Positions 1 through 64,000 of a stretch of 64,000 nt of DNA are shown here, piece after piece (positions within the stretch are counted from its first letter, which is position 1; each line of letters begins with the position of its first letter). The DNA lies in the NCBI GenBank assembly GCA_949878485.1, contig CATLAM010000006.1, positions 6,914 through 70,913 of the forward strand, written 5' to 3'. The DNA is from an uncultured Eubacteriales bacterium. GTDB taxonomy: Bacteria > Bacillota > Clostridia > Christensenellales > UBA1242. Under the pieces are notes generated by a model. That model saw nothing but the letters and a program-made list of their open reading frames with translations, ran no database searches and had not been told where the DNA came from. The position numbers and the translations under genes were made by a program.

Positions 1-114
1 TTTAATTTTAATTAAATGTAATTTTTGATGAATTTTGTTTTAAATTTGTATACTTTTGAATAACAAACATAAATAAAAAAAACTAAGAATTGCTCTTAGT
101 CTTTTTTTTATGAT

Positions 115-516
115 TTAATTTTGTTTATTTGCTTTTTTAAGTTCTTTTTCTTTCTTTTTATAATAGTTTTCAATTGCTGCTCTGATTGATTCTTCTGCCA
201 AGATTGAACAGTGAATTTTGTGTGCTGGAAGTTCGCCAAGAAGCGAAACCACGTCTTTATTTGTAACTTTTAATGCTTCGTCAATTGTTTTGCCCTTAAT
301 CAAATCACAAGCAATATCGGTTGATGCAATGGCTGCACAGCAACCAAAAGTTTTAAATTTTGCATTTTCAATAACTTCATTTTCATTAATTTTTAAATAC
401 ATCTTCATAATGTCGCCACATGCAGCATTTCCAACTTGTCCTATGGCATTTGCACCATGCATTGAACCAGCATTTTTTGGATTTTGAAATCTTTCTAAAA
501 CTGTTTTACTATACAT
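115..516 (-). CDS. nifU: Fe-S cluster assembly scaffold, NifU/IscU N-terminal type
   Basis: 133 aa; scaffold Cys contexts NAACGD, FGCCAAIAS, HCS; immediately downstream of cysteine desulfurase. Confidence 0.85.
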   Translation of the reverse strand: MYSKTVLERFQNPKNAGSMHGANAIGQVGNAACGDIMKMYLKINENEVIENAKFKTFGCCAAIASTDIACDLIKGKTIDEALKVTNKDVVSLLGELPAHKIHCSILAEESIRAAIENYYKKKEKELKKANKQN

Positions 517-518
517 AA

Positions 519-1694
519 TTAAAACCTCCCTGGTTGAACTGGTGAAATTGCTCTGAGTTTATTTACTGCTTTGCGAATTTCTTCAACGACATAGTCAATA
601 TCAGATTTTGATGTGTTTATTCCAAAAGAAAATCTTATAGAGCCTTGTGCAATTTCGTCAGGAACTTTCATTGCTTTTAAAACATGTGATGGAAGAAGAG
701 ATTTTGATGTGCATGCAGATGAAGTTGAAACACAAATGCCAGCCAAATCCAAAAGCATAAGCAAAGATTCTCCTTCAACGCCATAGAAAGATACATTCAA
801 AATAGCGTTTGATTTTTGGTGTTTATGCCCGTTTATTTGGAAATATTCCACCTTTTCAGTCAACTTTTCAACAAAATAATCTCTTGTTGATTTCAATTTT
901 CTGCTTGTTAATGCTTGATTTCTGCAAGCAGTTTCAACTGCTTTACCAAGTCCAGCAATTCCTGCAACATTTTCTGTTCCAGCACGCTTTCCTCTTTCTT
1001 GGCTGTCTCCACCAAAAGTGATTGGATCAATTTTAACTCCGCTTTTTACATACAAAGCGCCAACGCCCTTTGGTCCATGAATTTTATGTCCTGAAATTGA
1101 CAAAGCATCAATTTCCATATCTTGGACATTAATGTTAAGATTTCCAATGGCTTGAACAGCGTCAGAATGGAAAACTACATCATAATCATGAGCAATCTTA
1201 GCGATTGTTTTGATGTTTTGAATTGTTCCAACTTCGTTGTTTACTGCCATGATTGAAATTAAAGTTGTTCCTTTTTTGATGGCATGCAAAAGTTCTGTAA
1301 TATTTACAAGTCCAGTTTCATCAACTGGCAAATATGTCACTTGATATCCTTCTTTTTCAAGATAATGACAAGCATTTAAAACAGCATGATGCTCAATCTG
1401 ACTTGTAATGATGTGTTTGCCCTTGTTTGCATAAGCATGAGCAATTCCAATTACAGCCCAGTTATCGGCTTCTGTTCCGCCACTTGTAAAATAAATTTCG
1501 CTTGATTTTTTTGCGTTGATTGCTTCTTTAATTCTGTCTCTTGCCTTGTCTAAAACTGCAACAGAACTACGGCCAAAACTATGAAGTGAACCTGCGTTTC
1601 CATAAATCATGTTGAAACATGGCAACATTTCATTTAAAACTTCATTTGAGACATAAGTTGTTGAAGCATTGTCTAAATAAATCTTTCTATCCAT
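519..1694 (-). CDS. nifS: cysteine desulfurase (NifS/IscS class V aminotransferase)
   Basis: PLP-Lys context SISGHKIHGPKG and active-site SSACTS. Start trimmed to MDRKIYLDNAST (ATG 1694, AAGGAA upstream); track ORF extends to 1757. Confidence 0.9.
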   Translation of the reverse strand: MDRKIYLDNASTTYVSNEVLNEMLPCFNMIYGNAGSLHSFGRSSVAVLDKARDRIKEAINAKKSSEIYFTSGGTEADNWAVIGIAHAYANKGKHIITSQIEHHAVLNACHYLEKEGYQVTYLPVDETGLVNITELLHAIKKGTTLISIMAVNNEVGTIQNIKTIAKIAHDYDVVFHSDAVQAIGNLNINVQDMEIDALSISGHKIHGPKGVGALYVKSGVKIDPITFGGDSQERGKRAGTENVAGIAGLGKAVETACRNQALTSRKLKSTRDYFVEKLTEKVEYFQINGHKHQKSNAILNVSFYGVEGESLLMLLDLAGICVSTSSACTSKSLLPSHVLKAMKVPDEIAQGSIRFSFGINTSKSDIDYVVEEIRKAVNKLRAISPVQPGRF

Positions 1695-1784
1695 TTTTGT
1701 TCCTTTTAATATAAAATTTAACAACTTTATTGTAACACTAAAAAAAGTGATTGTCAATAGTTATTTTAAAAAGCAAAATAAGTT

Positions 1785-2093
1785 TTATAAATATTTTTCA
1801 ACTGTTTCAAACAAATCATCTTTGTTCCAAAGACCAATGTGTTTTTCCACTTCTTCGCCATTTACAAACACGATGATTGTAGGAATGCTCATTATTCCAA
1901 ATTTTCGAGCCAGATTTTGACTTTCATCAACATCCACTTTATATATTTTGGCTTTTTCTCCCAAAGTTTCTTGGCATTCTTCCAAGATTGGAGACATCAT
2001 TCTGCAAGGTCCACACCATGTTGCAAAAAAGTCAACAACAACGACTCCGTTTTTAATTTTTTCATCAAATTCTTTATCTTTTAAAATTTCCAT
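1785..2093 (-). CDS. trxA: thioredoxin
   Basis: 102 aa with WCGPC active site and thioredoxin-length fold. Confidence 0.9.
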   Translation of the reverse strand: MEILKDKEFDEKIKNGVVVVDFFATWCGPCRMMSPILEECQETLGEKAKIYKVDVDESQNLARKFGIMSIPTIIVFVNGEEVEKHIGLWNKDDLFETVEKYL

Positions 2094-2105
2094 AAATCCC
2101 CCATT

Positions 2106-2792
2106 TTATTTTAATATTTTTGTCACAATATAAGCACTTAATACGCAGCCACACATTGCTGGATAATATGCTATACTGCCAATTTCTTTGCTTTCTGTTT
2201 TTAATGCTGGTTGTTCGCTGATAACCACATCCAGTGAAGAAACATTAATTTCTCTAAGTTTTTTTCGCATAATTTTTGCAAGACCATTATTGCTTGTTTT
2301 ATATATGTCAACAACTTTGAAATTCGGAATATCAATTCTGTTTCCAGCACCCATAGCAGAAACTATGTTGATGTTGTTTTCTTTGCAAAATTTAATTAAA
2401 TTTACTTTATTTGGAATGTCATCAATGGCGTCCACAACATAATTCAAATCTTGTGTCAAAATTCGGTTTATATTTTCACTGCAAAGTCGTTCTTCATAAG
2501 TTTTAACATTGCAATTTGGGTTTATTTCTAAAATCTGTTGTTTCATGACTTGTGTTTTAAATTGTCCAACAGTTTTTGTGTTTGCAACCACTTGTCTATT
2601 TATGTTTGTTTCATCAACTTTGTCAAAATCTACAAGTGTAATGTTTTCAATTCCAGATCGAGCAAGCATCAAACAAACATATCCGCCAACGCCACCAATT
2701 CCAACAACTGCAATGTGACTTTGTTTAAGTTTGTCTGTTCCATCTTTTCCAATTAAAAGTTCTGTTCTGTCAGTCCACATTTGTTTCTCCAT
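2106..2792 (-). CDS. tcdA: ThiF/MoeB-type E1-like enzyme, probably tRNA threonylcarbamoyladenosine dehydratase
   Basis: 228 aa; Rossmann motif VVGIGGVGGY followed by LVDFDKVDETNINRQ. Confidence 0.7.
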   Translation of the reverse strand: MEKQMWTDRTELLIGKDGTDKLKQSHIAVVGIGGVGGYVCLMLARSGIENITLVDFDKVDETNINRQVVANTKTVGQFKTQVMKQQILEINPNCNVKTYEERLCSENINRILTQDLNYVVDAIDDIPNKVNLIKFCKENNINIVSAMGAGNRIDIPNFKVVDIYKTSNNGLAKIMRKKLREINVSSLDVVISEQPALKTESKEIGSIAYYPAMCGCVLSAYIVTKILK

Positions 2793-2844
2793 ATACTAAA
2801 TATTGTGGTGTTATGCAAGATTATTATAACATAATACACAATAT

Positions 2845-4143
2845 CTATAAAACATATTTCTTTAAATCAAATTTCTTTTGTTGGTCTTTAAACACTGTGT
2901 TTACATAATTTCTGTCAATAACTACATCGACCATTGGATGTTTGCCTGTGGCGTTGAATGAAACTTCTTCCAACAATGCTTCCATAATTGTGTGAAGTCG
3001 TCTTGCCCCAAGGTCTTCACTTGTTTCGTTTTCTTTTTCTGCCATTTCAGCAATTTCATCAAGTGCATCATCTTTAAACACAAGATTGATGTTGTCTACC
3101 TTTAAAAGATTGGTGTATTGAAGTGTCACTGCATTTTTAGGAGTTGCCAAAATCTGTTTAAAATCTTCTTTTGTAAGACTTTCAAGTTCCACTCTGATTG
3201 GAAATCTTCCTTGAAGTTCTGGAATCATATCTTCAATTTTTGCAACATGGAATGCCCCTGCAGCAATAAACAAAATAAAGTCAGTTTTTACATTACCATA
3301 TTTTGTGGTCACTGTGCTTCCTTCCACGATTGGAAGAATATCTCTTTGCACACCTTCACGAGAAACATCTGCACTGTTTGTTGATTGGCTTTTTCCAATG
3401 ATTTTGTCAATTTCATCAATGAAAATAATGCCTTGTTCTTCTGCCAAAGTGATTGCTTCATCATTTACATTATCCATGTCTATGATTTTGTCGCTTTCTT
3501 CTTGCAAAATAGTTTCTCTTGCATGACGAACTGTCATTTTTTTCTTTTTATATTTAGGTGGAGTAAGTCCATCAAACATTGAACCTAAGTTGATTTCATT
3601 TCCACCAAAAGATGCCATCATAGGTTTTGCGTTTTCCAAAACATTGATTTCAATGGTTTCATCTTCACATTTACCACTGTGCAATTCTTCAAAAATTTTG
3701 TTTCTGTCTACATCAACAGTTGTTACTCTTCTGTTTTGGAATATTGCGTCAACAATTCTGTTTTCCACTGCTGGCATAACTTTTGATTCAACTTCTTTTT
3801 TCTTGTTGTCTTTAACCATTCGAACAGAAACTTCCACAAGATCTCTGACCATGCTTTCTACGTCACGACCAACATAACCAACTTCGGTGTATTTTGTGGC
3901 TTCAACTTTAACAAATGGCGCACCAACAAGTTTGGCAAGTCTTCTTGCAATTTCCGTTTTACCAACCCCAGTTGGACCTTTTAAAACAATGTTTTTAGGT
4001 GTGATTTCATCTCTTACTTCGTCAGCAAGTTGGCTTCTTCTGTAACGATTTCTAAGTGCAACAGCCACCGCTTTTTTTGCTTTTGCTTGACCTACGATGT
4101 ATTTGTCAAGTTCAGTTACGATTTGTTTTGGTGTTAAATCCAT
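2845..4143 (-). CDS. hslU: ATP-dependent protease ATPase subunit HslU
   Basis: Begins MDLTPKQIVTELDKYIVGQ; Walker A GPTGVGKTEIARRLA; Walker B IIFIDEIDK. ATG at 4143 with AGGAGG upstream. The track ORF 5-prime extension overlaps hslV and is not coding. Confidence 0.9.
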   Translation of the reverse strand: MDLTPKQIVTELDKYIVGQAKAKKAVAVALRNRYRRSQLADEVRDEITPKNIVLKGPTGVGKTEIARRLAKLVGAPFVKVEATKYTEVGYVGRDVESMVRDLVEVSVRMVKDNKKKEVESKVMPAVENRIVDAIFQNRRVTTVDVDRNKIFEELHSGKCEDETIEINVLENAKPMMASFGGNEINLGSMFDGLTPPKYKKKKMTVRHARETILQEESDKIIDMDNVNDEAITLAEEQGIIFIDEIDKIIGKSQSTNSADVSREGVQRDILPIVEGSTVTTKYGNVKTDFILFIAAGAFHVAKIEDMIPELQGRFPIRVELESLTKEDFKQILATPKNAVTLQYTNLLKVDNINLVFKDDALDEIAEMAEKENETSEDLGARRLHTIMEALLEEVSFNATGKHPMVDVVIDRNYVNTVFKDQQKKFDLKKYVL

Positions 4144-4153
4144 TCTTTCCTCC

Positions 4154-4693
4154 TTAAACTTCTTCAACAATAATGTTGTCGTTTGTGAAAACGCAGATTT
4201 CACTGGCAATTTTAAGTGATTTATAAGCAATTTCTTTTGCTGTGTAATTTGTGTTTTGAACCAATGCTCTTGCCGCTGCAAGTGCGTAATTTCCGCCAGA
4301 ACCGATTGCACAAATGTCGTCTTGTGGTTCAATGACATCACCAGAGCCGTCCAAAATTAAAAGTTGATTTTTGTCAGCCACAATCAAAAGTGCTTCAAGT
4401 TGGCGCATACCCTTGTCACTACGCCAAGTTTGAGCAAGTTCAACAGCACTTCGCATAAGATTTCCAGAAAACTTATTCAACATCGCTTCAAACTTTTCGC
4501 TTAATGTGAAAGCATCTGCAACAGAGCCAGCAAATCCAATGACAACAGTGTTGTTGTAAAGTCGTCTTACTTTTTTGGCATTGCTTTTAAAAATTATGCT
4601 GTTAGACATTGTTACTTGTCCATCTCCAGCAATGGCAATTTGTCCATCTTTTTTAACAGCACAAATGGTTGTTCCTCTAAACATATTTTCCAT
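4154..4693 (-). CDS. hslV: ATP-dependent protease subunit HslV
   Basis: 179 aa; N-terminal GTTICAV (Thr nucleophile context); [14 protein letters not shown]; directly upstream of hslU. Confidence 0.9.
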
Positions 4694-5951
4694 AAAATTT
4701 CTCCTTAAATTTATCCGTTTGAGTTTTAGATTTTTCCAAAAGATTTAAAACAAAGTTTTCATAAGTTTTGGATGCTAAACTATTCATAATAATTATATCA
4801 TATTTCAGATTGAATAACCTAAAATTTATAACACTTTTTTTAAACAAATTTTCGTATATTTTGCCGATGCAACAATTTTCTTTTAAATATTTTGTTCCGA
4901 TATAATGATCAAGTTGTTCAATAACGCTGTAAGCACATAAATTTGCCATTAAAAGGCTTTCGAAACTGCCATTTGTGCCAATAAGTCCCCCACAAACATA
5001 GATGTTTTCATGGTCGATGACTTGCAGGTTTTCATTTAAACAAGCAGGAGTAAGAAGATAAGTTTTTCTTCTTATAACACTTGGTTTTTCAATTTTGAAA
5101 CCCTTTAATGCTTCTATGCAAGACATGATTTCAAACTGTTCATCTGTGTCAAATGCTGTGAAAAAATCATTGACAATCAAAACATTTTCCGATTTATTAT
5201 ATGTCATTTTAAGACTGGCAAATATGTTTGTTTTTGAAGTGTTTGCGTCAAAGTGTGGTCTTAAAACAGAATTTCTAAGTCCGCCAAATCCCCTTTTTGC
5301 CATGCTTTCAATGGTGATTTGTTTTTCAAATGCAATCTCTTTTGGAAGTTCATATTCTCCATAGAATTTCAAAACTGTGTTGTAAAGTTTTTCATATTCT
5401 TCTTGCGTCAAATTGGCATAGCATTCTGTTTGGGAAACAAAATTCAATTTATTTAAATCTATATCCCCCGCATTTAAAATCAAATTTTCAGGATGAAAAT
5501 AACATACACGTTGTTGACCTATGAAATTTTCCAAATTTTTCAATAATTTTTTATCAGTGTTGTGACCTGTTGCAATGATGTTTGTTTCTGTTTCGTTGAG
5601 AGTATCTATTGTTCCACTAAACAATTTTACATTTGGTTTTTGAAGTAAAATACTTTTTGCTTTTTCCATATATTCTTCGTCATATACGAAACCAAACTTA
5701 TCAAAATTTTCGCGTTTAGCAAGTGAAAAAAGTGGACTGCCTAAACACTCCAATTCAAATTTCATATTTTCAGTTAAAAAAATTTCATAAGGATTATAAT
5801 AGTCAAATTTCTTATGTTTTGCACTGTCATCGCCATTGTCAAAAATATGGACAGTAAAACCATAGTTGGCAAGAATGAAAGCAACTTCCATTCCCGCCAA
5901 ACCACAGCCAATCACTTTTATAGGTTTATTTGACACAAAACGATTAATCAT
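4677..5951 (-). CDS. trmFO: divergent TrmFO/Gid-like FAD protein (folate-dependent tRNA U54 methyltransferase family)
   Basis: Sits in the topA-gid-hslVU slot. FAD motif [12 protein letters not shown] plus [30 protein letters not shown] blocks that recall TrmFO. Start could be 5951 or 5969. Confidence 0.55.
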
Positions 5952-8007
5952 CAGTGCTTTGCACCTCATATTTACAAGCAGAGCATTTAACTTTCTTTCC
6001 GCGTTTAATCATAAATTTGCCACATTCTGGGCATTTATCGCCAGTTGGAATATCCCAACTCATAAAGTTGCAACCTTGACGGTCTTCACAAGCATAGAAA
6101 TTTTTTCCGCGTTTAGTTTTAAATGTGAAAACATTTTTTCCGCACTCTGGACAAACCCCAACAGGTTTCTTTTCGCCGTCTTCATAAGGTTTTACATTAT
6201 GACACTTAGGGAAATTTGAACATCCTAAAAACTTGCCAAATCTGCCTTCACGAATCAGCATTTTATGACCACATTGTTCGCAGACAATGTCAGTTTCAAC
6301 TGGTGGTGCTTTCATAGTTACACTGCTGGCATCTGCACTTTCAAGAAGGTCTTTAAAACCTTTCCAGAAACTGTCTACTACATCATGCCAATCATCTTTA
6401 CTTTCGGCAATGTCATCCAATCTGTTTTCAAGGTGTGCCGTAAATTTCACATTGATGACACTGTGAAAGAATTTTTCCAAATATTCAGTAATGTTTCTTC
6501 CAAGTTGAGTTGGAACAAGATAGCGTCCTTCTTTTGTGCAATAGTTTCTTGCAGTCAAAATCGTGATTGTTGCGGCATAAGTCGCAGGACGACCAATCCC
6601 CTTTTCTTCCATTGCCTTAACAAGACTTGCTTCTGTAAATCTTGCTGGTGGCTTTGTGAATTTTTGTTCTTCCTTAATTTCCAAAACTTTCAAAATTTCT
6701 TTTTCTTCAAGTGGTGGAAGTTTGCTTATTTCTTGTTTTTCTTCGTCAACATATTCTTTATAAACTGCAGTATATCCAGCAAATTCCAAAGTTTTTCCAA
6801 CTGCTTTAAATTTATAGTCATCCACAGCAATGGAAACATTGACATTGGAATAATGTGCTTCGCTCATCTGGCTTGCCAAAAAGCGTTCATAAATCAATTT
6901 ATAAAGTCTGTAGTTGTCTTTTGTCAAAGAATCTTTAACCATGTCAGGAGTTATTTGCATAGAAATAGGGCGGATGGCTTCGTGAGCATCCTGAGCACTT
7001 TTCTTTGTTGCATAGATGTTTGGTTTTTCTGGAACATAATCTTTGCCATATTTTTGGGTAATGAAATCCAAGCAAGCATTTTGTGCATCAACAGATACAC
7101 GAGTGGAGTCTGTTCTGATGTAAGTGATTAAAGCAATTTTGCCTTCGCCTTTAACTTCAACACCTTCATAAAGTTCCTGAGCAGAAGATGTTGTTTTCTT
7201 CAAACTCATTCCAAGTTTGTTTAAAGCATCTTGTTGCATTGTGCTTGTTGTAAATGGTGGCAAAGCATGAGATTTTGTCTTTGTGCGTTTAATCTCGTCC
7301 ACAACAAAATCTTTACCTTTGATGTCACCAAGCATTTTGTCAACCTCTTCACGGTTTGACAACTTAATTTTTTTGTTTTTATAATTTGTAAGAGTCGATT
7401 TGAAATTGACATTGCTTTTTTCGTGAAATGCAGTAACAGTCCAATATTCTTCTGGTTTAAAGTTTTCAATTTCAATTTCTCTTTCAACAACAAGTTTTAA
7501 TGCCACAGATTGCACCCTTCCTGCAGAAAGTTTTGGTGCAATTTTGCGAGAAATGATTGGAGAAAGTTTATAACCAACAATTCTATCCAAAACTCGTCTT
7601 GCTTGTTGAGCATTGACAAGATTAAGGTCAATAGTTCTTGGTTCTGTCAAAGCCTTTAAAACTGCTTTCTTAGAAATTTCATTGAATTCAATACGACATT
7701 TTTTGTTTGGGTCAAGTCCCAAAACATGAGCAACATGCCATGAAATTGCTTCCCCTTCTCTATCTGGGTCGGTTGCGATTAAAATTTCATCTGCATCTTC
7801 AGATTTCTTTTTAAGGTCAGAAATAAGTGCTTTTTTGTCTGGATTGTTTTCATAATGAGGTTCAAAATTATTGTTTAAATCAATGGCAAAAGACTTGGCT
7901 GGCAAATCTCTGATGTGACCCTTTGTGGCAAAAACCTCATAGTCACTTCCAAGATATTTTTTTAATGTGTCCCTTTTTGCTGGGGCTTCAATTACAACTA
8001 ATTTCAA
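5944..8007 (-). CDS. topA: DNA topoisomerase I
   Basis: Toprim start KLVVIEAPAKRDT; DPDREGEAISWH; four C-terminal CxxC zinc ribbons. Start placed at TTG 8007 with AGGAGA 6 nt upstream; the track ORF extension overlaps dprA. Confidence 0.9.
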   Translation of the reverse strand: MKLVVIEAPAKRDTLKKYLGSDYEVFATKGHIRDLPAKSFAIDLNNNFEPHYENNPDKKALISDLKKKSEDADEILIATDPDREGEAISWHVAHVLGLDPNKKCRIEFNEISKKAVLKALTEPRTIDLNLVNAQQARRVLDRIVGYKLSPIISRKIAPKLSAGRVQSVALKLVVEREIEIENFKPEEYWTVTAFHEKSNVNFKSTLTNYKNKKIKLSNREEVDKMLGDIKGKDFVVDEIKRTKTKSHALPPFTTSTMQQDALNKLGMSLKKTTSSAQELYEGVEVKGEGKIALITYIRTDSTRVSVDAQNACLDFITQKYGKDYVPEKPNIYATKKSAQDAHEAIRPISMQITPDMVKDSLTKDNYRLYKLIYERFLASQMSEAHYSNVNVSIAVDDYKFKAVGKTLEFAGYTAVYKEYVDEEKQEISKLPPLEEKEILKVLEIKEEQKFTKPPARFTEASLVKAMEEKGIGRPATYAATITILTARNYCTKEGRYLVPTQLGRNITEYLEKFFHSVINVKFTAHLENRLDDIAESKDDWHDVVDSFWKGFKDLLESADASSVTMKAPPVETDIVCEQCGHKMLIREGRFGKFLGCSNFPKCHNVKPYEDGEKKPVGVCPECGKNVFTFKTKRGKNFYACEDRQGCNFMSWDIPTGDKCPECGKFMIKRGKKVKCSACKYEVQSTDD

Positions 8008-8021
8008 AATTAATCTCCTTT

Positions 8022-9092
8022 TTAAATCAAGGCAAACATTTTGCCCGGCAACTTTCTTATTAAACCACGAATTTCCATTGTTGTCAAACAACTGTTCAAA
8101 ATATTAACAGGAATTTTGGAATTTTCATGCAAAAAGTCAAAATCTTGCTGTCCGTTTTCCAATAAATTTATTATTGTTTGTTCATCAAGACTGACAAATT
8201 GCACATTTTTCTCTTTGGAAATTTTGTTTAAACCATAAAATTCAATGATGTCATCAGAAGCCAAAACGCATTCTGCATGACCATATCTTATAAGTTGATT
8301 TGTCAGTTCACTTGTTTTGCTGTCTATATTCCCTGGAATTGCAAACACATCTTTGCCATAATCCAAAGCAAAATCTTTTGTGTAAACTGTTCCGCTTTTT
8401 AAACCTGCTTCTGGAATTAAAATCCCGTTACAAAGCCCTGCAACAATTCTGTTTCTTCTTGGAAAAGTGTAAGGCTTAGCCTTGAATGATGGTGGATATT
8501 CTGACAAAATCAAACCATTTTTTGCAATTTCATCTGCAAGATTGGTGTTTGTTGCAGGATAGATATTGTTGAAACCACTTGCAATAACAGCAATAGTTTT
8601 TCCGCCAACATCCAGTGTTGCTTTGTGTGCAATTGCATCAATTCCATAACAAAGTCCGCTGACGATGACCAGACCACTTTGTGCAAGGTTCTTGGCAAAT
8701 CTTTCTGTGATTATTCTGCCATAATTGGATGGCACACGAGTTCCTACAACACCAAAACATTTTTCTGTGCAAAGTGACATGTCACCTTTTGCATACAAAA
8801 TTAAAGGTCTGTCGTCAAGGTCAATAAGACTTTTTGGATATTTATCAGAAAAGATTGTCACAATTTCAATGCCACTGTTTTCCATGTTTGTAAGCATGGA
8901 TTCAAAGTTTTGTTTTCCATAATTTTTTACAACTTTTTGATATTCTTCAGTGGACAAATTTTCCAAAATAATATTGCTGTTTAATGCTTGGTCTACACTT
9001 AATTCGCCAAGTTGTTCAATGATTATTTCTTGTTTTTTATTGGCTATTTCACATATGGAAAACAGCACTAAAAGTTTTTCAATTTCTTTCAT
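8022..9092 (-). CDS. dprA: DNA processing protein DprA (Smf)
   Basis: 356 aa; VVGTRVPSNYG and SGLCYGIDAIAHKA Rossmann-like core; conserved position upstream of topA. Confidence 0.85.
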   Translation of the reverse strand: MKEIEKLLVLFSICEIANKKQEIIIEQLGELSVDQALNSNIILENLSTEEYQKVVKNYGKQNFESMLTNMENSGIEIVTIFSDKYPKSLIDLDDRPLILYAKGDMSLCTEKCFGVVGTRVPSNYGRIITERFAKNLAQSGLVIVSGLCYGIDAIAHKATLDVGGKTIAVIASGFNNIYPATNTNLADEIAKNGLILSEYPPSFKAKPYTFPRRNRIVAGLCNGILIPEAGLKSGTVYTKDFALDYGKDVFAIPGNIDSKTSELTNQLIRYGHAECVLASDDIIEFYGLNKISKEKNVQFVSLDEQTIINLLENGQQDFDFLHENSKIPVNILNSCLTTMEIRGLIRKLPGKMFALI

Positions 9093-9103
9093 CTAATTTT
9101 CCC

Positions 9104-10636
9104 TTAATCCCAATATTTTCTGTCAAGCCCACGATAAGAAATGGCTTCAAAAATGTGTCTTGGCAAAATTTCAATTTCGCCTTCCAAATCAGCAATAGTG
9201 CGAGCCACTCTTAAAATTCGATCATGTGCCCTTGCACTTAATTTCAATTTGGAAAAAGCCTGTTCCATAAGTTCTTGACATTCTTTGGAAAGTTTGCAAA
9301 ATTTCTTCATTTGTGGAACAGACATCTTGGCATTCGAAAAAGTTTTGGTGTTTTTAAATCGTTTTAACTGAATGTCTCTTGCCTTATCAACTCTTGCTTT
9401 AATGCTTTCGCTGTTTTCTTCTTTTGTTTCGTTGTTAAGGTCTTGATAGGAAATGTTGTCCACTTCCACATGAATGTCTATTCTGTCCATAATTGGTCCA
9501 GAAATCTTGGAAAGATATTTATGAATTTGTGCTGGCGTGCAACGACATTCGCGATCCTTTGCTCCATAATTTCCGCAAGGACATGGATTCATGCTGGCAA
9601 TAAGTGTGAAACTTGAAGGATATGTCACTGTTTGGTTTGCCCTTGCCACAGTTATTGTGCCGTCTTCTAAAGGTTGACGTAATGTTTCAATTAAATTTCT
9701 GGTATACTCAGGAAATTCATCCAAAAATAAAACGCCATTATGAGCCAAACTTATTTCCCCTGGTTTGCTGTGATTTCCGCCACCCGTCATGCTGACAACA
9801 GTTGCCGTTGTGTGTGGAGTTCTAAAAGGTCTTTCAGTTATGATGCCTTTTTTTAAATCAAGTTCACCTGCAATGGAATGAATTTTAGTAACCTGCAACG
9901 CTTCTTCAAAAGTTAAGTCTGGCAAAATTCCAGAAAAACATTTTGCAAGCATGCTTTTACCACTTCCTGGTGGGCCAATCATAAGCACATTATGTCCGCC
10001 TGCTGCGGCAATCTCCAATGCACGCTTAGCCATGGCTTGCCCTTTAACATTTTCAAAATCCAATTTGTTTGTGTCTTGTCTGGAAACTTCTTCAAAACTT
10101 TTTGTTTCAAGTTTGTTTAAAACTATTTCGTCATTCAAAAACATGACAACTTGTCGCAAATTGGAAACCGCATAGATTTCCATTCCGTCAATAAATTTTG
10201 CTTCTTCGCAATTGTCACTTGGAATAATCACTTTTTTAAAACCAGCACTTCTGGCTGAAATAAGAATTGGAAGAACGCCTTTGACCTTTTTAATAGTTCC
10301 GTCCAAAGAAAGTTCGCCAATGAAAATGAAATCTTTATATTTCTTATTTAAAATTTGTTCTGATGCAGACAGAATGCCAACGGCCATGCTAAGTTCGTAA
10401 TGTGGACCTTCTTTTTTTGTGTCTGCTGGTGCAAGGTTAATTGTAAAGTGTTTGATTGGAAACTGAAAGCCAGAATTTCTTATGGCAGATTTAACTCTGT
10501 CTTTGCTTTCTTTAACTGCAGTGTCACCAAGGCCGACCATGTCGATGTGTGGAATACCGCCCACCATATCTGTTTCAATAGTGACCAAAAATCCTTCAAT
10601 TCCACAAAGCCCATAACTTAAAACTTTTGATAACAT
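9104..10636 (-). CDS. comM: Mg-chelatase-like AAA+ protein ComM/YifB
   Basis: Lon-like N-terminal domain; Walker A GPPGSGKSMLAK; LFLDEFPE; C-terminal helix-bundle domain. Start MLSKVL at 10636 with GAGG upstream. Confidence 0.85.
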   Translation of the reverse strand: MLSKVLSYGLCGIEGFLVTIETDMVGGIPHIDMVGLGDTAVKESKDRVKSAIRNSGFQFPIKHFTINLAPADTKKEGPHYELSMAVGILSASEQILNKKYKDFIFIGELSLDGTIKKVKGVLPILISARSAGFKKVIIPSDNCEEAKFIDGMEIYAVSNLRQVVMFLNDEIVLNKLETKSFEEVSRQDTNKLDFENVKGQAMAKRALEIAAAGGHNVLMIGPPGSGKSMLAKCFSGILPDLTFEEALQVTKIHSIAGELDLKKGIITERPFRTPHTTATVVSMTGGGNHSKPGEISLAHNGVLFLDEFPEYTRNLIETLRQPLEDGTITVARANQTVTYPSSFTLIASMNPCPCGNYGAKDRECRCTPAQIHKYLSKISGPIMDRIDIHVEVDNISYQDLNNETKEENSESIKARVDKARDIQLKRFKNTKTFSNAKMSVPQMKKFCKLSKECQELMEQAFSKLKLSARAHDRILRVARTIADLEGEIEILPRHIFEAISYRGLDRKYWD

Positions 10637-10737
10637 ATAACCTCGCTTAACCATTCCATTATAACAAAAAATGCAATATAATCAAAATAAAATTGAAGTA
10701 ATACGACAAATTTATTACAAATTCACAAAATGGAATA

Positions 10738-10764
10738 AGAAAAAACAAACCCTAAGGTCTGTTT
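10738..10764 (-). terminator. rho-independent terminator with no gene directly upstream on its strand (orphaned by the island?)
   Basis: Minus strand reads AAACAGACC-TTAG-GGTTTGTTT then TTTTTCTTATT. The 9-bp stem has one G-U pair only in the minus orientation. Confidence 0.5.
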
Positions 10765-10847
10765 TTAATAATAAAATACTCTGGTGATGTAAATTGCCTT
10801 ATTTTCCTAGGTTTTACGGCATTTTAAACGAGTTAAAATTTAAATTT

Positions 10848-10878
10848 ATAAAACTTTTATAAAAAACTTTATAAAAAT
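10848..10878. repeat. about 2.7 tandem copies of a 12-bp AT-rich unit (ATAAAA(A)ACTTT)
   Basis: ATAAAACTTTT / ATAAAAAACTTT / ATAAAAATG read directly, just outside the proposed left island end. Confidence 0.4.
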
Positions 10879-10941
10879 GCTACAAAAATTATTAATTAAG
10901 ATACAAGTTATCTTTCTGGTTGGTTTATTTTTAGATAGAAT

Positions 10942-10974
10942 AAGTGGACAAAGTTGCAAAATCTTTGCCCACTT
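10942..10974. terminator. hairpin just past the int stop codon
   Basis: AAGTGGACAAAG / CTTTGCCCACTT arms (1 mismatch) with a 9-nt loop. The T-run is stronger on the plus side, so it may also block read-in from the flank. Confidence 0.4.
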
Positions 10975-10996
10975 ATATTTTTTATTTTTTACTTTA

Positions 10997-12430
10997 TTAG
11001 CAATATAATAGTTGATTTATTAAATTGCTTGCATTTTTATCGGCTTCTTTTGTGTAGTGTGTGTAAATATTTAATGTTGTATTTGTATCACTATGTCCAG
11101 CTCTTGCTGATACTGTTTTTATATCCATACCACGAGTAAGTTGCATGGTAATATTTGTGTGCCTTAGCCCATGCGGAGTAATTTCTTTCAGTCCATTTTT
11201 TTGTTCAAACTGTTTTAACCATCTAAAAGTTGTTGCTCCTGCCATATTTGAGCCATCCCATCTTACAAATAGTCTATCGGTATTTGCCCATAAGTTGGCA
11301 TATTTTATTTTTTCACTATCCCAAAATTTTTTGTAATCTTTTAATAATGTTACAACTCCACTTGGAATGCTAATTGTTCTGTTAGAATTTTTTGTTTTTG
11401 TATTTTTAGTTACAACCCCTATGCCACAAGCATATATACTATTTCTTGAAATTGTTACTAGTTCTCTTTCAAAATCAAAGTCTTTCCATTCTAAACCTAC
11501 CAACTCTGCGTTGCGAACACCCAAAGCAATCATTAAAGTAAATGCAACTTTTTTTCTAATATCTGTTTCATTGTTTATGCAATCTACAAAATGTTTTATA
11601 GTTTCCGTGTCATCTAATATTTCTTTTTTACCAGAAGAACCTTTTTTAATAGGACGAATAAAATCACTAGAAGCATAATTGACACTAATTATACCTTGCC
11701 TTACTGCATCTCTAAGTATCGTATGTAGCATTATTTTAATTGCATTATTTGAGCCTCTTGAATATGGAACTTGCTCACTTTCGGCTTTAAAATAATCTTC
11801 AAAATTTATTTTTAAACCTCTACATATTTTTTTAGCCGTTTCCCTTTTTAATTTATTACCAACTTTATAAGCAACCTCTATGGTAGTATCAGCCAATTCA
11901 CATAATTTTGCACAAGATTGAGTAGTTAGGTTTTTTGCAGTAACCAAATCTCTTATGCTTTGCTTCACGGTTATAGTTTCTTTTTTATGAGTTCGTTCGC
12001 ATAGCCAATTGCAAAAGTCTTGTATTATAATTTGATTTAAACCCCTTAAAGTGTATTTGCCTAATTTATCTTTAAAAATTTTTAAATAGCCTTTGCAACT
12101 ATTATAATAAGAATAGCCTTGTTCGTGGTATATTAAAATATCTTCTACCCACTTTTCAGCAAATTCATAAAATCCTATGTCTTCCATAGGCTTGTTTAAA
12201 ATTCCATTTGAAAGCCTTTCAGTTTGTTCTTTTAAGTCTAATTGACATTTTAGTTTATACGATTCAATTTCTTTTTTGCCCTTTAAGTGATTAGGTACTT
12301 TATATGTTTTAACTTTTTGTTTAAATTTTTTTGTTAAAGGGTCTTTATAGTTGCACCAAAATACAAATGAAAGTTCGCCTTTTTGATTATATCGTTCTTC
12401 TGTGTGCATTAAATCATTTTTATTCTTCAT
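10997..12430 (-). CDS. int: tyrosine site-specific integrase, Tn916-Int-like architecture
   Basis: Catalytic R (LGVRNAEL), HGLRHT, and GHSDTNTTLNIYTHY (Tyr nucleophile). Start MKNKNDL at ATG 12430 with GAGG 7 nt upstream, overlapping the xis stop. 8 Trp codons, all TGG. Confidence 0.9.
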   Translation of the reverse strand: MKNKNDLMHTEERYNQKGELSFVFWCNYKDPLTKKFKQKVKTYKVPNHLKGKKEIESYKLKCQLDLKEQTERLSNGILNKPMEDIGFYEFAEKWVEDILIYHEQGYSYYNSCKGYLKIFKDKLGKYTLRGLNQIIIQDFCNWLCERTHKKETITVKQSIRDLVTAKNLTTQSCAKLCELADTTIEVAYKVGNKLKRETAKKICRGLKINFEDYFKAESEQVPYSRGSNNAIKIMLHTILRDAVRQGIISVNYASSDFIRPIKKGSSGKKEILDDTETIKHFVDCINNETDIRKKVAFTLMIALGVRNAELVGLEWKDFDFERELVTISRNSIYACGIGVVTKNTKTKNSNRTISIPSGVVTLLKDYKKFWDSEKIKYANLWANTDRLFVRWDGSNMAGATTFRWLKQFEQKNGLKEITPHGLRHTNITMQLTRGMDIKTVSARAGHSDTNTTLNIYTHYTKEADKNASNLINQLLYC

Positions 12431-12641
12431 CTGGTACCTCAATAATTTTTCCACCTAAAAATATTATAAGTGAATTGACATCAACTAAAATTTTGCTTGA
12501 ATTAATTATGCAATCTATTTTTCCACTTTTGCATAATTGTCTAATAAATCACTCGCTTACTGCGGTATTTTTGTCAAGCGACCTTAATTCATCCATACAA
12601 CCTTTTATGGTTTTTAATTCTGGCATAATTTTTTTAAACAT
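12420..12641 (-). CDS. xis: excisionase-like HTH protein; needs sense decoding of one in-frame TGA (codon 31)
   Basis: Not in the track. AAGGAG + ATG 12641. 73 codons if TGA (12549-12551) is read as Trp: ...DKNTAVSE(W)FIRQLCKSGKIDCIINSSKILVDVNSLIIFL... The TAA stop overlaps the int ATG (ATGAAGAATAA). Confidence 0.7.
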
Positions 12642-12662
12642 ATTTTTTGCTCCTTTTTTTTT

Positions 12663-12691
12663 ATATTAATTTCATTTTTTAAAAAGTTCAA
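12663..12691 (-). promoter_or_regulatory. putative xis-int promoter
   Basis: Minus strand TTGAAC-N17-TAATAT, about 20 nt upstream of the xis SD. Confidence 0.4.
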
Positions 12692-12799
12692 GGGTTTTGA
12701 AAGGTGTTTTTCAAGTTGTTTTAAGTTTGCCAAGTTTTTTTAGTAAAAGTATTATAAATGCCTTGCTTTAAGCTTGATTTTTGTTTATAATATTTTATA

Positions 12800-12819
12800 A
12801 ATCATATTTAAATATGATT
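12800..12819. promoter_or_regulatory. perfect 20-bp palindrome, probable operator
   Basis: AATCATATTTAAATATGATT. It overlaps a TTGCTA-N17-TATATA promoter-like element (12818-12846) upstream of the 12883 HTH gene, in the divergent xis/regulator intergenic region. Confidence 0.5.
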
Positions 12820-12882
12820 GCTAATTATATTTTTGATTACTATATATATAATCATTCTAGACTTTTTTGCGGGAGGTAAACC

Positions 12883-13863
12883 ATGGATAATTTATCTAAT
12901 ACTTTTAAAACTAATTTGCAAAAACTTTTGGCTGATAATAAGATATACATTAACAAGAAAAACCTTTCTTCTTCTATCGGCTATAAAACTGCAAACTCTA
13001 TAACAAAAGACTTAAATGGAAGCAAAGAGCCTTTTTGGCAAAAGGCTTGTAAGTGCATTGAATACCTTTATTCTAATGTTCCTTGCTTTACTTTAAACAA
13101 CCTTATTCCAACCATGGAAGAAAAGCAAGAAGATAAAAAAAGTTTTGCAGAACTTGAAAAGGACTACAAAACCTTAAAATCTAATTATGAGCAACTTGAA
13201 AAGAAATATAATAATCTTTACCAGTTTGCCAACTTTATTAACATAATTAAAAACCTTTCAAACGAAAGGCAGGATACTTTATTTAATTTAATGTCAGCCG
13301 AATGCTTTGCTGACTTTTTAACCAAACTAAGAGATTATTCACATAGAGCATTAATATTTGATAAGAATAATAAAAAATCTCATTATTCAAACACTTTTAT
13401 ATTTAAACCTTACAACTATAATACTTTTGCTTATGCTGATGCTTTATGCCAGCAAACAATACTTGCTTTAAGGCTTAAATATAGATTAAAAAACCAAGAC
13501 GAATATGATAGAACAGAAGAAGAAAAAAAACAAAAACGTATTGAAGAAAAGATAAACGAAATTAAAATTACAGGGAAAAGAAGAACTGTTAAAATGCGAA
13601 TTAAAAATTTACTTGAAGAAACTAGTAATGCTGACAATAAAAAGGAATTTAGAAAAGATAGATTTAATGACCTAACTCGTTGGAAATTTAACCCTTTGGA
13701 CTTTAAAGATAATACTCTTTGGAACTATGATTTTATCGATTATAAAACCCTTTATAAAAAACAATTAGCAGAATTTATCGAAGAAGAATTTGGTAAAGAG
13801 TACTCACAAAAATATTTAAAAAAATCGATGAAAGATGAAAACGACGATATATTTAAAACTTAA
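12883..13863 (+). CDS. island regulator candidate: N-terminal Xre-like HTH plus long charged/coiled-coil C-terminal region
   Basis: GGGAGG SD + ATG. The first ~60 aa resemble an HTH_3 pattern (LQKLLADNKI..NKKNLSSSIGYKTANSITKDLNG). Divergent from xis-int. 3 Trp codons, all TGG. Confidence 0.5.
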   Translation: MDNLSNTFKTNLQKLLADNKIYINKKNLSSSIGYKTANSITKDLNGSKEPFWQKACKCIEYLYSNVPCFTLNNLIPTMEEKQEDKKSFAELEKDYKTLKSNYEQLEKKYNNLYQFANFINIIKNLSNERQDTLFNLMSAECFADFLTKLRDYSHRALIFDKNNKKSHYSNTFIFKPYNYNTFAYADALCQQTILALRLKYRLKNQDEYDRTEEEKKQKRIEEKINEIKITGKRRTVKMRIKNLLEETSNADNKKEFRKDRFNDLTRWKFNPLDFKDNTLWNYDFIDYKTLYKKQLAEFIEEEFGKEYSQKYLKKSMKDENDDIFKT

Positions 13864-13868
13864 ATTAC

Positions 13869-13899
13869 AATGCGTCTATGAGCTTGTTAAATGCGTCTA
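13869..13899. repeat. two direct copies of AATGCGTCTA 21 bp apart (third copy at 15581-15589)
   Basis: Read directly; a relatively GC-rich motif in AT-rich intergenic DNA between convergent island genes. Confidence 0.5.
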
Positions 13900-13937
13900 C
13901 AATCAATCGCGACATTTAACTTAATAAAATATATTGC

Positions 13938-14108
13938 TTATTGCATTTCGTCCGTTAAACTTTCAGTTTTTATAATCTTTAAAATTTCTTTCAACCCTTT
14001 CAAATCAAATGTTTGAATTGAAATTTCTAAAAATGTTTTTAAATCTTTCTCTAAAAGGCTTAATAAAATCTCTATTAAGTCTTTTTCATATTCTTGTTCA
14101 ACTTTCAT
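13938..14108 (-). CDS. hypothetical small protein (56 aa), last gene of the island minus-strand operon
   Basis: Below the track cutoff. GGAG SD 7 nt before ATG 14108; MKVEQEYEKDLIEILLSLLEKDLKTF...; TAA stop. Confidence 0.45.
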   Translation of the reverse strand: MKVEQEYEKDLIEILLSLLEKDLKTFLEISIQTFDLKGLKEILKIIKTESLTDEMQ

Positions 14109-14131
14109 TTTGCTTACTCCTTTTAAATTAA

Positions 14132-14476
14132 TTAGTCGGCTATTAATTCAAAATATGGAAAGCCTTTTGTAAACTTTTCATTTGCTATTTGTAAATCTTT
14201 TTTCAACTTACATACTTTTAACCACTTGCAAGGCTCAATCAAATTTAGTTGTTTTAAAAATACAAAATCGTTATTGAGAGAAAGGTTAAAACTATTTTTA
14301 ATTTCTTTTGCAGTTTGTTCGGCATCATAATCACTCATACCAGCACGAATTACAATAAGGTTATTATCAAAATGACCTTCCGCAACTTTATAATTTTTTA
14401 TAATCTCGTCTATTTGTGTTTTTGTTAAAACACTCTTTTTTATTATTATGTCAATAAAGCCATAGCCAAAAACCAT
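14132..14476 (-). CDS. hypothetical protein (114 aa)
   Basis: Start set at MVFGYGF (ATG 14476, AAGGGGGG SD), 13 nt after the upstream stop. The longer track ORF overlaps the upstream gene. Confidence 0.55.
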   Translation of the reverse strand: MVFGYGFIDIIIKKSVLTKTQIDEIIKNYKVAEGHFDNNLIVIRAGMSDYDAEQTAKEIKNSFNLSLNNDFVFLKQLNLIEPCKWLKVCKLKKDLQIANEKFTKGFPYFELIAD

Positions 14477-14489
14477 TTTTTGCCCCCCT

Positions 14490-14975
14490 TTAAACAAATT
14501 CAACTTTCTCGCAAGATAAATTTGTAAGCCTAATTTTATTATCAATATCAAGTAGTTGCGTTTTAATGTTTTTGCAGTTAATTTTTTGTGTGTAAATTTC
14601 TTTACAATCAATAGAAGATAGGCAAGTAATTTGTTTGCACTTTAAAATATTTCCACTTATGTTTTTATGTATTAATATGCTTTCACAAACACACCAATCT
14701 TTTATAATTAAGTCGTCAGCAAATATTTTATTGCAAGTAAAAGAATAGTTAAAAGTAATTGTTTTTGCCTTTACATACACGCAACAATCATAGTCTTTTT
14801 TGCTTACTTTTTGGCATTCATAAACTAAGTCAACAGCACAATTAAATAAAACATCAACTTTCTCGCCATTTTCTATAAACTCAAATATAATTTGTTTATG
14901 CTTTCCGTCGTGCTTATCTGCTGGCACTATTTTAACATATCTTTCTAATTCTTCTAGTTTATTTATCGTTATCAT
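14490..14975 (-). CDS. hypothetical Cys-rich protein (161 aa)
   Basis: AAGGAG SD; about 14 Cys spread through a beta-rich-looking sequence; no family recognised. Confidence 0.55.
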   Translation of the reverse strand: MITINKLEELERYVKIVPADKHDGKHKQIIFEFIENGEKVDVLFNCAVDLVYECQKVSKKDYDCCVYVKAKTITFNYSFTCNKIFADDLIIKDWCVCESILIHKNISGNILKCKQITCLSSIDCKEIYTQKINCKNIKTQLLDIDNKIRLTNLSCEKVEFV

Positions 14976-15037
14976 TTTAACTCCTTATTTAAAGCGGATT
15001 TATTATTTTTAAGGGGAAGTTTATGTTATTATTAATA

Positions 15038-15544
15038 TCAAGTAGGGCAGTTCTTATCAAGCCAATCAAACCAATATTTATCTAAAATATGTGGTGCAAA
15101 ATCAACATACAATTTGCTTAAAAATTTAATAGCCAACTTTTCAATTATAAATTTTCTTGCAGTGTTTGAAAGAAATAAATTAATATTTTCTTGTCTTTGC
15201 TTTTTTGAAATGTTTTCTATATCTAAATTTAGTTTAAAAGTATCGTTGACTATTTTCATAAATCTATCGTCTTCAACCAGTTCTTCAAAAATCATATTTG
15301 AAAGTGATTTTGATATATTCTCATACTTGCTATATAAAAATATCTGCAACCCATATTTTTTAAACTTTTCAGCTGAAATAACCTTATAGACATTTCCCAA
15401 CTTTTCAACTGCACCATATTTTATTAAATCTTCCAAGGTAGATTTAGCCTTTGGAAAACTCCACTTAAAAAACCTTTGCAATGTTGCAATGCCAAAATTA
15501 TCTAAATTTATTAAGTCATTAAACTTCTCAATATTGCTTTTCAT
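15038..15544 (-). CDS. hypothetical protein with N-terminal FtsK-gamma-like winged helix
   Basis: GIATLQRFFKWSFPKAKSTLEDLIKYGAVEK resembles the FtsK gamma pattern (LQRxxxxGYxRAxxxxDxLExxGxV). Ends TGA-TAT-TAA. Confidence 0.45.
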   Translation of the reverse strand: MKSNIEKFNDLINLDNFGIATLQRFFKWSFPKAKSTLEDLIKYGAVEKLGNVYKVISAEKFKKYGLQIFLYSKYENISKSLSNMIFEELVEDDRFMKIVNDTFKLNLDIENISKKQRQENINLFLSNTARKFIIEKLAIKFLSKLYVDFAPHILDKYWFDWLDKNCPT

Positions 15545-15680
15545 ATAAACTCCTTTGTATCGGTTAGTACAAGCCGTTTAAATGCGTCTTACACCGTTCT
15601 TAATATTGTGTTTATATATTTTATTGCTTTTACATTTTGTGCTTTTAAACGCTAAGTTTTAATATCTAGTATTTTGTTTT

Positions 15681-15715
15681 TTTAAAGTAAAAGACAGCAA
15701 AAATACATTGCTGTC
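15681..15715 (-). terminator. rho-independent terminator after the 325-aa membrane protein gene
   Basis: GACAGCAA / TTGCTGTC 8-bp stem, 7-nt loop, TTTT tract on the minus strand; overlaps the stop codon. Confidence 0.5.
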
Positions 15716-16692
15716 TATTTATAGCCTAGGCTTTTTCTACACTTCTTAAAACCCTCAGTTTTACAAGCCCCATAGTGTGGACATTGAATACAACCAGCAG
15801 GACCAAAATCATTTCTTCTTGCGTTTCTTTCTGCCTCTCTATTTGCTCGTTTTTGTTCATCTAATTGTTTTTGCATAATTTCAGTTTGCTTTCTTGCTTC
15901 TCGTTGTAAATTTTGTTGATGTTCTTGTGCCTCTTGTTGCAATCTATAATTTGTTTCTTCATCTTTTATTGCTCTCTGTCTAATTTCATATTCCAGCATT
16001 TTTCTTTGCCTTTGCTGTTCTTTCAATATCTTCTTTTCTCTTTCGTCTTTAATAAATATTTCTATAGCCTCTTTTATATTGTCGGCTCGACCCATCTCAA
16101 AAATATTTATAAACTCTCTTGCGTTTTCTAGAACAACATCAGGATAATGAGAAAACTTTTTGCTGTTTTCTTTTAATAATAATACCTTTTTATCAATATT
16201 TTCTCTGTTTTTTTGTTTTATTTCATTTACTTTTTTCTTATATAATTCTTCTAAGCGTTCATACTTTTCTTGGTATCTCTCGTCATACTCTGATTTCCAT
16301 TGCCTATATTTTTTGTTGCTTATTTTTTCTATAATTATTTGTATAAGATTATAAATATCTATTACTAAACAAACTACAACCACAATTATAGCGGCTCCAA
16401 GGATTATTTGACCAACCAACTTACTCAAATAATCATTTGTATTAGTCATAATTAAATAAAAGAAAATTCCAACGATTATACTTATTGGCAAAACTATTGC
16501 ATTTGCTATGAAAGCATCAACTGTTTTGCCTCCTCTTGACTTCGGAGCATCCTTATAGCTTACTTTTAGCCGTTTTTCAAACCACTCTTCCTCATCTGGT
16601 AAATCTAGATATTCATACTTAGCTTGAATTGAATTATAAGTATCATTATATTCATTTAATTCTTTTAGTATTGTCTGTACAGAATTATCCAT
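15715..16692 (-). CDS. hypothetical membrane protein: 2 TM helices, long Q/E/R/K coiled coil, C-terminal Cys cluster
   Basis: Hydrophobic spans IANAIVLPISIIVGIFFYLI and ILGAAIIVVVVCLVIDIY; coiled coil about aa 130-290; C-terminus GCIQCPHYGACKTEGFKKC. Confidence 0.55.
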   Translation of the reverse strand: MDNSVQTILKELNEYNDTYNSIQAKYEYLDLPDEEEWFEKRLKVSYKDAPKSRGGKTVDAFIANAIVLPISIIVGIFFYLIMTNTNDYLSKLVGQIILGAAIIVVVVCLVIDIYNLIQIIIEKISNKKYRQWKSEYDERYQEKYERLEELYKKKVNEIKQKNRENIDKKVLLLKENSKKFSHYPDVVLENAREFINIFEMGRADNIKEAIEIFIKDEREKKILKEQQRQRKMLEYEIRQRAIKDEETNYRLQQEAQEHQQNLQREARKQTEIMQKQLDEQKRANREAERNARRNDFGPAGCIQCPHYGACKTEGFKKCRKSLGYK

Positions 16693-16716
16693 TACAACTC
16701 CTTATGATACAACCTT

Positions 16717-16745
16717 ATTATATATATTTCTCAATAAAAAGTCAA
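16717..16745 (-). promoter_or_regulatory. promoter of the 15715-16692 gene
   Basis: Minus strand TTGACT-N17-TATAAT, consensus-like. Confidence 0.55.
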
Positions 16746-16790
16746 ATATATTTACTACAAGTCAATAAAATATTTAATTTAAAGTCAATT
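16739..16790. promoter_or_regulatory. three AAGTCAA (TTGACTT) boxes at 20- and 23-bp spacing, putative operator array
   Basis: GTCAA at 16741, 16761 and 16784 in the divergent region between the membrane-protein gene and xre. The first box doubles as the -35. Confidence 0.4.
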
Positions 16791-16807
16791 TGGAACTATC
16801 TTCTAAA

Positions 16808-16835
16808 TTAGCACGACCTCAATATCATTTATAAT
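16808..16835 (+). promoter_or_regulatory. putative xre promoter
   Basis: TTAGCA-N16-TATAAT followed by AAAGGAGG SD. Confidence 0.4.
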
Positions 16836-16860
16836 TAATTGTAATAAAGGAGGTTAGGCT

Positions 16861-17169
16861 ATGGACAATAATGAACTTATAAACCGAATAGGCTTTATTA
16901 GAAATCGTGCAAATTTGTCGGCAAGAAAACTATCAATGGAAATAGGCAAAAATGAGTGCTATATTCATAGACTTGAAACAAGCAAAACATTTGCTCCAAC
17001 CTTTGAAACTTTAATGGATATTTTAGAGGCTTGTAATACTACCACCGAAGAATTTTTTTATTATAATATTTCAGCTTATAAACAAGATGAGGAAATATTA
17101 CAACTTTTAGAAACTGCCAGCCCAGAAAAGAAAACTGCAATCATTTCATTATTAAAATTAAAACAATAA
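16861..17169 (+). CDS. Xre-family HTH transcriptional regulator
   Basis: 102 aa; IGFIRNRANLSARKLSMEIGKNECYIHRLETSK is a typical HTH_3 pattern; strong SD. Confidence 0.75.
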   Translation: MDNNELINRIGFIRNRANLSARKLSMEIGKNECYIHRLETSKTFAPTFETLMDILEACNTTTEEFFYYNISAYKQDEEILQLLETASPEKKTAIISLLKLKQ

Positions 17170-17172
17170 AAA

Positions 17173-17199
17173 AGAAGGCTTGATACTTTTCAGCCCTCT
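17173..17199. terminator. hairpin between convergent genes; contains CTTGATAC (pC194/pUB110-type nick-site sequence)
   Basis: AGAAGGC / GCCCTCT arms (1 mismatch), 13-nt loop TTGATACTTTTCA, T-rich tail. CTTGATA at 17179-17185 spans the stem-loop junction. Confidence 0.45.
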
Positions 17200-17206
17200 T
17201 TTATTT

Positions 17207-17782
17207 TTAATATTTCTTTGTGAAATAATCTTTACCTGCTTGCCATAAATAAATATCTAGTTGTCTTAAAGTAAAGTCGTTTAACTTATAAAATTCTCTA
17301 AATGCGTTTAAAATAGAATAGAACTTTTTGTAATCTCTACAATCTTCATAAGAGAATTTGAAAAACTTATCTTGCTTATTTAAGTGCATTAGCATTTTTG
17401 CCACATAACTATCAAATATAGGAAATTCATTGCCAAGATGATGAACACAATATTTGGTTGCAAAAGAGTATATATTCCTGTTTATGCCGTTTTTTGTTTT
17501 GTCAGCAATATCATTTACAACAGACAAATCTTTTGCTTTTAATTTTTTATCTATGTTTAGCGAAACAATATACTCGGCTACCTTATATGTATTAAATATA
17601 TTTGTGCTATAAAAGTCATTGAGTATATTAACCTTTAATAAAACTTCGCTAATATCATTATTGTTAGGGTAAAGGGCAAACAACTTTTTTAATGCCTTTT
17701 CTTGTTCTACATAGTTTGATTGCGTATCGCAAAGCATTAAATACTTTTCAACTTCTGCTTTGCATGGCTTTTTTATCTCCAT
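17207..17782 (-). CDS. hypothetical protein (191 aa)
   Basis: Own TTGACA promoter and AAGGAG SD; helical-looking; no family recognised. Confidence 0.55.
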   Translation of the reverse strand: MEIKKPCKAEVEKYLMLCDTQSNYVEQEKALKKLFALYPNNNDISEVLLKVNILNDFYSTNIFNTYKVAEYIVSLNIDKKLKAKDLSVVNDIADKTKNGINRNIYSFATKYCVHHLGNEFPIFDSYVAKMLMHLNKQDKFFKFSYEDCRDYKKFYSILNAFREFYKLNDFTLRQLDIYLWQAGKDYFTKKY

Positions 17783-17804
17783 ATATACTCCTTTTATCTA
17801 TTCA

Positions 17805-17834
17805 ATCATAACATACAACTACATATTTTGTCAA
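17805..17834 (-). promoter_or_regulatory. promoter of the 191-aa gene
   Basis: Minus strand TTGACA-N18-TATGAT with TG two bases upstream of the -10. Confidence 0.5.
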
Positions 17835-17868
17835 ACAAAACGAATAAGTGTTTACTATAAATAGATAA

Positions 17869-17904
17869 AAAATAAAAGTAAGTTGTTATACCTACTTTTA
17901 TTTT
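17869..17904 (-). terminator. terminator after rep (12-bp perfect stem)
   Basis: AAAATAAAAGTA / TACTTTTATTTT with a 12-nt loop and a T-tract on the minus strand, 69 nt after the rep TAA. Confidence 0.55.
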
Positions 17905-17972
17905 GAGTTATTTTATGGCTAACTACATTAATTTTAGCCAAGATTATTTGTGTTTTAACAATATAATCATAT

Positions 17973-18800
17973 TTAAGTATTATTTTGTTTATTATCTACC
18001 ATTGCTATATTAGATGTTTTAAGCCTTTCAACTAGCCTTTGCATAAAATCTTTTTCACTAGGTAAATATATTTTATCCAAATAATATGTTAATTTATTAT
18101 CATTATTTAAAAAGTAATGCCCATTTTCAAAAGTATTGTAGTCAAGTACACCAATATATTCTTTGTATTGCTCTTCTAAAATACTATATAATAAGTTTTC
18201 GTCAATCTCAAATGCTGGTACATCAATATTTTTAATTCCTTGACTTCAAGTTATTATTCTTGCACCTATGGGAAAATAGGTATAAAAGCGATTGCCTTGT
18301 TGGATTGTATCATCTTTATATTTGGTAATATATTTTATTAAGCCTTGTATATTATAGGCATTTTTAATATTGACGAATCCATAACCTCAAAACTTTTTAA
18401 TATCATGATAACCTATTTTTAATTTTTCTTCATTCAATAATATTATATGTATGTGGAAAAAGTGGCTTGTGCCTTGCACTTCAATAGCCCTTATATATTT
18501 AATATTGTCGCCATAATTCCGCCTTATGCTTTTTATAAATTGTTTAAAGGCATTTAGGACTCTGTCAAACTCTATATAATGTTCAAAGGTAAGCGTAATT
18601 CATTTAGCAAAATAATTTGTCAAGTCCAGTTTATATAGTTCATATCTTTTGCGATTGATTGTTCTATTATAATCTTTTCTATCCATATTTAGTTTAGGCT
18701 TATCGCTACGCCTTAACCCATTTCACTTTTTATCTGCCTTTTCAGTATTAAATTTTTTTGAAACAATAATCATTCCGTTTGCAAATTCAATTTTGTACAT
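17973..18800 (-). CDS. rep: HUH rolling-circle replication initiator / relaxase-like Rep; needs sense decoding of four in-frame TGA codons
   Basis: Not in the track. GGAGG (18809-18813) + ATG 18800. 275 codons to TAA if TGA at codons 26, 67, 138 and 185 are read as Trp. Motifs WITLTF, HFFHIHIIL (HUH), GLIKYITKY. No TGG, no TAA/TAG, no frameshift. Confidence 0.75.
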
Positions 18801-18993
18801 TTTATATTCCTCCGTTTTGTTGAGCAATGCTCGTATATAGTTTAGCCTCGCAAGAACATTATTTAAAACTACTTTATATTAATAAAGATTTTAGGTGCTT
18901 GTTCTAAAAAATATATAATAATTTTTATAAAAATATTTTACTGAAATTTAGAAAATTTAAATTAAACTACAAATTTTAGAAATTTTATATAAT

Positions 18994-19034
18994 TTACACA
19001 AGTTGCAACTCAAATTAGGAAAGTTACACAAGTT
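18994..19034. repeat. two direct copies of TTACACAAGTT 30 bp apart, upstream of rep near the right island end
   Basis: 18994-19004 and 19024-19034, with a 10-bp palindrome AGTTGCAACT between them. AAATTT(T)AGAAA(A)TTT is also duplicated at about 18945 and 18971. Confidence 0.5.
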
Positions 19035-19073
19035 ATTTTAAAAAACAAAAGTTAAAATTTCTAGATTAATTAA

Positions 19074-19451
19074 TTAATAAATAAACATAGAAGCGATAAA
19101 TGCCCCAGCAATGGAAAAACACAAAAGAATTTTCAACCAATGCAGAATTTTGTATTTTTTCATTTTCTTGTTGTAATCTTTCTTGAAAGCAGTTTCGTTT
19201 TCATTGAAATAATCAGAAGTAATTTGTTTTTTATTTATAGTTTCCGCTTTGTAAAATTTAAAATTTTCTTCTAATTCTGTTTTGAAATCGGTGAAATATT
19301 TGTAAATAAGCCAACCACCCCAAAAGAAACTTAGAAGCATTGCAAATGCCATGGCAAAATATACAAAACCTGTCCATGTTTGAACAAGAATTGCACTTAT
19401 GCCAGCAAGCAAAACCAAAATAATTGTGACAATGTAAGGTATTTTAGACAT
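19074..19451 (-). CDS. hypothetical small membrane protein
   Basis: 125 aa, 3 predicted TM spans. Confidence 0.55.
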   Translation of the reverse strand: MSKIPYIVTIILVLLAGISAILVQTWTGFVYFAMAFAMLLSFFWGGWLIYKYFTDFKTELEENFKFYKAETINKKQITSDYFNENETAFKKDYNKKMKKYKILHWLKILLCFSIAGAFIASMFIY

Positions 19452-19466
19452 TTTTATCCTTTTAAA

Positions 19467-19832
19467 TTATAAAGCAACAAAGTAAACGACAATAATTACA
19501 ACTGCAGCGACAATCCAGCAAATAAGCCATGCAATATGTTTTTTTCTGGTCCAAAGGAAACCAAGCCAAATTGCAATGAAGTAAGCCAAACATTCACCAA
19601 CTGCTTGGAATGAATTAGCAACATCAGGTGCATGTTGTTTTAATGACAACTTCAAAATCAAAGCGATTGCAATAAACATAATGGCAAAATATGCCACACA
19701 ATTCATTATTGCACGAGTAGACCATTTTTGCTTAGGTGCAGATGAAGTTGTGGTGGTTGTAGTTTTTGTTTGTTTTTCTTTCTTTTTGTTTTCTGCCATG
19801 ATATTCTCCTTTTTTTTATTTCTATGTTTCAA
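19467..19832 (-). CDS. hypothetical small membrane protein with K/T-rich N-terminus
   Basis: 121 aa, 3 hydrophobic spans after KKKEKQTKTTTTTTSS. Confidence 0.55.
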   Translation of the reverse strand: MKHRNKKKENIMAENKKKEKQTKTTTTTTSSAPKQKWSTRAIMNCVAYFAIMFIAIALILKLSLKQHAPDVANSFQAVGECLAYFIAIWLGFLWTRKKHIAWLICWIVAAVVIIVVYFVAL

Positions 19833-19870
19833 ATTTAAAATGTGATATTAATCTAAGACATAAAATGAAA

Positions 19871-21454
19871 CTATTTTGCAGTTTCAGAGAATCTGCTTTC
19901 TCTGATTACATTGACTTTAATTTGCCCAGGATATTGCATTTCATTTTCAATCTTAGTGGCAATTTCTTTTGCCATAAACATTGCTTCGCTGTCAGAAATT
20001 TTGTCTGGTTTAACAATGATTCTTACTTCTCTTCCTGCTTGAACGGCATAAGATTTGTCAACACCTTCAAAACCATTTGCAATTTCTTCAAGTTGTTGAA
20101 GTCTTTTGATATAGTTTTCAAAACTATCTCTTCTTGCACCAGGTCTTGAACTTGAAATGGCATCAGCCACTTGAACAATGACTGCTTCAATTGTTCTGAA
20201 TTCAACATTAAAGTGGTGTGCTTCAATGCAGTGAACAACATCTTCGTTTTCTCCGCATTTTCTGGCAAGTTCCACACCGATTTGAACATGAGTTCCTTCC
20301 ATTTCGTGGTCAAGAGCCTTTCCAATGTCGTGTAAAAGACCACCACGTTTAGCAATTTTTACATTTGCACCAAGTTCGCTGGCAAGAAGCCCAGCAATGA
20401 TGGAAGTTTCCACAGAGTGTTTTAAAACATTTTGTCCATAACTTGTTCTGTATTTCAAACGACCAAGAGTTTTCAAAATTTCAGGATGAAGGTTGAATAT
20501 GCCTGTTTCGTTGCATGCTTCATCACCTGCTTGTTTGATGATTTTGTCAACTTCGCGTTGCATTTTTTCCACAATTTCTTCAATGTGAGTTGGATGAATT
20601 CTTCCATCAGAAATAAGTTTTTCCAAAGATAATCTTGCAACTTCTCTTCTGATTGGGTCAAATCCAGAAACTGTGATTGTTTCAGGAGTGTCATCAACAA
20701 TAAGTTCAACACCAGTTGCCGCTTCAATGGCACGAATGTTTCTGCCTTCACGACCGATAATTCTTCCTTTCATTTCGTCATTTGGAAGAGCAACAACAGA
20801 AACTGTCATTTCGGTTGTAGTTTCAGTTGCACATCTTTGAAGGGCTTGTCCAACAATTTCTCTAGCTTTCTTTTCGCCGTTTTCTCTGGCTTCATCTTCA
20901 ATTTGCTTAACAATGGAAACCGCTTCTTTTTGCGCTTCTGTTTTCATATTTGAAATCAGAAGGTCTTTGGCTTCTTGTTTAGACATTTTGGAAATTTTTT
21001 CCAATTTTTCAAGGGCTTGTTCTTTCAAAATATCTTGTTCTTGTTTAGCCTTTTCCAAATTTTCTTTTGCTAAGTTAAGTTCTTTCTTTTCTTCTTCAAG
21101 TTGTTCAGTTTTTTTGTCAACAGCAAGTTCTTTCTTTTCAATGAATTCTTCTCTTTGATTTAAACGCTCTTCTTGTTTCAAAACTTCGTTTCTGCGTTCT
21201 TTAACTTCCTGTTCAACCTCTTCTTTAAGTTTTTGCGATTGTTCTTTGCTTTCAATAATCGCTTCCTTTTTGATAGTCTTTGCTTCTGCATACGCATCTT
21301 CAATGATTTTGATGGCATTAGACTTATTTTTTTGTAATTTTTTACTGCTGTAAATTTTAAAACCAACAAATCCAATTATTACACCAACAATACATGTTGC
21401 AATGGCAATAATGGATACGATTGCAGGAGCGACATTCAATAAAATCATATTCAT
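19871..21454 (-). CDS. rny: ribonuclease Y
   Basis: N-terminal TM, long coiled coil, KH (GRIIGREGRNIRA) and HD (LLHDIGKA) domains. Confidence 0.9.
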   Translation of the reverse strand: MNMILLNVAPAIVSIIAIATCIVGVIIGFVGFKIYSSKKLQKNKSNAIKIIEDAYAEAKTIKKEAIIESKEQSQKLKEEVEQEVKERRNEVLKQEERLNQREEFIEKKELAVDKKTEQLEEEKKELNLAKENLEKAKQEQDILKEQALEKLEKISKMSKQEAKDLLISNMKTEAQKEAVSIVKQIEDEARENGEKKAREIVGQALQRCATETTTEMTVSVVALPNDEMKGRIIGREGRNIRAIEAATGVELIVDDTPETITVSGFDPIRREVARLSLEKLISDGRIHPTHIEEIVEKMQREVDKIIKQAGDEACNETGIFNLHPEILKTLGRLKYRTSYGQNVLKHSVETSIIAGLLASELGANVKIAKRGGLLHDIGKALDHEMEGTHVQIGVELARKCGENEDVVHCIEAHHFNVEFRTIEAVIVQVADAISSSRPGARRDSFENYIKRLQQLEEIANGFEGVDKSYAVQAGREVRIIVKPDKISDSEAMFMAKEIATKIENEMQYPGQIKVNVIRESRFSETAK

Positions 21455-21575
21455 AGTCTATCCCCTTTTTAAGTGTTGCCTTTTGCGACGAAAAATAAAA
21501 GGCAAACTACTGTTTATAGTTTACCTTTTTTAATAAACTTTTGTCAAATAATTTTATATATAAATTTAAAACTAA

Positions 21576-22865
21576 TTAGACTGCTTCTTGGTCTTTTTGT
21601 TTCTTAATTAAAACTGGTTCTCCATTGTTTTCAATAAAATCACGAGTGATGATGATTTTGTCATAAATTTCAGGGTCAGGAAGGTCAAACATAAGTTCCA
21701 ACATCTTAGTTTCCATAATTGTTCTAATTCCCCTTGCACCTGTCTTGAGTTCGATTGCTTTTTGAGCAATATAAGCAATGGCTTCATCTTCAAACTTAAT
21801 TTCGAAACCGTCAATTTTAAACATCTGTTGATATTGCTTAATAAGTGAATTTTTAGGTTCAACCAAAATTCTTTGCAAAGCCTTATCGTCAAGGTTGTCA
21901 AGACCAGTAACGATTGGAAGTCTGCCTACAAATTCAGGAATAAGTCCAAATTTGATTAAATCATCTGGCTGAACATCTTTTGCAAAATCAACTTTGGCTT
22001 TTTCGTCAGAGTTTTTAATGTTTGCATTGAAACCAATGGCAGTGGAAGAAAGTCTTTTATGAATGATGTCCTCCAATCCAACAAATGCACCGCCACAAAT
22101 AAACAAAATGTTTGTGGTGTCAATTTGAAGCATTTCTTGTTGTGGATGTTTTCTTCCGCCTTGTGGAGGAACGCTTGCAACAGTGCTTTCAATAATTTTC
22201 AACAATGCTTGTTGAACGCCTTCTCCACCGACATCGCGAGTAAGCGAACGGTTTTCGCTTTTTCTTGCCACTTTGTCAATTTCGTCAATATAGATTATTC
22301 CTCTTTGTGCCTTTTCAATGTCATAGTCAGCATTCTGAATAAGTTTTAAAAGCACATTTTCCACATCTTCGCCAACATATCCCGCTTCCGTCAAAGTAGT
22401 GGCATCAGCACAAGCGAAAGGAACATCCAAAATTCTTGCCAAGGTTTTAACAAGAAGTGTTTTTCCAGAACCTGTTGGGCCAATCATTAAGACGTTGCTT
22501 TTTTCAAGTTCCAAAACATTTTGGTTTTTGGTGTCATCCTTATTTTTCTTAGATGCGTTGATTTTGTTGTGATAGTTGTAATTAATTCTTTTGTAATGAT
22601 TAAAGACAGCAACAGAAAGCACTTTCTTTGCTTGCTCTTGCCCAATTACAAATCCGTCTAAACTTTTCTTTATTTCTTTAGGAGAAGGAATTGTAAGGTC
22701 TTTAAAAACCCTTAATTTCATGCTTTCTTCTTTGATGATGTCAGAGCAAATTCTTATGCAGTCATCACAGATGAAAGAATCACCATTTGGGCTGGCAATA
22801 AGTTTTTTTGCGGCTTTCTGTGGTCTTCCACAAAAAGAACATGTGCACATTTCAATATCTTTCAT
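21576..22865 (-). CDS. clpX: ATP-dependent Clp protease ATP-binding subunit ClpX
   Basis: N-terminal C4 zinc finger CSFCGR..CDDC; Walker [11 protein letters not shown]; IIYIDEIDK. Confidence 0.92.
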
Positions 22866-22885
22866 TTAAACCCCTTGAAATAGTT

Positions 22886-23482
22886 TTATTGTTTCTTAGT
22901 ATTTTTTCTTGTAACAAAAATATTATCAATTAAACCATATTTTTTTGCTTCTTCTGCCGTCATGTAATTGTCACGGTCTGTGTCTTTTTCTATGGTTTGC
23001 AAACTTTTCCCCGTGTTTTCGCTTAAAATCTTGTTCAACATTTCTTTAGTTTTCTTCATGTGTTTTGCTTGAATTTCAATGTCACTTGCTTGACCTTGTG
23101 TTCCGCCAAGTGGTTGATGAATCATAATTTCACTGTTTGGCAAAGCAAAGCGTTTACCTTTTGTTCCGCTGGAAAGCAAGAATGCCCCCATTGATGCAGC
23201 AAGCCCCACGCAAATGGTGGAAACATCACATTTAATGTAATTCATTGTGTCATAGATTGCAATACCAGCACTGACAGAACCACCAGGGCTGTTTATATAT
23301 ATGAAAATATCTTTATCAGGGTTTTTACCTTCCAAATAAATAAGTTGAGCAATTACCACATTGGCAGTTGCGTCAGTGATTTCCCCTGACAAGAAAATAA
23401 TTCTGTCTTCAAGAAGTCTTGAATAAATGTCATAAGACCTTTCGCTTGATCCTGTTTGGTCAACAACCATAGGAACTAACAT
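22886..23482 (-). CDS. clpP: ATP-dependent Clp protease proteolytic subunit
   Basis: Ser-His-Asp contexts [11 protein letters not shown] and MIHQPLGG; GGAGG SD. Confidence 0.92.
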
Positions 23483-23559
23483 AAAACACCTCCAAATTTA
23501 TGTTTAATTGAAAGTCATTGTCAAAAACTTTTAAGAAATTCGACAATGACCATTCAAAA

Positions 23560-24822
23560 TTATTTTTCATCTTCGTCTACATAGACGATTTTGTAATTTG
23601 ATTTCAAGAAATCTTGAAGTTTTTTAAACAATAAATCGTTTTCTTTCATCTTGATTTCTCTTTCATCTGTAATGTTTTTTGTTTCTGCTTTAAGTTCTTT
23701 TTCATCAACTGTGATGTTGTTGTCAGCAATGATTTTTCTGTAAATGTAGCGCGCTTTAATTTGTTTTAAAGTGTCTTCTCTAAGATGACTTACATATTGT
23801 TCTGCTGTTTCGTTGATTGAAGCAAGATATTGGTCGAGAGTCATGTTGTATTGTTGCAATGCTTCTTGCATATTTTGAATTGAATACATAAGATGATTGT
23901 CAACCATAATGTCTGGAATTTCAATCTTAGTGTTTTCAACAAGATAATTTCTGCCGTTAACTTGGATTTCATTTTCCAAACTTTTGTCGTTCATATCTTG
24001 AATATGAGCAATTACACTCTTTCTATACTCTTCCACAGTTTCAAATTCTGTCGTATCAGAGACAAATTTGTCAGTAAGTTCTGGCAAGTGTCTTTCTCTT
24101 ACATCTTTTAAAGTTGCTTTAAACACAACTTGTTTGCCTGCAAGTTCTGTTGCAAAATATCCTTCTGGAAATGTTGTAACAATGTCGAATTCGTCACCTT
24201 TTTTGTGACCAACAATTGATTCTTCAAACCCAGGGATATATCTTTTTGCGCCAAGTTCAATGACAGAGTCTATGCTTGTTCCGCCTTCAAACGCCACTCC
24301 ATTCAAATAACCAGCATAATCCACAACTACACTGTCACCATTTTGTGCTGGTCTGTCAACTGAGTTATATGTGACTCCTTCTTCAAGAAGATGACCTATG
24401 TGGTGTTGGATTTGTTCTTCTGTAACTTTTGGGCTTTTGTGAACTTTGATTTCCGCACCTTTATAGTTGCAAAGTTCAAATTCAGGAACAATATGGAAAG
24501 TGATTTTGAATTTAAGTTCGCCATCTCTTGTGTAACTTTCAAGTTGAGTGGTAGGACGAGCAACTGGTTCATATTGTGGATATTCAGGCAAAATTTCATT
24601 CATTGTATGTTCCATAAAATGTTCAATTGCATCATCAAAAAAGACATTATCTCCATATTGTTTTTCAATCATTTTTCTTGGTGCATGACCTTTTCTAAAT
24701 CCGACTACATTATATTTAGATTTGGTTTCTTGATAGATATGTTCAAGCATATCTTCCAATTCTTCGTTGCTAACTGTTACATCAACATTTACTTTAGTGT
24801 TTTCTCTTGTTAACTTATACAT
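23560..24822 (-). CDS. tig: trigger factor
   Basis: Contains GFRKGHAPRKMIE ribosome-binding signature and an FKBP-type middle domain. Start MYKLTRE at ATG 24822 with GGAGG upstream. Confidence 0.88.
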   Translation of the reverse strand: MYKLTRENTKVNVDVTVSNEELEDMLEHIYQETKSKYNVVGFRKGHAPRKMIEKQYGDNVFFDDAIEHFMEHTMNEILPEYPQYEPVARPTTQLESYTRDGELKFKITFHIVPEFELCNYKGAEIKVHKSPKVTEEQIQHHIGHLLEEGVTYNSVDRPAQNGDSVVVDYAGYLNGVAFEGGTSIDSVIELGAKRYIPGFEESIVGHKKGDEFDIVTTFPEGYFATELAGKQVVFKATLKDVRERHLPELTDKFVSDTTEFETVEEYRKSVIAHIQDMNDKSLENEIQVNGRNYLVENTKIEIPDIMVDNHLMYSIQNMQEALQQYNMTLDQYLASINETAEQYVSHLREDTLKQIKARYIYRKIIADNNITVDEKELKAETKNITDEREIKMKENDLLFKKLQDFLKSNYKIVYVDEDEK

Positions 24823-25019
24823 ATTACCTCCGTAAGTTTTCATTTGGAAATTACCAAAAGAAATTTTAGCACAAACCTTTACAAAATGCAACCAATATTG
24901 CCATGATATTTGCGAATATTTTGTCGAAAAATAATAAATTATTTCACAAATTTGTCATTTCAAGTCTTAAAATTGCAAAAAAATGTCGAATAAAATTGCC
25001 TAAATGTGGCTTTAAAAGT

Positions 25020-25047
25020 TTGATTTTCTGCATAGATGTGATATAAT
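25020..25047 (+). promoter_or_regulatory. promoter placing the transcription start at or next to the ATG of the recombinase gene (leaderless mRNA candidate)
   Basis: TTGATT-N16-TATAAT, then only 6 nt (GTTAAC) before ATG 25054; no SD. Confidence 0.45.
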
Positions 25048-25053
25048 GTTAAC

Positions 25054-26106
25054 ATGAAAAAGTTGAGTTTCTTTGATGAAAGAGATATAAAAAATATGCA
25101 AAAAATTGGCAAATACTTGTCAGAATTGCCAGAATATTGCTTTGATTTTTTCACAGGAATTGAAAATAACACTTCTTCCCTTACCCGTGTCAATTATGCC
25201 ATGGATTTAAGCGTTTTTTTTGAATATTTGGAAAAATATGTTGTCATGAAACCAAAGAAAGCAATTTTGCTTTCAGACATAAATGAACTTCAATCAAGAA
25301 ACATCGAAAATTATTTATCTTACCTTTCTTACTATAAATGTGATGACAAAATGTGTCGCAACACAGAACGCGGAAAAGCCCGAAAACTGGCAAGTTTACG
25401 CAGTTTTTTTAAATACCTTTTCAATCACGACATGATTACATCTAACGTGGCAAGCAAAGTGCCAACTCCAAAACTTCACAACAAAGAAATCATTCGCTTG
25501 GAAAAGGACGAAATGGAAAGAATGTTGGACACTGTTCAAGCACCCACAACTTTCAATAAACATCAACAAAATTACAATAAAAACACTAAAGAACGTGACA
25601 ATGCCATAGTTACTTTATTTCTTGGCACAGGCATAAGAATTTCTGAACTTGTTGGGCTTAATGTGGAAGATTTTGATTTTACCCAAAATGCCTTTAAAGT
25701 GACCAGAAAAGGTGGAAATCAAGCAATTTTATATTTTTCAAAAGAAGTTTATGATGCTTTAATGATTTGGCTGGAAAAACGCAAGACAATTCCCCTTCAA
25801 CCAGAAGAAAATGCCATGTTTATTTCTCTTCAAAACAAGCGTATTTGTGTGCGTGCAGTGGAAAATTTGGTTAAAAAGTTTGCCAAAGAAAGTGTTCCGC
25901 TTAAAAAAATCTCTCCACATAAATTGCGTTCTACCTTTGGCACAAATCTTTATCGTGAAACACAAGACATCTACATCGTTGCCGATGTGCTTGGACATAA
26001 AGATGTAAACACCACCAAAAAACACTATGCTGCAATCAATGAAGACATGAGAAAATCGGTGGCAAATAAGGTTTCTTTACGACAAAATAATAACACAGAA
26101 AACTAG
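25054..26106 (+). CDS. tyrosine recombinase, XerC/XerD-like
   Basis: GIRISELVGL (Arg), HKLRSTF, LGHKDVNTTKKHY (Tyr); 350 aa. Confidence 0.8.
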   Translation: MKKLSFFDERDIKNMQKIGKYLSELPEYCFDFFTGIENNTSSLTRVNYAMDLSVFFEYLEKYVVMKPKKAILLSDINELQSRNIENYLSYLSYYKCDDKMCRNTERGKARKLASLRSFFKYLFNHDMITSNVASKVPTPKLHNKEIIRLEKDEMERMLDTVQAPTTFNKHQQNYNKNTKERDNAIVTLFLGTGIRISELVGLNVEDFDFTQNAFKVTRKGGNQAILYFSKEVYDALMIWLEKRKTIPLQPEENAMFISLQNKRICVRAVENLVKKFAKESVPLKKISPHKLRSTFGTNLYRETQDIYIVADVLGHKDVNTTKKHYAAINEDMRKSVANKVSLRQNNNTEN

Positions 26107-26266
26107 ATGTTGTGTATTATGTTTTGCATAGCACTACCACATGTTGTGTTTACTAAAAATATTGTAAATTTTTGTTTATTTTGCTTGTTTTTAAAAGGAG
26201 TATATGGTATACTCTTTTTTGAATTTTATTAAAGAGTTTAGCCAATATTATACTAAGGAGAAAAAA

Positions 26267-27457
26267 ATGACAAAAAAACCTAAATATGAATTTACGGGTC
26301 TTACAAAATCACAAGAAGACTGCTTAATTTTAATCGAATCGCTTGGAATTTACGAACTTCGTGCTTTGGCAAGAGTTTTTGGAGATAATTCACCTACTGT
26401 TTTGAAAAGAGATGACCACATTAAAATTGTTATGAGCAAAATAATTTCTGGGGAAGATTTGAAACCTATTCCAATGAGACAAGGTCGTCCATATAAAGAA
26501 TTAAGCAACATTGTTGGAATTTTGACAGAACTTTCACATATCACAGGAAAAGATTATTCTTTAAAGAATGCTAAAGAAGTCGTAACAAACAAAGCAAGCA
26601 AACAAGTTACTTTCAAACAAGTGGAAGAAGACATAGTTTTAAAAAAGTTGTTCCCTATTGAAGTTAAAGGTGTGCTTTGTGACAAAAACAATGCTGAATT
26701 CTATCTTTTTGACCAAATCAATGGGAAATATATTCTTATTAAGAAAAACATTGATTTAAGATTGCAAGAAAATGATTTTGTCAGCGGAACTGCTGTTGTC
26801 ATGAATGAAAACAACGAATATATGCTTACAAGTTTAAGAGAAATCAACTTTTGCCCAGTAAACAACTATTCCATTAAAAATGATGAATATGTAATCTGCA
26901 CTCCAACTGAAAAAATTAATGTTGGCATTGACGGTGTTATTCCTGTTTTAGGCTCTCGTTATCTTCTTGATTATGGCAAATTTGTTGATAACCTTTCAAA
27001 AACAAAAAAACTTGTTGATGCCATGAAAGCAAACAATATAATTACTGTTGGCATCATTCCAAATGTTTTGCCAGAAGACAAATTGTCTATATCATCCATT
27101 GGTTTCAACAGCATTTTGACAATAGATTATGATGAAAAAGGTTTTGATGTATATCAACTTATCGTTTCTTTAAAAGAAAACATCCGTCGTCTGCAACACT
27201 TAGGAAGAAATGTTGCATTGTTTGTTCAAGATTTCAGCACAATCGCCTATGTTGTTGACTATGCTTTTAAAGACAACACAAAGGCTTTAATGGGACACAC
27301 AGAAGACACTGTGGAACTTATTAAAAGCATTGCTTCTCTTGCAAAGGCTGGCACAAATGGAAAACATACAACATTGTTTACCACTTTTGACCAACAAGTA
27401 GATATGTTTGACCAAATGTTTGTTTCATCTATTTACAAAATTTCTAAAAAATTATAA
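26267..27457 (+). CDS. Rho-like protein lacking a Walker A P-loop
   Basis: AAGGAG + ATG 26267. Overall order recalls Rho: N-terminal helical domain (LGIYELRALARVFG), OB/CSD-like middle, RecA-like C-terminal blocks. GSRYLLDYGKF stands where Rho has GQRGLIVAPPKAGKT. Confidence 0.45.
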   Translation: MTKKPKYEFTGLTKSQEDCLILIESLGIYELRALARVFGDNSPTVLKRDDHIKIVMSKIISGEDLKPIPMRQGRPYKELSNIVGILTELSHITGKDYSLKNAKEVVTNKASKQVTFKQVEEDIVLKKLFPIEVKGVLCDKNNAEFYLFDQINGKYILIKKNIDLRLQENDFVSGTAVVMNENNEYMLTSLREINFCPVNNYSIKNDEYVICTPTEKINVGIDGVIPVLGSRYLLDYGKFVDNLSKTKKLVDAMKANNIITVGIIPNVLPEDKLSISSIGFNSILTIDYDEKGFDVYQLIVSLKENIRRLQHLGRNVALFVQDFSTIAYVVDYAFKDNTKALMGHTEDTVELIKSIASLAKAGTNGKHTTLFTTFDQQVDMFDQMFVSSIYKISKKL

Positions 27458-27462
27458 ACCAA

Positions 27463-27498
27463 AAATCGTCAATAATATATTTGACGATTTTGTTTTTT
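27463..27498 (+). terminator. rho-independent terminator
   Basis: AAATCGTCAA / TTGACGATTT 10-bp stem followed by TGTTTTTT. Confidence 0.6.
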
Positions 27499-27550
27499 AT
27501 TTGACTTTTTTCCATTTAAGCCATATACTTGTTTCAGTAAAGGAGAAATT

Positions 27551-28372
27551 ATGCAAAATTTAATTCTGGCATCTTCTCAAACTTTTAAATTGTTTGGGCG
27601 TGACATTGCCATTTATGGTGTGCTTGTTGCCCTTGCGTTTCTTGTGACAATTATTGTTGTCTGCTTAAATGCCAAAAAACGCAATTTTAAAACTGATGAA
27701 CTTATCACTCTTGCTTGTTTCATTATCCCTCTTGCAATCATTGGCGCAAGAATTTATTATGTTGTTTTCAGCCTTGACCATTACAGCAGTTTTTGGGATG
27801 TTTTCAAAATTTGGGAAGGCGGACTTGCTTTCTATGGCGGACTTATTGGTGGTGTGCTTGGCGCGATTTTATATTGCATTATCTATAAAAAAAACATTCT
27901 TGCTTTGACTGACATAATTTTGCCAGTTGTGCTTCTTGGGCATTCTATAGGAAGAATAGGATGTTATTTTGGTGGCTGTTGTTATGGTGTGGAAGTCACC
28001 GACCCTAACCTTCAATGGTTTCCACTTTCAACACAAATTGACGGCATTTGGCATCTTTCCACTTTCTTTTATGAAAGTCTTTGGGATTTCTTAGCGTTTG
28101 TCGTTTTAATGATTATTTTATGGACTGTCGACTTCAAACATAATGGCATGGTTGGATCAATGTATTTCATTGTCTACGGACTTGGCAGAGCAATAATTGA
28201 AAGTTTCCGTGGCGACAGTCTTTACATTGGAAGTATGAAAGTTTCTCAATTTTTGTCCATTCTTTTCATTATTGCAGGTTTAGCATTTATTTTGTATTGT
28301 GTCATCAAAGACCATTACAAGAAAAAAGATTCTTTCGATAAAATTATGTCAGTTCTTAAAAAAGATTTGTAA
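27551..28372 (+). CDS. lgt: prolipoprotein diacylglyceryl transferase
   Basis: 273 aa polytopic; GRIGCYFGGCCYG motif; AAAGGAG SD. Confidence 0.85.
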   Translation: MQNLILASSQTFKLFGRDIAIYGVLVALAFLVTIIVVCLNAKKRNFKTDELITLACFIIPLAIIGARIYYVVFSLDHYSSFWDVFKIWEGGLAFYGGLIGGVLGAILYCIIYKKNILALTDIILPVVLLGHSIGRIGCYFGGCCYGVEVTDPNLQWFPLSTQIDGIWHLSTFFYESLWDFLAFVVLMIILWTVDFKHNGMVGSMYFIVYGLGRAIIESFRGDSLYIGSMKVSQFLSILFIIAGLAFILYCVIKDHYKKKDSFDKIMSVLKKDL

Positions 28373-28403
28373 GTTTTTGCTTAGTTTTACACATAATTAA
28401 GTC

Positions 28404-28904
28404 ATGATAGGAAGATTATTCAGAATAAAGAAATCCATAATCCTGAGATGGCTGGCTGTTTTGTTTAGTTTAATTTTTGCCACCTTGGTTTATCTCAGCA
28501 TATCAGTTTTTCAAAAACCAGAATTATGGTTTTTCAGTTTTTGTTTGTGTCTTGGGCTTTTTGAGATTGCCAAAAGTTTTATGTTTAACCTTGACAGTGC
28601 TTTTTATTTTGGCATTCTTATGACATTTTTGGGAATTGCTGGTTATGTGTTTATTTTCACTGACACTGCTTATTATGTAAGCGTGTTTATTCTTTCCGCC
28701 ATTTCTCTTGCTTCGTTGTTTACTTACAGCGTTACAAATCAAAAATTTCATCTCATAATCGCTTTTTCGCTGTTTTTCGTGGATATTTACACCTTTTTAT
28801 ACTTAAAAAATTTAATAACATTGCCTATTTTTATTGCTTTTATAGTGGGATTTTTGTTATTATTAATAGTGGCAATTATTTTAAGTTTTTTTAGGAGAGA
28901 TTGA
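28404..28904 (+). CDS. hypothetical integral membrane protein
   Basis: 166 aa, 5-6 TM spans. Ends with TGA at 28902-28904, one nt before the next ATG. Confidence 0.55.
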   Translation: MIGRLFRIKKSIILRWLAVLFSLIFATLVYLSISVFQKPELWFFSFCLCLGLFEIAKSFMFNLDSAFYFGILMTFLGIAGYVFIFTDTAYYVSVFILSAISLASLFTYSVTNQKFHLIIAFSLFFVDIYTFLYLKNLITLPIFIAFIVGFLLLLIVAIILSFFRRD

Positions 28905-28905
28905 A

Positions 28906-29532
28906 ATGTTTTCAGAAGAATTTAATGGTTATAAAAAAGTTGAAGTGCAAAACTTTATCAACAGAATGAAAGCAAGTTATGAAGCAAAACTTATGGAAGA
29001 AAAGTTGAAAGTTTTGGATGCAGAGAAAAAAGTTTTAGACATAACCAATGAAAGGATTAAACTTGAAAACAAAGAAAAAAACATTATGAACACTCTCAAC
29101 ATAATTGAAAAGGCTCAACAATTTCAAGAAGAAGGTTCAAAAAACATTTTTAATTTGATTAAAGGAAAATTGGAAATTTTAATTCAAGCGTTGGAAATTA
29201 AATTCCCTATGTTGAAACAAGATATGTCTTTTGCAAAAGAATTGGAAGAATTTAAAAAAATTCTAAACTCTTTGGAAAACAATCAAAAACAAATCAATGT
29301 AAACAACCCTATCAATTCGGAAAATGACAGCATGAGAATTCTTTTAAACAGAATGCAAGAATATAAAAAGACCAATTCACCTACTGCTCCAAAAGAATTA
29401 CACATAACAACAAACAAACCTGCAATGCAAACTATTCCAGATGGAGAAAGTGGTTTCAGTTTTGAAGAAGCATTAAATCCAACTGAAGATTTGGAAGATA
29501 TTATGAAAGCGTTTGATTTCTATAATGAATAA
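28906..29532 (+). CDS. DivIVA-domain coiled-coil protein
   Basis: N-terminus FNGYKKVEVQNFINRMKASYE matches the DivIVA/GpsB pattern (F..GY....V..F). Confidence 0.6.
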   Translation: MFSEEFNGYKKVEVQNFINRMKASYEAKLMEEKLKVLDAEKKVLDITNERIKLENKEKNIMNTLNIIEKAQQFQEEGSKNIFNLIKGKLEILIQALEIKFPMLKQDMSFAKELEEFKKILNSLENNQKQINVNNPINSENDSMRILLNRMQEYKKTNSPTAPKELHITTNKPAMQTIPDGESGFSFEEALNPTEDLEDIMKAFDFYNE

Positions 29533-29550
29533 CAATTTTTAATTAAAAAT

Positions 29551-29577
29551 AAAGTGCTTAATTTAAGCACTTTTTTT
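29551..29577. terminator. bidirectional terminator between convergent genes
   Basis: AAAGTGCTT / AAGCACTTT 9-bp stem flanked by A- and T-runs. Confidence 0.55.
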
Positions 29578-30553
29578 AATGGAAAAATATTGTCAAGAAA
29601 AATCCTGAAAGCACACCAATTGCATATTGCAAAAACATGATGCCAAGATTTTGAAGTGGTTTGTGGCGATTTTTTGTCCAAAGAATAATAAGCCCAACTC
29701 CTGCCCCCGATGTAAGCCCTGCCACAAGTGCTGGGAACGAAAGAATGTTAACAAAGAACAGTTCCACCAAAAGCACTGAAGAAGCACAATTTGGAATAAG
29801 CCCAACAAGCGATGCCAAAATAATTTGCAAATAGATATTGGTGTTTAAAAAATTGCTTACTGCTTGCATATCAATGCAACTTATAATTAAGTTTAATGCA
29901 AATGTTGCAATAAAAATGTAGACTGCAATATTGAAAGTGTGAATAACTGCATCGAAGAAAATGTTGTTGGCACAATGGTCACCACAATCATGCCCACATT
30001 CTTCTGTGTGAATATGTCCACATTCTAAATGGTGTTCCAAATTTGATTCATGATGTTCATGACAATGTTCTTCATGTTTGTGATCATGTTCATGTTCTTC
30101 ATGCGATTTCAAACTTTCTTTTGGTGTTTTTACAGATTTCTTTTTTAAAGACAAATTTATAATTAAATCTATTGCATAACCCCAAACAATGGCAAGCACA
30201 ATTTTAATTCCAATAAGCAAAAGTAAATCTAAAATTCTTGAAGTGTCGGTAAGCATAATTGGAATTGCTTCATCTGATGTGGCAATAAAAACGGCAATTA
30301 ATGTTCCAAGTGAAACATGTTTGCGAGAATAAAGGTCGGACATAACTGACGAAAAACCACATTGTGGCACACAACCCAGAAACGAAGCATAGAAAACACT
30401 TGTCTTTTTGTTTTTTGAAAGAAAAGAGTTAAGTTTATGGCTGTGATCATGTGAAAGCAAAGCAACTAAAAGATAGGCAATAAAAAGAATAGGAACAACC
30501 TTTAAACTGTCCACAAGTGCATCAAATAAACTATCTGCAAAAATCTCTGCCAT
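29576..30553 (-). CDS. polytopic permease with His/Cys-rich cytoplasmic loop (putative metal transporter, ArsP_2/DUF2899-like)
   Basis: Start MAEIFADS at ATG 30553. About 10 TM spans. Loop SHEEHEHDHKHEEHCHEHHESNLEHHLECGHIHTEECGHDCGDHC. Confidence 0.5.
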   Translation of the reverse strand: MAEIFADSLFDALVDSLKVVPILFIAYLLVALLSHDHSHKLNSFLSKNKKTSVFYASFLGCVPQCGFSSVMSDLYSRKHVSLGTLIAVFIATSDEAIPIMLTDTSRILDLLLLIGIKIVLAIVWGYAIDLIINLSLKKKSVKTPKESLKSHEEHEHDHKHEEHCHEHHESNLEHHLECGHIHTEECGHDCGDHCANNIFFDAVIHTFNIAVYIFIATFALNLIISCIDMQAVSNFLNTNIYLQIILASLVGLIPNCASSVLLVELFFVNILSFPALVAGLTSGAGVGLIILWTKNRHKPLQNLGIMFLQYAIGVLSGFFLTIFFH

Positions 30554-30693
30554 TACCCCGCCTTTTAAATCGTGATAATTATAACATATATCACAAAATT
30601 TCCAAACACATTTCTGTAAAATATTAATATTGGTTGACAAATCAACTTAATTGTGTTAACATTAATTTATCTTAATTTAATTGGAGAAAATAT

Positions 30694-31104
30694 ATGTCTA
30701 ACACTGAAAATCAAAATAGATTTTTTGAAGTAAGTAAACTTTACAACAAACTAAGTCAGAAATGTTTTCATAAAAACAAAAATTTTTCCAGTTTTGCATT
30801 GTTTGCTGAAGCGTTAAACCACTTTGAATTTACATCTCAACAAAAACTTTCAGACTTTGTTGGTTGCAACAAAGCATATACTTGTCGAACTTTATTTAAA
30901 ATGCAACTCAGTGGTTACCTGCAACCAATCGTTCCTAAGAAACCTATAACTTTGACAAGCAAAGGTAAAGAATTTGCCATAAACGTGGAAAACGAGCGAA
31001 AGAGATTGCAAGCACAAGTTTTTGATGGTATAACTAAAGAAGAAGATGAAATGCTTAAACACATAGTAGATAAAATCATCGTAAATATGAACAAGTTGAT
31101 TTAG
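30694..31104 (+). CDS. MarR-family transcriptional regulator
   Basis: 136 aa winged-helix pattern (QQKLSDFVGCNKAYTCRTLFKMQLSGYL); precedes the ABC transporter gene. Confidence 0.6.
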   Translation: MSNTENQNRFFEVSKLYNKLSQKCFHKNKNFSSFALFAEALNHFEFTSQQKLSDFVGCNKAYTCRTLFKMQLSGYLQPIVPKKPITLTSKGKEFAINVENERKRLQAQVFDGITKEEDEMLKHIVDKIIVNMNKLI

Positions 31105-31113
31105 GGAGAGAAT

Positions 31114-33357
31114 ATGGAAAAGAAATTGCAACTTATTGGTGTAAATAAATTTTATAAATTAAGCAATAAAGAAACCTTTCATGCTCTTTATGACATAAAT
31201 GTCGATTTTGAAAAAGGAGAACTCGTTTCCATTGTTGGTGAAAGCGGAAGCGGAAAATCCACTCTTATGAACTTAATTGGCGGATTGGATTCTGATTTCA
31301 GTGGTCAAATAATCGCCGACGGAGAACACCTTGAAAATCTTGCAGATAAGGAACTTGATAAATACCGCAAAAACAAAGTCGGTTTTGTTTTTCAGTCATT
31401 CAATTTAATTCCACATCTTTCCATTTTAGATAATGTAACCTTGGCACTTACTTTGTCAAATGTAAGCGAAAAAGATAAAGTGGAACGTGCAACAAAAATG
31501 CTGAAATTGGTTGGACTTGAAAGTCAAATTAAAAAAAGCCCAAATCAACTTTCAGGCGGTCAAAAACAAAGAGTTGCCATTGCCCGTGCCCTTATCAATG
31601 ACCCAGAAATCATAATTGCTGACGAACCAACAGGAGCATTAGACAGTGACACTTCAATGCAAATTTTGGATATCTTGAAAGATATTGCAGATCGCGGAAA
31701 ACTTGTCATAATGGTTACACACTCAGAAAAAATCGCTTCAATTTCTTCTCGCGTTGTGGAAATTTCTGACGGGAAAATTATAAATGACCACAAAAATCCT
31801 GACTATAAAAAGAAAAAAATTAAAAAAGAAGAAACTTTTGAAAAACCAAAACAAGAAATAATAACAGACAATAAATCAAAAAAGAAAAGAAATTTCAAAG
31901 ACAGACAAAACCTTTCTTTAGTTTCTGCCATTCGCCTATCATTACATAATATGTGGGCAAGTCGAATGAAAAATTTTCTTATGGCTTTTGGTGTAGCCAT
32001 TGGAATTGGCAGTTTGATTTTAATGTTATGTTTCTCTTCAGGTATAACAGATTTCATCAATGACACCATGAAATCATATTCTGACCCAACAATTGTCACC
32101 GTTTCTTTAAAATCTAAAGATGCGGTTGAAGGAGATATGGGAAATATGTTCAGTTCGTTTTCTTTCAATCAATATGAAAAAGAAGACATCGTTGAATTGA
32201 AAAATAAAATGAACAAATTTCTTGAACTAGAAAATATGGACTATCGTGTTACAGATGATAAAATCACTTATGGTATGCAACTTATGACACTTGATATGCA
32301 AGGAGCGTTACCGGGGAGTAATTTAATTTACATCAATGATGGTCATCAAGATGATATGTATGGCAAAGAACTTTTCATGCAAGAAATCAAAAATGAAGAA
32401 ACTGGAGAAATAAAAAAAGTCAATCCCCTTGAAGAATACAAGAAAAATGGTTGGATTGAATATGAAAAGGTTTATTGTCTTTACACAACCCCACCTTATT
32501 ATTCTGACACAAACATAATTGCGGGAGAAATGTCTACAGACAAAGGTGGAATAATGCTTACACAAGGCATCAAAAATATGTTCCCTGACATAGACCTTGA
32601 ACAAATTATTGGAAAAGAAGTAACAGTTACATTAAATCTTCCAACTTCTGTTACACATGGTGCACCTGTTCAAATTAAAATTAAAGACAAAATAACTGGA
32701 ATTATGGACACCTCTTTAATGTCTGGTTGGATGGTTTGCTATATAAATTATGATTATCTTGGCACAATTTTAAATGGTTCTGAATTTAACGATGGAGTTA
32801 TGAAAGCCAGCGATTTCTATAAACCAACTCACCTTTACATCAAGACCGACAGCGAAGAAACAACTGCAAAAATAAATAAATGGTTGGAAACACAAGACCG
32901 CTACAGCGGATCAATTGAAGACCAATTTGCAAATATGTTTGAAAATATGACAAGCGTTATTGGACCATCTTTGATTGTCATCTCTTGCATTTCCCTTATT
33001 GTTTCTGCCATGATGATTTTGGTTGTGCTTTACATGAGCGTTTCCGAACGAACAAAAGAAATTGGAGTGCTTAAATCAATTGGTGCAAGACGAAAAGACA
33101 TCCGCCGAATATTTACAAGCGAAAGTTTCCTTATCGGACTTTTAAGTGGAATTTTTGGAATTGTTTTCAACTTAATCTTGACACTTATCATTATGCTTGT
33201 TCTTACAAACACAATTGGAATGTGCCCAATAACTTACAGATGGTGGTATTTCTTCCTTGCAGTAGGAATTTCAATAATTATCAGCATGCTTGCTGGACTT
33301 TATCCTGCAAACAAGGCTTCCAAACTTGACCCAGTTGAATCTTTAAGAAGAGAATAA
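31114..33357 (+). CDS. MacB-type ABC transporter, fused ATPase and FtsX-like permease
   Basis: Walker A GESGSGKST, signature LSGGQKQR, Walker B IIIADEPT. C-terminal 4-TM FtsX domain with a large extracytoplasmic loop. Confidence 0.8.
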   Translation: MEKKLQLIGVNKFYKLSNKETFHALYDINVDFEKGELVSIVGESGSGKSTLMNLIGGLDSDFSGQIIADGEHLENLADKELDKYRKNKVGFVFQSFNLIPHLSILDNVTLALTLSNVSEKDKVERATKMLKLVGLESQIKKSPNQLSGGQKQRVAIARALINDPEIIIADEPTGALDSDTSMQILDILKDIADRGKLVIMVTHSEKIASISSRVVEISDGKIINDHKNPDYKKKKIKKEETFEKPKQEIITDNKSKKKRNFKDRQNLSLVSAIRLSLHNMWASRMKNFLMAFGVAIGIGSLILMLCFSSGITDFINDTMKSYSDPTIVTVSLKSKDAVEGDMGNMFSSFSFNQYEKEDIVELKNKMNKFLELENMDYRVTDDKITYGMQLMTLDMQGALPGSNLIYINDGHQDDMYGKELFMQEIKNEETGEIKKVNPLEEYKKNGWIEYEKVYCLYTTPPYYSDTNIIAGEMSTDKGGIMLTQGIKNMFPDIDLEQIIGKEVTVTLNLPTSVTHGAPVQIKIKDKITGIMDTSLMSGWMVCYINYDYLGTILNGSEFNDGVMKASDFYKPTHLYIKTDSEETTAKINKWLETQDRYSGSIEDQFANMFENMTSVIGPSLIVISCISLIVSAMMILVVLYMSVSERTKEIGVLKSIGARRKDIRRIFTSESFLIGLLSGIFGIVFNLILTLIIMLVLTNTIGMCPITYRWWYFFLAVGISIIISMLAGLYPANKASKLDPVESLRRE

Positions 33358-33377
33358 ATTTATGAATAAAATAAAAA

Positions 33378-33404
33378 AATAAGAGATTTTGACAATCTCT
33401 TATT
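33378..33404. terminator. bidirectional terminator
   Basis: AATAAGAGATT / AATCTCTTATT perfect 11-bp stem with A/T-runs on both sides. Confidence 0.6.
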
Positions 33405-33414
33405 TATTTTTAAA

Positions 33415-33762
33415 CTAGTTGTTTGCAGACTTAACTTTTGCTGCTTTTCCTGTGAGTTCTCTGATGTAATAAAGTTTTGCTCTGTTTGGCTTACCTTTTC
33501 TTACAACTTCGATGCTTGCAATTTTTGGTGAGTGAACAGGGAAAGTTTTTTCAACACCAACACCATAAGAAAGTTTTCTTACTGTGAAAGTTTCTCTGAT
33601 TCCACCATGTTTCTTTGCAATAACCACACCTTCAAAGGCTTGTAATCTTTCTTTATCGCCTTCCTTAATCTTTTGAGCAACCTTAACAGTGTCGCCAACA
33701 GAAAATTCAGGGATAGATTCTTTCATGCCTTCTTTTTCAATTTGGTTAATAATGTTTGCCAT
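33415..33762 (-). CDS. rplS: 50S ribosomal protein L19
   Basis: 115 aa; [28 protein letters not shown] pattern. Confidence 0.92.
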
Positions 33763-33869
33763 GACTTATCTCCTTTTTTCAGATTTTCGACATGATGCTC
33801 TTAAAGTCAATTCTCCAGCGGAACATCCGAAGTCTTGACTATTATAACACACTATTTTTTCAAAAACAA
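33763..33869 (-). promoter_or_regulatory. rplS promoter plus structured 5-prime leader (L19-leader-like)
   Basis: TTGTTT-N17-TATAAT with TG extension (33841-33869). Leader hairpin AGTCAA...TTGACT (33805-33840) encloses a CGGA-TGT-TCCG stem. Confidence 0.4.
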
Positions 33870-33890
33870 GCATTTTACGCAAATAATTTG

Positions 33891-34664
33891 TTAATTTGTC
33901 AAACATTTTTCACTTTCAATTAATTTTGGAATATCTGCATCTGAATTTACTGGTTTACTTTGACTTTGGTTTTTAATAAAATCCAATATTAACTTACGTT
34001 CTTTATCTATATGATTTTTCTTAATTGCTTCAATTTCGTCATTATCAAGCGAAGTATAATCCAAAATATGTTTCGCTTCCAACATATACATTGGCAAGGC
34101 ATATTCAGGAAAAGTTCCTATTGCTGAATAAAAACCTTCGCCTTTAAAATTTAAAGCAATATTTTCAGGAAAATCAATTGTCATTACAAAAGTTTTAATG
34201 TTAAAACTTAGCTTAGGAAAACATTGTTTAATATTTTCCATACTGTCAAAAAAGCCTGCAACTTTAATGGTGTAAAGAAAAACATTATCAAATTTTTCAT
34301 TAGGTTCGTTTAAAACGTCATAAACTTCAGGCGTAATAAATTGACTAGTTTTTTGTTTATGCTGAAATGTGCTTTTTGGATTAAAAATTTTACATAATTC
34401 CTTTCTTTTTTGTAATTCAGATTCAAAAAGCGGAATTTCTTCTGGAATACTTGGAAAAACTTTTAAAATGGCATTCAAGCGATTATCAACCTTAACTCTT
34501 TTTACACTGCTTACAAGTTTTTTGAAAGTTGGATAACTATTGCAAGCATTATTTTTATTTAATTCTGCATATCGAAACATAGCCCCACCAAAAGTGAGTT
34601 TCTCAAATCCACCTTGTTTGATCGCTTCAAATTCTTGTTGACAACAAATTCTGTATAATTTCAT
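33891..34664 (-). CDS. hypothetical protein (257 aa)
   Basis: Intact ORF; no motif recognised. It lies between yraN and rplS, where Bacillus-type synteny has rnhB nearby. Confidence 0.5.
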   Translation of the reverse strand: MKLYRICCQQEFEAIKQGGFEKLTFGGAMFRYAELNKNNACNSYPTFKKLVSSVKRVKVDNRLNAILKVFPSIPEEIPLFESELQKRKELCKIFNPKSTFQHKQKTSQFITPEVYDVLNEPNEKFDNVFLYTIKVAGFFDSMENIKQCFPKLSFNIKTFVMTIDFPENIALNFKGEGFYSAIGTFPEYALPMYMLEAKHILDYTSLDNDEIEAIKKNHIDKERKLILDFIKNQSQSKPVNSDADIPKLIESEKCLTN

Positions 34665-34755
34665 TATCTTATCCCCTATTCTTAAAAAGGACTAAATATA
34701 AAAAAATTATATCATGTTTTTACAATTATTTCAAGACCTATTTTTAATTTAATAA

Positions 34756-35121
34756 TCAAAATGCATTTTCAATATGATTAATGTTGTCATCCAAAACTTC
34801 AATTACATCAAATCTAACATCATTATAAAACTGATTATTTTTCTGTAAATAAATTTCTGCAACAGTTCTGATTTTATTTTGTTTATAAAAGTTGACCGCT
34901 TCAACAGGTCTGCCAAAATCGGCATTCTTTCTTGCTTTAACTTCCACAAAAACAATAGTTTTGCCTTGTCTTGCAATTATGTCTATTTCTCCAAAATAGT
35001 TTTTATAATTCAATTCCAAAATTTGATAACCTTTCTGCTTCAAAAAATTTTGAACAGAAATTTCTCCAATGTCACCTTTAATTTTGTTTTGAATTTTTCT
35101 GAAGTCTTTTATTCCAAACAT
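34756..35121 (-). CDS. yraN: YraN-family (UPF0102) endonuclease-like protein
   Basis: 121 aa; GEIDIIA..VFVEVKAR pattern; TGA stop. Confidence 0.75.
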   Translation of the reverse strand: MFGIKDFRKIQNKIKGDIGEISVQNFLKQKGYQILELNYKNYFGEIDIIARQGKTIVFVEVKARKNADFGRPVEAVNFYKQNKIRTVAEIYLQKNNQFYNDVRFDVIEVLDDNINHIENAF

Positions 35122-35128
35122 TTTTCAC

Positions 35129-35941
35129 CTAATCTAAAGTAATTTTTCCAATTCTTGTCTTTCGAAAATCATCAATTACGCTTCTGGCAGTTCTTTCAAT
35201 ATCCAATTCTCCACCATTGGTGATATATTTGCGATTTTTGGCAATTTCTTCAAGTGAAAAATTGTTTCCATATCTTTGTCTAACAAATTCTGGATAAAGT
35301 TTATCTAACAAAGACAAAAGTTCAGTGGAAAGTTCCACAAAATCTAAAATTTCATCTCGAACACTGCCAACATATGCCAATTTCTTAGCAACTTCTTGAT
35401 TTTCTATGTTTGGATAAAGCGTCCCCGGTGTGTCATAAACTTCCACACAATCGCCAATAGGAATCCAAAGCCCATGCTTCGTTATACCTGCTTTATTTCC
35501 CGTTATGACTTTTGCTTTTTTACTTAAATTATTGACTAAAGTGCTTTTACCACAATTTGGAATTCCCACCACCATAGTTCTTATGGTTGGTTTTACTCCC
35601 TTTGCTTTATATCTTGCGATTTTTTCGGATGCCAACGCTTTAATTTTATTTACAATCAGTTCAGATTTACCTGACATTGTGCTGTTAAACAAAATATAGT
35701 CACTGGTTTTACTTCTAAACTGTGATAAAAGTGCTTTTACCTTCTTTTCATCTGCCATGTCAATTTTGTTTATCACAAAAAGAATAGGCTTGTTTTCCGT
35801 CAATTTATTTAAACTTGGATTTAAAGAAGAAACTGGAATGCGTGCGTCAAGCATATAAGTGACAACATCAACTTTTTTAAGTTGTTCACTTATATCCTTA
35901 AGTGCTTTATTCATATGCCCCGGAAACCAGTTTATTTTCAT
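35129..35941 (-). CDS. rbgA: ribosome biogenesis GTPase A (YlqF)
   Basis: Start MKINWFPGHM (GGAGA SD). Circularly permuted GTPase: NKIDM..., GIPNCGKST, DTPG. Confidence 0.85.
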   Translation of the reverse strand: MKINWFPGHMNKALKDISEQLKKVDVVTYMLDARIPVSSLNPSLNKLTENKPILFVINKIDMADEKKVKALLSQFRSKTSDYILFNSTMSGKSELIVNKIKALASEKIARYKAKGVKPTIRTMVVGIPNCGKSTLVNNLSKKAKVITGNKAGITKHGLWIPIGDCVEVYDTPGTLYPNIENQEVAKKLAYVGSVRDEILDFVELSTELLSLLDKLYPEFVRQRYGNNFSLEEIAKNRKYITNGGELDIERTARSVIDDFRKTRIGKITLD

Positions 35942-35982
35942 AATTTCTCCAATATATTGTGTGATATGCAAAACATACTACA

Positions 35983-36654
35983 CTATTTTTTGTTGTTCAA
36001 CAAATCCTTTCGCAATTTTTCAGTTCTCTCTAGGCTTTGCTGTTTTCTCCATTTTTCCACTTCTTGATGATTGCCAGAAACCAAAACTTCTGGCACTTTA
36101 AGACCTTCAAATTCTTGAGGACGAGTGTATTGTGGATATTCCAAAAGACCATTTGAGAAACTTTCATTTTCCAAACTTTCCTTAGTTATCACACCTTCCA
36201 CAAACCTTGACACACTGTCGATAATGACCATGCTTGGAAGTTCCCCACCAGTTAAAACATAATCTCCTATGGAAATTTGCTCTACATCAAAAAGTTGAAA
36301 AAATCGTTCGTCAATGCCTTCATAATGCCCGCAAACAAAAATCAAATGTTCACATTTAGAAAGGCTTTCCACTTTTTCCACATTAAGCGTCTTTCCAACA
36401 GGAGAAGGGAAAATGATTTTAGCACCTTTCTTATAAACAGAATTCACAGCATCAAAAACAGGCTGAACAGTCATCAGCATGCCTGCTCCGCCACCAAAAG
36501 GATAGTCATCACATTTTTTGTGCTTATCCTTAGAAAAATCCCTGATATTGATTAAGTTTATTTCCAAAATTCCACTGTCCACCGCTCTGCCAACAATGCT
36601 TGTTTGAAGTGGTGTAAATGCTTCTGGAAATAAAGTCAACACATCAATTTTCAT
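35983..36654 (-). CDS. trmD: tRNA (guanine37-N1)-methyltransferase
   Basis: MKIDVLTLFPE start; GHYEGIDER; YVLTGGELP. Confidence 0.92.
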   Translation of the reverse strand: MKIDVLTLFPEAFTPLQTSIVGRAVDSGILEINLINIRDFSKDKHKKCDDYPFGGGAGMLMTVQPVFDAVNSVYKKGAKIIFPSPVGKTLNVEKVESLSKCEHLIFVCGHYEGIDERFFQLFDVEQISIGDYVLTGGELPSMVIIDSVSRFVEGVITKESLENESFSNGLLEYPQYTRPQEFEGLKVPEVLVSGNHQEVEKWRKQQSLERTEKLRKDLLNNKK

Positions 36655-37151
36655 TCCTGTGCCACCTTTGCCCCATCAAATTCTTTTCTAATAACGCTGA
36701 TTTCTTTGCCTTTATGCTGAAAAATTGCTTTTCTGAAAGGCACTTCATAAAATCTTTCATCTTCACACTTTACAACTACAATGTCGTCAAATCCATAGTT
36801 TACAACATCCATAATTTGACCTGCAAGTTCTCCATTTTCATCATAAAGTATAATTCCAACCAAATCGTCAATCAAAAAATCGTCAACAGCAATTTTTTCA
36901 AATTCTTCTTTGGTTATAAAAACTTCCTTGTTGCGATATTTTTCAGCAACATTTCTGTCAGTGATTTCTTGAAAATGCACATAAGCATATCCAAGTCTGA
37001 ATGTTGCAGTTTTAAATGGAGTTTCTTTCTTTTCAATGTAAAGTGCATGCTTACCATTAAAAATCGCAGGGAGTTCAACAAGAGGTAAAATTTTTACTTC
37101 TCCCTTAATCCCCTGCGGTTTAATGATTTTTCCGACACAAACGAAATCCAT
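36651..37151 (-). CDS. rimM: 16S rRNA processing protein RimM
   Basis: VGKIIKPQGIKGEVK N-terminal pattern and PRC barrel; 4-nt overlap with trmD. Confidence 0.85.
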   Translation of the reverse strand: MDFVCVGKIIKPQGIKGEVKILPLVELPAIFNGKHALYIEKKETPFKTATFRLGYAYVHFQEITDRNVAEKYRNKEVFITKEEFEKIAVDDFLIDDLVGIILYDENGELAGQIMDVVNYGFDDIVVVKCEDERFYEVPFRKAIFQHKGKEISVIRKEFDGAKVAQE

Positions 37152-37153
37152 CT

Positions 37154-37384
37154 CTAGTCACCAAACTTCACAAAAACTTTTTTGTGAGTCTTTGAAGCAA
37201 CAGATTTCATAATGCCTCTAATGTTGTTGGCAGTTTTACCATTTTTTCCGATAACTTTACCGATGTCAGTGCTGGCAACCTTAACAACATAAGTAACAGA
37301 CTTTTCGTCTTCTTCTTTTTCAACAGATACACTGTTTTCATCTTCTACGAGTGCTTTAATAAGATATTCTAATAACTTATCCAT
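37154..37384 (-). CDS. khpA: KH-domain RNA-binding protein (YlqC/KhpA)
   Basis: 76 aa; GKVIGKNGKTANNIR GXXG loop; conserved slot between rpsP and rimM. Confidence 0.8.
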   Translation of the reverse strand: MDKLLEYLIKALVEDENSVSVEKEEDEKSVTYVVKVASTDIGKVIGKNGKTANNIRGIMKSVASKTHKKVFVKFGD

Positions 37385-37396
37385 TTACACATCTCC

Positions 37397-37654
37397 TTAT
37401 TTCTTTTCTGGATTGATTGCACCACTCTTAACCAAAATTGATTTAGCAGTTTCTGTTGGTGTTGCACCATTTTTAAGCCATTTTTGTGCTTTTTCGTTGT
37501 CAATTTTGATTTCTGCTGGGTTAGTCAATGGGTTATAAGTTCCAAGTAAATCAATGTATTTACCATCTCTTGGAGTTTTAGAGTCAGAAACAACGACACG
37601 GTAAAAAGGTGATTTCTTATCTCCCATTCTTGTAAGTCTGATTTTAACAGCCAT
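37397..37654 (-). CDS. rpsP: 30S ribosomal protein S16
   Basis: [19 protein letters not shown] pattern. Confidence 0.92.
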
Positions 37655-37781
37655 GATTTTATCTCCTTTTAATAAGATTTTTGAAAGTTTTATCTTTCGT
37701 TATATAATCAAAACAAAAGTTTTGTTTATACCAAATGTTGTGTAGTATTCAAACATAATACTCTTTCTGTAGTGGTGTTAT

Positions 37782-39098
37782 TTAAAACATTCCACGCATC
37801 AAACTTTTCTTGCCTTTCAGTTGTTTCATCATTTCTTTTGATTGTTCAAACTGTTTAAGCAAGATGTTTACTTGTTGAATTGATGTTCCACTTCCTTCTG
37901 CAATACGCTTTCTTCTGCTTGCTTTAATGATGTCAGGATTAAGTCTTTCTTCCTTTGTCATGCTTTGAATGATTGCTTTGTTTACAGCAAGTTGTTTTTC
38001 ATCAATTGTCACCCCTTTAAGTTTGGATGACATCCCTGGAATCATGCCAATAAGGTCGTTTATATTTCCCATTTTGTTCAGTTTTTCCATTTGAAGCAGA
38101 TAATCTTCAAAAGTGAAAGAGTTTTCTCTGAATTTGGCTTCAAGTTGTTTCGCCTCTTCTTCAGTTACGGCTTCTTGTGCCTTTTCAATAAGTGAAAGCA
38201 CATCGCCCATGCCCAAAATTCTGCTGGCAATTCTGTCTGGATAGAAAGGTTCTAAGTCACCAATTTTTTCACCAATACCAGAAAATTTAATTGGCTTTCC
38301 AGTGATTGCTTTAATGGAAAGTGCAGCACCACCCCTTGTATCACCATCAAGTTTAGTCAATATGACACCAGAAATGTCAAGGTCGTTGTTGAAACTTTCA
38401 CTGATTGTAACTGCGTCTTGACCAGTCATAGCGTCAACAACAAGCAAAATTTCAGTAGGTTTAACTTCTTTCTTAATGTCCTGAAGTTCTTGCATCAAAT
38501 CTTGATTGATGTGTAAACGACCTGCTGTGTCGATGATAACTGTGTCAAAACCTTGTTTATTGGCATGGTCAATCGCTTGTTTTGCTGTTTTTACAGGATT
38601 TTGTGTTCCCTTTTCAAAAACTTCTGTATTTGCTGTTTTTCCAACAACTTGAAGCTGGTTGATGGCAGCAGGTCTGTAAATGTCACACGCAACCAAAAGT
38701 GGTTTCTTGCCAGACTTTTTTAAGTGATAAGCAAGTTTACCACACATGGTGGTTTTACCTGCACCCTGCAAACCACACATCATGATGATTGTTGGTGGAT
38801 TTGGTGCAATCTTAAGTTTTTGTTCGTTTGAAGAAATAAGTTTAACCATTTCTTCATTGACAATTTTGATAACCATTTGCCCTGGGGTCAGGCTTTTCAT
38901 AACTTCTTCACCCATTGCTTTCTCTGAAACATCAGCAACAAACTTTTTGGCAACCATATAATTTACATCGGCTTCCAACAACGCAATACGCACTTCACGC
39001 ATCGCTTCTTTAATTTCAAGTTCTGTCAATTTTCCACGCTTAGTAAGTTTGGAAAATATATGATTCAGTTTGTCTGATAATGATGAAAAAAGTGCCAT
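37782..39098 (-). CDS. ffh: signal recognition particle protein Ffh
   Basis: GLQGAGKTT, DTAGR, TKLDGD G-domain motifs and a Met-rich M domain. Confidence 0.93.
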   Translation of the reverse strand: MALFSSLSDKLNHIFSKLTKRGKLTELEIKEAMREVRIALLEADVNYMVAKKFVADVSEKAMGEEVMKSLTPGQMVIKIVNEEMVKLISSNEQKLKIAPNPPTIIMMCGLQGAGKTTMCGKLAYHLKKSGKKPLLVACDIYRPAAINQLQVVGKTANTEVFEKGTQNPVKTAKQAIDHANKQGFDTVIIDTAGRLHINQDLMQELQDIKKEVKPTEILLVVDAMTGQDAVTISESFNNDLDISGVILTKLDGDTRGGAALSIKAITGKPIKFSGIGEKIGDLEPFYPDRIASRILGMGDVLSLIEKAQEAVTEEEAKQLEAKFRENSFTFEDYLLQMEKLNKMGNINDLIGMIPGMSSKLKGVTIDEKQLAVNKAIIQSMTKEERLNPDIIKASRRKRIAEGSGTSIQQVNILLKQFEQSKEMMKQLKGKKSLMRGMF

Positions 39099-39436
39099 TA
39101 TAATTCCTTTAAAATATTTTCGATTTTTTCTGAAATTTCCATTTCATCTTTTTGGTCTGCCCAAGTTTTCACTTTAAGCAGTTCTTTCTTGATTGTTTCC
39201 TTTTTTGTGCAAAATCCTAAACTTTTTTCAAGATTTTTAAGTTTTTCGCAAGACTTGTCAACAGCATCCAAAACTGCCTGTCTTGAAATGTTTCTTTCAA
39301 CCGCAATTTCCGCCAAAGTCATGTTAAATTCGAAATAAGATGTCATAATTTTTTGCCTGTCTTCACTTAAAAGCCCACCATAAATTTCAAATAACCTGCC
39401 AAGATAGATGAAATCGTTAAGTTCAATTTTGGACAT
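39098..39436 (-). CDS. ylxM: YlxM/p13-like putative DNA-binding protein
   Basis: 112 aa, sigma-70 region-4-like HTH; conserved partner upstream of ffh. Confidence 0.75.
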   Translation of the reverse strand: MSKIELNDFIYLGRLFEIYGGLLSEDRQKIMTSYFEFNMTLAEIAVERNISRQAVLDAVDKSCEKLKNLEKSLGFCTKKETIKKELLKVKTWADQKDEMEISEKIENILKEL

Positions 39437-39521
39437 AATTTCTTCCTTAATGTCAAGTATTTTAACTTTACAACTTGATTATAACACACTAATTCCCAAA
39501 ATGCAACTAAAATTAACAAAT

Positions 39522-40616
39522 TTATGGCAATAAATTTGCAATTATGGTGTTGCTTAAATGATAAAAAACATGATTTAAGTAAATTGTGTCGTCTTTTTCT
39601 TGTATTATGCCTTGTTTAATATAATCATCATAATAAACATTTTGAGTTATGTCAAAGCCTAAACTTTGCAATTTGTCTTTTTGAACACCAAGTTTACATC
39701 TAAGCCCAAGCATGATAATTTCTTCCAGTTCTTCAGTGACAGTTAAATTTTCTTGAAATGTTTTGCCACTTTTATAATCCTCAAAACTGTCAGCATTGGC
39801 TGTTCTGTTTTTTCCATCAAAAGAATGAGCAGACATTCCAAACCCCAAATATTCTCCCCTTGCCCAATAATTTAAATTGTGTTTACTTTCATAGTCAGGA
39901 TAAGCAAAATTAGAAATCTCATAACGCTCCATTCCTTTATCTTGCAAATAATTTGCAAGTTTGTTGAATGCACTGACAGTTTGGTCATCCGACAAAGGAA
40001 AATATTTCTTTTCACAAACATCTTTAAAAAGTTTTGTGTTTTCATAAACTTCCAAAAGATAACAAGATATATGCTTCACACCAAGTTCCAAAAGTTGCCC
40101 AGCATAACGACACAAATCTTTGCCATTTTCATTTTCCAAACCCACAATTAAATCTGCAGAAACATTGTCAAAACACTTTCTTGCCAATTTAATTTTTTCA
40201 AGTGCTTCATTTTTTGTGTGAAGTCGACCAATCTTTTGCAAACTTTTGTCTTTTAAACTCTGCACACCAATGCTCAGCCTGTTTACACGAAGTTTTTTCC
40301 AAGTCAAAAGCAATTCTTGTGTAATTGAATTTGGATTTGCTTCAATCGTAAATTCTGCATTGTCATAGACATCAAAATTGTCGTAGATCGCCTTTACCAC
40401 TTTTTCAATTTGTTGTGGTGTCAATATGCTTGGCGTTCCACCACCAATATAGATTGTTCTGACAACGCCATCACACTTTCTTTTTTCAATTTCTTTGCAA
40501 AGGTCATCTATGTAATCATTCTGTTCCTTCTCGCCAGTGCAATAAGAAACAAAAGCACAATAATTGCACTTTCTTTCACAAAATGGAATATGCACATAAA
40601 TTGAAAGTTCTTTCAT
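39522..40616 (-). CDS. hemW: radical SAM heme chaperone HemW (HemN-like)
   Basis: YVHIPFCERKCNYCAF (CxxxCxxC); GGGTPS; conserved position next to lepA. Confidence 0.85.
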   Translation of the reverse strand: MKELSIYVHIPFCERKCNYCAFVSYCTGEKEQNDYIDDLCKEIEKRKCDGVVRTIYIGGGTPSILTPQQIEKVVKAIYDNFDVYDNAEFTIEANPNSITQELLLTWKKLRVNRLSIGVQSLKDKSLQKIGRLHTKNEALEKIKLARKCFDNVSADLIVGLENENGKDLCRYAGQLLELGVKHISCYLLEVYENTKLFKDVCEKKYFPLSDDQTVSAFNKLANYLQDKGMERYEISNFAYPDYESKHNLNYWARGEYLGFGMSAHSFDGKNRTANADSFEDYKSGKTFQENLTVTEELEEIIMLGLRCKLGVQKDKLQSLGFDITQNVYYDDYIKQGIIQEKDDTIYLNHVFYHLSNTIIANLLP

Positions 40617-40621
40617 AACAC

Positions 40622-40888
40622 TTATTTAATCTTACTTAATATTTTATCATACAAACGATGTAAAAGTCTATTAAAATATAACAGCCCATAAAAAACAATA
40701 AGAAAATTCAAAAAGAAAAATATAATTGTTGTAAAGGTTAAAATCAAAAACCCCCACCAAGTTCCATAAAAAATATCATCTGTCGGAAAAAAGAAAGATA
40801 AAACAGATGCTGTTCCATAAAAGAATTCCATTAAGCAATAAGGGATTAAAAGAAACAAAACATTTTTTAAATTTGAAACATCTCTCAT
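40622..40888 (-). CDS. hypothetical membrane protein
   Basis: Start taken as MRDVSNL (ATG 40888), which forms an ATGA overlap with the upstream TGA stop; 2-3 TM spans. Confidence 0.45.
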   Translation of the reverse strand: MRDVSNLKNVLFLLIPYCLMEFFYGTASVLSFFFPTDDIFYGTWWGFLILTFTTIIFFFLNFLIVFYGLLYFNRLLHRLYDKILSKIK

Positions 40889-41229
40889 ATCACTAAATAT
40901 AAAAACATAAAAATTGGCAATATGATGCATAAAAATATTTCAAAAATATTTGTTGTATGAAGTCTACATTCAAGTAATAATGCAAATGCAAGATAAGCAA
41001 AAAATAACTCTAATAAATGAAATTGTCTATAACGAATTTGACTTACAGAAAAAATGATATATCCTAAGCCAATAATGAAAAAGAAAACATATATTTTTTC
41101 TATAGCCCACAATTTATTTTTAAGAGTTATTAATTCAAATATAATAAACAAGATTCCCAAAACAAAAGGAAATGCAATTTTGCAAATGCGTGTAAAACTT
41201 ATATTCATTTTCATAAATTTATCCCCCAC
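40885..41229 (-). CDS. hypothetical membrane protein
   Basis: 114 aa, 4 hydrophobic spans; ends with TGA at 40885-40887. Confidence 0.5.
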   Translation of the reverse strand: MGDKFMKMNISFTRICKIAFPFVLGILFIIFELITLKNKLWAIEKIYVFFFIIGLGYIIFSVSQIRYRQFHLLELFFAYLAFALLLECRLHTTNIFEIFLCIILPIFMFLYLVI

Positions 41230-41282
41230 TAAAATATTTTATAGTGGGGGAGGAAAGTCAACTATTTTTTGAAAATAATCAT

Positions 41283-43091
41283 CTATTTCTGCGAATCATC
41301 CAATTTCAAAATGCTCATAAACGCTTCTGACGGAATTTCCACTGAACCTATTTTACGCATTTTTTTCTTCCCTTCTTTTTGTTTTTCAAGAAGTTTACGT
41401 TTTCTTGTAATGTCGCCGCCATAACATTTTGCAAGCACATCTTTTCTCATGGCAGAAATCGTTTCGCGTGCAATAATTTTGTTTCCGATGCAAGCCTGAA
41501 TAGGAACTTCAAACATTTGTCTTGGAATAATCTTTTTAAGTCTTTCTGCAAGTTCTCGTCCACGATTATATGCCTTATCTTTGTGAACAATAAGTGACAA
41601 AGCATCACATCTTTCGCCATTTAAAAGCAAATCAACTCTGACAAGTTCGGCAGGCTCAAAACCACAAATTTCATAGTCAAAACTTGCGTAACCTTTTGTT
41701 CTGGATTTAAGACTGTCAAAAAAGTCATAGATAATTTCGCCAAGTGGAAGAGTATATTTAAGTTCCACTCGCTTCTTGTCGATGTATTGCATATCTTTAT
41801 AAATTCCGCGTTTGTCTTGACATAAATCCATAATGTTGCCGACATATTCAGGTGGAGTAAAAATGTTGACCTTAACAATAGGTTCTTCAATTCGGTCAAT
41901 TTCAACTGATGGTGGCAAATTGGACGGATTGGAAATTTCCAACATTTCTCCGTTGGTTTTATAGACATTATAAGAAACACTTGGTGCAGTTGTGATTATG
42001 TCAAGATTGAATTCGCGTTCCAATCTTTCAGTGATGATTTCCAAATGCAACAATCCCAAGAAGCCACATCTAAAACCATAACCAAGAGCGGAAGAAACTT
42101 CTGGTGCAAATTGTAAACTTGCATCGTTCAATTTCAACTTTTCAAGACTGTCTTTAAGTTCATAATACTTCGCACCGTCAATTGGAAAAATTCCGCAATA
42201 AACAACAGGTTGAACTTCTTTATAACCTTCAAGTACCTTTTCTGTTGGTCTTTCAACAGATGTAATGGTGTCACCAACTTTGACATCTGAAATTGTCTTG
42301 ATTGATGCCGCAATATAACCAACATCACCAGCAGAAAGTTGGTCTACAGTCTTAGTGTTTGGCACAAAAATTCCAACTTCAGTGACATCGAAAACTTTGC
42401 CAGTTTGCATCATCAAAATTTTGTCACCCGCTTTAACTTTTCCATCAAAAACTCTGATAAGGCAAATTGCACCCTTGAAATTGTCATAATGGCTGTCAAA
42501 AATGAGACATTTAAGTGGTTTATTTTCATCGCCTTGTGGAGCAGGTATATTCTTAACAACCGCTTTTAAAACTTGGTCAATGTTTATTCCTTCCTTAGCA
42601 GAAACACAAGGACAATCACTGGCATCAAAGCCAATAACATCTTCAATTTCTTGTTTAACTTCGTCCACGCGAGCAGATGGCAAATCAATTTTATTAACAA
42701 CTGGAATGGTTTCTAAATCATTGTCTAATGCAAGATAAGTGTTTGCCAAAGTTTGTGCTTCCACTCCTTGAGTTGCATCAACAAGCAAAATTGCTCCTTC
42801 ACATGCAGCTAAAGAACGAGAAACTTCATAGGTAAAGTCAACATGCCCCGGCGTGTCAATTAAATTTAAAATATATTCTTTTCCATCACATTCATAGACA
42901 AGTCTTGTTGGTGCAAGTTTAATTGTGATTCCGCGTTCTCTTTCCAAATCCATGCTGTCCAATATTTGGCTTTGCATATCTCTTTTGGAAACAGTGCCCG
43001 TAGATTCAATCAACCTGTCAGCCAAAGTGCTTTTTCCATGATCTATGTGTGCAATAATGCAAAAATTTCTTATAAGTGATAAGTCTTTCAA
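41283..43091 (-). CDS. lepA: translation elongation factor 4 (LepA)
   Basis: [25 protein letters not shown]. Start TTG 43091 with AGGAGA 6 nt upstream; the longer track ORF runs through the promoter. Confidence 0.92.
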
Positions 43092-43109
43092 AAAATTTCT
43101 CCTAACATG

Positions 43110-43138
43110 ATTATACACTAAAATAAGTTTTCTTTCCA
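43110..43138 (-). promoter_or_regulatory. lepA promoter
   Basis: Minus strand TTGGAA-N17-TATAAT with TG extension. Confidence 0.5.
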
Positions 43139-43235
43139 AATAAAAGAAAAAACAAATCGCAAATTTTTAAATTTTTTAATGGTTTGTTTTGCAATGACAA
43201 AAATTTTTGTTACAATGATAAAAAGGAGAAAATTT

Positions 43236-44186
43236 ATGGGGAAATTACATTTCAGATTTGGTGTGGTAAATTCCAATCTCACAGCCACCGCTTTGATGTT
43301 CAGGCACACTTACACACAAAAGAAGATGAACGCTTTGGTGTTTAAACCTGCCATTGACACAAAGCACGGAAAAGATGGTGTTGTTGAAGAAATGGGAATT
43401 TCTTCTCCTTGCATTGATTTTAAAATTGACGACAATTTGATTTCACTTTTTGAAAAAGAAAAAGAACTACAAAAAATTCATGTTGTCATCGTTGTTGAAA
43501 GCCAGTTTTGCACAAAAGCACAAATTGAGCAACTTCGAGAAATTTCTGAAGAAGTAAGTGTCTATGCCTACGGACTTATGACAAACTTTAAAACAGAACT
43601 TTTTGAAGGAAGCAAACGCCTGCTTGAAATAAGTGACAGCATTCAAGAAATTAAGTCCGATTGTTTTTGTGGGAAAAAAGCAACCATGAATGGAAGGTTT
43701 ATTGACAATGTAATGGAAATTGAAGGAAGCGAAATTGTCATTGGAGATGAAGAGAAATATCGTGCAATGTGTTATTCATGTTTTAAGAAAGAACAACGTA
43801 AAGCAAGAGTTTACAACAAAATTTTGAAATATCTTAAAATATTTGAAAACAAAACAACAGCAGGAACATGGTTTATTCCAAAAAGAATGCAAGTCAACAA
43901 AATTGACCCTTATGTAATTTATGATGAAGAAGTAACCGCTTTCATCAATGAATTTAAAGGATTTGAAATAAAAAATCCCGAACAACTTATCGTTGTAAGT
44001 GACAATCTTGAAGACCTTAAAAAAATCAAAATGCTTGACCAATCTTTCGATTATGTTATGACACTTATTTCTTATGTTTTGGAACTTGAAAAACATAAAG
44101 CAGGACTTTTGAAAGCATTGATTGAAGATGGCTCGTTGTTCCGTTGGCTCAAACAAATTAAGCGTGCCATTGATCACGAAGAATAA
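43236..44186 (+). CDS. thymidine-kinase-like protein with degenerate P-loop and ~130-aa C-terminal extension
   Basis: AAAGGAG + ATG 43236. Collinear with E. coli-type Tdk (YGLMTNFKTELFEGSKRLL, CFCGKKATM, CYSC). However NSNLTAT stands where Tdk has NAGKST and VVESQF where it has VDECQF. Confidence 0.55.
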   Translation: MGKLHFRFGVVNSNLTATALMFRHTYTQKKMNALVFKPAIDTKHGKDGVVEEMGISSPCIDFKIDDNLISLFEKEKELQKIHVVIVVESQFCTKAQIEQLREISEEVSVYAYGLMTNFKTELFEGSKRLLEISDSIQEIKSDCFCGKKATMNGRFIDNVMEIEGSEIVIGDEEKYRAMCYSCFKKEQRKARVYNKILKYLKIFENKTTAGTWFIPKRMQVNKIDPYVIYDEEVTAFINEFKGFEIKNPEQLIVVSDNLEDLKKIKMLDQSFDYVMTLISYVLELEKHKAGLLKALIEDGSLFRWLKQIKRAIDHEE

Positions 44187-44230
44187 AACAAAAAGACAAC
44201 TATTTAATGGCTGTAAATTTTAAACTAGAA

Positions 44231-44267
44231 AAAAAACGAACTTTCATTTTAATAAGTTCGTTTTTTT
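44231..44267. terminator. bidirectional terminator
   Basis: AAAAAACGAACTT / AAGTTCGTTTTTT 13-bp arms with a 10-nt loop. Confidence 0.65.
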
Positions 44268-44352
44268 ATTCAATCAGTAATGATAACTGCAATATTCTAA
44301 GTGATGATTAAAAGCACTTATTCAATTTGAGAAACAATCTTTTATATTTCAA

Positions 44353-45954
44353 CTAAAAATAAAAAACTTTATTACAATTCTCGATAAGTCTTGCATCGTG
44401 CGAAATTACAACAACTATTGCTTTACTTTGTAATTTTTTTAAAATTTTAATCACCTTTTCCACATTTTTTTTATCAAGTTCGTTTGTTGGTTCATCAAAT
44501 ATATATAATTGTGCTGGCTTTATGATTGCGCGTGCAATATTAACACGCTTTTTCTCTCCTCCAGAAAGTTTTTGCTCCATCCCCTCTTTTATGTTTGCAC
44601 TTCGTTCAATCAGTTTATCAAGTTCTAATGTTTTTAATATATGGTCAGTTTCTTTACTCTTTGGTATATTGGGATAAAAAATATTTTCTTCCAAACTTCT
44701 ATCAAAAAGTTGCATCTCCTGCAAAGCATATGATATTTTTTCTTCATCAAAGAATAACGACTCAAATTCAAATTGATCATTTATTATTATCTGACCACTT
44801 TTGTGTTCGCGCAATCCTAAAAGTGCTTGCATAATAGATGTTTTCCCCGAACCACTTGCTCCAGCAAGTGCAACCATATCTCCCTTTTTGAAAGAAAGAT
44901 TTACATTATTTAATTTAAAAGAACCTTGTTCTATGCACATATTTTTAATTTCTATTTTGTTTATTTCATCTATTTGAATTTTATCCTTTTGACAGACTAT
45001 TAAAGAATTTTGACTTGGCTTGACAAGCCTTATACGACCTATTTTTATTGCACCCTGTTGTAAAGTTGAAATATTATATCCAAGGCTTTCAATTGGGTCA
45101 TACACATTAAGAATATATCCTAAAAGCAATATTGCAGATGCAATAGAAAATACACTTGATGTTGTATGATTATTTGCAATTATGACAGCAGTAGCCATTG
45201 AAGAATATTCAAAAAACATAACTATAAACCAATATGTCCACTGTATATAAGTTCGTTTTTTCAAATTAGAGTAATAATTATCATTGTGTTTTTTCAAAAT
45301 ATTTTTTTCATATAATTGGCATTTAAATAAACTTAAAAATGGAAGATTTGTTACACTATTTAAAAATAAATTATTAATTCTGCCCCTATAAATCTCTCCA
45401 TTCTCAATCAATTTTCTTTCAAGGAGAACTCTTGTGTAAGCAATCAACATAAGTATAATGCTTACACAAAGCACAATAAGCATTACAATCCAATCAATCA
45501 ATCCAATATAAATTATTGACAGCACAAAAGATGCAATTGGTGGAATTATAGAGATAAACAAAGTTTCTACAAAATCAGAAATGTTATCTGTTGCACTTTT
45601 AATAAGATAACAAAATTCACCTTTAGTCATCTCTATATTTGAATTTTTTCGTGGTGTAAGCGTCCATTCCAAGGCTTTATTAAGTTGATTAGTAAGTTTT
45701 CCGCTGGCTGTCCATAAACAATAATATGCTGTTAAACCAATAAGCCAAAATATAAAAATTAAAGAAAATGAAAACACAGCAATTATTTCAACACTCCAAC
45801 TTTCAGGCAAATTTATTCCAAAAATTTGCACTACATTCCCTTCCATTTTTGAAATTATAGAAGCAATACATTGAACTGGCATAAGCATTGCGAAAGGTCT
45901 TGCCATTAATGCAAAAAATAATGGAATGCACAAAAACTTTTGTGAAGTCGTCAT
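44353..45954 (-). CDS. ABC exporter, fused permease and ATPase
   Basis: 6-TM N-terminal domain; Walker A GASGSGKTS; LSGGEKKR; LYIFDEPT. Start uncertain: ATG 45954 (GGAG SD) or GTG 46014; the track start at 46053 lies inside the promoter. Confidence 0.7.
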   Translation of the reverse strand: MTTSQKFLCIPLFFALMARPFAMLMPVQCIASIISKMEGNVVQIFGINLPESWSVEIIAVFSFSLIFIFWLIGLTAYYCLWTASGKLTNQLNKALEWTLTPRKNSNIEMTKGEFCYLIKSATDNISDFVETLFISIIPPIASFVLSIIYIGLIDWIVMLIVLCVSIILMLIAYTRVLLERKLIENGEIYRGRINNLFLNSVTNLPFLSLFKCQLYEKNILKKHNDNYYSNLKKRTYIQWTYWFIVMFFEYSSMATAVIIANNHTTSSVFSIASAILLLGYILNVYDPIESLGYNISTLQQGAIKIGRIRLVKPSQNSLIVCQKDKIQIDEINKIEIKNMCIEQGSFKLNNVNLSFKKGDMVALAGASGSGKTSIMQALLGLREHKSGQIIINDQFEFESLFFDEEKISYALQEMQLFDRSLEENIFYPNIPKSKETDHILKTLELDKLIERSANIKEGMEQKLSGGEKKRVNIARAIIKPAQLYIFDEPTNELDKKNVEKVIKILKKLQSKAIVVVISHDARLIENCNKVFYF

Positions 45955-46024
45955 CACACTCCACAATAATTTGATTGCCGAAACAATAGATTTTTTTTCT
46001 TTTTCGTGTTTCACAATTAATGTA

Positions 46025-46053
46025 ATTATAACATAATGCAAATTTATTTGCAA
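46025..46053 (-). promoter_or_regulatory. promoter of the ABC exporter gene
   Basis: Minus strand TTGCAA-N17-TATAAT with TG extension. Confidence 0.5.
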
Positions 46054-46301
46054 TTTAAATTGAATATATAAATAATCAAACTTTTACGTTTTAAGATTTT
46101 TAAGTATGCTTGTTATTATAAGTGGCATAGTTTTGTCTTGCCAACAAACATTCGATTAAAACCTAATTTAAAGTGTAAATAAAAAAAGAAAACCTAAGCC
46201 GTCTTATTGGTTTCGGTTTTCTTGTTTTCCGCTAGTTTCAAACCATCGTGACTAAGTCATTATTGATTTATTCAACGTGTTTCAATATAATGTCACGCGA
46301 A

Positions 46302-46862
46302 TTATTTAACTTTTTCCATGTAAGATCCATCTCTTGTGTCAACACGAATTAAATCGCCAATGTTTACAAAAAGAGGAACATTGATTACATAACCAGTTGA
46401 AAGTTTGGCAGGCTTTTTAGAAGCCTTTGATGTGTCACCTTGAATTCCAGGTTCTGTGTCCACAACTTCCAATTCAACAAATGTTGGTGGATAAACTGCA
46501 AATGGAACACCTTTGAAGATATACATTGTTGTAGGCATGTTTTCTGTAACAAAGTTTAATGCACTTGCAACGACATCTTTATTAAGTGGCATTTGTTCAT
46601 AAGTTTCGTTGTCCATGAAATAATAAAGGTCGCCATCATTGTAAAGATAAAGCATTTCTTTCTTTTCAATAACTGCTTCTTGAAATTTGTCGGTTGGGTT
46701 GAAAGTGTCTTCTCTTACTTGACCTGTCATAACATTTTTAATTTTTGCTCTTACAAATGGAGAGCCTTTTCCAGGTTTAACATGTTGAAATTCCACAATG
46801 CTGTAAACATTGCCATCCATTTCAAAAGTTGTTCCGTTTCTAAAATCACCTGCTGATACCAT
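46302..46862 (-). CDS. efp: elongation factor P
   Basis: 186 aa; [17 protein letters not shown] loop context. Confidence 0.92.
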
Positions 46863-46966
46863 AAATATCTCCTTAAACTTAAATTTTGATTTCTAACTTA
46901 ATTATAATAACATATTTAAACTAACTTTGCAAGCAATTGTTGCAAAAATTTTGTCTAAGCAAAACT

Positions 46967-47845
46967 CTATTTCAATTTGTTTAAATACATTTTCTTCATA
47001 GTGACACTGTCTTCTGCCATTGTTCCATTACTTTCGCAAATTATATGAAAATTTAATTTGTTTTTAATTAAACAATTACACAAAGGTTCAAATTCAGGTC
47101 CATAAATGTCATCATCAAAAGTCAAATGTCTGATCTCACCTTTTTCGCCATATTGAATTTTTGAAAAATGAACATGCGCATTTCTTGTGCGGAAGTCACC
47201 CAACTTTTCAAAGCAATAATCAATTATTCTTTGATAATCTTCTTCAGTTTTCAGCGCTCCATGTGTAAAAGCATTTATATGACCAAAATCAAATGTTGGC
47301 AAAAGTTTATCAGAAATTGTGCAAAGATCAATAATCTCTTTATAAGTGCCAATTTGAAGATGTTTTCCCATGGTTTCAGGACAAATAAACATGTCGTCAC
47401 CCAACATTTTTTCAAACTCTGGCATAAACTCTTTAAATCTTTTTGTCATAAGTGCCACAGCATTCTCTCTTGTTTCTTTTCCGCAAGAACCCGCATGGAA
47501 AACCATTCTTTTTGCACCAAATGCGTGCATAAAGCCTATGCCAGTGCGAATGTAACCAAGTGATTTTTCATACATAACTTGGTCAGGGTTGGCAAAGTTG
47601 ATGAAATATGGAGCATGCAAAGACATTTCAATATTGAATTTTTTAAATTCTTTCCCAATTTTTTCTGCAGTTTCTCTTGACATTCGATAACCTTGACCGA
47701 AACTGTATTCAAAAATGTCTAGCCCACCTTCAAATTTGTCCGCTCCTTGATTTGCCAACCATTGTGGAGCATCTAAAGTTGTTTTATGCTTTTCATCATA
47801 AAAAGACAAACTGTTTCCTGCAGGCCCAAAAAGCGTTCTTTCCAT
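46967..47845 (-). CDS. TIM-barrel xylose-isomerase-like / endonuclease IV-like protein
   Basis: 292 aa; LHAPYFINFANPD, VFHAGS, FDFGHINA metal-ligand-like blocks. Confidence 0.55.
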   Translation of the reverse strand: MERTLFGPAGNSLSFYDEKHKTTLDAPQWLANQGADKFEGGLDIFEYSFGQGYRMSRETAEKIGKEFKKFNIEMSLHAPYFINFANPDQVMYEKSLGYIRTGIGFMHAFGAKRMVFHAGSCGKETRENAVALMTKRFKEFMPEFEKMLGDDMFICPETMGKHLQIGTYKEIIDLCTISDKLLPTFDFGHINAFTHGALKTEEDYQRIIDYCFEKLGDFRTRNAHVHFSKIQYGEKGEIRHLTFDDDIYGPEFEPLCNCLIKNKLNFHIICESNGTMAEDSVTMKKMYLNKLK

Positions 47846-47858
47846 TGTTTCTCCTTTC

Positions 47859-48716
47859 TTAAAGTCTTAAACTAAGTTTTAATTTTTCATCTTCCACTTT
47901 GCCAAGACCTAAAAACTTATCTTCGCCAAAGACTTTATAATCTCCATTTTTATTTGCAACAAACAAAATTTGACCATTTAAAAGTTTTTCCTTTTCAACT
48001 TTGCTGACGCTAATTTTGTCATAATCAAACAAAGTTTCACAAGGCAAAATCTTAAAATCGTTATTTTTAATTTGTTCCATAGAAAATGCGTCTTTTAAAA
48101 AGAATATACCACATTTAGTGCGTAGTATGCTTTGCATACTACCATAAGTTGACAACTTTTCTGCTAAATCACGACATACACTTCTTATGTAAGTCCCGCT
48201 TGAACAAGAAATTTCAAATTTATATGTGTTTACAGCAAGTTTTTCCAAAACTTTAAAATCATATATTTCAATTTCTTTTGGATGAAGTTCAATTAAGTTA
48301 CCTTTTCTTGCTTCCTTATATGCCACTTTTCCACCAACCTTTTTGGCAGAATAAAGTGGTGGCATTTGTGATTGTTTACCAATCATTTCTTTGACAGCAT
48401 CTTCCACTTGTTGAAAAGTTACATTACATTCTTTTTCTTTCAAAACTTGTCCAGAAATGTCAAGAGTGTCTGTTTCAAAACCGAAAATAAACACAGTTTC
48501 ATAAGTTTTGTCTTTCTTAAGAAAAAAGTCAAACAATCTAGTGGCGTTATTGACAGTAACTGGCAAAAGCCCCGCACCTTCCAAATCAAGAGTGCCCAAA
48601 TGTCCACATTTTTTTGCACCTAAAATACGTTTTACAACATTTACAACATGATTCGATGAAATTCCAACAGATTTGTTGACTAAAACAATTCCACTTTCAT
48701 TAAATTTATTTTCCAT
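47859..48716 (-). CDS. truB: tRNA pseudouridine55 synthase
   Basis: GIVLVNKSVGISS, GHLGTLDLEGAGLLP (catalytic Asp); first ATG at 48716. Confidence 0.88.
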   Translation of the reverse strand: MENKFNESGIVLVNKSVGISSNHVVNVVKRILGAKKCGHLGTLDLEGAGLLPVTVNNATRLFDFFLKKDKTYETVFIFGFETDTLDISGQVLKEKECNVTFQQVEDAVKEMIGKQSQMPPLYSAKKVGGKVAYKEARKGNLIELHPKEIEIYDFKVLEKLAVNTYKFEISCSSGTYIRSVCRDLAEKLSTYGSMQSILRTKCGIFFLKDAFSMEQIKNNDFKILPCETLFDYDKISVSKVEKEKLLNGQILFVANKNGDYKVFGEDKFLGLGKVEDEKLKLSLRL

Positions 48717-49686
48717 CAACAACCTTTTTACCCCAAAGTTTTACAAATCTATCTATTTCACTTTTTTTAATTTTCTTGTCAAAAGCAGAAGCAAGTTTAT
48801 GCCCACCGCCACCATTAGCACCAGAGCAAATCATGGTGTTGAAGCCATTTACAGAACGCATACTTACTCTGTAATTATTTTTCTCAAATTCCATAAACAA
48901 AAATGAAACTTTTACATCTTTCATATTTTTCATTTCATCTACACTGAATTTAACATCCTCATGTTCTAAATTCAACTTTTTAAATGTATTTAAATCAAAT
49001 ACTGTATATACAACCTGTCCGTTTTCGACAAGCTTTAAATTTTTCACAAAATATTGATATGCTTTTAGATGCTTTCTACTTAAAGAACGATACATAACAT
49101 CATAAATAAATTCTATATTGGCTTGTTTTTCATATAAAATTTTTGCAACATCAAATACTTGTGGTGTCAAATTCGAATTTAAAAATCTGTTTGTATCACC
49201 CATAAGACCTATATAGAGATAAGTGGCAATCACAGGCGTTATTTCAAGTTGATGATCCCTCATCAGAATTGTAAGAATTTCACAAATGGAAGAAAGATGT
49301 GGAATGTTTAACATATTTTTACTTGCCAAACATTTACTTTCTTCTTCTGTTATTTCATGATGATCTATAACAATAATATTTTTTGATTTTTCAACTTCAT
49401 CAAAAAATATTGGAGCAAGTCTTTTCACACAATGTGCATCCATAATGACAACTAAATCATAATCTTTTGCTTTAAAATCGGTTTTCACTTCATTTAAAGG
49501 AAAAAGATAATCCAAATTACTTTCCGAATTTCTCAAAGCAAAAACATCAGCATTCACGCCAAGATTTCTACAAATCTCACGCATTGCAAACATTGAGCCG
49601 TAAGCATCTGGATCAGGGTTTTTATGTGCAAATAAAGCAATATTTTTGGCATTCTTAATAAATTTAACAACATCTTTATTTGTCAT
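48706..49686 (-). CDS. nrnA: DHH/DHHA1 phosphoesterase (NrnA-like)
   Basis: HKNPDPDAYGS, DHH motif (VIDHH), GGGHKLASAF. ATG 49686 with GAGGAG 7 nt upstream. Confidence 0.75.
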   Translation of the reverse strand: MTNKDVVKFIKNAKNIALFAHKNPDPDAYGSMFAMREICRNLGVNADVFALRNSESNLDYLFPLNEVKTDFKAKDYDLVVIMDAHCVKRLAPIFFDEVEKSKNIIVIDHHEITEEESKCLASKNMLNIPHLSSICEILTILMRDHQLEITPVIATYLYIGLMGDTNRFLNSNLTPQVFDVAKILYEKQANIEFIYDVMYRSLSRKHLKAYQYFVKNLKLVENGQVVYTVFDLNTFKKLNLEHEDVKFSVDEMKNMKDVKVSFLFMEFEKNNYRVSMRSVNGFNTMICSGANGGGGHKLASAFDKKIKKSEIDRFVKLWGKKVVDGK

Positions 49687-50041
49687 CTTCATTCTCCTCT
49701 TTTGGAATATTTAAATTTCGCAATATTGCTTCGACTCTCATGGCATTTTCTGCACTTTTATCCACAACAAAGTTTAGTTTTGGCACTTGTGGCATATCCA
49801 CCATTTTGGCAAGTTCTCTTTTAATAAAACCTTCACTTTTTTGCAAAACTGTTGTCACTGAAGAAATTTCTTTCAAATCCAACACACTTACTTTGATTTT
49901 ACAAAACTTAAAATCAGGAGTTACATTAACTTCTGTTATGCTGACAATTTTGTCAAGACGCGGATCATTCATTTTAAATTGAATTATGTCAATTAAGCAT
50001 TTTTGAATTTCTTTGTTTGCTCTGTCAATTCTGTTTGCCAT
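49676..50041 (-). CDS. rbfA: ribosome-binding factor A
   Basis: 121 aa; RANKEIQKCL..DPRL..VSITEVNVTPD pattern; follows infB. Confidence 0.88.
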   Translation of the reverse strand: MANRIDRANKEIQKCLIDIIQFKMNDPRLDKIVSITEVNVTPDFKFCKIKVSVLDLKEISSVTTVLQKSEGFIKRELAKMVDMPQVPKLNFVVDKSAENAMRVEAILRNLNIPKEENEDDK

Positions 50042-50086
50042 TTAAAAACCTCCTATAAAAAAGAGAAAGAAAGGAAAGTCAAAAAA

Positions 50087-52633
50087 CTAATCCCTCTTTA
50101 CTACTTCTTTTGTGTAACATTCCAAAATGTCACCTTCAACGAAATCAACATTATCTTTAAGTTTAATTCCGCATTCAAAACCTTTTGCGACTTCACTCTT
50201 TTCGTCTTTAACAATCTTTAAAGAGTCAATCACGCTTTCGCCAATAATTTCATCACCGCGTTTAATCTTAGCGATTCCATTTCTGACAATCTTGCCATCA
50301 AGAACATAACTTCCTGCAACTTTTCCAGCAGAAGAAAGTTTAAACACAACACGGATTTCAGCACTTCCAATATATTTTTCTTCATATTTGATTGCCATCA
50401 TACCCTTGCTGAGTCTGGTGATTTGGTCAACCACTTCATAAATAATTCTTGATTCAATAAGTTCAACTTTCATGCTGTCAATCATTTGTAACATTTTGTT
50501 TGGAGTCTTAATATTGAAAGCAATAACAGTTGCGCCAGTTGTCTGTGCAAGCACAATATCACTTTCCGTAATTGCGCCCGCACCGCTGTGGATGCAAACA
50601 ACCTTAACTTCTTCGTTTCTGATTGCTTCCAAAGAAGCCTTCAACGCTTCAACCGAGCCCATTGTGTCAGCTTTGATTATGATGTTAAGATTTTTAAGTG
50701 CACCTTCATGAATTCTGCTCATAAAGTCGTCAGCACTTACGCCAGATGTGTGCTTAGCACGCTCTTGTTTAATTTTGTTTATTCTTTCGTTAATTACTTG
50801 CTTAGATAAACTTTCTTCAACAGCATAAACAGCGTCACCAGAGTTTGGAACATCATTAAAGCCCATAACAGCAACAGGTGTTGATGGTCCTGCCTTTTTA
50901 ACAGGTTTACCATTTTCGTCAAACATAGCCTTAACTTTTCCATATGTGATTCCAGACATAATGGAATCTCCAACTTTCAATGTGCCGTTTTGAACAAGCA
51001 CAGTTGCCACTGCACCACGATTTTTATCAAGTTCTGCTTCTATAACAGTTCCAATTGCCATTTTGTTTGGATTTGCTGTAAGTTCTTCAATTTCAGCAAC
51101 AAGAAGAATAGTCTTTTTAAGTTCATCCATACCCATTCCTGTCTTTGCAGAGATAGGAACACAAATGGCATCTCCACCCCATTCTTCTGGCAAAATTCCA
51201 TGTTCAGTAAGTTGTTGTTTAACTCTGTCTGGGTTTGCTTCTGGTTTATCCATTTTGTTGATTGCCACAATCATAGGCACTTTTGCAGCCTTTATATGGT
51301 TGATTGCTTCAATGGTTTGAGGCATAATTCCGTCATCAGCAGCCACAACCAAAATTGCAATATCAGTAACTTCCGCACCTCTTGCACGCATTGAAGTAAA
51401 CGCTGCATGCCCTGGAGTGTCTAAGAAAGTGATTTTTTCGCCATTGAAAGTAATTTGATAAGCACCAATTTTTTGTGTAATTCCGCCTGCTTCACCAAGC
51501 ACGACATTAGTCTTTCTGAAAGCATCCAAAAGCGAAGTCTTACCATGGTCAACATGCCCCATAACTGTTATTACAGGTGGGCGCTTAACAAGGTCTTTAT
51601 CATCATCTGTTTCGTTTGAAACATCTTGCAATTTTTCTTCATATGTTTTGTCAAGTTTAAGTTCAAGTGTTACACCAAGTTCGTTTGAAACAAGTTCACT
51701 TGTGTCAAAATCTATAGTGCTGTTTATTGTTGCCATAATGCCAAGAAGCATAAGTTTCTTAACAATTTCAGCAACTGGCTTTCCAATTTTTTCACTTAAA
51801 TCTTTAACTGTGATTTCACGAGAATTCAGCACCACATGAGTAACCTTTGGTGCAATGATAACTTCAACTTCTTTCTTTTTCTTAATAAGTTTTCTTGAAC
51901 CCATTGTGGTTTCTTCAAAACCTTCTTCATCCATAACAAGAATGTTGTTTTTATTTGCAAAAGATGCTCTTTGTCTTGCACTGATTTTTTTACTTTCGTC
52001 TATATTTCGTCTTTGTTTATTTTTATTCCCAAAGTTACGCTCTGGTGTAGCCAAAACAGAACTGCTTTCAGTTGGAGCAAATGATTTAAAACCATTTGCT
52101 TTAGTGGAAACAAAAGAATTGTTTTTCTTCTGCATCTGTCCTTGCATTGGTCTGTTACCAAAGTTGTTTGGTTTTCCAAAATTTCCATTTTGTGGACGAT
52201 TAAAGTTATCGTTTCTTTGTTGCCCCACTCCACCAGCATTGTTGCGTTGTTGAAATCTTCCATTTTGTCCGTTTTGATTATTTTGCCAATTTTGTCCATT
52301 TCTTTGTGGAGCATTTTGGTTATTAAATTTTCTGAAATTGTTAGATTGGTTGTTTCCTTGAGAAAATCTTGGCTCTTGTTTTCTTTCTTCTCTGACAGGT
52401 TCAACAGTTTCTACCTTAACAGCAGTTTCCGCCTTTTCTGTAGAAAGTCTTGCTGCTTTTTCTTGTTCTTCTTTCTGCTTTGCTTGCAACTTGGTTTTTT
52501 GGTCAGTTACAGCCTTAGAAAAATTGTCAATGTCATACTTTGCCTGTTTAATTGACAATAATAAATCCTGCAAAGAGCCATCTCTTTGAATGTTGTTTAT
52601 TGTTTTAAGTGCGTTGAGTTGTTGTGTTGCCAA
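50087..52633 (-). CDS. infB: translation initiation factor IF-2
   Basis: [25 protein letters not shown] start. N-terminal ~200 aa is Q/N/G-rich low complexity. Confidence 0.93.
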
Positions 52634-52634
52634 G

Positions 52635-52922
52635 TTATTCTCCTTTTAAAACTTTTATTATGTTGTCACTAAAAGTTTTGTTTTTAATTCCAACAATTTT
52701 GCAATTTTCTATGCCAACAGTTTCAGCCAAATTTTCAATCTCAATTAAAGGAATGTTTTTTTTCTCTGACAAAAACTTTGCTTCCCTTGCAAGAGAATTC
52801 CCTGCATTTTTATCAACCAAAACCAAAAACAGTTTTTTGTTGTAGCCACGCAAATTATCCTGCCCAATAATGGCAAAACCCGCTTTTCTTGCAATGGAAA
52901 TAAGACCATTAATTTTTGTCAA
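52635..52922 (-). CDS. ylxQ: L7Ae-family RNA-binding protein (YlxQ)
   Basis: 95 aa; conserved slot between ylxR and infB. Confidence 0.75.
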   Translation of the reverse strand: MTKINGLISIARKAGFAIIGQDNLRGYNKKLFLVLVDKNAGNSLAREAKFLSEKKNIPLIEIENLAETVGIENCKIVGIKNKTFSDNIIKVLKGE

Positions 52923-53178
52923 TTTCTTCTCCTATTTTGTCATAAACTTCTTTTGAAATGTTGCATTTAAAAGATTTGTTTAACGCTTTTGTTTTGCACA
53001 ATTTTTCATAACAATCTTTATCTTTGCACACATATGCACCTCTGCCATTTGCTTTTCCAGTTGGGTCAACAAAAATTTCTCCATCCTTGTTTTTAACAAT
53101 TCTAAGCAAAGTTTTTTTGTCACTCTGTCCGCGACAAACAATGCACATGCGAATTTTTTCTTTTGGTTTATTTTGCAT
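52909..53178 (-). CDS. ylxR: YlxR-family (DUF448) RNA-binding protein
   Basis: RMCIVCR..K..LLRIV...G..DPTGK.NGRGAYVC pattern. Confidence 0.85.
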   Translation of the reverse strand: MQNKPKEKIRMCIVCRGQSDKKTLLRIVKNKDGEIFVDPTGKANGRGAYVCKDKDCYEKLCKTKALNKSFKCNISKEVYDKIGEEIDKN

Positions 53179-53197
53179 AAAAACCTCTTAATTAAAT

Positions 53198-54379
53198 TTA
53201 GTCTAAATCATCAAGACTTCCAAATTCGTTATCAATAGGTTCAAGTTCTTCCAAGTCATTCATTGAATCGAAAGAAGTTTCATCAGAAAGTTCTGTAAGT
53301 TCATATTCAGTTTCTGTTTCGCCTTCACTTGATGCTGGCTTAAGATAACTTTCAGGTTTAACATCAATTTTCCAGCCAGTAAGTCTTGCAGCCAAACGAA
53401 CATTTTGTCCGCCCTTACCAATTGCCAATGAAAGTTTGTCATCAGGAACAATTACTTGTGACATATTTAAACTGTCGTTTGTTTCAACAGACAAAACTTT
53501 TGCAGGACTTAATGCTCTTGCAATATATTCAAGTGGATCTTCAGAAAATTCCACAAGGTCAACTTTTTCGCCATTAAGTTCGTTTACAATAGTGTTGATT
53601 CTTGTTCCACGATTTCCAACACAAGCACCAACAGGATCAACATTTTGCTTTTCAGTGAAAACTGCAACCTTGGCACGATTTCCAGCATCACGAGCAATGT
53701 TTTTGATTTTAACTTCCCCGCTGGCAATTTCAGGAACTTCCAATTCAAATAACTTTCTTACAAAGCCAATATTGCTTCTTGAAACTTGAATTTGTGGACC
53801 TTTGAAAGAATCTTTGATTCTTTTAACATAGACCTTAACTCTGTCACCAACATTAAACTTATCCCCAGGGATTTGGTCACTTTTCATCATGACACCTTCA
53901 GTGTTGGTTCCTGCGATTTGAACATAAACATTTTCACCATCAACACGTTTAACAATTGTGGTTAAAAGTTCATCTTCTTTTTCAGACAATTCAGTGATTG
54001 CTGTTTGTCTTTCCATTTCTCTAAGTTTTTGCATTACAACTTGTTTTGCAGTCTGAGCAGCAATTCTTCCAAAATCTTTTGTTGTTTCTTCAACAGCAAT
54101 TATGTCGCCAACTTTGTAAGATTTTTTAAGTTGTCTTGCGTCAGCAAGAGCAATTTCTTTGTCAAAATCCTCCACTTCAGCAACAACAGTTTTGTAGGAA
54201 TAAATCTTGATAGTGTTGCGTTCTGGATAAAGTTTAACCATCGCAGACTTTGCTTCCCCATACATCTTTTTGTAAGCAGATGTAAGCGCAGTTTCAAGTG
54301 TTGTAATAAAAGTTTCTTTGTCAATTTTCTTTTCTGTTTCAAGGTCATCAAGTGCCTTAAAAAAATCTTTGTTTACCAT
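53198..54379 (-). CDS. nusA: transcription termination/antitermination factor NusA
   Basis: N-terminal domain, S1, and two KH domains (GACVGNRGTRI, AIGKGGQNVRLA); acidic C-terminal tail. Confidence 0.93.
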   Translation of the reverse strand: MVNKDFFKALDDLETEKKIDKETFITTLETALTSAYKKMYGEAKSAMVKLYPERNTIKIYSYKTVVAEVEDFDKEIALADARQLKKSYKVGDIIAVEETTKDFGRIAAQTAKQVVMQKLREMERQTAITELSEKEDELLTTIVKRVDGENVYVQIAGTNTEGVMMKSDQIPGDKFNVGDRVKVYVKRIKDSFKGPQIQVSRSNIGFVRKLFELEVPEIASGEVKIKNIARDAGNRAKVAVFTEKQNVDPVGACVGNRGTRINTIVNELNGEKVDLVEFSEDPLEYIARALSPAKVLSVETNDSLNMSQVIVPDDKLSLAIGKGGQNVRLAARLTGWKIDVKPESYLKPASSEGETETEYELTELSDETSFDSMNDLEELEPIDNEFGSLDDLD

Positions 54380-54393
54380 TATTAAATTTCTCC

Positions 54394-54852
54394 TTAAAAA
54401 TGAATTACCAGTTTTACAGAAGCCACCTTCACTCTTTCAAATGTAAGTTCTTCTTTTTCAGTTTTGATTGTTACAGTTATGTCATCGAATTTTGTAAGAA
54501 CACCTTTAAAGTTTTTCTTGCCATCAATCTTTGAAAACAAATTAAGTTCCACTTCCTTGCCAAGATTACGATTGAAATCTCTGTCAGTTTTAAGTGGTCT
54601 GTCAAGCCCTGGTGAACTTACAACCAAAGTGTAAGGTTTGTCATCAGTTGGATTAAGTTCGTCCAAGATTGGGTCAATTTTTTTGTTTACAATTTCACAG
54701 TCATCTATGGTCACGCCTTTGTCGCTGTCGATTGTGAAAATCAAACTCATTCCACCGTTTTCTTTTTCGTAACTTATCTCAACCACATCATAACCCATTT
54801 CTTCGATTATTGGTTGAACTTTTTCGGCACAAATATCTTTGACTTTTGCCAT
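54394..54852 (-). CDS. rimP: ribosome maturation factor RimP
   Basis: 152 aa; YTLVVSSPGLDRPLK motif. Confidence 0.88.
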   Translation of the reverse strand: MAKVKDICAEKVQPIIEEMGYDVVEISYEKENGGMSLIFTIDSDKGVTIDDCEIVNKKIDPILDELNPTDDKPYTLVVSSPGLDRPLKTDRDFNRNLGKEVELNLFSKIDGKKNFKGVLTKFDDITVTIKTEKEELTFERVKVASVKLVIHF

Positions 54853-54969
54853 AACACCTCCAAAAATGTCTACTTAATACAAAGAGTGAGCAATTAATGC
54901 CCACTCCCCGTCAAGATATAGTTATTATAACCTAAAAAAATATAAAAAGCAAGACAATTTAAAACTTTT

Positions 54970-55002
54970 TACAAAAAAAACAGAAAGTTTTTTTACTTTC
55001 TG
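54970..55002 (-). terminator. rho-independent terminator after the exonuclease gene
   Basis: CAGAAAGT / ACTTTCTG 8-bp stem followed by T8 on the minus strand; overlaps the stop codon. Confidence 0.6.
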
Positions 55003-56540
55003 TTGATTTCATTAAGTTTTAATAAAACTTGTGCCGTTGCAAAGGCATCATTCCATGCTCTGTGTGCCCCTTCCAATGTAAGTCCCAAAGTTTTAACTAC
55101 TGTGCCAAGATTAAATCTAGATATTCCCAAATTGGCTCTTCTTGCTTCCAATAATGTGTCGATTGTTGGATTATCAAAATTGAAACCAGAAGCCTTACCT
55201 TCACGCTTGACAAATTTAATGTCAAAATCTAAAATGTTATGTCCACTTAAAACACAACCGCGTGTAAAATTGTAAAAATCACGAATGACAAGGTCAACAG
55301 GTGGAGCATCCTTAACCATTTCATCTGTAATTCCAGTAATTTCAGTGACCTGAGCAGGAATATGAATAGTCGGCTTAACAAAAGTGGAAAACTTTTCTTT
55401 AATTTTTCCATCGACAATTTTCACTGCTCCAATTTCAGTAATTTGGTCGTTATCAAAATCTAACCCAGTTGTTTCAAGGTCAAAAACAACAATAGTTTTA
55501 CCCATAATTTTGTCATTATAAACACTTTCATCATCAAACATTTTACCTTGCTCAAGTGATTCCAATTTTTCAATTTTAACCACAGAACCATCTTCATTAA
55601 AATTGATTTTTAAAGGTTTATTTTCAAGAGGTTTTTCCACTTCCGTTGCAAGTGCCATTTTCTTGATTATAAGGCTGAGTTTATTCATATAATTTAATTT
55701 CACTTCGCCTTGCATAACAACATACATGGTTTCTTCCAAACTTTCCATAACTTTTTCATTGGCTTTTGATGAAAAATAGACACAATCCATTTTTCCCTTT
55801 CCATCAGTAAGTTGAATGCTGAATAAAGCCTTTGGTTGCCCAGCGTATTTACCTGTCTTTCTGACAAATTCGCGTCTTTCAATTTTCTTTATGTAACCAG
55901 CAATGATTGCCACTGGTTTAGGCTTTTTGATTGAAGAAATATATTCAGGATTTGGATTTACATCCTTTCCAATGACATCTTTAATTATTTCAACCTTATA
56001 TTTGGCAACAGGTTTATAAGAAGTTTTAAGTTCGACATTTTCAATGTCAACTTCATCCAAAATTTCTGCATCTTCATGCGTGCTTATTGTGAAATCAACC
56101 AAAAAATTTTCTTTTAAATATTTGGAAAGTTCGCTTGTAATTTTATGTTCAGCAAAAAACTCAGCCATGCGAGAGCTTAAAGTTATGCCAATCACAACAT
56201 CAAAAGTGTTGATTTTGATGTCAAAACTTTTGTCTGAAATATAGGCAGTCACAATTTTATATCTGTCTTTAAAGAAATTCTCCAATTCTTTTAAAATCAA
56301 CTTTTCTTCCACATACACACGCATAAATTTGACTTTAATTCTAAGTTGTTCAAACTGCAAAAGCGACTTTATCCAATCTGTTATTTCTTGTTTTTCAGCA
56401 TCCGAAATCTCCTTAGAAGAAGAAAGTGACAAAAAAGTTATGGTGCAAGTGCCATCGTTTTTTTTCACCACAACATCTTTGAGTTCAAGATTTTCAAATC
56501 TGTCGCCAAATTCAGCGTTAAATTCATGTGTAAAATTCAT
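54993..56540 (-). CDS. PolC-N-terminal-like + OB fold + DEDDh 3-5 exonuclease protein, with no polymerase or PHP domains
   Basis: Exo motifs VVFDLETTGLD, SGHNILDFD, HRAWNDA. OB-like segment about aa 205-290. Occupies the polC slot between rseP and rimP. Confidence 0.65.
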   Translation of the reverse strand: MNFTHEFNAEFGDRFENLELKDVVVKKNDGTCTITFLSLSSSKEISDAEKQEITDWIKSLLQFEQLRIKVKFMRVYVEEKLILKELENFFKDRYKIVTAYISDKSFDIKINTFDVVIGITLSSRMAEFFAEHKITSELSKYLKENFLVDFTISTHEDAEILDEVDIENVELKTSYKPVAKYKVEIIKDVIGKDVNPNPEYISSIKKPKPVAIIAGYIKKIERREFVRKTGKYAGQPKALFSIQLTDGKGKMDCVYFSSKANEKVMESLEETMYVVMQGEVKLNYMNKLSLIIKKMALATEVEKPLENKPLKINFNEDGSVVKIEKLESLEQGKMFDDESVYNDKIMGKTIVVFDLETTGLDFDNDQITEIGAVKIVDGKIKEKFSTFVKPTIHIPAQVTEITGITDEMVKDAPPVDLVIRDFYNFTRGCVLSGHNILDFDIKFVKREGKASGFNFDNPTIDTLLEARRANLGISRFNLGTVVKTLGLTLEGAHRAWNDAFATAQVLLKLNEINRK

Positions 56541-56578
56541 AACATTATTCTATTAAACATTGTTCATTTTGTCAAGTG

Positions 56579-57712
56579 TTAAAGCACAAAATGCAAAATA
56601 TCAATAAGAATTACAAAAGCAAACAAGACGCAAATTCCAACAAGATGAATTATACTTTCCACTTTTCTGTTGATTGGTTTGCCTCTTATCCATTCAATAA
56701 GTGTGAACAACACATGCGAGCCGTCCAGTGCTGGAAGTGGCAAAATGTTAAACACAGCCAAGTTTGCCGCTATGGCAGGAATAAGCACCAATAAAAATGC
56801 CATGCTTTGTTGAGCATAATCAGCAATCATTGTGATTGTTGTCACTGTTCCGCCCATTTGTTTTAAAATTTCCACATTTGTTATGTTAGTCAAGAAAAGC
56901 CACAAAGACTTTAAAACAACCCACGCAAATCCAACAGCCATTTCAAACGAGCGACAGAAACCTTCCCAAAAACCAAAAACATATGCCTTCGTGTGTGGTG
57001 TTTGTCCTTCTTCCGTTTCAAGACCAATAAAAACATTCGACAAAACTTGTTTACCATCTTTAATTTCAAAATGCGGATAAACCAAAACTTCAATGTCAAC
57101 TTCTTTACCATCACGCTTAACTGTCATTGTGAAATGCTCCAGTTGTTCGGCTGTAAAGTTTTCAACATCTTCGCCTTTTTCAATTTTTTGTTTATAAGCG
57201 TCAAAAGCCTTTTTACGCTGATCATTTACCACTGTGGAATAATTGTCACCAAAAGCAAAATCAATCCAATGGTCTTCAACTGCAACAATTACATCTCCAA
57301 CCTGATAAGGATTTTGATAAGATTTATTAAAACTTGCAATTTGTGGAATGTCATAACCAGTCGAACACAATAAAATCCAAGAAAAGATAATAGCAGTCAA
57401 AAAGTTTGCTGTCACCCCTGCCAAAAACACAATAATTCTTTTCCAAGGCTTTTGAGCGTTAAAAGAAGATGGAGATTCATCTGTGTCATCTTCACCATCA
57501 AATGCACAATAACCACCAAGTGGAAAAATGCGTAAAGAAAATTTTTCGCCTGTCTTTTTGCTTTTATGAGAAAAAATTGGAAAGCCAAAGCCAATCGAAA
57601 ATTCAGTAATTTTAAATTTCAACAACTTACCTGCAATGTAATGTCCAAATTCATGAATAAGCACCATAAAAAGCAAAATTACAATGGCAAGCAAAATATA
57701 CAAAACAACCAT
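56579..57712 (-). CDS. rseP: RIP (site-2) zinc metalloprotease RseP/RasP
   Basis: HEFGHY zinc motif in TM1; NILPLPALDGSH second motif; PDZ-like middle. Confidence 0.88.
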   Translation of the reverse strand: MVVLYILLAIVILLFMVLIHEFGHYIAGKLLKFKITEFSIGFGFPIFSHKSKKTGEKFSLRIFPLGGYCAFDGEDDTDESPSSFNAQKPWKRIIVFLAGVTANFLTAIIFSWILLCSTGYDIPQIASFNKSYQNPYQVGDVIVAVEDHWIDFAFGDNYSTVVNDQRKKAFDAYKQKIEKGEDVENFTAEQLEHFTMTVKRDGKEVDIEVLVYPHFEIKDGKQVLSNVFIGLETEEGQTPHTKAYVFGFWEGFCRSFEMAVGFAWVVLKSLWLFLTNITNVEILKQMGGTVTTITMIADYAQQSMAFLLVLIPAIAANLAVFNILPLPALDGSHVLFTLIEWIRGKPINRKVESIIHLVGICVLFAFVILIDILHFVL

Positions 57713-57747
57713 AAAAGTTTCCTTTAATCAAATGTCGGTCTTTTGTA

Positions 57748-58710
57748 TTATAACAATGCAATCCAAAAAGCCAGCAAAATGTAAGGAGCCATAAATATAT
57801 GAGAGTCAACTCTGTCTAAAAGTCCACCATGACCTGGTAAGAATTTTCCGCTGTCTGAAACACCTGCTTTACGCTTAATTACAGACTCAAACAAATCCCC
57901 ACTCTGAGCAATTACAGATCCAAGCAAAACGATGATAAGATAAGCCCAAATTGGGAAAACAGACATAAGTGTTTCATAAGATGATATGCAACCAAAAATT
58001 AAATAAACACAAGCACTTAAAAGCAAACACCATAAAATTCCGCCAACAGAGCCAGAAATGGTTTTGTTTGGACTAACTTTTGGACACAATTTTTTTCCAC
58101 CAATAAGTGAGCCCATAAGATATGCAAAAGTGTCAGTAAACATAGGAATAAGAAAAGTTGTAAGCAAAATGAAAGTGGAAACATCAGACTTTGCTTCTTC
58201 CATTTTTCCAAGTGGAAGAATGTTGAAGTGATTGATAAAGATAAAAAACAAGAATAAAAACACAGGGTAAACAAAAGTAATAAGTGTGTTGAATGCTTTA
58301 ATTAAACCAAATTTGTTTACAGACATCCCAGTTATGCCACGAACAGTCATTTCATGCAAAACTTCTTTTCTTCTTAAAAATCCAAAAAGATAAGTTCCCA
58401 AAAAAACAACTGCCATTAAACCCACATCAACTAAGATTGTCCATAAAATTGTATAAATGTCGCCTGTAGATCCAACATAAGTAAGCCCAACCAAATTTGC
58501 AGTCAAAATTAAAGTTGGAAAAAATGTTGCCACATATAAAAAGTTATATCTTCCAGTTTTGCTTAAAAGTTTTGACATTTCAAATCCAGCATAACAAGCA
58601 AGCACACCAAAGAAAGCGTCAAAGAAATATTCGCTTACATAAACTTTAAGCACAAACAAAAGTGCCAAAACCACAACAATTAAAATTGAAGAATAAAATC
58701 TTTTCTTCAT
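57748..58710 (-). CDS. cdsA: phosphatidate cytidylyltransferase
   Basis: Polytopic; C-terminal SVIKRKAGVSDSGKFLPGHGGLLDRVDS signature. Confidence 0.88.
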   Translation of the reverse strand: MKKRFYSSILIVVVLALLFVLKVYVSEYFFDAFFGVLACYAGFEMSKLLSKTGRYNFLYVATFFPTLILTANLVGLTYVGSTGDIYTILWTILVDVGLMAVVFLGTYLFGFLRRKEVLHEMTVRGITGMSVNKFGLIKAFNTLITFVYPVFLFLFFIFINHFNILPLGKMEEAKSDVSTFILLTTFLIPMFTDTFAYLMGSLIGGKKLCPKVSPNKTISGSVGGILWCLLLSACVYLIFGCISSYETLMSVFPIWAYLIIVLLGSVIAQSGDLFESVIKRKAGVSDSGKFLPGHGGLLDRVDSHIFMAPYILLAFWIALL

Positions 58711-59414
58711 TATTTACCCCCAAATCTTCTGTTTCTGTTGCCAAATTCTTCGATTGCTTTAAAAAGTTCTTTCTCAGTAAATTCTGGCCAATTCTTTTCA
58801 GTAAAATACAATTCAGCATAAGCAAGTTGGAAAAGCATGAAATTTGAAATTCTAAGTTCTCCACTTGTTCTGACCATTAAATCAATGTCAGGTGCAGGAT
58901 GTGAATAAAGATTTTCTTTCAAATTCTCCACTGTAATTTCTTTCACACCTTTCTTGATAAGTTGATTTGCCGCATGAATAATGTCATCACGACCACCATA
59001 ATTGATTGCCAAATTGATGACAAGACCAGTGTTGTTTTTTGTTTTTTCAACTGTTTCTTTAATCATTTCTTGCAAATCTTCATCAAATTTTGTAAGGTCA
59101 CCCATCGGATTAAATTTGACATTATATTTTGTAAAATAATCTTGATTTGGACCAACAAGTTCTCTGACCAAATCAAAAATATACTTAACTTCTTTAGGGT
59201 CCCTGTTCCAGTTTTCAGTGGAAAAAGCAAAAAACGAAGCGTATTTCACGCCTTCAATCTTTGACAAAGACTTAACCACTATTTTAAAAATGTCAGCACC
59301 TTTTCTGTGCCCCATCATTTTATTTAAACCGCGTTTAACTGCCCATCTGCGATTTCCATCCATAATAAAAGCAATATGTTCTGGAACAATATCGAATTGT
59401 TTTTTATCTTTCAT
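58710..59414 (-). CDS. uppS: undecaprenyl diphosphate synthase
   Basis: HIAFIMDGNRRWA; RTSGELRISNFMLFQ. Confidence 0.92.
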   Translation of the reverse strand: MKDKKQFDIVPEHIAFIMDGNRRWAVKRGLNKMMGHRKGADIFKIVVKSLSKIEGVKYASFFAFSTENWNRDPKEVKYIFDLVRELVGPNQDYFTKYNVKFNPMGDLTKFDEDLQEMIKETVEKTKNNTGLVINLAINYGGRDDIIHAANQLIKKGVKEITVENLKENLYSHPAPDIDLMVRTSGELRISNFMLFQLAYAELYFTEKNWPEFTEKELFKAIEEFGNRNRRFGGK

Positions 59415-59436
59415 AAAAACCCCAAAATAATAAATT

Positions 59437-60003
59437 TTATAATTTCATCACTTCGTCTTCTTTTTCATCAGACTGTTTATCTGCCATTTCAGTATATTTA
59501 TCAATAAACTTTTGAATTTCTTTTTCACTTGCAGAAAGTTCATCTTCAGAAAGTTCGCCTTCATTTTTCAAGTCTTTAAGCATATTAAGACAATCGCGAC
59601 GAACGCCACGCATAGCAACTTTTGTTTCTTCGCAAAGTTTTTTAACAGTCTTTACAATTTCCTTTCTTCTTTCTTCAGTAAGCATAGGAAAAACAAGTCT
59701 AATTGTTTTGCCATCATTGGTTGGTGTAATTCCAATGTCAGAAGCAGAAATCGCTTTTTCAACATTTTTAATTTGAGAAGCATCCCAAACACTTATGTTT
59801 AAAATTCGTGCTTCAGAAACAGTAATTGTTGCCATTTGCACAATTGGTGTCATAACACCATAATATTCCACCATAACTTTATCTAAAATATGTGGATTTG
59901 CTCTGCCTGCCCTAATCATAAGATATTCATTTTGTTGATGATTATATGCTTTTTCTAAGTCTTGTTTGCAAGTGGAATAAATTTCTTCAACCATTTCGTT
60001 CAT
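59437..60003 (-). CDS. frr: ribosome recycling factor
   Basis: 188 aa; IRAGRANPHILD, LTEERRKE. Confidence 0.92.
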   Translation of the reverse strand: MNEMVEEIYSTCKQDLEKAYNHQQNEYLMIRAGRANPHILDKVMVEYYGVMTPIVQMATITVSEARILNISVWDASQIKNVEKAISASDIGITPTNDGKTIRLVFPMLTEERRKEIVKTVKKLCEETKVAMRGVRRDCLNMLKDLKNEGELSEDELSASEKEIQKFIDKYTEMADKQSDEKEDEVMKL

Positions 60004-60140
60004 AAAAAACTCCTTAATTTTCTTTTCTTATTAAATATATCATACAAAGCACCACTTTGGCAAACGATTTGCAAAAATAAAAGTTTATTAAATTTATTAA
60101 GATTTACTTAGACAATAAAAATAACAGCCATTAAAGACTG

Positions 60141-62075
60141 CTATTTTTGAAAATTCAAGCCAATGTCGCCAATTTCATAAGTTTTTTCAAAACTTTTTTG
60201 CAAACCATTAAACGCAGTTACAAGATTTTCATCCACTTGAACATCAATATTGGTTGTAAGCATATTGCATTGCGCAGTTGGTTTAGTGTTGAAAACTTCT
60301 GTAACCTGTTTAACATAAGCATCTTTAATTCTGGAATTAAATTTTTTATACATTGGTTGACCATAAGCAATTTCGTTTAAGTTATCAAACAAATAGTTTT
60401 TAACTCTGTCAAATAAATCATCTACACCAGAATAAATTTTACTCATTTTTGAACACTTAGAATTATAAATTTCAGAAATTTCTTCAATAAAAACTTTTGA
60501 ATTAAAAATAATTTCTTTTTCATTCAACTTAATTTCTTCAAAATCTGTTGCATCGAAAAGTTTATACATACTTTCAGTCAAATTTGTTACATTCTTTGTT
60601 ATACAATTGATGAAATCACGCTTAAATCTTACATTGCCATTTTGCATAATTTGATTTAGCATTTCAAATTGTTTTTCAGTTCTTTTCAAATCATTTTCAA
60701 AAATTTTACTTTTACGATTATATATTTCAGCAAAACTAACAATGTTATTTGCTCTTTCCAACAATTCTTCTTGTCTGTTTTCTTCCACAAAAAGTTTGAC
60801 AAATTTTTTGAAACACTGAGCATCATCTTTCAAATCAATTTCAATTTTCTTACGACACTTCCCTTCTTTAAGTCTGTTAATAACATCGTCTACTTTAAAT
60901 TTATAATTTTTTCCAAATAAAGATTTCCCCATAAACAAGAATTTTTGCATCAATTCTTTATTTTCATTTTTTCTGTCAAAGTTTGCTATTGAAGTTAAAA
61001 GAAATTCAAAGTCTTTATTTTTCATAACCAAAAAATAAGGATTTTCTTTAATGTAATCAGCAGTAAGTTCCGTCCCTACAAACTTTTCCAAACAATTGAT
61101 GTTTTTCTCAGCATAGTTATATAAATCCCAATATTTTAAATCATTTAAAGTGGAAAAATATTTTGGTTCATTATATAATTTGCTTAAAACCCTGTAATAA
61201 TTTTCTGAAATTATTTCTTTAAGGTCATTTCTAACAAACCATTCACCATTTTTAATTTTCACAGTGTCAATAAGCAACAAACTGGAATTTCCCGTCAACA
61301 GTTTTTTGACAAACTTTTGTTTTTCAATTAAAAAATCTGAATCTTTCACATTCTGTCTAAGCAAAATATAGTGAACTTTACTTGCAATAAAACTGAAAGA
61401 ATTTTTAATTTTACTCTCTGATGAAGAAAGCAAAGAAGGATTTGCTTTTAAAATGGAAAATGCTTCTTCACTATCAAAAAGTCTTTTATAAATTTTGACT
61501 TCTTTGTCCCAAACAATAAGCCTTTTTACAAGACTTGTAATGTTCGTAATTTTTAAAGTAGTGGATTTGGACATCAATGAAGTGCATTTTTCAAACATCC
61601 TAACCGTTTCTTCGTCTGTCAAATTAAGTGTATCTTGCAAACATCTGTAAATATTTCTGAAATTGTGTTGTTCAGACTTATATAAAACAATTTTCTCTCC
61701 TGAAAAACCGTCAAAATAACTGTTTAAATTTGCATCAGTCAAAACAGTGCTGTATAAAATGTTGTAAATATTTATATTCTTTTCTGTTGTTGCCTTAAAA
61801 AGTTCTCTAAGTCTATTCATTACTTCAGATTGATTTTTATCAACAAAACTGTGCATATCATGTTTCAAAAGCAAAAACCCTGCTCTTCTTTTGTTTTCAA
61901 CTGGCGTTTTATCTGCAAAATATTCAAGATGTCCACTTAAAACTTTTAAAATACGTTTAAGCATAGACAAATTATATTCATTATGCAAAAATCTATCATC
62001 AAACTTTAAGTCAAATTCTTTTTTATTAATTTGAAAATAGTTTTCAAAAAATTCTTGAATATTAATTTCTTCCAT
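60141..62075 (-). CDS. hypothetical 644-aa helical repeat protein (possible mTERF-like repeats)
   Basis: Intact ORF in the slot normally held by pyrH. LTDEETVRMFEKCTSLMSKSTTLKITNITSLVKRL and SEEAFSILKANPSLLSSSESKIKNSFSFI resemble mTERF motifs. Confidence 0.5.
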   Translation of the reverse strand: MEEINIQEFFENYFQINKKEFDLKFDDRFLHNEYNLSMLKRILKVLSGHLEYFADKTPVENKRRAGFLLLKHDMHSFVDKNQSEVMNRLRELFKATTEKNINIYNILYSTVLTDANLNSYFDGFSGEKIVLYKSEQHNFRNIYRCLQDTLNLTDEETVRMFEKCTSLMSKSTTLKITNITSLVKRLIVWDKEVKIYKRLFDSEEAFSILKANPSLLSSSESKIKNSFSFIASKVHYILLRQNVKDSDFLIEKQKFVKKLLTGNSSLLLIDTVKIKNGEWFVRNDLKEIISENYYRVLSKLYNEPKYFSTLNDLKYWDLYNYAEKNINCLEKFVGTELTADYIKENPYFLVMKNKDFEFLLTSIANFDRKNENKELMQKFLFMGKSLFGKNYKFKVDDVINRLKEGKCRKKIEIDLKDDAQCFKKFVKLFVEENRQEELLERANNIVSFAEIYNRKSKIFENDLKRTEKQFEMLNQIMQNGNVRFKRDFINCITKNVTNLTESMYKLFDATDFEEIKLNEKEIIFNSKVFIEEISEIYNSKCSKMSKIYSGVDDLFDRVKNYLFDNLNEIAYGQPMYKKFNSRIKDAYVKQVTEVFNTKPTAQCNMLTTNIDVQVDENLVTAFNGLQKSFEKTYEIGDIGLNFQK

Positions 62076-62170
62076 AGTATATCCTCTGCTTATATTCTAA
62101 CTTATATTGGTCAATCTGTCAATACCTAAAATAAAAAAAACGGCTGAAAAAATCAGTCGTTTTTTAAAAA

Positions 62171-62824
62171 TTAATTACCTGCCATTTGTTTAGCAACTTC
62201 TTCAGCCAAATTGTCGTTTCTCTTTTCCAAGCCTTCTCCAAGAGAATAACGAACAAATCTTCTTACAGAAATTTTTTCGCCAATTTGAAGAGTTGCTTCA
62301 GTCAAAATGTCGTTAACAGTTTTGCTTGAATCTTTAACAAATGGTTGATTCAAAAGGCAGAAATCTTCATAATATTTCTTAATTCTTCCTTCAACCATCT
62401 TTTCAACAACTTGTGCAGGTTTACCTTCAGCAACCGCTTGTGCTTTCAAGATTTCTTTTTCTTGTTCAAGTTCATTTACATCAACTTCTTCTGGTCTTAC
62501 ATATTTTGGATTTGCAGCAGCAATTTGCATAGCAATGTCTTTAACTAAGTTTTGGAATGCATCACTTTTTGCAACGAAGTCTGTTTCACAGTTAACTTCC
62601 ACCAAAACACCGATTTTTCCGCCCATGTGGATGTAAGAGCCAACAAGACCTTCAGAAGCAATTCTTGATTGTTTTTTGTCAACAGCCTTAAGTCCTCTTT
62701 CTCTCAAAAGAACAACCGCTTGTTCAAAATCACCATTGGCATCTGTAAGTGCTTTTTTGCATTCCATCATGCCAACGCCAGTTTGCGCTCTAAGTTTAGC
62801 AACATCTTGTGCAGTAAAACTCAT
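62171..62824 (-). CDS. tsf: elongation factor Ts
   Basis: Start MSFTAQDVAKLRAQTGVGMMECKKAL (ATG 62824, AAGGAGAA SD inside the rpsB end). Confidence 0.92.
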   Translation of the reverse strand: MSFTAQDVAKLRAQTGVGMMECKKALTDANGDFEQAVVLLRERGLKAVDKKQSRIASEGLVGSYIHMGGKIGVLVEVNCETDFVAKSDAFQNLVKDIAMQIAAANPKYVRPEEVDVNELEQEKEILKAQAVAEGKPAQVVEKMVEGRIKKYYEDFCLLNQPFVKDSSKTVNDILTEATLQIGEKISVRRFVRYSLGEGLEKRNDNLAEEVAKQMAGN

Positions 62825-62828
62825 ATTC

Positions 62829-63782
62829 TTATTCTCCTTTTTCTTCAACTTTCTTAGTTCTTGGTTTTCTAGCAGGTTTTTCTTCAACCTTTGCTTCAGC
62901 AGTTTCTTCTGCCTTAACTTCTACAGGTTTTTCTTCTGCTTTCACTTCTTTTTTAGGAGCAACCTTTTTCTTAGGTTTTTTAGATGTTTTGTTTTCTTCG
63001 CCTGCTTCAGCAAGTTCTACACTTGGTTTTGCTTGTTCAAGCAAAGTTTCCAAATCAACATTTTCATCAGCATTGTCAGCGTCGTCTTTCTTTAAAGAAA
63101 CGCCTTCTTTTGCTTCAATAACTGCATCAGCAACAGCACTTGCAATAAGTTTAACAGAACGAATTGCATCGTCGTTTCCAGGGATAACCACAGAAACATT
63201 TGAAGGGTCGCAGTTTGTGTCAACCAAACTTACAACTGGTATTTTTAAGATGTTTGCTTCGTGAACACAAATTTTTTCGTTTGTAGGGTCAACCACAAAC
63301 ATAACTCCTGGCAAATCTCTCATGTCTTTAATTCCGCCAAGATTTTTTTCAAGTTTATCTCTTTCTTGTTTAAGAAGAGCAACTTCCTTCTTTGGCAACA
63401 AATCAAATTCCCCAACTTTTTCCATTTGGTTAAGTTTGTTAAGTCTTTCGATTCTGTTTCTGATTGTTTTAAAGTTTGTAAGAGTTCCACCAAGCCAACG
63501 AGTATTCACATAATACATACCGCATCTTTCGGCTTCTTCTTTAACTGCATCTTGTGCTTGTTTTTTTGTTCCAACAAAAAGCACGCTTTTACCGCTTGCA
63601 ACAATATCACGAACAAAAGTGTATGCTTTGTCAACTTGTTGTGAAGTTGTTTCCAAGTTGATGATGTGAATATCATTTCTTGCAGTGAAAATGTATTCTT
63701 TCATCTTAGGATTCCATTTTCTTGATTGGTGACCAAAGTGAACACCTGCTTCAAGAAGTTGTTTCATTGAAATAACTGACAT
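62829..63782 (-). CDS. rpsB: 30S ribosomal protein S2 with ~70-aa K/E/A-rich C-terminal tail
   Basis: [22 protein letters not shown] start; GAGGAGG SD; tail [26 protein letters not shown]... Confidence 0.92.
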
Positions 63783-64000
63783 AATTTAATAACCTCCTCG
63801 TTTTTTGTCTTCCTCAAAGTATAAACTTTCAAACCAGCCCAAGCGAAATGCTTTTACATTTAAGTAGATTCGCAAAATACCAAACAAAACAAAAACTTAA
63901 ATGCGTTCAGGCAACGACCATTGAAATGCCCTTTGAGTGTATATTTGTCTCAATGACTTTTGGAGTATAACATATATAAAAAAATAAATCAAGCAAAAAT

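What the first reader, a model, noticed from the sequence alone, without database searches (positions are those of the whole stretch)
10903..19036. Gene-selective UGA recoding: only the excision and replication genes of an integrated element need UGA suppression in a code-11 host (candidate codon-gated mobility switch)
Inside the island, Trp codon use is split cleanly by gene.
- xis and rep: 5 TGA, 0 TGG.
- int (8), the 326-aa HTH gene (3), the five cargo genes (2, 3, 1, 1, 0) and the 191-aa gene (1): 19 TGG, 0 in-frame TGA.
- int physically overlaps xis yet uses only TGG.

The host side looks like standard code. Every core ortholog in about 55 kb is full length under table 11, so all host Trp codons are TGG. 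Three host genes end at TGA in typical stop geometry: 28902-28904 (TGA-A-ATG), 34756-34758, and 40885-40887 (ATGA overlap).

A plain import from a code-4 donor should scatter TGA across all element genes. Here TGA marks exactly the two functions that commit the element to leaving the chromosome and replicating.

Hypothesis: excision and replication are licensed only when UGA is suppressed. The suppressor could be a tRNA(UCA) from a TGA-recoded helper phage. Stop-codon-recoded phages infecting standard-code hosts are established knowledge; a recoded satellite or IME module is not, as far as I know.

Alternatives: (1) low-level natural UGA read-through acting as a strong attenuator, with one TGA in xis and four in rep; (2) a recently immobilised fossil.
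Basis: partly seen in the sequence, partly recalled or inferred. Interest (0 to 1): 0.95.

Follow-up and report, generated by a model that had tools for sequence, protein, structure and literature searches.

The report
UGA-gated integrative element in Clostridia
An 8.3-kb mobile island in a gut Clostridia genome, like a whole family of relatives, writes only its excision and replication genes with UGA-for-tryptophan codons that the host reads as stop, so it can apparently leave the chromosome and copy itself only when something changes how the cell reads UGA.

Summary
The island (window ~10769-19073) is a discrete insertion in a standard-code Clostridia genome.

- **Codon split.** rep has 4 in-frame TGA and 0 TGG. 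xis has 1 TGA and 0 TGG. All other island genes have 19 TGG and 0 TGA.
- **Conservation.** About ten diverged lineages show the same split, with Rep identity down to ~30%. These come from mouse gut and other metagenomes. In lineages that use a serine recombinase, an unrelated small ORF overlapping or abutting the recombinase start also carries TGA.
- **TGA means Trp.** One TGA sits on a Trp that is invariant in 43 homologues. dN/dS is 0.1-0.2 downstream of the TGAs.
- **Synonymous behaviour.** TGA and TGG swap at the same columns between relatives. TGA makes up 0.68 of rep Trp codons, matching the A-ending share (0.70) at two-fold purine-ending codons.
- **Activity.** One circular copy, one empty site and many insertion sites show the element is mobile.
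- **Missing part.** No element copy carries a tRNA.

Best reading: mobility is gated at translation by UGA-to-Trp decoding supplied in trans. The source (a code-4 helper phage, a host tRNA-Trp variant or weak RF2) is untested. This is a new variant of the recoded-prophage "code switch".

The parts
10769..19073 (.). Whole integrative element (~8.3 kb). It sits between the stop codon of a 125-aa host membrane-protein gene and the terminator upstream of comM/yifB.
   Evidence: Empty site in L038, with 89-92% identical flanks. Copies with other flanks share the same ends: L012, L008, L028. GC is 0.25-0.28 against ~0.33 in the host.
17973..18800 (-). rep: HUH rolling-circle replication initiator, 275 codons, 4 in-frame TGA (codons 26, 67, 138, 185), 0 TGG.
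   Evidence: PF23343, E 1.2e-15, 58 bits against a cut-off of 27.8. H116/H118 are invariant and Y157 nearly so. Codon 138 is an invariant Trp in 43 homologues. dN/dS is 0.1-0.2, including after the 4th TGA.
12420..12641 (-). xis: 73-codon putative excisionase with one in-frame TGA at codon 31 (12549-12551). Its end overlaps the int start.
   Evidence: Sequence. TGA is conserved in a 66%-identical homologue (L037), with dN/dS 0.22. AF2 model pLDDT 78; best PDB match is mycobacteriophage Pukovnik Xis, prob 0.98, E 0.09. No Pfam or NCBIfam hit.
10997..12433 (-). int: tyrosine recombinase, 8 TGG, 0 TGA.
   Evidence: PF00589, E 1.5e-24. Codon counts.
12883..13863 (+). 326-aa gene divergent from xis-int (possible regulator). 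3 TGG, 0 TGA.
   Evidence: ORF. No significant family. Conserved in L012, L027-L036.
13938..16692 (-). Accessory block of 56-, 114(159)-, 161-, 168- and 325-aa genes. TGG only (7), no internal TGA. The 168-aa gene ends TGA-TAT-TAA. The 325-aa slot holds a different gene in relatives.
   Evidence: No PHROG or PADLOC family.
16861..17169 (+). 102-aa Xre/Cro-CI-type HTH regulator with no Trp codons.
   Evidence: PF01381, E 3.6e-5. PHROG transcriptional repressor families. Conserved in L001, L014, L016, L017.
17207..17782 (-). Conserved 191-aa gene downstream of rep (1 TGG), with its own promoter-like site at 17834-17805. Function unknown.
   Evidence: Precomputed PF27257 hit on homologues. AF2 model is poor, pLDDT 61.
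18994..19033 (-). Two exact ACTTGTGTAA copies 30 nt apart in the non-coding leader upstream of rep. Candidate operator, iteron or origin.
   Evidence: These are the only exact copies in the window. Function is inferred.
19066..19087 (.). rep-side junction: AT-rich core TTTATTTATTAATTAATTAA.
   Evidence: Junction comparison with L012, L008, L028 and L038.
10753..10775 (.). int-side junction: ...GTATTTTATTATTAAAAA.
   Evidence: Junction comparison with L012, L028 and L038.

Best explanation
The island is an active, ~8.3-kb integrative element that replicates by a rolling-circle (HUH) Rep. It belongs to a widespread family in low-GC gut Clostridia.

Its genes are written in two codes. The recombinase, regulators and accessory genes use the host's standard code: Trp is TGG, and TGA is used as a stop. 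The Rep gene and the small directionality gene next to the recombinase contain UGA codons that must be read as tryptophan. That small gene is Xis with the tyrosine integrase, and an unrelated RDF-like ORF with the serine recombinases.

In an ordinary host cell these two mRNAs give truncated, inactive peptides, so the element stays integrated and silent. When UGA is efficiently decoded as Trp, Xis/RDF and Rep are made together, and the element excises and replicates. After transfer into a cell without that decoding activity, only the recombinase is made, which favours integration.

The decoding activity is not encoded on the element. It must come in trans. The most likely source is a UGA-suppressing (code-4) phage or other element that brings a tRNA(UCA) and/or lowers RF2 activity.

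- Shown: the codon split, its conservation, selection on the full-length proteins, the standard host code, and mobility.
- Inferred: the switch logic.
- Unknown: the source of suppression.
For: 1. **The split exists and is not chance.** 5 TGA / 0 TGG against 0 TGA / 19 TGG, p = 2.4e-5.
2. **It is conserved.**
   - All close copies keep the same four rep TGAs.
   - Lineages with 28-39% Rep identity keep 2-4 TGAs in rep (L013-L016, L018-L022, L025/26).
   - Where the contig holds them, their recombinases and other genes have none.
3. **It is convergent.** Three small ORFs of different length and sequence overlap or abut the recombinase start: 73 aa with the Tyr integrase, 54-62 aa and 75 aa with the Ser recombinases. 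Each carries 1-2 TGA.
4. **TGA means Trp.** Codon 138 is Trp in 43 of 43 homologues. Codon 67 is aromatic in 36 of 43.
5. **The genes are translated through the TGAs.**
   - rep dN/dS is 0.08-0.2 at dS up to ~1, and 0.09-0.25 after the 4th TGA in the pairs with enough substitutions.
   - xis dN/dS is 0.22 and the RDF-like ORF 0.15.
6. **TGA behaves as a synonymous Trp codon in rep.**
   - TGA and TGG swap at homologous columns, including between closely related L019 and L020/L022.
   - A new TGA arose from a Leu codon in the L001 lineage, and L007 has Leu at the 4th TGA site.
   - The TGA share is 26/38 = 0.68, against an A-ending share of 0.70 at two-fold purine-ending codons.
7. **The host uses the standard code** (flanks).
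8. **The element is active.**
   - L002 is a circular copy, 99.5% identical to L001, which is integrated in tRNA-Asn.
   - L038 is an empty site.
   - Two MAGs hold two copies each.
   - The identical Xis occurs on 21 contigs, with different flanks where flanks are visible.
9. **No tRNA in any copy**.
10. **Precedent.** Recoded prophages in standard-code hosts keep the integrase free of recoded stops. Code-4 phages occur in gut clades predicted to infect Firmicutes, and 35% of them carry a detectable TGA suppressor tRNA.
Against: - No suppressor, helper phage or RF2 modifier was identified.
- The host tRNA-Trp and prfB genes could not be examined.
- No relative of Rep, the HTH regulator or the 191-aa protein was found in IMG/VR.
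- There are no expression or proteomic data.
- The family occurs in many hosts, so each would need a suitable source of suppression.
- Native tRNA-Trp reads UGA at about 6% in B. subtilis (PMC6316719), and prfB mutants reach 19-54% (PMC7918605). tRNA-Trp(CCA) variants that read UGA are reported across diverse bacteria, including standard-code genomes (PMC13092985). A purely host-based route is therefore possible.
- The Xis and RDF identities rest on position plus a weak fold match.
- The circular contig could in principle come from a tandem copy.
Confidence: 0.6

Rival explanations
1. Leaky-stop attenuator. No special suppressor exists. The host's ordinary tRNA-Trp(CCA) occasionally reads UGA. 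The TGAs keep Xis and Rep output extremely low, so excision and replication are rare random events.
For: - UGA is the leakiest stop and Trp is the residue inserted. Read-through is about 6% in B. subtilis.
- tRNA-Trp variants that read UGA occur in standard-code bacteria and go with low UGA stop usage. This host uses TGA for only 4 of 53 stops.
- No helper was found.
- A single TGA in xis fits a ~1-6% attenuator.
Against: - With 4-5 TGAs, the yield at 6% per codon is 1.3e-5 to 8e-7 per initiation.
- The number of TGAs varies from 2 to 5 among relatives, and TGG and TGA swap between closely related sequences. Under this model that would change output by orders of magnitude.
- The TGA share among rep Trp codons equals the neutral A/G expectation, 0.68 against 0.70.
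- There is no conserved read-through context. The +4 base is G16/A13/T6/C5.
Confidence: 0.2
2. Self-supplied or host-state switch. The element encodes a non-tRNA factor, such as an RF2 antagonist among the unknown accessory proteins, or it exploits a host state with low RF2 activity. UGA decoding rises without any helper.
For: - prfB mutations raise UGA suppression to 19-54% in B. subtilis.
- Several conserved accessory proteins have no known function.
- No helper was found.
Against: - No accessory gene is shared by all gated lineages. L025/26 appear to have little besides rep, the small ORF and the recombinase.
- No family match points to translation factors.
- A self-made switch gives no obvious reason to keep the recombinase and regulators strictly TGA-free.
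Confidence: 0.1
3. Decay or import. rep and xis are dead or dying genes, or recent imports from a code-4 (Mycoplasma-like) donor, and the element is immobilised.
For: - Some copies are damaged. Rep is truncated at codon 261 by TAA in L008, L010 and L028.
- L007 has an altered N-terminus, and P0004 is a chimeric fragment.
- L001's recombinase has a nonsense codon.
Against: - dN/dS is 0.1-0.2 at dS ~1.
- The same TGA columns are kept over deep divergence.
- There are no internal TAA, TAG or frameshift lesions in rep apart from the C-terminal one.
- A circular copy, an empty site and many insertion sites exist.
- The pattern recurs in unrelated small ORFs beside serine recombinases.
Confidence: 0.03
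4. The host itself reads UGA as Trp (code 4, or a constitutive efficient suppressor), which would make the pattern trivial.
For: - TGA stops are rare in the host (4 of 53).
- Gene callers used code 4 on the short element contigs.
Against: - 81 TGG and 0 internal TGA in 53 host ORFs at 32% GC.
- YraN and RimM terminate at TGA at the end of their profiles.
- Host flanks of L011, L012 and L026 show the same.
- 19 of 19 Trp codons in the other island genes are TGG.
Confidence: 0.03

Closest known systems
Alternatively coded (stop-codon-recoded) prophages integrated in standard-code gut bacteria (Borges et al., bioRxiv 10.1101/2021.08.26.457843; Garnet and Topaz prophages)
   Same: - The host uses the standard code.
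- The integrase is kept free of recoded stops while other functions need suppression.
- A 'code as lysis-lysogeny switch' was proposed.
- Code-4 (TGA to Trp) phages exist in clades predicted to infect Firmicutes.
   Different: - The two prophages analysed there are ~24-kb, TAG-recoded phages with most genes, especially structural and lysis genes, recoded. Suppressor tRNAs were detected in 35-40% of recoded phage genomes.
- Here the element is 8.3 kb, with no Pfam/PHROGs match to a virion or lysis gene (most accessory genes match nothing) and no tRNA.
- Recoding is confined to rep and the directionality gene.
- The element is absent from IMG/VR.
Phage satellites with an excision-replication-packaging cycle (SaPI/PICI, PICMI, P4-like; PMC10803314, PMC10085698)
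   Same: - A small integrated island with an integrase, regulators and its own replication initiator, but no structural genes.
- It stays silent until an external trigger starts excision and replication.
   Different: - As far as I know, known satellites are induced when helper proteins act on a satellite repressor, or by transcriptional control.
- Here the proposed trigger is the decoding state of a codon.
- Helper dependence, packaging signals and interference genes are not shown.
- The replicase is an HUH rolling-circle Rep, not a primase-helicase.
Rolling-circle plasmid acting as an inovirus satellite (pDolos, bioRxiv 10.1101/2023.11.28.569023), and integrative mobilizable elements with HUH Rep/relaxase
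   Same: - A small HUH-Rep replicon that could be packaged or mobilised by a helper.
- Rep belongs to the ORF2/G2P family. The nearest annotated relatives are replication initiators of small ssDNA phages and small Firmicutes RCR plasmids, at 24-35% identity.
   Different: - pDolos is an autonomous plasmid with no integrase or xis, and is described without any recoding.
- I know of no report of IMEs using in-frame UGA.
Leaky UGA read-through by tRNA-Trp (B. subtilis ~6%, Lovett 1991 as cited in PMC6316719; Q-beta A1 protein, from my own knowledge); tRNA-Trp(CCA) variants that read UGA (PMC13092985)
   Same: UGA is decoded as Trp in a standard-code cell and used to set the level of a protein.
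   Different: - Classical cases use one UGA at the end of a gene to make a minor extended product.
- Here 2-5 UGAs sit inside the catalytic core at conserved Trp positions.
- They drift synonymously with UGG.
Programmed ribosomal frameshifting in IS1/IS3-family transposases (from my own knowledge)
   Same: A translational recoding event limits production of the protein that commits a mobile element to move.
   Different: The mechanism differs (frameshift against stop suppression). Frameshifting is an intrinsic, constant low-frequency event rather than a conditional switch that depends on a trans-acting decoder.

Membership tests
Stop-codon-recoded mobile element in a standard-code host (code-4 type) | In-frame TGA at positions that are Trp in homologues | tested here: met
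   Codon 138 is Trp in 43 of 43 homologues. Codon 67 is F/Y/W in 36 of 43. TGA and TGG alternate at the same columns.
Stop-codon-recoded mobile element in a standard-code host (code-4 type) | Purifying selection downstream of the in-frame stops | tested here: met
   rep dN/dS is 0.08-0.2 overall and 0.09-0.25 after the 4th TGA in the informative pairs. xis is 0.22 and the RDF-like ORF 0.15.
Stop-codon-recoded mobile element in a standard-code host (code-4 type) | Host genes use the standard code | tested here: met
   81 TGG and 0 internal TGA in 53 host ORFs, with 4 TGA stops. YraN and RimM end at TGA at the end of their profiles. Whole-genome inference was not possible.
Stop-codon-recoded mobile element in a standard-code host (code-4 type) | Integrase free of recoded stops | tested here: met
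   Tyr integrase: 8 TGG, 0 TGA in the window, L027, L028 and L037. Ser recombinases: 0 internal TGA in L001, L002, L011, L014, L020, L022, L025/26.
Stop-codon-recoded mobile element in a standard-code host (code-4 type) | Element encodes its own suppressor tRNA (found in only ~35-40% of recoded phages) | tested here: not met
   ARAGORN finds no tRNA in the window or inside any element copy. The only tRNAs found, Val and Asn, flank or overlap the element ends. The Rfam E-value scan of the island finds no tRNA.
Stop-codon-recoded mobile element in a standard-code host (code-4 type) | Is a phage (structural and lysis genes, recoded) | tested here: not met
   No structural or lysis family in Pfam or PHROGs. 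No relatives in IMG/VR.
Phage satellite (PICI/PICMI-like) | Integrated island of 5-20 kb with recombinase, att junctions, regulator and its own replication initiator, and no virion genes | tested here: met
Phage satellite (PICI/PICMI-like) | Induction by, and packaging or transfer through, a helper phage | not testable with these tools
   No helper identified, no virome link.
HUH rolling-circle Rep, Pfam PF23343 (REP_ORF2-G2P) | Profile match above the gathering threshold | tested here: met
   58 bits against 27.8, E 1.2e-15, with TGA read as W. PHROG 3584 replication initiation protein, E 1.7e-9.
HUH rolling-circle Rep, Pfam PF23343 (REP_ORF2-G2P) | HUH metal-binding motif and catalytic Tyr conserved | tested here: met
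   H116 and H118 are invariant and Y157 is conserved in at least 90% of 43 homologues.
HUH rolling-circle Rep, Pfam PF23343 (REP_ORF2-G2P) | Cognate double-strand origin / nick site | not tested
   The only lead is a pair of ACTTGTGTAA repeats upstream of rep.
Excisionase (winged-helix Xis / MerR-like) | Small ORF immediately upstream of and overlapping the integrase gene | tested here: met
   14-nt overlap. The same arrangement occurs in L012, L027-L037.
Excisionase (winged-helix Xis / MerR-like) | Sequence-profile match to an excisionase family | tested here: not met
   No Pfam or NCBIfam hit even at a permissive E-value.
Excisionase (winged-helix Xis / MerR-like) | Winged-helix excisionase fold | tested here: inconclusive
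   The AF2 model (pLDDT 78) has beta-alpha-alpha-beta-beta-alpha topology. The top PDB match is Pukovnik Xis 4j2n, prob 0.98, TM 0.53-0.66, but E = 0.09.
Programmed leaky UGA read-through | Single UGA in a conserved read-through-promoting context | tested here: not met
   2-5 TGAs per rep. The flanking codons and the +4 base vary.

The most novel reading that the evidence does not exclude
These islands are satellites, or defence-like hitch-hikers, keyed to the genetic code of their helper. They have no sensor protein. Instead they detect infection by, or induction of, a UGA-suppressing (code-4) phage directly through translation. The helper's tRNA(UCA), and/or its shut-down of RF2, turns the Rep and Xis/RDF mRNAs from nonsense into sense. 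That triggers excision and rolling-circle amplification. The TGA-free recombinase ensures integration in helper-free recipients.
Probability: 0.35. Interest if true: 0.93.

Novelty: new variant of a known kind. Interest (0 to 1): 0.82.

Why it matters
- **A new kind of switch.** If the reading is right, a mobile element can use the cell's momentary genetic code as its on/off switch, with no sensor protein. That extends the 'code switch' idea from large recoded phages to minimal non-phage elements that depend on someone else's suppressor.
- **A testable system.** Two genes and one to five codons make a compact way to ask how stop-codon recoding regulates life-cycle decisions.
- **A marker for code-4 phages.** The elements could serve as a natural reporter for when and where UGA suppression occurs in gut Clostridia. 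They could mark hosts of code-4 phages, whose hosts are largely unknown.
- **Annotation.** Standard pipelines will call these rep and xis genes pseudogenes, or will mis-assign code 4 to whole contigs. An active family of elements is therefore being overlooked.

Tried and rejected
- **tRNA on the element.** ARAGORN on the window and on 37 related loci, plus an Rfam E-value scan of the island, found none.
- **Link to phages.** Four IMG/VR scans found no relatives: Rep with two alignments, the HTH regulator, and the 191-aa protein. INPHARED tblastn gave only 24-31% identical ssDNA-phage Reps.
- **Defence cargo.** PADLOC gave no credible hit.
- **Function of the 191-aa protein.** The AF2 model was too poor (pLDDT 61) to search with.
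- **Host genome.**
  - The exact RNase Y look-up failed.
  - No release-factor (GGQ) motif is present in the window.
- **Technical.**
  - The 43-sequence Rep alignment was too diverse for a metagenome scan, so a 6-sequence alignment was used.
- **Read-through context.** No conserved context was found.
- **Promoters.** The scan was not above chance overall.
- **Considered and rejected.**
  - Selenocysteine: several TGAs per gene, one on an invariant Trp and one on an aromatic column.
  - Frameshifting or split genes: the frame is continuous.
  - Inovirus or microvirus prophage: no morphogenesis or capsid genes.

Full report
**1. What is in the sequence**

Under table 11 the stretch 17800-19070 has no long ORF. 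Reading TGA as sense gives a 275-codon gene on the minus strand (17973-18800). It has four in-frame TGAs at codons 26, 67, 138 and 185, and no TGG. With W at those codons it matches Pfam PF23343 (REP_ORF2-G2P, an HUH rolling-circle initiator) at E 1.2e-15, and a PHROG replication-initiation family.

A 73-codon ORF (12420-12641, minus strand) overlaps the start of a tyrosine recombinase gene (10997-12433; PF00589, E 1.5e-24). It has one TGA at codon 31 and no TGG. All other island genes together hold 19 TGG and no internal TGA. Fisher's exact test on the split gives p = 2.4e-5.

**2. The host uses the standard code**

Outside the island, 53 ORFs of at least 90 aa contain 81 TGG and no internal TGA. 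Their stops are TAA 36, TAG 13 and TGA 4. YraN and RimM end at TGA exactly where their NCBIfam profiles end. Host genes flanking related copies behave the same way. No release-factor gene or tRNA lies in the window.

**3. Extent and activity of the island**

- A related genome has the same neighbourhood (RNase Y, two small membrane-protein genes, comM) at 89-92% identity but without the island (L038). This places the insertion at about 10769-19073.
- Copies in other MAGs share the same ends but have different flanks. One sits next to a tRNA-Val, others next to other genes. The shared core is a short AT-rich sequence.
- Rep relatives were found in three species-representative MAGs labelled uncultured Clostridia/Eubacteriales, one of them from a mouse-gut catalogue. 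Two of these MAGs hold two copies each.
- The identical Xis sequence occurs on 21 contigs from many samples.
- A serine-recombinase variant is present both integrated into tRNA-Asn (L001, L011) and as a contig with an exact 30-nt terminal overlap (L002; 9196-bp unit, 99.5% identical to L001). That overlap is what a circular molecule gives in a k = 31 assembly. The k value is from my own knowledge of Logan.

The element family is therefore mobile now.

**4. The codon split is a family trait**

- Every close copy keeps TGA at the same four rep codons.
- The L001 lineage (76% Rep identity) has five TGAs and one TGG. The extra TGA replaces a Leu codon.
- L007 has Leu at the fourth site.
- Lineages at 28-39% identity have 2-4 TGAs and 1-3 TGG in rep: L013/L018, L014, L015, L016, L019-L022 and L025/26. 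The last two groups come from JGI metagenomes.
- Where their contigs hold them, the recombinases, HTH regulators and accessory genes of these lineages have no internal TGA. Several of those genes use TGA as their stop codon.
- Two relatives, L017 and L023, have no internal TGA.

The most telling point concerns the serine-recombinase versions. They carry a different small ORF that overlaps or abuts the recombinase start (54-62 aa in L001, L011 and L014; 75 aa in L025/26). That ORF too has one or two in-frame TGAs. So the directionality-gene position is gated in two unrelated recombination modules.

**5. TGA means Trp, and the proteins are made**

- In an alignment of 43 homologues with 25% mean column identity, codon 138 is an invariant Trp. 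Codon 67 is aromatic, with F 29, Y 4 and W 3.
- Pairwise dN/dS for rep is 0.08-0.2 at dS up to about 1. Downstream of the fourth TGA it stays at 0.09-0.25 in the pairs with enough substitutions.
- xis compared with a 66%-identical homologue gives 0.22, with the TGA conserved. The RDF-like ORF gives 0.15.
- The Xis model (pLDDT 78) has a winged-helix topology. Its best PDB match is mycobacteriophage Pukovnik Xis, with prob 0.98 but E 0.09. There is no sequence-profile hit. The 'xis' label therefore rests on position plus a weak fold match.

**6. How efficiently is UGA read when it matters?**

A codon-marked alignment shows TGA and TGG alternating at the same Trp columns. The invariant Trp is TGA in ten sequences and TGG in four. 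A TGG/TGA difference also separates the closely related L019 from L020/L022.

Over eight lineages, TGA makes up 26 of 38 rep Trp codons (0.68). That is indistinguishable from the A-ending share of two-fold purine-ending codons in the same genes (0.70). The other island genes have 0 TGA in 19 Trp codons where 0.79 would be expected (P = 1.7e-13). So rep evolves as if under code 4, and its neighbours evolve under code 11.

This argues that UGA is decoded about as well as UGG in the situation where Rep function is selected. It argues against a simple leaky attenuator. At the 6% read-through reported for B. subtilis, four or five TGAs would give 1e-5 to 1e-6 of full-length product, and each gain or loss would change output about 17-fold. 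No conserved read-through context is seen either.

**7. Where does the decoding come from?**

It does not come from the element. No tRNA was found in the window, in any of the related loci, or by an Rfam scan. It is not a constitutive host activity either (section 2).

The literature gives three routes:
- Code-4 phages that bring tRNA(UCA) into standard-code gut Firmicutes. That work also describes recoded prophages whose integrase alone is free of recoded stops, and a proposed lysogeny switch (10.1101/2021.08.26.457843).
- Host tRNA-Trp(CCA) variants that read UGA (PMC13092985).
- Reduced RF2 activity, which raises suppression to 19-54% in B. subtilis (PMC7918605).

I could not examine host tRNA-Trp or prfB. 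I also found no link to viral contigs. The helper-phage idea therefore remains an inference. It draws support from the element's lack of any recognisable transfer or packaging genes.

**8. Verdict**

- The 'fossil', 'import' and 'code-4 host' explanations are rejected.
- Leaky read-through is disfavoured.
- A translational gate on excision and replication that depends on trans-supplied UGA-to-Trp decoding is the best-supported mechanism (confidence about 0.6).
- The specific helper-phage version has a probability of about 0.35.

Relative to known systems this is a new variant of the recoded-prophage code switch. It is a minimal, non-phage, rolling-circle integrative element. Its recoding is confined to two genes, it carries no suppressor of its own, and the same solution has arisen with both tyrosine and serine recombinases. 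Searches of the held literature found no description of such elements.

Noticed in passing
L002 7502-9226 and around the circle; L011 15472-17280; L025 1568-3508; L026 11038-12978: In the serine-recombinase variants attP lies inside the 3' end of the recombinase ORF. The circular form encodes 641 aa. In integrated copies the ORF instead runs antisense through the tRNA-Asn gene and stops at a TGA. Integration therefore changes the recombinase C-terminus.
   Followed up: partly
L001 7491-8945 versus L002: The integrated copy L001 has a GAA-to-TAA nonsense change in the recombinase, relative to the 99.5% identical circular copy L002.
   Followed up: partly
L008, L010, L028 rep codon 261: Three copies share an AAA-to-TAA change that trims the last 14 residues of Rep. 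Two of them are the two copies in MAG MGBC127298. It is unclear whether the shortened Rep still works.
   Followed up: no
window 15038-15544 (-); L016 4905-5381 and 1377-1739: Accessory genes end in tandem stops that start with TGA: TGA-TAT-TAA in the window and TGA-TGA-TAA in L016. The L016 HTH repressor also ends at TGA. Back-up stops would make sense if TGA is sometimes suppressed.
   Followed up: no
window 15715-16692 (-): The 325-aa transmembrane/coiled-coil gene occupies a variable slot. L012 and L029 carry a 293-aa gene there, and L027 a 250-aa gene. The rest of the element is 94-98% identical.
   Followed up: partly
window 18994-19003 and 19024-19033 (-): Two exact ACTTGTGTAA copies lie 30 nt apart in the leader upstream of rep. 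They are the only exact copies in the 64-kb window. They could be an operator, iterons or part of the origin.
   Followed up: partly
window, host genes: TGA is a rare stop in the host: 4 of 53 genes, against TAA 36 and TAG 13. This could reflect AT bias, or selection in a lineage exposed to UGA suppression.
   Followed up: no
window 14132-14611 (-): The listed 159-aa ORF (TTG start) overlaps the 161-aa gene by 122 nt. Gene calls on related contigs start at the internal ATG, giving 114 aa (14132-14476), which is the more likely gene.
   Followed up: partly
P0004 (ENA contig, 934 nt): A 191-aa predicted protein fuses a PF01928-matching N-terminus to the last ~85 residues of this Rep (82% identity). 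It is probably a decayed or rearranged copy.
   Followed up: no
L027 1-3800: In one genome the element sits next to a second tyrosine integrase gene. A CD-NTase (CBASS-like) gene fragment lies about 3.5 kb upstream, beyond a seryl-tRNA synthetase gene. This may be a hotspot for mobile and defence genes.
   Followed up: no

What the first reader, a model, noticed from the sequence alone, without database searches (positions are those of the whole stretch)
12420..12641. Excisionase gene upstream of int also carries an in-frame TGA and ends in a coupled overlap with the int start
This gene is not in the track. AAGGAG and an ATG at 12641 open a 73-codon minus-strand frame. Its only interruption is TGA at 12549-12551 (codon 31, context AVSE-TGA-FIRQLCKSGKID). 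Read through, it gives a small HTH protein of the Tn916-Xis / MerR-excisionase type. Its TAA stop sits inside ATGAAGAATAA, overlapping the int ATG at 12430. That is the geometry expected for a translationally coupled xis-int pair. If translation stops at codon 31, there is no Xis, and coupling into int is probably lost as well. The frame has no TGG.
Basis: seen in the sequence. Interest (0 to 1): 0.8.

Follow-up and report, generated by a model that had tools for sequence, protein, structure and literature searches.

The report
Opal-gated excisionase gene in mobile element
A small excisionase-type gene (and the replication gene) of an 8.3-kb mobile element in a standard-code gut Clostridia chromosome can be translated only if the stop codon TGA is read as tryptophan, whereas the element's integrase avoids TGA completely, so excision and replication appear to be locked behind a change of genetic code.

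Summary
The minus-strand frame 12641-12420 has 73 codons and one TGA (12549-12551). It has no TGG, and its TAA lies inside the int start (11-nt overlap).

The gene is real. Seven DNA variants (64-100% aa identity) and a 37%-identical relative all keep TGA at this codon. dN/dS downstream of the TGA is 0.07-0.31. Standard-code homologues carry TGG-Trp at the same column.

The protein itself has no direct Pfam hit. However, 17 of 61 family members hit HTH_17, and its model's best PDB match is a phage Xis.

It belongs to an 8.3-kb integrative element (about 10765-19080) with a Tyr integrase and a rolling-circle Rep. A related MAG (95% ComM identity) has the empty site.

The host uses the standard code: rimM and yraN end in TGA, and no host gene has an in-frame TGA.

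Within the element, TGA-Trp occurs only in Rep (4) and the xis-like gene (1). Int and the other genes use TGG (0/19; Fisher p=2e-5). Variant elements with a serine recombinase carry an unrelated small upstream gene that also has one TGA.

No copy encodes a tRNA.

Best reading: excision and replication are gated by genetic code and depend on a UGA suppressor supplied in trans. The source of that suppressor is not identified.

The parts
12420..12641 (-). xis-like (RDF-type) gene, 73 codons. It is full-length only if TGA codon 31 is decoded as Trp.
   Evidence: Searches show the frame and its conservation. One search gives dN/dS. Searches give the fold. define the family and its HTH_17 link.
12549..12551 (-). 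In-frame TGA (codon 31). It lies at the start of predicted helix 2 and aligns with Trp (or Tyr/Phe) in homologues.
   Evidence: TGA is kept in all 7 variants and in L118. TGG occupies this column in L031, L120, L121, L124 and L125. Column make-up among 61 members is W 21, Y 24, F 6. No SECIS-like structure follows it.
12650..12655 (-). Shine-Dalgarno AAGGAG of the xis-like gene
12420..12430 (-). 11-nt overlap between the xis stop and the int start (ATGAAGAATAA)
   Evidence: Seen. It is conserved in L011, L013 and L118.
12436..12440 (-). Int's own Shine-Dalgarno (GAGGT), inside the 3' end of xis
10997..12430 (-). Tyrosine integrase, 477 aa, with 8 TGG and 0 TGA
   Evidence: Pfam Phage_integrase 1.5e-24 and PHROG integrase. 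The MKNK N-terminus is conserved.
12883..13863 (+). 326-aa gene transcribed divergently from xis-int. I read its N-terminus by eye as an XRE-like HTH (not tested by a profile), so it is a candidate element regulator. It uses TGG only.
   Evidence: No significant family hit.
13938..16692 (-). Block of element genes of unknown function (56, 114, 161, 170 and 325 aa). All use TGG for Trp. The 170-aa gene ends in a conserved TGA-TAT-TAA.
16861..17169 (+). XRE-family HTH protein, 102 aa
   Evidence: Pfam HTH_3 3.6e-5
17207..17782 (-). 191-aa protein (precomputed Pfam HI_0787_N), function unknown
17973..18800 (-). Rolling-circle (HUH) Rep, 275 aa. It has 4 in-frame TGA codons (18723-18725, 18600-18602, 18387-18389, 18246-18248) and no TGG.
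   Evidence: Pfam REP_ORF2-G2P 1.2e-15. W67 and W138 align with invariant Trp of Staphylococcus and Lactobacillus plasmid Reps. dN/dS is 0.08-0.21 in every inter-TGA segment.
10765..10771 (-). int-side copy of the TTATTAA direct repeat (element end, attR-like)
19074..19080 (-). Rep-side copy of the TTATTAA direct repeat (element end, attL-like). It includes the stop codon of the flanking host gene.
   Evidence: The empty site is in L032.

Best explanation
Shown:
- The frame is an intact, selected gene for a small winged-helix DNA-binding protein of the excisionase/HTH_17 superfamily. By position it is the recombination directionality factor of the adjacent tyrosine integrase.
- Its codon 31 is UGA and must be read as tryptophan to produce the DNA-binding domain. 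Termination there leaves a 30-residue peptide. No in-frame start codon lies downstream.
- The gene belongs to an 8.3-kb integrative element (integrase, RDF, two HTH regulators, cargo genes, rolling-circle Rep) inserted between a 125-aa host gene and comM in a standard-code, low-GC gut Clostridia chromosome ('Candidatus Caccovivens'-like).
- The element is written in two codes. Int and the other eight genes are compatible with the standard code. Rep (4-5 UGA) and the RDF (1-2 UGA) can be completed only where UGA is decoded as Trp.

Inferred:
- In an ordinary host cell only integration and maintenance functions are made, so excision and replication are silent at the level of translation.
- They switch on when a UGA suppressor appears. 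Because no copy of the element encodes a tRNA, the suppressor must come in trans. The most plausible source is a co-infecting or co-resident UGA-recoded (code 4) phage or another element carrying tRNA(UCA).
- Full translation of the RDF would also deliver ribosomes to the overlapping int start, raising Int and Xis together for excision.
For: The gene is real and translated past the TGA:
- TGA is conserved in 7 DNA variants while flanking synonymous sites change (GAG/GAA, TTT/TTC, AGA/CGT).
- dN/dS for codons 32-73 is 0.07-0.31 at dS of 0.7-1.7.
- The translation of codons 32-73 contains no Met, and I saw no GTG or TTG codon among the Val and Leu codons in the sequence. This was checked by eye, not by script.

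TGA means Trp:
- Standard-code homologues have TGG at this column.
- Two of the Rep TGAs align with invariant Trp in the WxTLTY and WGxGF motifs of plasmid Reps.

Excisionase type:
- The AF2 model has pLDDT 78.
- The top Foldseek PDB hits are Pukovnik Xis (4J2N, prob 0.98) and BldC.
- 17 of 61 homologues hit Pfam HTH_17.
- The gene sits directly upstream of a Tyr recombinase in the window copies, L118, L123 and L125.

Mobile element:
- The empty site is present in L032 (95% ComM identity).
- Elements that are 97-99.9% identical sit at five or more other sites, each bounded by TTATTAA-like repeats.

Host uses the standard code:
- rimM ends in TGA in an ATGA overlap with trmD, and yraN ends in TGA.
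- No host ORF is split by TGA.
- In 80 related genomes, 165 of 1245 ORFs end in TGA.

Two-code partition:
- Rep plus xis have 5 TGA and 0 TGG. All other genes have 0 TGA and 19 TGG. Fisher p=2.4e-5, with uniform GC3 of about 0.2.
- Int has 8, 8 and 7 TGG and 0 TGA in three lineages down to 48% identity, while the neighbouring xis keeps TGA.

Convergence:
- Serine-recombinase variants carry an unrelated 62/71-aa upstream gene with a conserved TGA at codon 30. Their recombinase uses TGG.

No suppressor in cis:
- ARAGORN finds no tRNA in the window or in any element copy. Rfam finds nothing.

Precedent and possible suppressor sources:
- Prophages with recoded stops and stop-free integrases, and TGA-recoded gut phages with TGA suppressor tRNAs, have been described (10.1101/2021.08.26.457843).
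Against: - No source of UGA suppression was identified. The host's tRNA-Trp genes and prfB could not be examined.
- No relative of the element was found in IMG/VR, INPHARED or PLSDB, so there is no evidence linking it to any phage.
- With GC3 of about 0.2, keeping TGA rather than TGG in Rep and xis needs no positive selection once TGA is tolerated there. 'Gating as an adaptation' is therefore inferred from the partition and the convergence, not proven.
- TGA at this codon is limited to two sublineages of the family. Five other lineages tested use TGG.
- RDF activity itself is inferred from fold and position only.
Confidence: 0.55

Rival explanations
1. Leaky UGA at the host level. [quoted passage not shown] The UGA codons then act as constant attenuators that keep Xis and Rep very low.
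For: - tRNA-Trp(CCA) variants with a 4-bp anticodon stem occur in diverse standard-code bacteria, raise UGA read-through in E. coli, and are associated with reduced UGA stop use (PMC13092985).
- TGA stops are infrequent in the window: 4 of about 58 host ORFs.
- No element-borne suppressor exists.
Against: - Int avoids TGA completely (0 of 23 Trp codons in three lineages) despite GC3 of about 0.2. This implies that UGA read-through is poor where Int is made.
- With poor read-through, a Rep carrying 4-5 UGAs would essentially never be completed.
- The xis UGA is followed by U. From my own knowledge of E. coli, that is a strong RF2 context.
- The low TGA-stop frequency matches that of low-GC relatives.
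- The host tRNA-Trp could not be examined.
Confidence: 0.2
2. Donor/recipient split. The element excises and replicates in a different, truly code-4 host (for example Mycoplasmatales). The Clostridia copies are one-way integrations in which only Int works.
For: - The two-code partition would fit this: Int must work in standard-code recipients, while Rep and Xis work in code-4 donors.
- The Rep family (REP_ORF2-G2P) is named after replication proteins ORF2 and G2P. From my own knowledge, ORF2 is that of Spiroplasma plectroviruses, which infect code-4 hosts.
Against: - Every flank recovered (serS, mscL, a formate/nitrite transporter, an SDR, comM) uses TGG and has no in-frame TGA.
- Near-identical copies sit at many sites in what appears to be the same host lineage, and an empty site occurs in the same sample series.
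- No copy was found in a code-4 context.
Confidence: 0.08
3. The host itself uses genetic code 4, and the gene is simply an ordinary gene of a code-4 genome.
For: Gene callers in public collections translated these contigs with TGA=Trp. TGA stops are rare in the window.
Against: - About 55 kb of host genes contain no in-frame TGA but about 95 TGG codons.
- rimM ends with TGA in the classical ATGA overlap with trmD. yraN also ends with TGA.
- Relatives use TGA for 13% of stops.
- UGA-to-Trp reassignment in Bacillota is reported only for Mycoplasmatales (PMC13092985).
Confidence: 0.04
4. Pseudogene or assembly error: a decaying xis interrupted by a nonsense mutation.
For: Under the host's code the frame is interrupted. 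The public protein collection also holds a 30-aa truncated call (P0085).
Against: - The same TGA appears in more than 24 independent contigs and 7 variants, plus a 37%-identical relative.
- Purifying selection acts downstream of it.
- Copies at different sites are 99.7% identical, which indicates recent mobility.
Confidence: 0.02

Closest known systems
Alternatively coded prophages (Garnet and Topaz) and TGA-recoded gut phages (Agate, Jade), described in Borges et al., bioRxiv 10.1101/2021.08.26.457843
   Same: A mobile element sits integrated in a standard-code host. In-frame stop codons align with a specific amino acid. The integrase is free of recoded stops. That paper proposes that the code acts as a switch between the integrated and active states.
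   Different: - This is an 8.3-kb element with no recognisable virion genes, not a phage of 22 kb or more.
- Recoding uses TGA and is limited to two genes (RDF and Rep), not structural or lysis modules.
- No suppressor tRNA, release factor or aaRS is encoded.
- The excisionase is not discussed in that paper (0 occurrences).
Excisionase / HTH_17 (MerR-like winged-helix) recombination directionality factors, e.g. mycobacteriophage Pukovnik Xis (PDB 4J2N)
   Same: It has the same size, the same predicted beta-alpha-alpha-beta-beta fold, and the same position immediately upstream of a tyrosine integrase.
   Different: There is no direct profile match. It has an extra segment between helix 1 and helix 2, and an in-frame UGA at the first residue of the recognition helix. 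Its activity is untested.
Integrative mobilizable elements of Firmicutes that combine a Tyr or Ser integrase with a rolling-circle Rep-type initiator or relaxase (from my own knowledge of the IME literature, not checked here)
   Same: It is a small element with int, RDF, HTH regulators, an RCR Rep and variable cargo. Tyr and Ser recombinase modules are exchanged between close relatives.
   Different: As far as I know, no IME has been reported with stop-codon recoding of its mobility genes. Mobilisation functions (oriT, relaxase role) were not tested.
Phage satellites (PICI-type) that sense a helper phage
   Same: It is a small integrated element with int, regulators and a replication initiator. 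It is proposed to stay silent until a helper supplies a factor.
   Different: In PICIs the signal is a helper protein that inactivates the Stl repressor (my own knowledge). Here the proposed signal is a tRNA. No packaging or capsid-remodelling genes could be recognised.

Membership tests
Pfam HTH_17 (PF12728) / excisionase-family DNA-binding domain | Profile match at or above the curated threshold | tested here: not met
   The 73-aa read-through peptide (with W or G at codon 31) has no Pfam hit at E<=1 and no NCBIfam hit at E<=0.1. However, 17 of 61 homologues hit HTH_17, best E 4e-5.
Pfam HTH_17 (PF12728) / excisionase-family DNA-binding domain | Winged-helix fold (beta-alpha-alpha-beta-beta) like solved Xis proteins | tested here: met
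   The AF2 model has pLDDT 78 with E9-11, H12-22, H30-39, E44-46, E51-54 and H55-61. Top PDB hits are Pukovnik Xis 4J2N (prob 0.98, E 0.09, TM 0.66) and BldC. BFVD hits are HTH, Excise and MerR-like proteins. Foldseek E-values are weak, as usual for a protein this small.
Recombination directionality factor (Xis) of a tyrosine integrase | Small basic or HTH gene adjacent to and co-oriented with int | tested here: met
   The 11-nt overlap with int is conserved to 48% Int identity. The same synteny holds in L118, L123 and L125.
Recombination directionality factor (Xis) of a tyrosine integrase | Stimulates excision and inhibits integration | not testable with these tools
   Needs an excision assay.
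Tn916-Xis (Pfam Tn916-Xis) | Profile match | tested here: not met
   No hit at E<=1. None of the 61 homologues hit it at E<=0.01.
Stop-codon-recoded mobile elements in standard-code hosts (Borges type) | In-frame stop codons that align with one amino acid in standard-code homologues | tested here: met
   The xis TGA aligns with TGG-Trp. Rep TGAs align with invariant Trp.
Stop-codon-recoded mobile elements in standard-code hosts (Borges type) | Host uses the standard code, and the integrase lacks recoded stops | tested here: met
   Int codon counts are.
Stop-codon-recoded mobile elements in standard-code hosts (Borges type) | Element-encoded code-change machinery (suppressor tRNA, RF, aaRS) | tested here: not met
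   No tRNA in the window or in 12 element-bearing loci. No Rfam hit at E<=10 that points to a tRNA. That paper also detected TGA suppressor tRNAs in only 35% of code-4 phages.
Genetic code 4 organism | TGA used in-frame in housekeeping genes and not used as a stop | tested here: not met
Selenoprotein gene | UGA aligning with Cys/Sec and followed by a SECIS hairpin | tested here: not met
   The column holds W, Y or F. The downstream fold has z = -0.38.
Integrative (mobilizable) element | Integrase, flanking direct repeats, empty site, several insertion sites | tested here: met
Phage satellite | Genes for hijacking helper packaging or capsids, and dependence on a helper | tested here: inconclusive
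   Five element proteins have no significant family match. No relative was found in IMG/VR.

The most novel reading that the evidence does not exclude
The element is a 'genetic-code sensor'. It is a satellite-like integrative element that carries no suppressor tRNA. It detects the arrival of a UGA-recoded (code 4) helper phage or plasmid directly through the helper's suppressor tRNA. Only then are its excisionase and rolling-circle Rep translated, so that it excises, replicates and spreads with, or at the expense of, the helper.
Probability: 0.25. Interest if true: 0.9.

Novelty: new variant of a known kind. Interest (0 to 1): 0.72.

Why it matters
Stop-codon recoding has been proposed as a lysis-lysogeny regulator in phages that carry their own suppressor tRNAs. 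Here the same logic appears in a minimal, non-viral integrative element. It is confined to exactly the two functions that take the element out of the chromosome (RDF and Rep). It evolved twice, with unrelated small genes upstream of Tyr and Ser recombinases, and there is no suppressor in cis.

If the gate is opened by a tRNA from another element, this would be a new kind of cross-talk between mobile elements and a very simple helper-sensing mechanism.

There is also a practical consequence. Conversely, metagenomic gene callers assign code 4 to whole host contigs because of such an element.

Tried and rejected
- Direct family assignment of the peptide gave nothing significant: Pfam with W or G at codon 31, PHROGs and NCBIfam.
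- Element-encoded suppressor: ARAGORN on the window and on 60 loci, and Rfam at E<=10, found none.
- Selenocysteine was rejected. There is no SECIS-like fold, and the column holds aromatic residues.
- Host code 4 was rejected.
- Foreign origin of Rep and xis was rejected. GC and GC3 are the same as in the other element genes.
- A link to viruses or plasmids was not found. IMG/VR was scanned with Int, Rep, the 161-aa and the 326-aa proteins. Megablast of the whole element was run against INPHARED and PLSDB. There were no relatives. The only phage-collection hit to xis is an unverified 57-kb standard-code record with His at the Trp column.
- PDB sequence search with Rep found nothing.
- The metagenome scan with the post-TGA half of the protein found only 4 relatives, none with TGA.
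- prfB and tRNA-Trp of the host could not be reached. None of the ten further host proteins I scanned with Pfam is prfB, and the window has no tRNA.
- A CRISPR array was sought with Tandem Repeats Finder. None was found.
Full report
**1. Observation**

On the minus strand an AAGGAG (12650-12655) lies 8 nt before an ATG (12641-12639). This opens a 73-codon frame that ends at TAA (12422-12420). The only interruption is TGA at 12549-12551 (codon 31, AVSE-TGA-FIRQLCKSGKID). There is no TGG. The TAA lies within ATGAAGAATAA and overlaps the ATG of the integrase gene (12430) by 11 nt. Every statement in the finding about the sequence is correct. In addition, int has its own GAGGT Shine-Dalgarno at 12436-12440.

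**2. The gene is real and is translated through the TGA**

- A word-indexed search with the Trp read-through peptide returned seven 73-74-aa proteins at 64-100% identity. All have W at this position.
- Their contigs do not translate to the query under table 11. The DNA has TGA at that codon in all 24 loci, which represent 7 distinct DNA variants. One clade has a second TGA at codon 9.
- Codons around the TGA differ synonymously between variants (GAG/GAA, TTT/TTC, AGA/CGT, TTA/CTT) while the TGA stays fixed.
- For codons 32-73, dN/dS is 0.07-0.31 at dS of 0.7-1.7.
- The downstream translation has no Met, and I saw no GTG or TTG codon there on reading the sequence. The conserved C-terminal 42 residues can therefore be made only by decoding the TGA.
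- No stable structure follows the TGA (z = -0.38), so a SECIS element is unlikely.

**3. TGA stands for tryptophan**

- An exhaustive profile search found 613 representatives at E<=1e-3.
- Among the 61 sequences aligned (three variants of this gene and 58 of the best hits), the column is W in 21, Y in 24 and F in 6.
- Members with '..ITEWFIRQLC..' on other contigs use TGG and translate correctly under table 11: L031, L120, L121, L124 and L125.
- A relative that is 37% identical (L118) again has TGA at exactly this codon.

**4. What the protein is**

- The peptide has no direct Pfam, PHROG or NCBIfam match. Membership of Tn916-Xis or HTH_17 by profile is therefore not met.
- However, 17 of the 61 homologues hit Pfam HTH_17.
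- The AlphaFold model (pLDDT 78) has the order strand, helix, helix, strand, strand, helix.
- Its best PDB matches are mycobacteriophage Pukovnik Xis and BldC. Its best viral matches are HTH, Excise and MerR-like proteins.
- The gene lies directly upstream of a tyrosine recombinase in distant relatives too. The 11-nt stop/start overlap is conserved down to 48% Int identity.
- I conclude that it is an excisionase-type RDF. This rests on fold and synteny. Its activity is untested.
- W31 is the first residue of the predicted second helix. I take this to be the recognition helix by analogy with other HTH proteins.

**5. Context: an 8.3-kb integrative element**

- A scan of one genome per species with the neighbouring ComM protein places the window in uncultured low-GC gut Clostridia ('Candidatus Caccovivens'-like MAGs).
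- In the closest MAG (95% ComM identity) and in many relatives, the 125-aa gene at 19074-19451 lies directly upstream of comM.
- In the window, 8.3 kb are inserted between them. The insert is bounded by TTATTAA at 10765-10771 and 19074-19080.
- Elements that are 97-99.9% identical occur at five or more other sites, usually after T-rich terminators. The element has therefore moved recently.
- On the minus strand it encodes, in order: a rolling-circle HUH Rep (17973-18800; Pfam REP_ORF2-G2P), a 191-aa protein, an oppositely oriented XRE HTH gene, five genes of unknown function, an oppositely oriented 326-aa gene that I read by eye as HTH-like, the xis-like gene, and int.

**6. The host uses the standard code**

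- No host ORF in about 55 kb is split by TGA. Host genes use about 95 TGG codons.
- rimM (36651-37151) ends with TGA in an ATGA overlap with trmD. The UPF0102/yraN gene (34756-35121) also ends with TGA.
- In 80 related genomes, 165 of 1245 long ORFs end with TGA. Low-GC members use it as rarely as the window does.
- Published surveys report UGA-to-Trp in Bacillota only for Mycoplasmatales (PMC13092985).

**7. A two-code element**

- Rep has four in-frame TGAs and no TGG. Two of them align with invariant Trp in the WxTLTY and WGxGF motifs of Staphylococcus and Lactobacillus plasmid Reps. Every inter-TGA segment has dN/dS of 0.08-0.21.
- The xis-like gene has one TGA and no TGG.
- Int has 8 TGG and no TGA. 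The other eight genes have 11 TGG. Their only TGA is the codon before the last one of the 170-aa gene (a conserved TGA-TAT-TAA), which is probably its real stop.
- The partition is 5/0 versus 0/19 (Fisher p = 2.4e-5). GC and GC3 are uniform across the element, so Rep and xis are not compositionally foreign.
- The partition holds in lineages whose Int is 66% and 48% identical: Int has 8 and 7 TGG with no TGA, while xis has TGA.
- With GC3 near 0.2, TGA would be expected to replace TGG wherever it is tolerated. Its complete absence from int shows that Int is made where UGA terminates. Its dominance in Rep and xis shows that these two genes are useful only where UGA is read as Trp.

**8. Convergence**

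Close relatives of the element (76-81% nucleotide identity over the backbone) carry a large serine recombinase instead of the tyrosine integrase. The small gene overlapping its start (62 aa, or 71 aa in another variant at 71% identity) shows no recognisable sequence resemblance to the xis-like gene by inspection and has no Pfam hit. Yet it also has one conserved in-frame TGA (codon 30), and the recombinase uses TGG. Rep in these variants has five TGAs and one TGG.

**9. Who decodes UGA?**

- Not the element. There is no tRNA in the window or in any element copy, and no RNA family match.
- I could not reach the host's tRNA-Trp or prfB genes.
- A constitutively leaky host is hard to reconcile with the strict avoidance of TGA in int and with 4-5 TGAs in Rep. 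The xis UGA is also followed by U, which to my knowledge is a strong termination context in E. coli.
[quoted passage not shown] Recoded prophages with stop-free integrases led to the proposal that the code acts as a lysogeny switch (10.1101/2021.08.26.457843). That paper does not mention excisionases.
- The most coherent reading is that excision and replication of this element are locked at the level of translation and are unlocked by a suppressor supplied in trans.
- This step is an inference. I found no relative of the element in IMG/VR, INPHARED or PLSDB.

**10. Verdict**

Two points need correcting. It is not a profile-level member of Tn916-Xis or HTH_17, and the host is not a code-4 organism.

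The finding is a new variant of stop-codon recoding in mobile elements. It is minimal, restricted to the RDF and Rep genes, convergent across two recombinase types, and lacks its own suppressor. The mechanism that opens the gate remains unidentified.

Noticed in passing
window 17973-18800 (-): The rolling-circle Rep gene of the same element has four in-frame TGA codons (18723-5, 18600-2, 18387-9, 18246-8) and no TGG. Under table 11 it leaves a 1.3-kb stretch with no ORF of 50 codons or more (17783-19073).
   Followed up: yes
window 15032-15043 (-); L025:4936-4947: The 170-aa element gene ends in a conserved TGA-TAT-TAA. This looks like a tandem stop that would limit the extension to two residues if UGA is suppressed.
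   Followed up: partly
L025:7310-8945, L026:7321-9226, L116:1102-2338: Variant elements have a large serine recombinase in place of the Tyr integrase. The overlapping 62/71-aa upstream gene shows no evident similarity to xis but also carries one conserved in-frame TGA.
   Followed up: yes
window 15715-16692 (-) versus L001:6170-6922 and L003/L025 (61 + 293/296 aa): This is a variable cargo slot. The 325-aa membrane/coiled-coil protein of the window is replaced in other copies by a 250-aa protein whose N-terminus looks like a lipoprotein signal peptide (by eye), or by a 61-aa plus roughly 295-aa gene pair.
   Followed up: no
window 10845-10888; 18994-19004 and 19024-19034; 10903, 10951, 19000: A 23-nt tandem repeat lies downstream of int. 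Short repeats (TTACACAAGTT twice; ACAAGTTAT and AAGTTGCAA shared by both ends) lie near the element ends. They may be arm-type Int/Xis sites or Rep iterons.
   Followed up: partly
window 25054-26106 (+): A second tyrosine recombinase (350 aa; Phage_integrase plus SAM_1). It looks XerC/D-like to me and lies outside the element.
   Followed up: no
L001:1-3793: In another host contig the element sits next to a further 348-aa integrase, serS and a CD-NTase (CBASS-type) gene.
   Followed up: no
window host genes, e.g. 19871-21454 (RNase Y), 21576-22865 (ClpX), 23560-24891 (trigger factor): Host proteins are very poor in Trp (about 0.5% TGG). Several proteins of 400-600 aa have none.
   Followed up: no
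P0085 (30 aa) in the public protein collection: The database also holds a truncated standard-code call of this gene that stops at the TGA. Other pipelines translated whole host contigs with code 4 because of the element.
   Followed up: partly

What the first reader, a model, noticed from the sequence alone, without database searches (positions are those of the whole stretch)
13938..16692. Unknown-function cargo genes under Xre-type control (membrane/coiled-coil/Cys-cluster protein plus four small proteins)
Five consecutive minus-strand genes with good SD sites have no family I can name.
- A 325-aa protein with 2 TM helices, a coiled coil of about 160 aa rich in Q/E/R/K, and a terminal CxxCxxxxxCx7C cluster. 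It has its own consensus promoter and terminator.
- A 168-aa protein whose N-terminus resembles the FtsK-gamma DNA-binding winged helix.
- A 161-aa Cys-rich protein.
- A 114-aa protein.
- A 56-aa protein.

Cargo like this on satellites and IMEs is often anti-phage, exclusion or helper-interference machinery. That is only a contextual guess.
Basis: inference. Interest (0 to 1): 0.6.

Follow-up and report, generated by a model that had tools for sequence, protein, structure and literature searches.

The report
Swappable membrane gene plus conserved operon
The five unnamed genes are two things: one swappable membrane-protein gene in a fixed expression slot, and four conserved backbone genes of unknown function, in a small mobile element of gut Clostridia.

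Summary
All five minus-strand genes, their ribosome-binding sites and the listed features are real. They are not one block of cargo.

**The element.** It spans about 10762-19084 (8.3 kb). It carries an integrase, an excisionase, a rolling-circle Rep and two regulators. Copies more than 99% identical sit at other chromosomal sites in other assemblies.

**The 325-aa gene.**
- It fills a slot whose promoter, Shine-Dalgarno region and terminator are backbone.
- Backbones 97-98% identical carry unrelated inserts there: a 61-aa plus 293-aa four-TM pair, or a 250-aa lipoprotein. A more diverged backbone carries a roughly 460-aa three-TM protein.
- This gene is true cargo. I infer an envelope-level exclusion or anti-phage role; that is not shown.

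**The four small genes (168, 161, 114, 56 aa).**
- They occur in every sibling element, in the same order.
- They are under purifying selection (dN/dS 0.09-0.36).
- They are bracketed by a conserved AGACGCATT motif, so they are backbone.
- The 168-aa protein models as a winged-helix DNA binder.
- The 161-aa protein models with high confidence as a beta-solenoid, with no Pfam match and no significant structural match.

No defence, phage or plasmid family matches any of the five. Function remains inferred.

The parts
10762..19084 (.). Whole integrative element, about 8.3 kb. Gene order in window orientation: int, xis, p326, p56, p114, p161, p168, slot gene, xre, p191, rep.
   Evidence: blastn homology to sibling copies in other chromosomal contexts ends at 10753-10762 and 19081-19087. 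L014 is 99.9% identical over 8322 bp but lies next to aspS/asnS and spoIVA. GC is 25-28% against 31-38% in the flanks.
15715..16692 (-). p325, the slot cassette. A 2-TM hairpin membrane protein, probably N-in/C-in, with a charged helical region and a C-terminal CxxCx5Cx7C cluster.
   Evidence: Only near-identical copies exist, plus one homologue at 29% identity (P0002, 482 aa) lying just downstream of a TrbL-like conjugation gene, with a UvrD helicase, an integrase fragment and a restriction-modification pair further along the same contig. Absent from all sibling elements that carry other cassettes.
16717..16745 (-). Slot promoter TTGACT-17-TATAAT, part of the backbone.
   Evidence: It lies in a 43-nt stretch invariant in six elements, including the sibling that is 76-84% identical. 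Homology with siblings runs up to 16693-16698, just before the ATG.
15692..15716 (-). Slot terminator hairpin AGACAGCAA...TTGCTGTCT followed by a T tract, part of the backbone.
   Evidence: The stem is conserved in all six siblings. Homology resumes at 15717-15722, at the stop codon of p325.
15038..15544 (-). p168: an N-terminal winged-helix DNA-binding domain plus an all-helical C-terminal domain. The stop is TGA, followed in frame by TAT TAA.
   Evidence: AlphaFold2 pLDDT 80. Foldseek finds only generic wHTH proteins, including FtsK gamma. 24 homologues at 56-92% identity. The C-terminal domain has a homologue next to a p161-like gene in a remote element (hhalign 86.7%, E 4e-6).
14490..14975 (-). 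p161: a small alpha/beta N-domain (1-75) plus a beta-solenoid (79-160) with stacked cysteines. A new family.
   Evidence: AlphaFold2 pLDDT 93.4, pTM 0.88. No Foldseek match at E<=0.001 in PDB or BFVD. 22 cluster representatives in 1.84 billion proteins. No Pfam hit in any of 26 family members.
14132..14476 (-). p114: a soluble protein with no detectable relatives outside the element family.
   Evidence: dN/dS 0.16-0.29. Carries a 1-nt deletion in the L004-L006 lineage.
13938..14108 (-). p56: a small acidic protein (pI 4.6).
   Evidence: 80-100% identical in siblings. dN/dS 0.10-0.21.
15581..15589 (-). AGACGCATT motif in the p168 leader.
   Evidence: Exact 9-mer, embedded in an invariant TAAGACGCATTTAA in all six siblings.
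13869..13898 (-). Two AGACGCATT motifs 21 bp apart, just after the p56 stop.
   Evidence: The surrounding GATTGATTGTAGACGCATT...AAGCTCAT(A/G)(G/A)ACGCATT is more conserved than the coding sequence across seven siblings.
16861..17169 (+). Xre-type HTH regulator, transcribed divergently from the slot promoter.
   Evidence: Pfam HTH_3, E 3.6e-5. 91-100% identical in siblings. dN/dS 0.03-0.12.
12883..13863 (+). p326, a backbone gene convergent with the operon and divergent from xis-int. Possibly a regulator; a DNA-binding domain is unconfirmed.
   Evidence: Present in all siblings at 53-99% identity. No family hit. An N-terminal HTH is my reading of the sequence only.

Best explanation
The region holds two functionally separate units of an 8.3-kb integrative, rolling-circle-Rep element. 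By gene content the element resembles an IME or an integrated plasmid, and it could be a satellite. The host is a gut Clostridia bacterium with a 1.1-Mb genome.

**Unit 1: the 325-aa gene (15715-16692).**
- It is the current occupant of a fixed expression slot.
- An invariant sigma-70 promoter and Shine-Dalgarno region upstream, and a conserved terminator downstream, belong to the backbone. Only the coding sequence between them is exchanged (shown).
- At least four unrelated inserts exist, and all are membrane or envelope proteins (shown).
- I infer that the slot carries an envelope-acting accessory function, at about 40%. The most likely roles are exclusion of incoming DNA (superinfection or entry exclusion) or another membrane-level anti-phage function.
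- p325 would act from the cytoplasmic face of the membrane through its charged helical arm and Cys4 knuckle.

**Unit 2: the 168-, 161-, 114- and 56-aa genes.**
- They form a backbone operon kept in every family member under purifying selection (shown).
- I infer that it serves the element's own life cycle, at about 45%. The 168-aa winged-helix protein would bind the co-oriented AGACGCATT sites that bracket the operon. It would work together with the 161-aa beta-solenoid protein.
- The process would be DNA processing, transfer or exploitation of a helper.
- The operon is probably reached by read-through of the slot terminator, or from an activator-dependent promoter, because no good -35/-10 pair precedes it.
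For: **Slot.**
- Homology to siblings that are 97-98% identical stops at 16693-16698 and resumes at 15717-15722, exactly the CDS limits of p325.
- The promoter block is invariant over 43 nt, and the terminator stem is conserved.
- Alternative inserts are a 61-aa plus 293-aa four-TM pair, a 250-aa lipoprotein and a roughly 460-aa three-TM protein. They are mutually unrelated by blastp.
- The 61+293 pair diverges in step with the backbone: 56-58% identity in the diverged sibling, where p168 is 64% identical. The 61-aa gene also occurs in a remote element, so this pair looks ancestral and the others look like replacements.

**Mobility.** Copies carrying p325 that are more than 99% identical sit next to aspS/spoIVA, priA or mscL in other assemblies.

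**Backbone operon.**
- The four genes are present in the same order in all 13 or more sibling loci. This holds whether the recombinase is a tyrosine or a serine type, and with or without p191.
- dN/dS is 0.09-0.36.
- In a remote element, a homologue of the p168 C-domain ends in an ATGA overlap with the start of a p161-like gene. That implies translational coupling.

**Structures.** p168 has a winged helix. p161 is a confident beta-solenoid.

**Motif.** Three exact AGACGCATT copies lie in the element against one in the other 56 kb of the window. All three are co-oriented with the operon and sit in highly conserved non-coding blocks.

**Promoter.** No promoter-like site of at least 9 of 12 matches lies between the terminator and p168.
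Against: - No function is demonstrated. No PADLOC, PHROG, Pfam or NCBIfam model matches any cassette or operon protein.
- p325 exposes only about 9 residues outside the membrane, so it cannot mask a surface receptor.
- All cassettes being membrane proteins could instead mean the slot product is needed for the element's own transfer, through non-orthologous replacement of one role.
- Binding of p168 to the AGACGCATT sites is conjecture. Xre, p326, Rep or the integrase could be the binder instead.
- p114 is frameshifted in one lineage, so it may be dispensable.
Confidence: 0.5

Rival explanations
1. All five genes, or the four small ones, form a new anti-phage defence or abortive-infection system carried as cargo.
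For: They lie on a mobile island with no assignable function. Remote p161-like genes sit beside a WYL-domain regulator and a weak PD-(D/E)XK hit. Another is in a prophage-like early region. p325 and its homologue P0002 both hit the membrane part of PADLOC LeoBC weakly, at E about 2e-3.
Against: The four small genes never vary in presence or order, whereas defence cargo on mobile elements typically varies. None has a nuclease, NADase, ATPase, protease or pore-like domain, and none has a TM segment. PADLOC finds nothing for them. The LeoBC hits cover TM and charged segments of biased composition, and no dynamin GTPase is present.
Confidence: 0.15
2. The slot proteins are essential transfer parts of the element, such as membrane docking or export factors matched to different helpers. 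On this reading p325 is not accessory cargo.
For: All four cassette types are membrane or envelope proteins. The slot is never empty in the loci seen. P0002, the only homologue of p325, lies directly after a TrbL/VirB6-like conjugation gene. One sibling sits 3 kb from a VirD4/TraG coupling-protein gene.
Against: The four cassette types share no detectable similarity and differ in topology: a lipoprotein, a 2-TM hairpin, and 3-TM and 4-TM proteins. That is hard to reconcile with one conserved mechanistic role. Backbones 97-98% identical carry different cassettes, the pattern of accessory hotspots.
Confidence: 0.2
3. The four small genes are helper-interference or packaging genes of a phage satellite. 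The satellite would be switched on when a TGA-recoding phage infects, with p168 acting as a small-terminase-like DNA recogniser of the AGACGCATT repeats.
For: Rep and xis need TGA read as Trp (and earlier notes e1-2840811 and e1-2840812). The operon uses only TGG for Trp. The host has no tRNA with a UCA anticodon. p168 pairs a wHTH with a helical domain, and the repeats are co-oriented and 21 bp apart.
Against: There is no capsid, terminase, portal or Ppi/Cpm-like hit. No relative was found in IMG/VR viral contigs. Foldseek gives no terminase match for p168. No helper is known.
Confidence: 0.15

Closest known systems
Anti-phage hotspots of P2-like phages and P4-like satellites (Rousset et al. 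2022, PMC9122126), and 'moron' cassettes of temperate phages
   Same: A fixed position between conserved backbone genes carries unrelated inserts in otherwise near-identical elements. The insert is flanked by its own promoter and terminator.
   Different: Here the promoter and terminator belong to the backbone, not to the insert. Every insert seen is a membrane or envelope protein. None matches a known defence family. The carrier is an 8.3-kb element with a rolling-circle Rep, not a phage or a P4-type satellite.
Superinfection- or entry-exclusion proteins of Gram-positive prophages and conjugative elements, for example lactococcal Sie2009, the Ltp lipoprotein of Streptococcus phage TP-J34 and ICEBs1 YddJ (named from my own knowledge)
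   Same: They are small membrane proteins or lipoproteins encoded next to the repressor or integrase module. They vary strongly between related elements.
   Different: There is no sequence or profile similarity, and no functional test. p325 has almost no extracellular part and carries a long cytoplasmic charged arm with a Cys4 cluster.
Integrative and mobilizable elements of Firmicutes that encode relaxases related to rolling-circle initiators (Guedon et al. 2017, PMC5704250)
   Same: A small integrated element with a tyrosine or serine recombinase, a Rep related to those of small Firmicute plasmids (24-35% identity), no mating-pore genes, and exchange of the recombination module between relatives.
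   Different: No coupling protein is present, and mobilisation is untested. Rep and xis contain in-frame TGA codons. The four-gene operon has no counterpart in described IMEs.
FtsK gamma domain and other winged-helix DNA binders (for p168)
   Same: The same three-helix plus beta-hairpin fold, and an ATLQR...KA...L..G.V sequence pattern (my own reading of the sequence).
   Different: The Pfam FtsK_gamma model does not match. There is no translocase motor. A helical C-domain of unknown fold is attached.
MinC and other triangular beta-helix proteins (for p161)
   Same: A two-domain layout: a small alpha/beta N-domain plus a C-terminal beta-solenoid.
   Different: The best Foldseek match (MinC) has E 0.24 and TM 0.34, which is not significant. 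I read a 16-residue hydrophobic periodicity and Cys ladders off the sequence. There are no Pfam bactofilin, hexapeptide or pentapeptide hits.

Membership tests
Accessory-gene hotspot or moron slot of a mobile element | Unrelated inserts at one position in otherwise near-identical backbones | tested here: met
   Three cassette types sit in backbones 97-98% identical. A fourth sits in a backbone 83-87% identical. Breakpoints fall at the CDS limits.
Accessory-gene hotspot or moron slot of a mobile element | Insert transcribed autonomously, flanked by a promoter and a terminator | tested here: met
   TTGACT-17-TATAAT and an intrinsic-terminator-like hairpin flank the CDS. Both are conserved in siblings. 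Transcription itself was not measured.
Known anti-phage defence systems (PADLOC-DB v2) | Significant match of at least one gene to a defence-system model | tested here: not met
   The four small proteins and the alternative cassettes have no hit. p325 and P0002 hit LeoBC only at E about 2e-3.
Eleos (LeoA/LeoBC dynamin-like defence) | Dynamin-like GTPase domain and a partner LeoA gene | tested here: not met
   No GTPase or P-loop family hits p325 or its neighbours. The weak match covers only the TM and charged part of the model.
FtsK_gamma (PF09397), for p168 | Match to the Pfam model | tested here: not met
   Not listed among Pfam hits even at E up to 1.
FtsK_gamma (PF09397), for p168 | Winged-helix fold superposable on FtsK gamma | tested here: inconclusive
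   Foldseek rank 16: 2j5p, TM 0.61 on the target, rmsd 2.7 A over 56 columns, E 0.15. Many other wHTH families score the same.
Integrative and mobilizable element (IME) | Own recombinase plus a relaxase or RCR-initiator-type protein, and no mating-pore genes | tested here: met
   Integrase PF00589 at 1.5e-24. Rep is related to small-plasmid Reps, and precomputed Pfam gives PF23343 on sibling Reps. No T4SS family appears among the element's genes.
Integrative and mobilizable element (IME) | Excision and mobilisation by a helper conjugative element | not testable with these tools
   Only indirect evidence: near-identical copies at different chromosomal sites.
Phage satellite (PICI, P4 or PLE type) | Genes that redirect helper packaging or capsid assembly (terS, ppi, cpm, sid, psu and the like) | tested here: not met
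   No PHROG hit of that kind. Absent from IMG/VR.
Pentapeptide-repeat, hexapeptide (LbH) or bactofilin beta-helix families, for p161 | Match to the Pfam repeat models | tested here: not met
   No Pfam hit in any of 26 family members. The 5-5-6 (16-residue) periodicity is my reading of the sequence.

The most novel reading that the evidence does not exclude
The four-gene operon would be a previously undescribed module by which a family of code-gated mobile elements exploits a helper. The element keeps rep and xis behind UGA codons. The operon would either mark the element's DNA for transfer or interfere with the helper. Its parts are a winged-helix DNA binder, a new beta-solenoid family, two small proteins and the AGACGCATT sites. 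The promoter-terminator slot beside it would be a dedicated exclusion hotspot that cycles unrelated membrane proteins.
Probability: 0.2. Interest if true: 0.7.

Novelty: new variant of a known kind. Interest (0 to 1): 0.45.

Why it matters
- **Separating cargo from backbone.** The analysis separates real cargo from backbone in a family of very small mobile elements found in gut Clostridia with reduced genomes. Mouse gut is documented for one sibling genome.
- **A slot to mine.** The element has a compact slot with a ready-made promoter and terminator that has captured at least four unrelated envelope proteins. This is a natural place to look for new exclusion or anti-phage membrane proteins.
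- **A new protein family.** The 161-aa protein defines a confidently folded beta-solenoid family with no Pfam model. It is confined to mobile-element contexts.
- **A link to the TGA lock.** Other findings on this island show that its excision and replication genes need UGA read as tryptophan. The four conserved genes are the obvious candidates for what the element does once it is switched on.

Tried and rejected
- **Profile searches.** Pfam, PHROGs, PADLOC and NCBIfam gave nothing above threshold for the five proteins, the neighbours and the alternative cassettes.
- **PDB sequence searches.** No hits for p168, p161, p114, p191, p326 or p325.
- **Foldseek.** p168 against PDB, and p161 against PDB and BFVD, gave no match at E<=0.001.
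- **tblastn of p325.** No match in the phage or plasmid collections.
- **Viral contig scans.** None found with the p168 family or a p161 subfamily. The full p161 alignment was too diverse to scan with.
- **Whole-genome search for the p161 family.** The family is rare in the 400 class-level and 400 phylum-level genomes searched. Besides the host itself, the class set gave one weak hit and the phylum set one weak hit.
- **Metagenome scan with the invariant promoter.** Only one extra contig was found.
- **Cysteine metal cluster in p161: rejected.** The cysteines are not conserved in remote family members. By my reading they recur every 16 residues, as stacked ladders in the solenoid.
- **Tiny virus with structural genes: rejected.** There is no capsid, coat or ATPase gene, and p56 has no TM segment.
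- **Homology between p325 and the 293-aa cassette: rejected.** BLASTP E 0.09, confined to TM segments.
Full report
**Observation**

- p325 at 15715-16692
- p168 at 15038-15544
- p161 at 14490-14975
- p114 at 14132-14476
- p56 at 13938-14108

Each is preceded by an AGGAG- or GGGGG-type ribosome-binding site (sequence).

The described features of p325 hold:
- Two hydrophobic segments lie at about 56-85 and 87-124. Both are flanked by K/R, which suggests an N-in/C-in hairpin with an outer loop of about 9 residues.
- A very charged region runs from about residue 125 to 295.
- The C-terminus carries C301-x2-C304-x5-C310-x7-C318.
- The promoter TTGACT-17-TATAAT lies at 16745-16717, and a terminator hairpin lies at 15716-15692.

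No coiled-coil predictor was run, so 'coiled coil' stays unverified.

**The island**

The genes sit in a low-GC stretch (25-28% against 31-38% in the flanks) between comM and rny.
- Homology to sibling copies defines an element of about 8.3 kb, from roughly 10762 to 19084.
- It encodes a tyrosine integrase, a small xis, a 326-aa backbone protein of unknown family, the five genes, an Xre regulator, a 191-aa protein and a rolling-circle Rep.
- Rep is interrupted by four in-frame TGA codons. That matter is treated by earlier notes e1-2840811 and e1-2840812.
- Read with TGA as Trp, the closest named relatives of Rep are Rep proteins of small Firmicute plasmids, at 24-35% identity.
- Copies more than 99% identical over the whole 8.3 kb lie in other chromosomal contexts in other assemblies, next to aspS/asnS and spoIVA (L014) or mscL (L016); L015 carries the p325-to-integrase part next to priA. 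The element is therefore recently mobile.
- Genomes holding sibling elements are uncultured Clostridia or Eubacteriales MAGs, one of them from the mouse gut catalogue.
- The window's own genome is 1.12 Mb and 96% complete. It uses TGA for about 15% of the stops of long ORFs. It has two tRNA-Trp(CCA) genes and no tRNA with a UCA anticodon.

**The five genes are not one unit**

A search of 5.8 billion proteins found only near-identical copies of p325 plus one homologue at 29% identity. It found 24 homologues of p168 at 56-92% identity. The contigs that encode these homologues show one conserved order: Rep, p191, Xre (opposite strand), a variable position, p168, p161, p114, p56, p326 (opposite strand), then a recombination module.

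The four small genes are present in that order in every sibling. This holds whether the recombinase is the 477-aa tyrosine type or a 586-aa serine type, and whether or not p191 is present.

Their dN/dS against siblings is:

| Gene | dN/dS |
|---|---|
| p168 | 0.21-0.36 |
| p161 | 0.09-0.30 |
| p114 | 0.16-0.29 |
| p56 | 0.10-0.21 |

One near-identical p168 pair has too few changes to judge. They are real, selected genes. For this element family they are backbone, not cargo.

**The slot**

p325 has no counterpart in most siblings.
- blastn against backbones 97-98% identical loses homology at 16693-16698, just upstream of the ATG at 16692.
- It regains homology at 15717-15722, at the stop codon.
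- The promoter lies in a 43-nt block that is invariant in six elements. These include L004, whose backbone is only 76-84% identical.
- The terminator stem is conserved in all six.
- The promoter, the Shine-Dalgarno region and the terminator therefore belong to the backbone, and only the coding sequence is exchanged.

Four occupants were found. By blastp they are unrelated to each other.

| Cassette | Content | Where seen |
|---|---|---|
| A | 61-69-aa beta-rich protein plus a 293-296-aa protein with four hydrophobic segments | L001/L013, L004-L006, L010, L011 |
| B | 250-aa protein with a signal peptide and a lipobox-like cysteine | L007-L009 |
| C | p325 | this window and 19 contigs |
| D | about 460-aa protein with three hydrophobic segments | L031 |

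Cassette A diverges in step with the backbone: 56-58% identity where p168 is 64% identical. Its 61-aa gene also appears in a remote element (L025). Cassette A therefore looks ancestral, and B, C and D look like replacements.

None of the cassettes hits a PADLOC, PHROG, Pfam or NCBIfam model above threshold.

The only homologue of p325 is P0002 (482 aa).
- It shares the TM hairpin, a GRADNIKEAI segment, the charged arm and a CxxCx5Cx9C end.
- It adds an N-terminal zinc ribbon and a BACON-like domain.
- It lies directly after a TrbL/VirB6-like conjugation gene. A UvrD helicase, an integrase fragment and a restriction-modification pair lie further along the same contig.

Both p325 and P0002 hit the membrane part of PADLOC LeoBC weakly, at E about 2e-3. 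No dynamin GTPase is present, and the matched segments are compositionally biased. I treat this as a lead only.

**The backbone operon**

p168:
- AlphaFold2 on 21 sequences gives pLDDT 80. The model has an N-terminal winged helix (helices 4-12, 19-26 and 30-42, hairpin 46-55) and an all-helical C-domain.
- Foldseek against PDB returns only generic winged-helix DNA binders: Sso10a, MarR, IclR, and FtsK gamma at rank 16. None reaches E<=0.001.
Pfam does not support family membership.

p161:
- An exhaustive HMMER search of 1.84 billion cluster representatives found 22 relatives.
- None of 26 family members has a Pfam match.
- With that alignment AlphaFold2 gives pLDDT 93.4 and pTM 0.88. The model has a small alpha/beta domain (1-75) followed by an uninterrupted beta-solenoid (79-160).
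- By my reading of the sequence, the hydrophobic positions recur in a 5-5-6 pattern of 16 residues. Several cysteines recur at that period (C81, C97, C113; C118, C134). The cysteines are not conserved in remote members. They look like stacked core ladders, not a metal site.
- Foldseek finds nothing significant in PDB (best is MinC, E 0.24) or in BFVD.

Contexts of remote p161-like genes are all those of mobile elements:
- One lies next to a p191-like gene (L021).
- One lies next to a WYL-domain regulator and a weak PD-(D/E)XK hit (L026).
- One lies in a prophage-like early region, after a cI/cro-like pair and an excisionase-like gene. There the solenoid is built of perfect AWNINA repeats (L024).
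- One lies in L025. There a 112-aa homologue of the p168 C-domain (hhalign 86.7%, E 4e-6) ends in an ATGA overlap with the p161-like start codon. This predicts that the p168 C-domain and p161 act together.

p114 and p56 have no detectable relatives outside the family (p114).
- p56 is acidic, with pI 4.6.
- p114 carries a 1-nt deletion in the L004-L006 lineage.

**Non-coding signals**

- The 9-mer AGACGCATT, read on the operon strand, occurs exactly three times in the element: at 15581-15589 in the p168 leader, and at 13890-13898 and 13869-13877, 21 bp apart, just after p56. It occurs once in the other 56 kb of the window.
- All three copies sit in blocks that are more conserved than the neighbouring coding sequence across six or seven siblings.
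- No promoter-like site of at least 9 of 12 matches lies between the slot terminator and p168.
- The conserved AAAATATATAA upstream has no conserved -35 partner, because L004 has deletions there.
- I infer that the operon is reached by terminator read-through or from an activator-dependent promoter.
- Control of the slot promoter by Xre is only positional. Of three TTGACTT repeats in the divergent region, only the one that forms the -35 is conserved in L004.

**Explanation**

Shown:
- the element family and its mobility;
- the slot with backbone expression signals and at least four unrelated envelope-protein inserts;
- the invariant, selected four-gene operon;
- the winged-helix and beta-solenoid models;
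- the conserved motif.

Inferred:
- The slot carries an envelope-level accessory function, most plausibly exclusion of incoming DNA or another membrane-level anti-phage role (about 40%).
- The operon serves the element's own life cycle, with p168 binding the AGACGCATT sites and working with p161 (about 45%).

Rivals:
- a new defence system made of the small genes (15%);
- slot proteins that are essential transfer parts matched to different helpers (20%);
- a satellite-type helper-interference or packaging module tied to the TGA lock on rep and xis (15%).

**Limits**

- Both structure-prediction jobs went to p168 and p161. p325, p114 and p56 were not modelled.
- No AlphaFold DB library was available for fold search.

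Noticed in passing
window 15032-15040: p168 is the only gene of the element I saw ending in TGA. The stop is followed in frame by TAT TAA. Gene calls made with code 4 therefore give 170-aa forms ending in WY or WF in many assemblies. This tandem stop is conserved in siblings. It would limit read-through if UGA were ever suppressed.
   Followed up: partly
window 17973-18878 (rep) and 12420-12641 (xis): Rep is one frame broken by four TGA codons at Trp-like positions. Xis has one in-frame TGA. All W codons in the four operon genes and in p191 are TGG. The host has no tRNA(UCA) and uses TGA as a stop. Earlier notes already cover this.
   Followed up: partly
G000 contig C1, about 3600-13300: The same 1.1-Mb genome holds other small elements. 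They carry related int (34% identity), xis (36%) and Xre (49-54%) genes, and a second Rep of the same class without TGA codons (290 aa, HIHAII motif). Beside them lie a Ser/Thr-kinase-like gene (383 aa) and TM/charged proteins. None has the four-gene operon.
   Followed up: partly
L004 5525-6232: A 235-aa HD-domain-like gene is inserted between p191 and xre in one sibling lineage only. This is a second variable site of the element.
   Followed up: no
L004 9067-9410 (also L005 and L006): p114 carries a 1-nt deletion (GGTCATTTT becomes GGCATTTT). It splits the gene into 39-aa and 68-aa ORFs in three independent assemblies.
   Followed up: yes
L024 1501-2629: A p161-family protein has a solenoid made of perfect AWNINA hexapeptide repeats. 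It is followed by a 175-aa protein with GNGVVCDSGRVCNN repeats that matches phage families of unknown function (phrog_7964, E 3e-47). Both lie just after a cI/cro-like pair.
   Followed up: no
L007 600-4692: In one sibling the element is preceded by a second, 348-aa integrase and a 146-aa membrane protein. A CD-NTase_C (CBASS-type) gene lies about 1.5 kb further upstream, beyond a seryl-tRNA synthetase gene.
   Followed up: no
L012 and L013 (contig CAOJSF010000003.1): One MAG contig of 127 kb carries two copies of the operon region about 40 kb apart. One has the tyrosine integrase and the other the serine recombinase.
   Followed up: no
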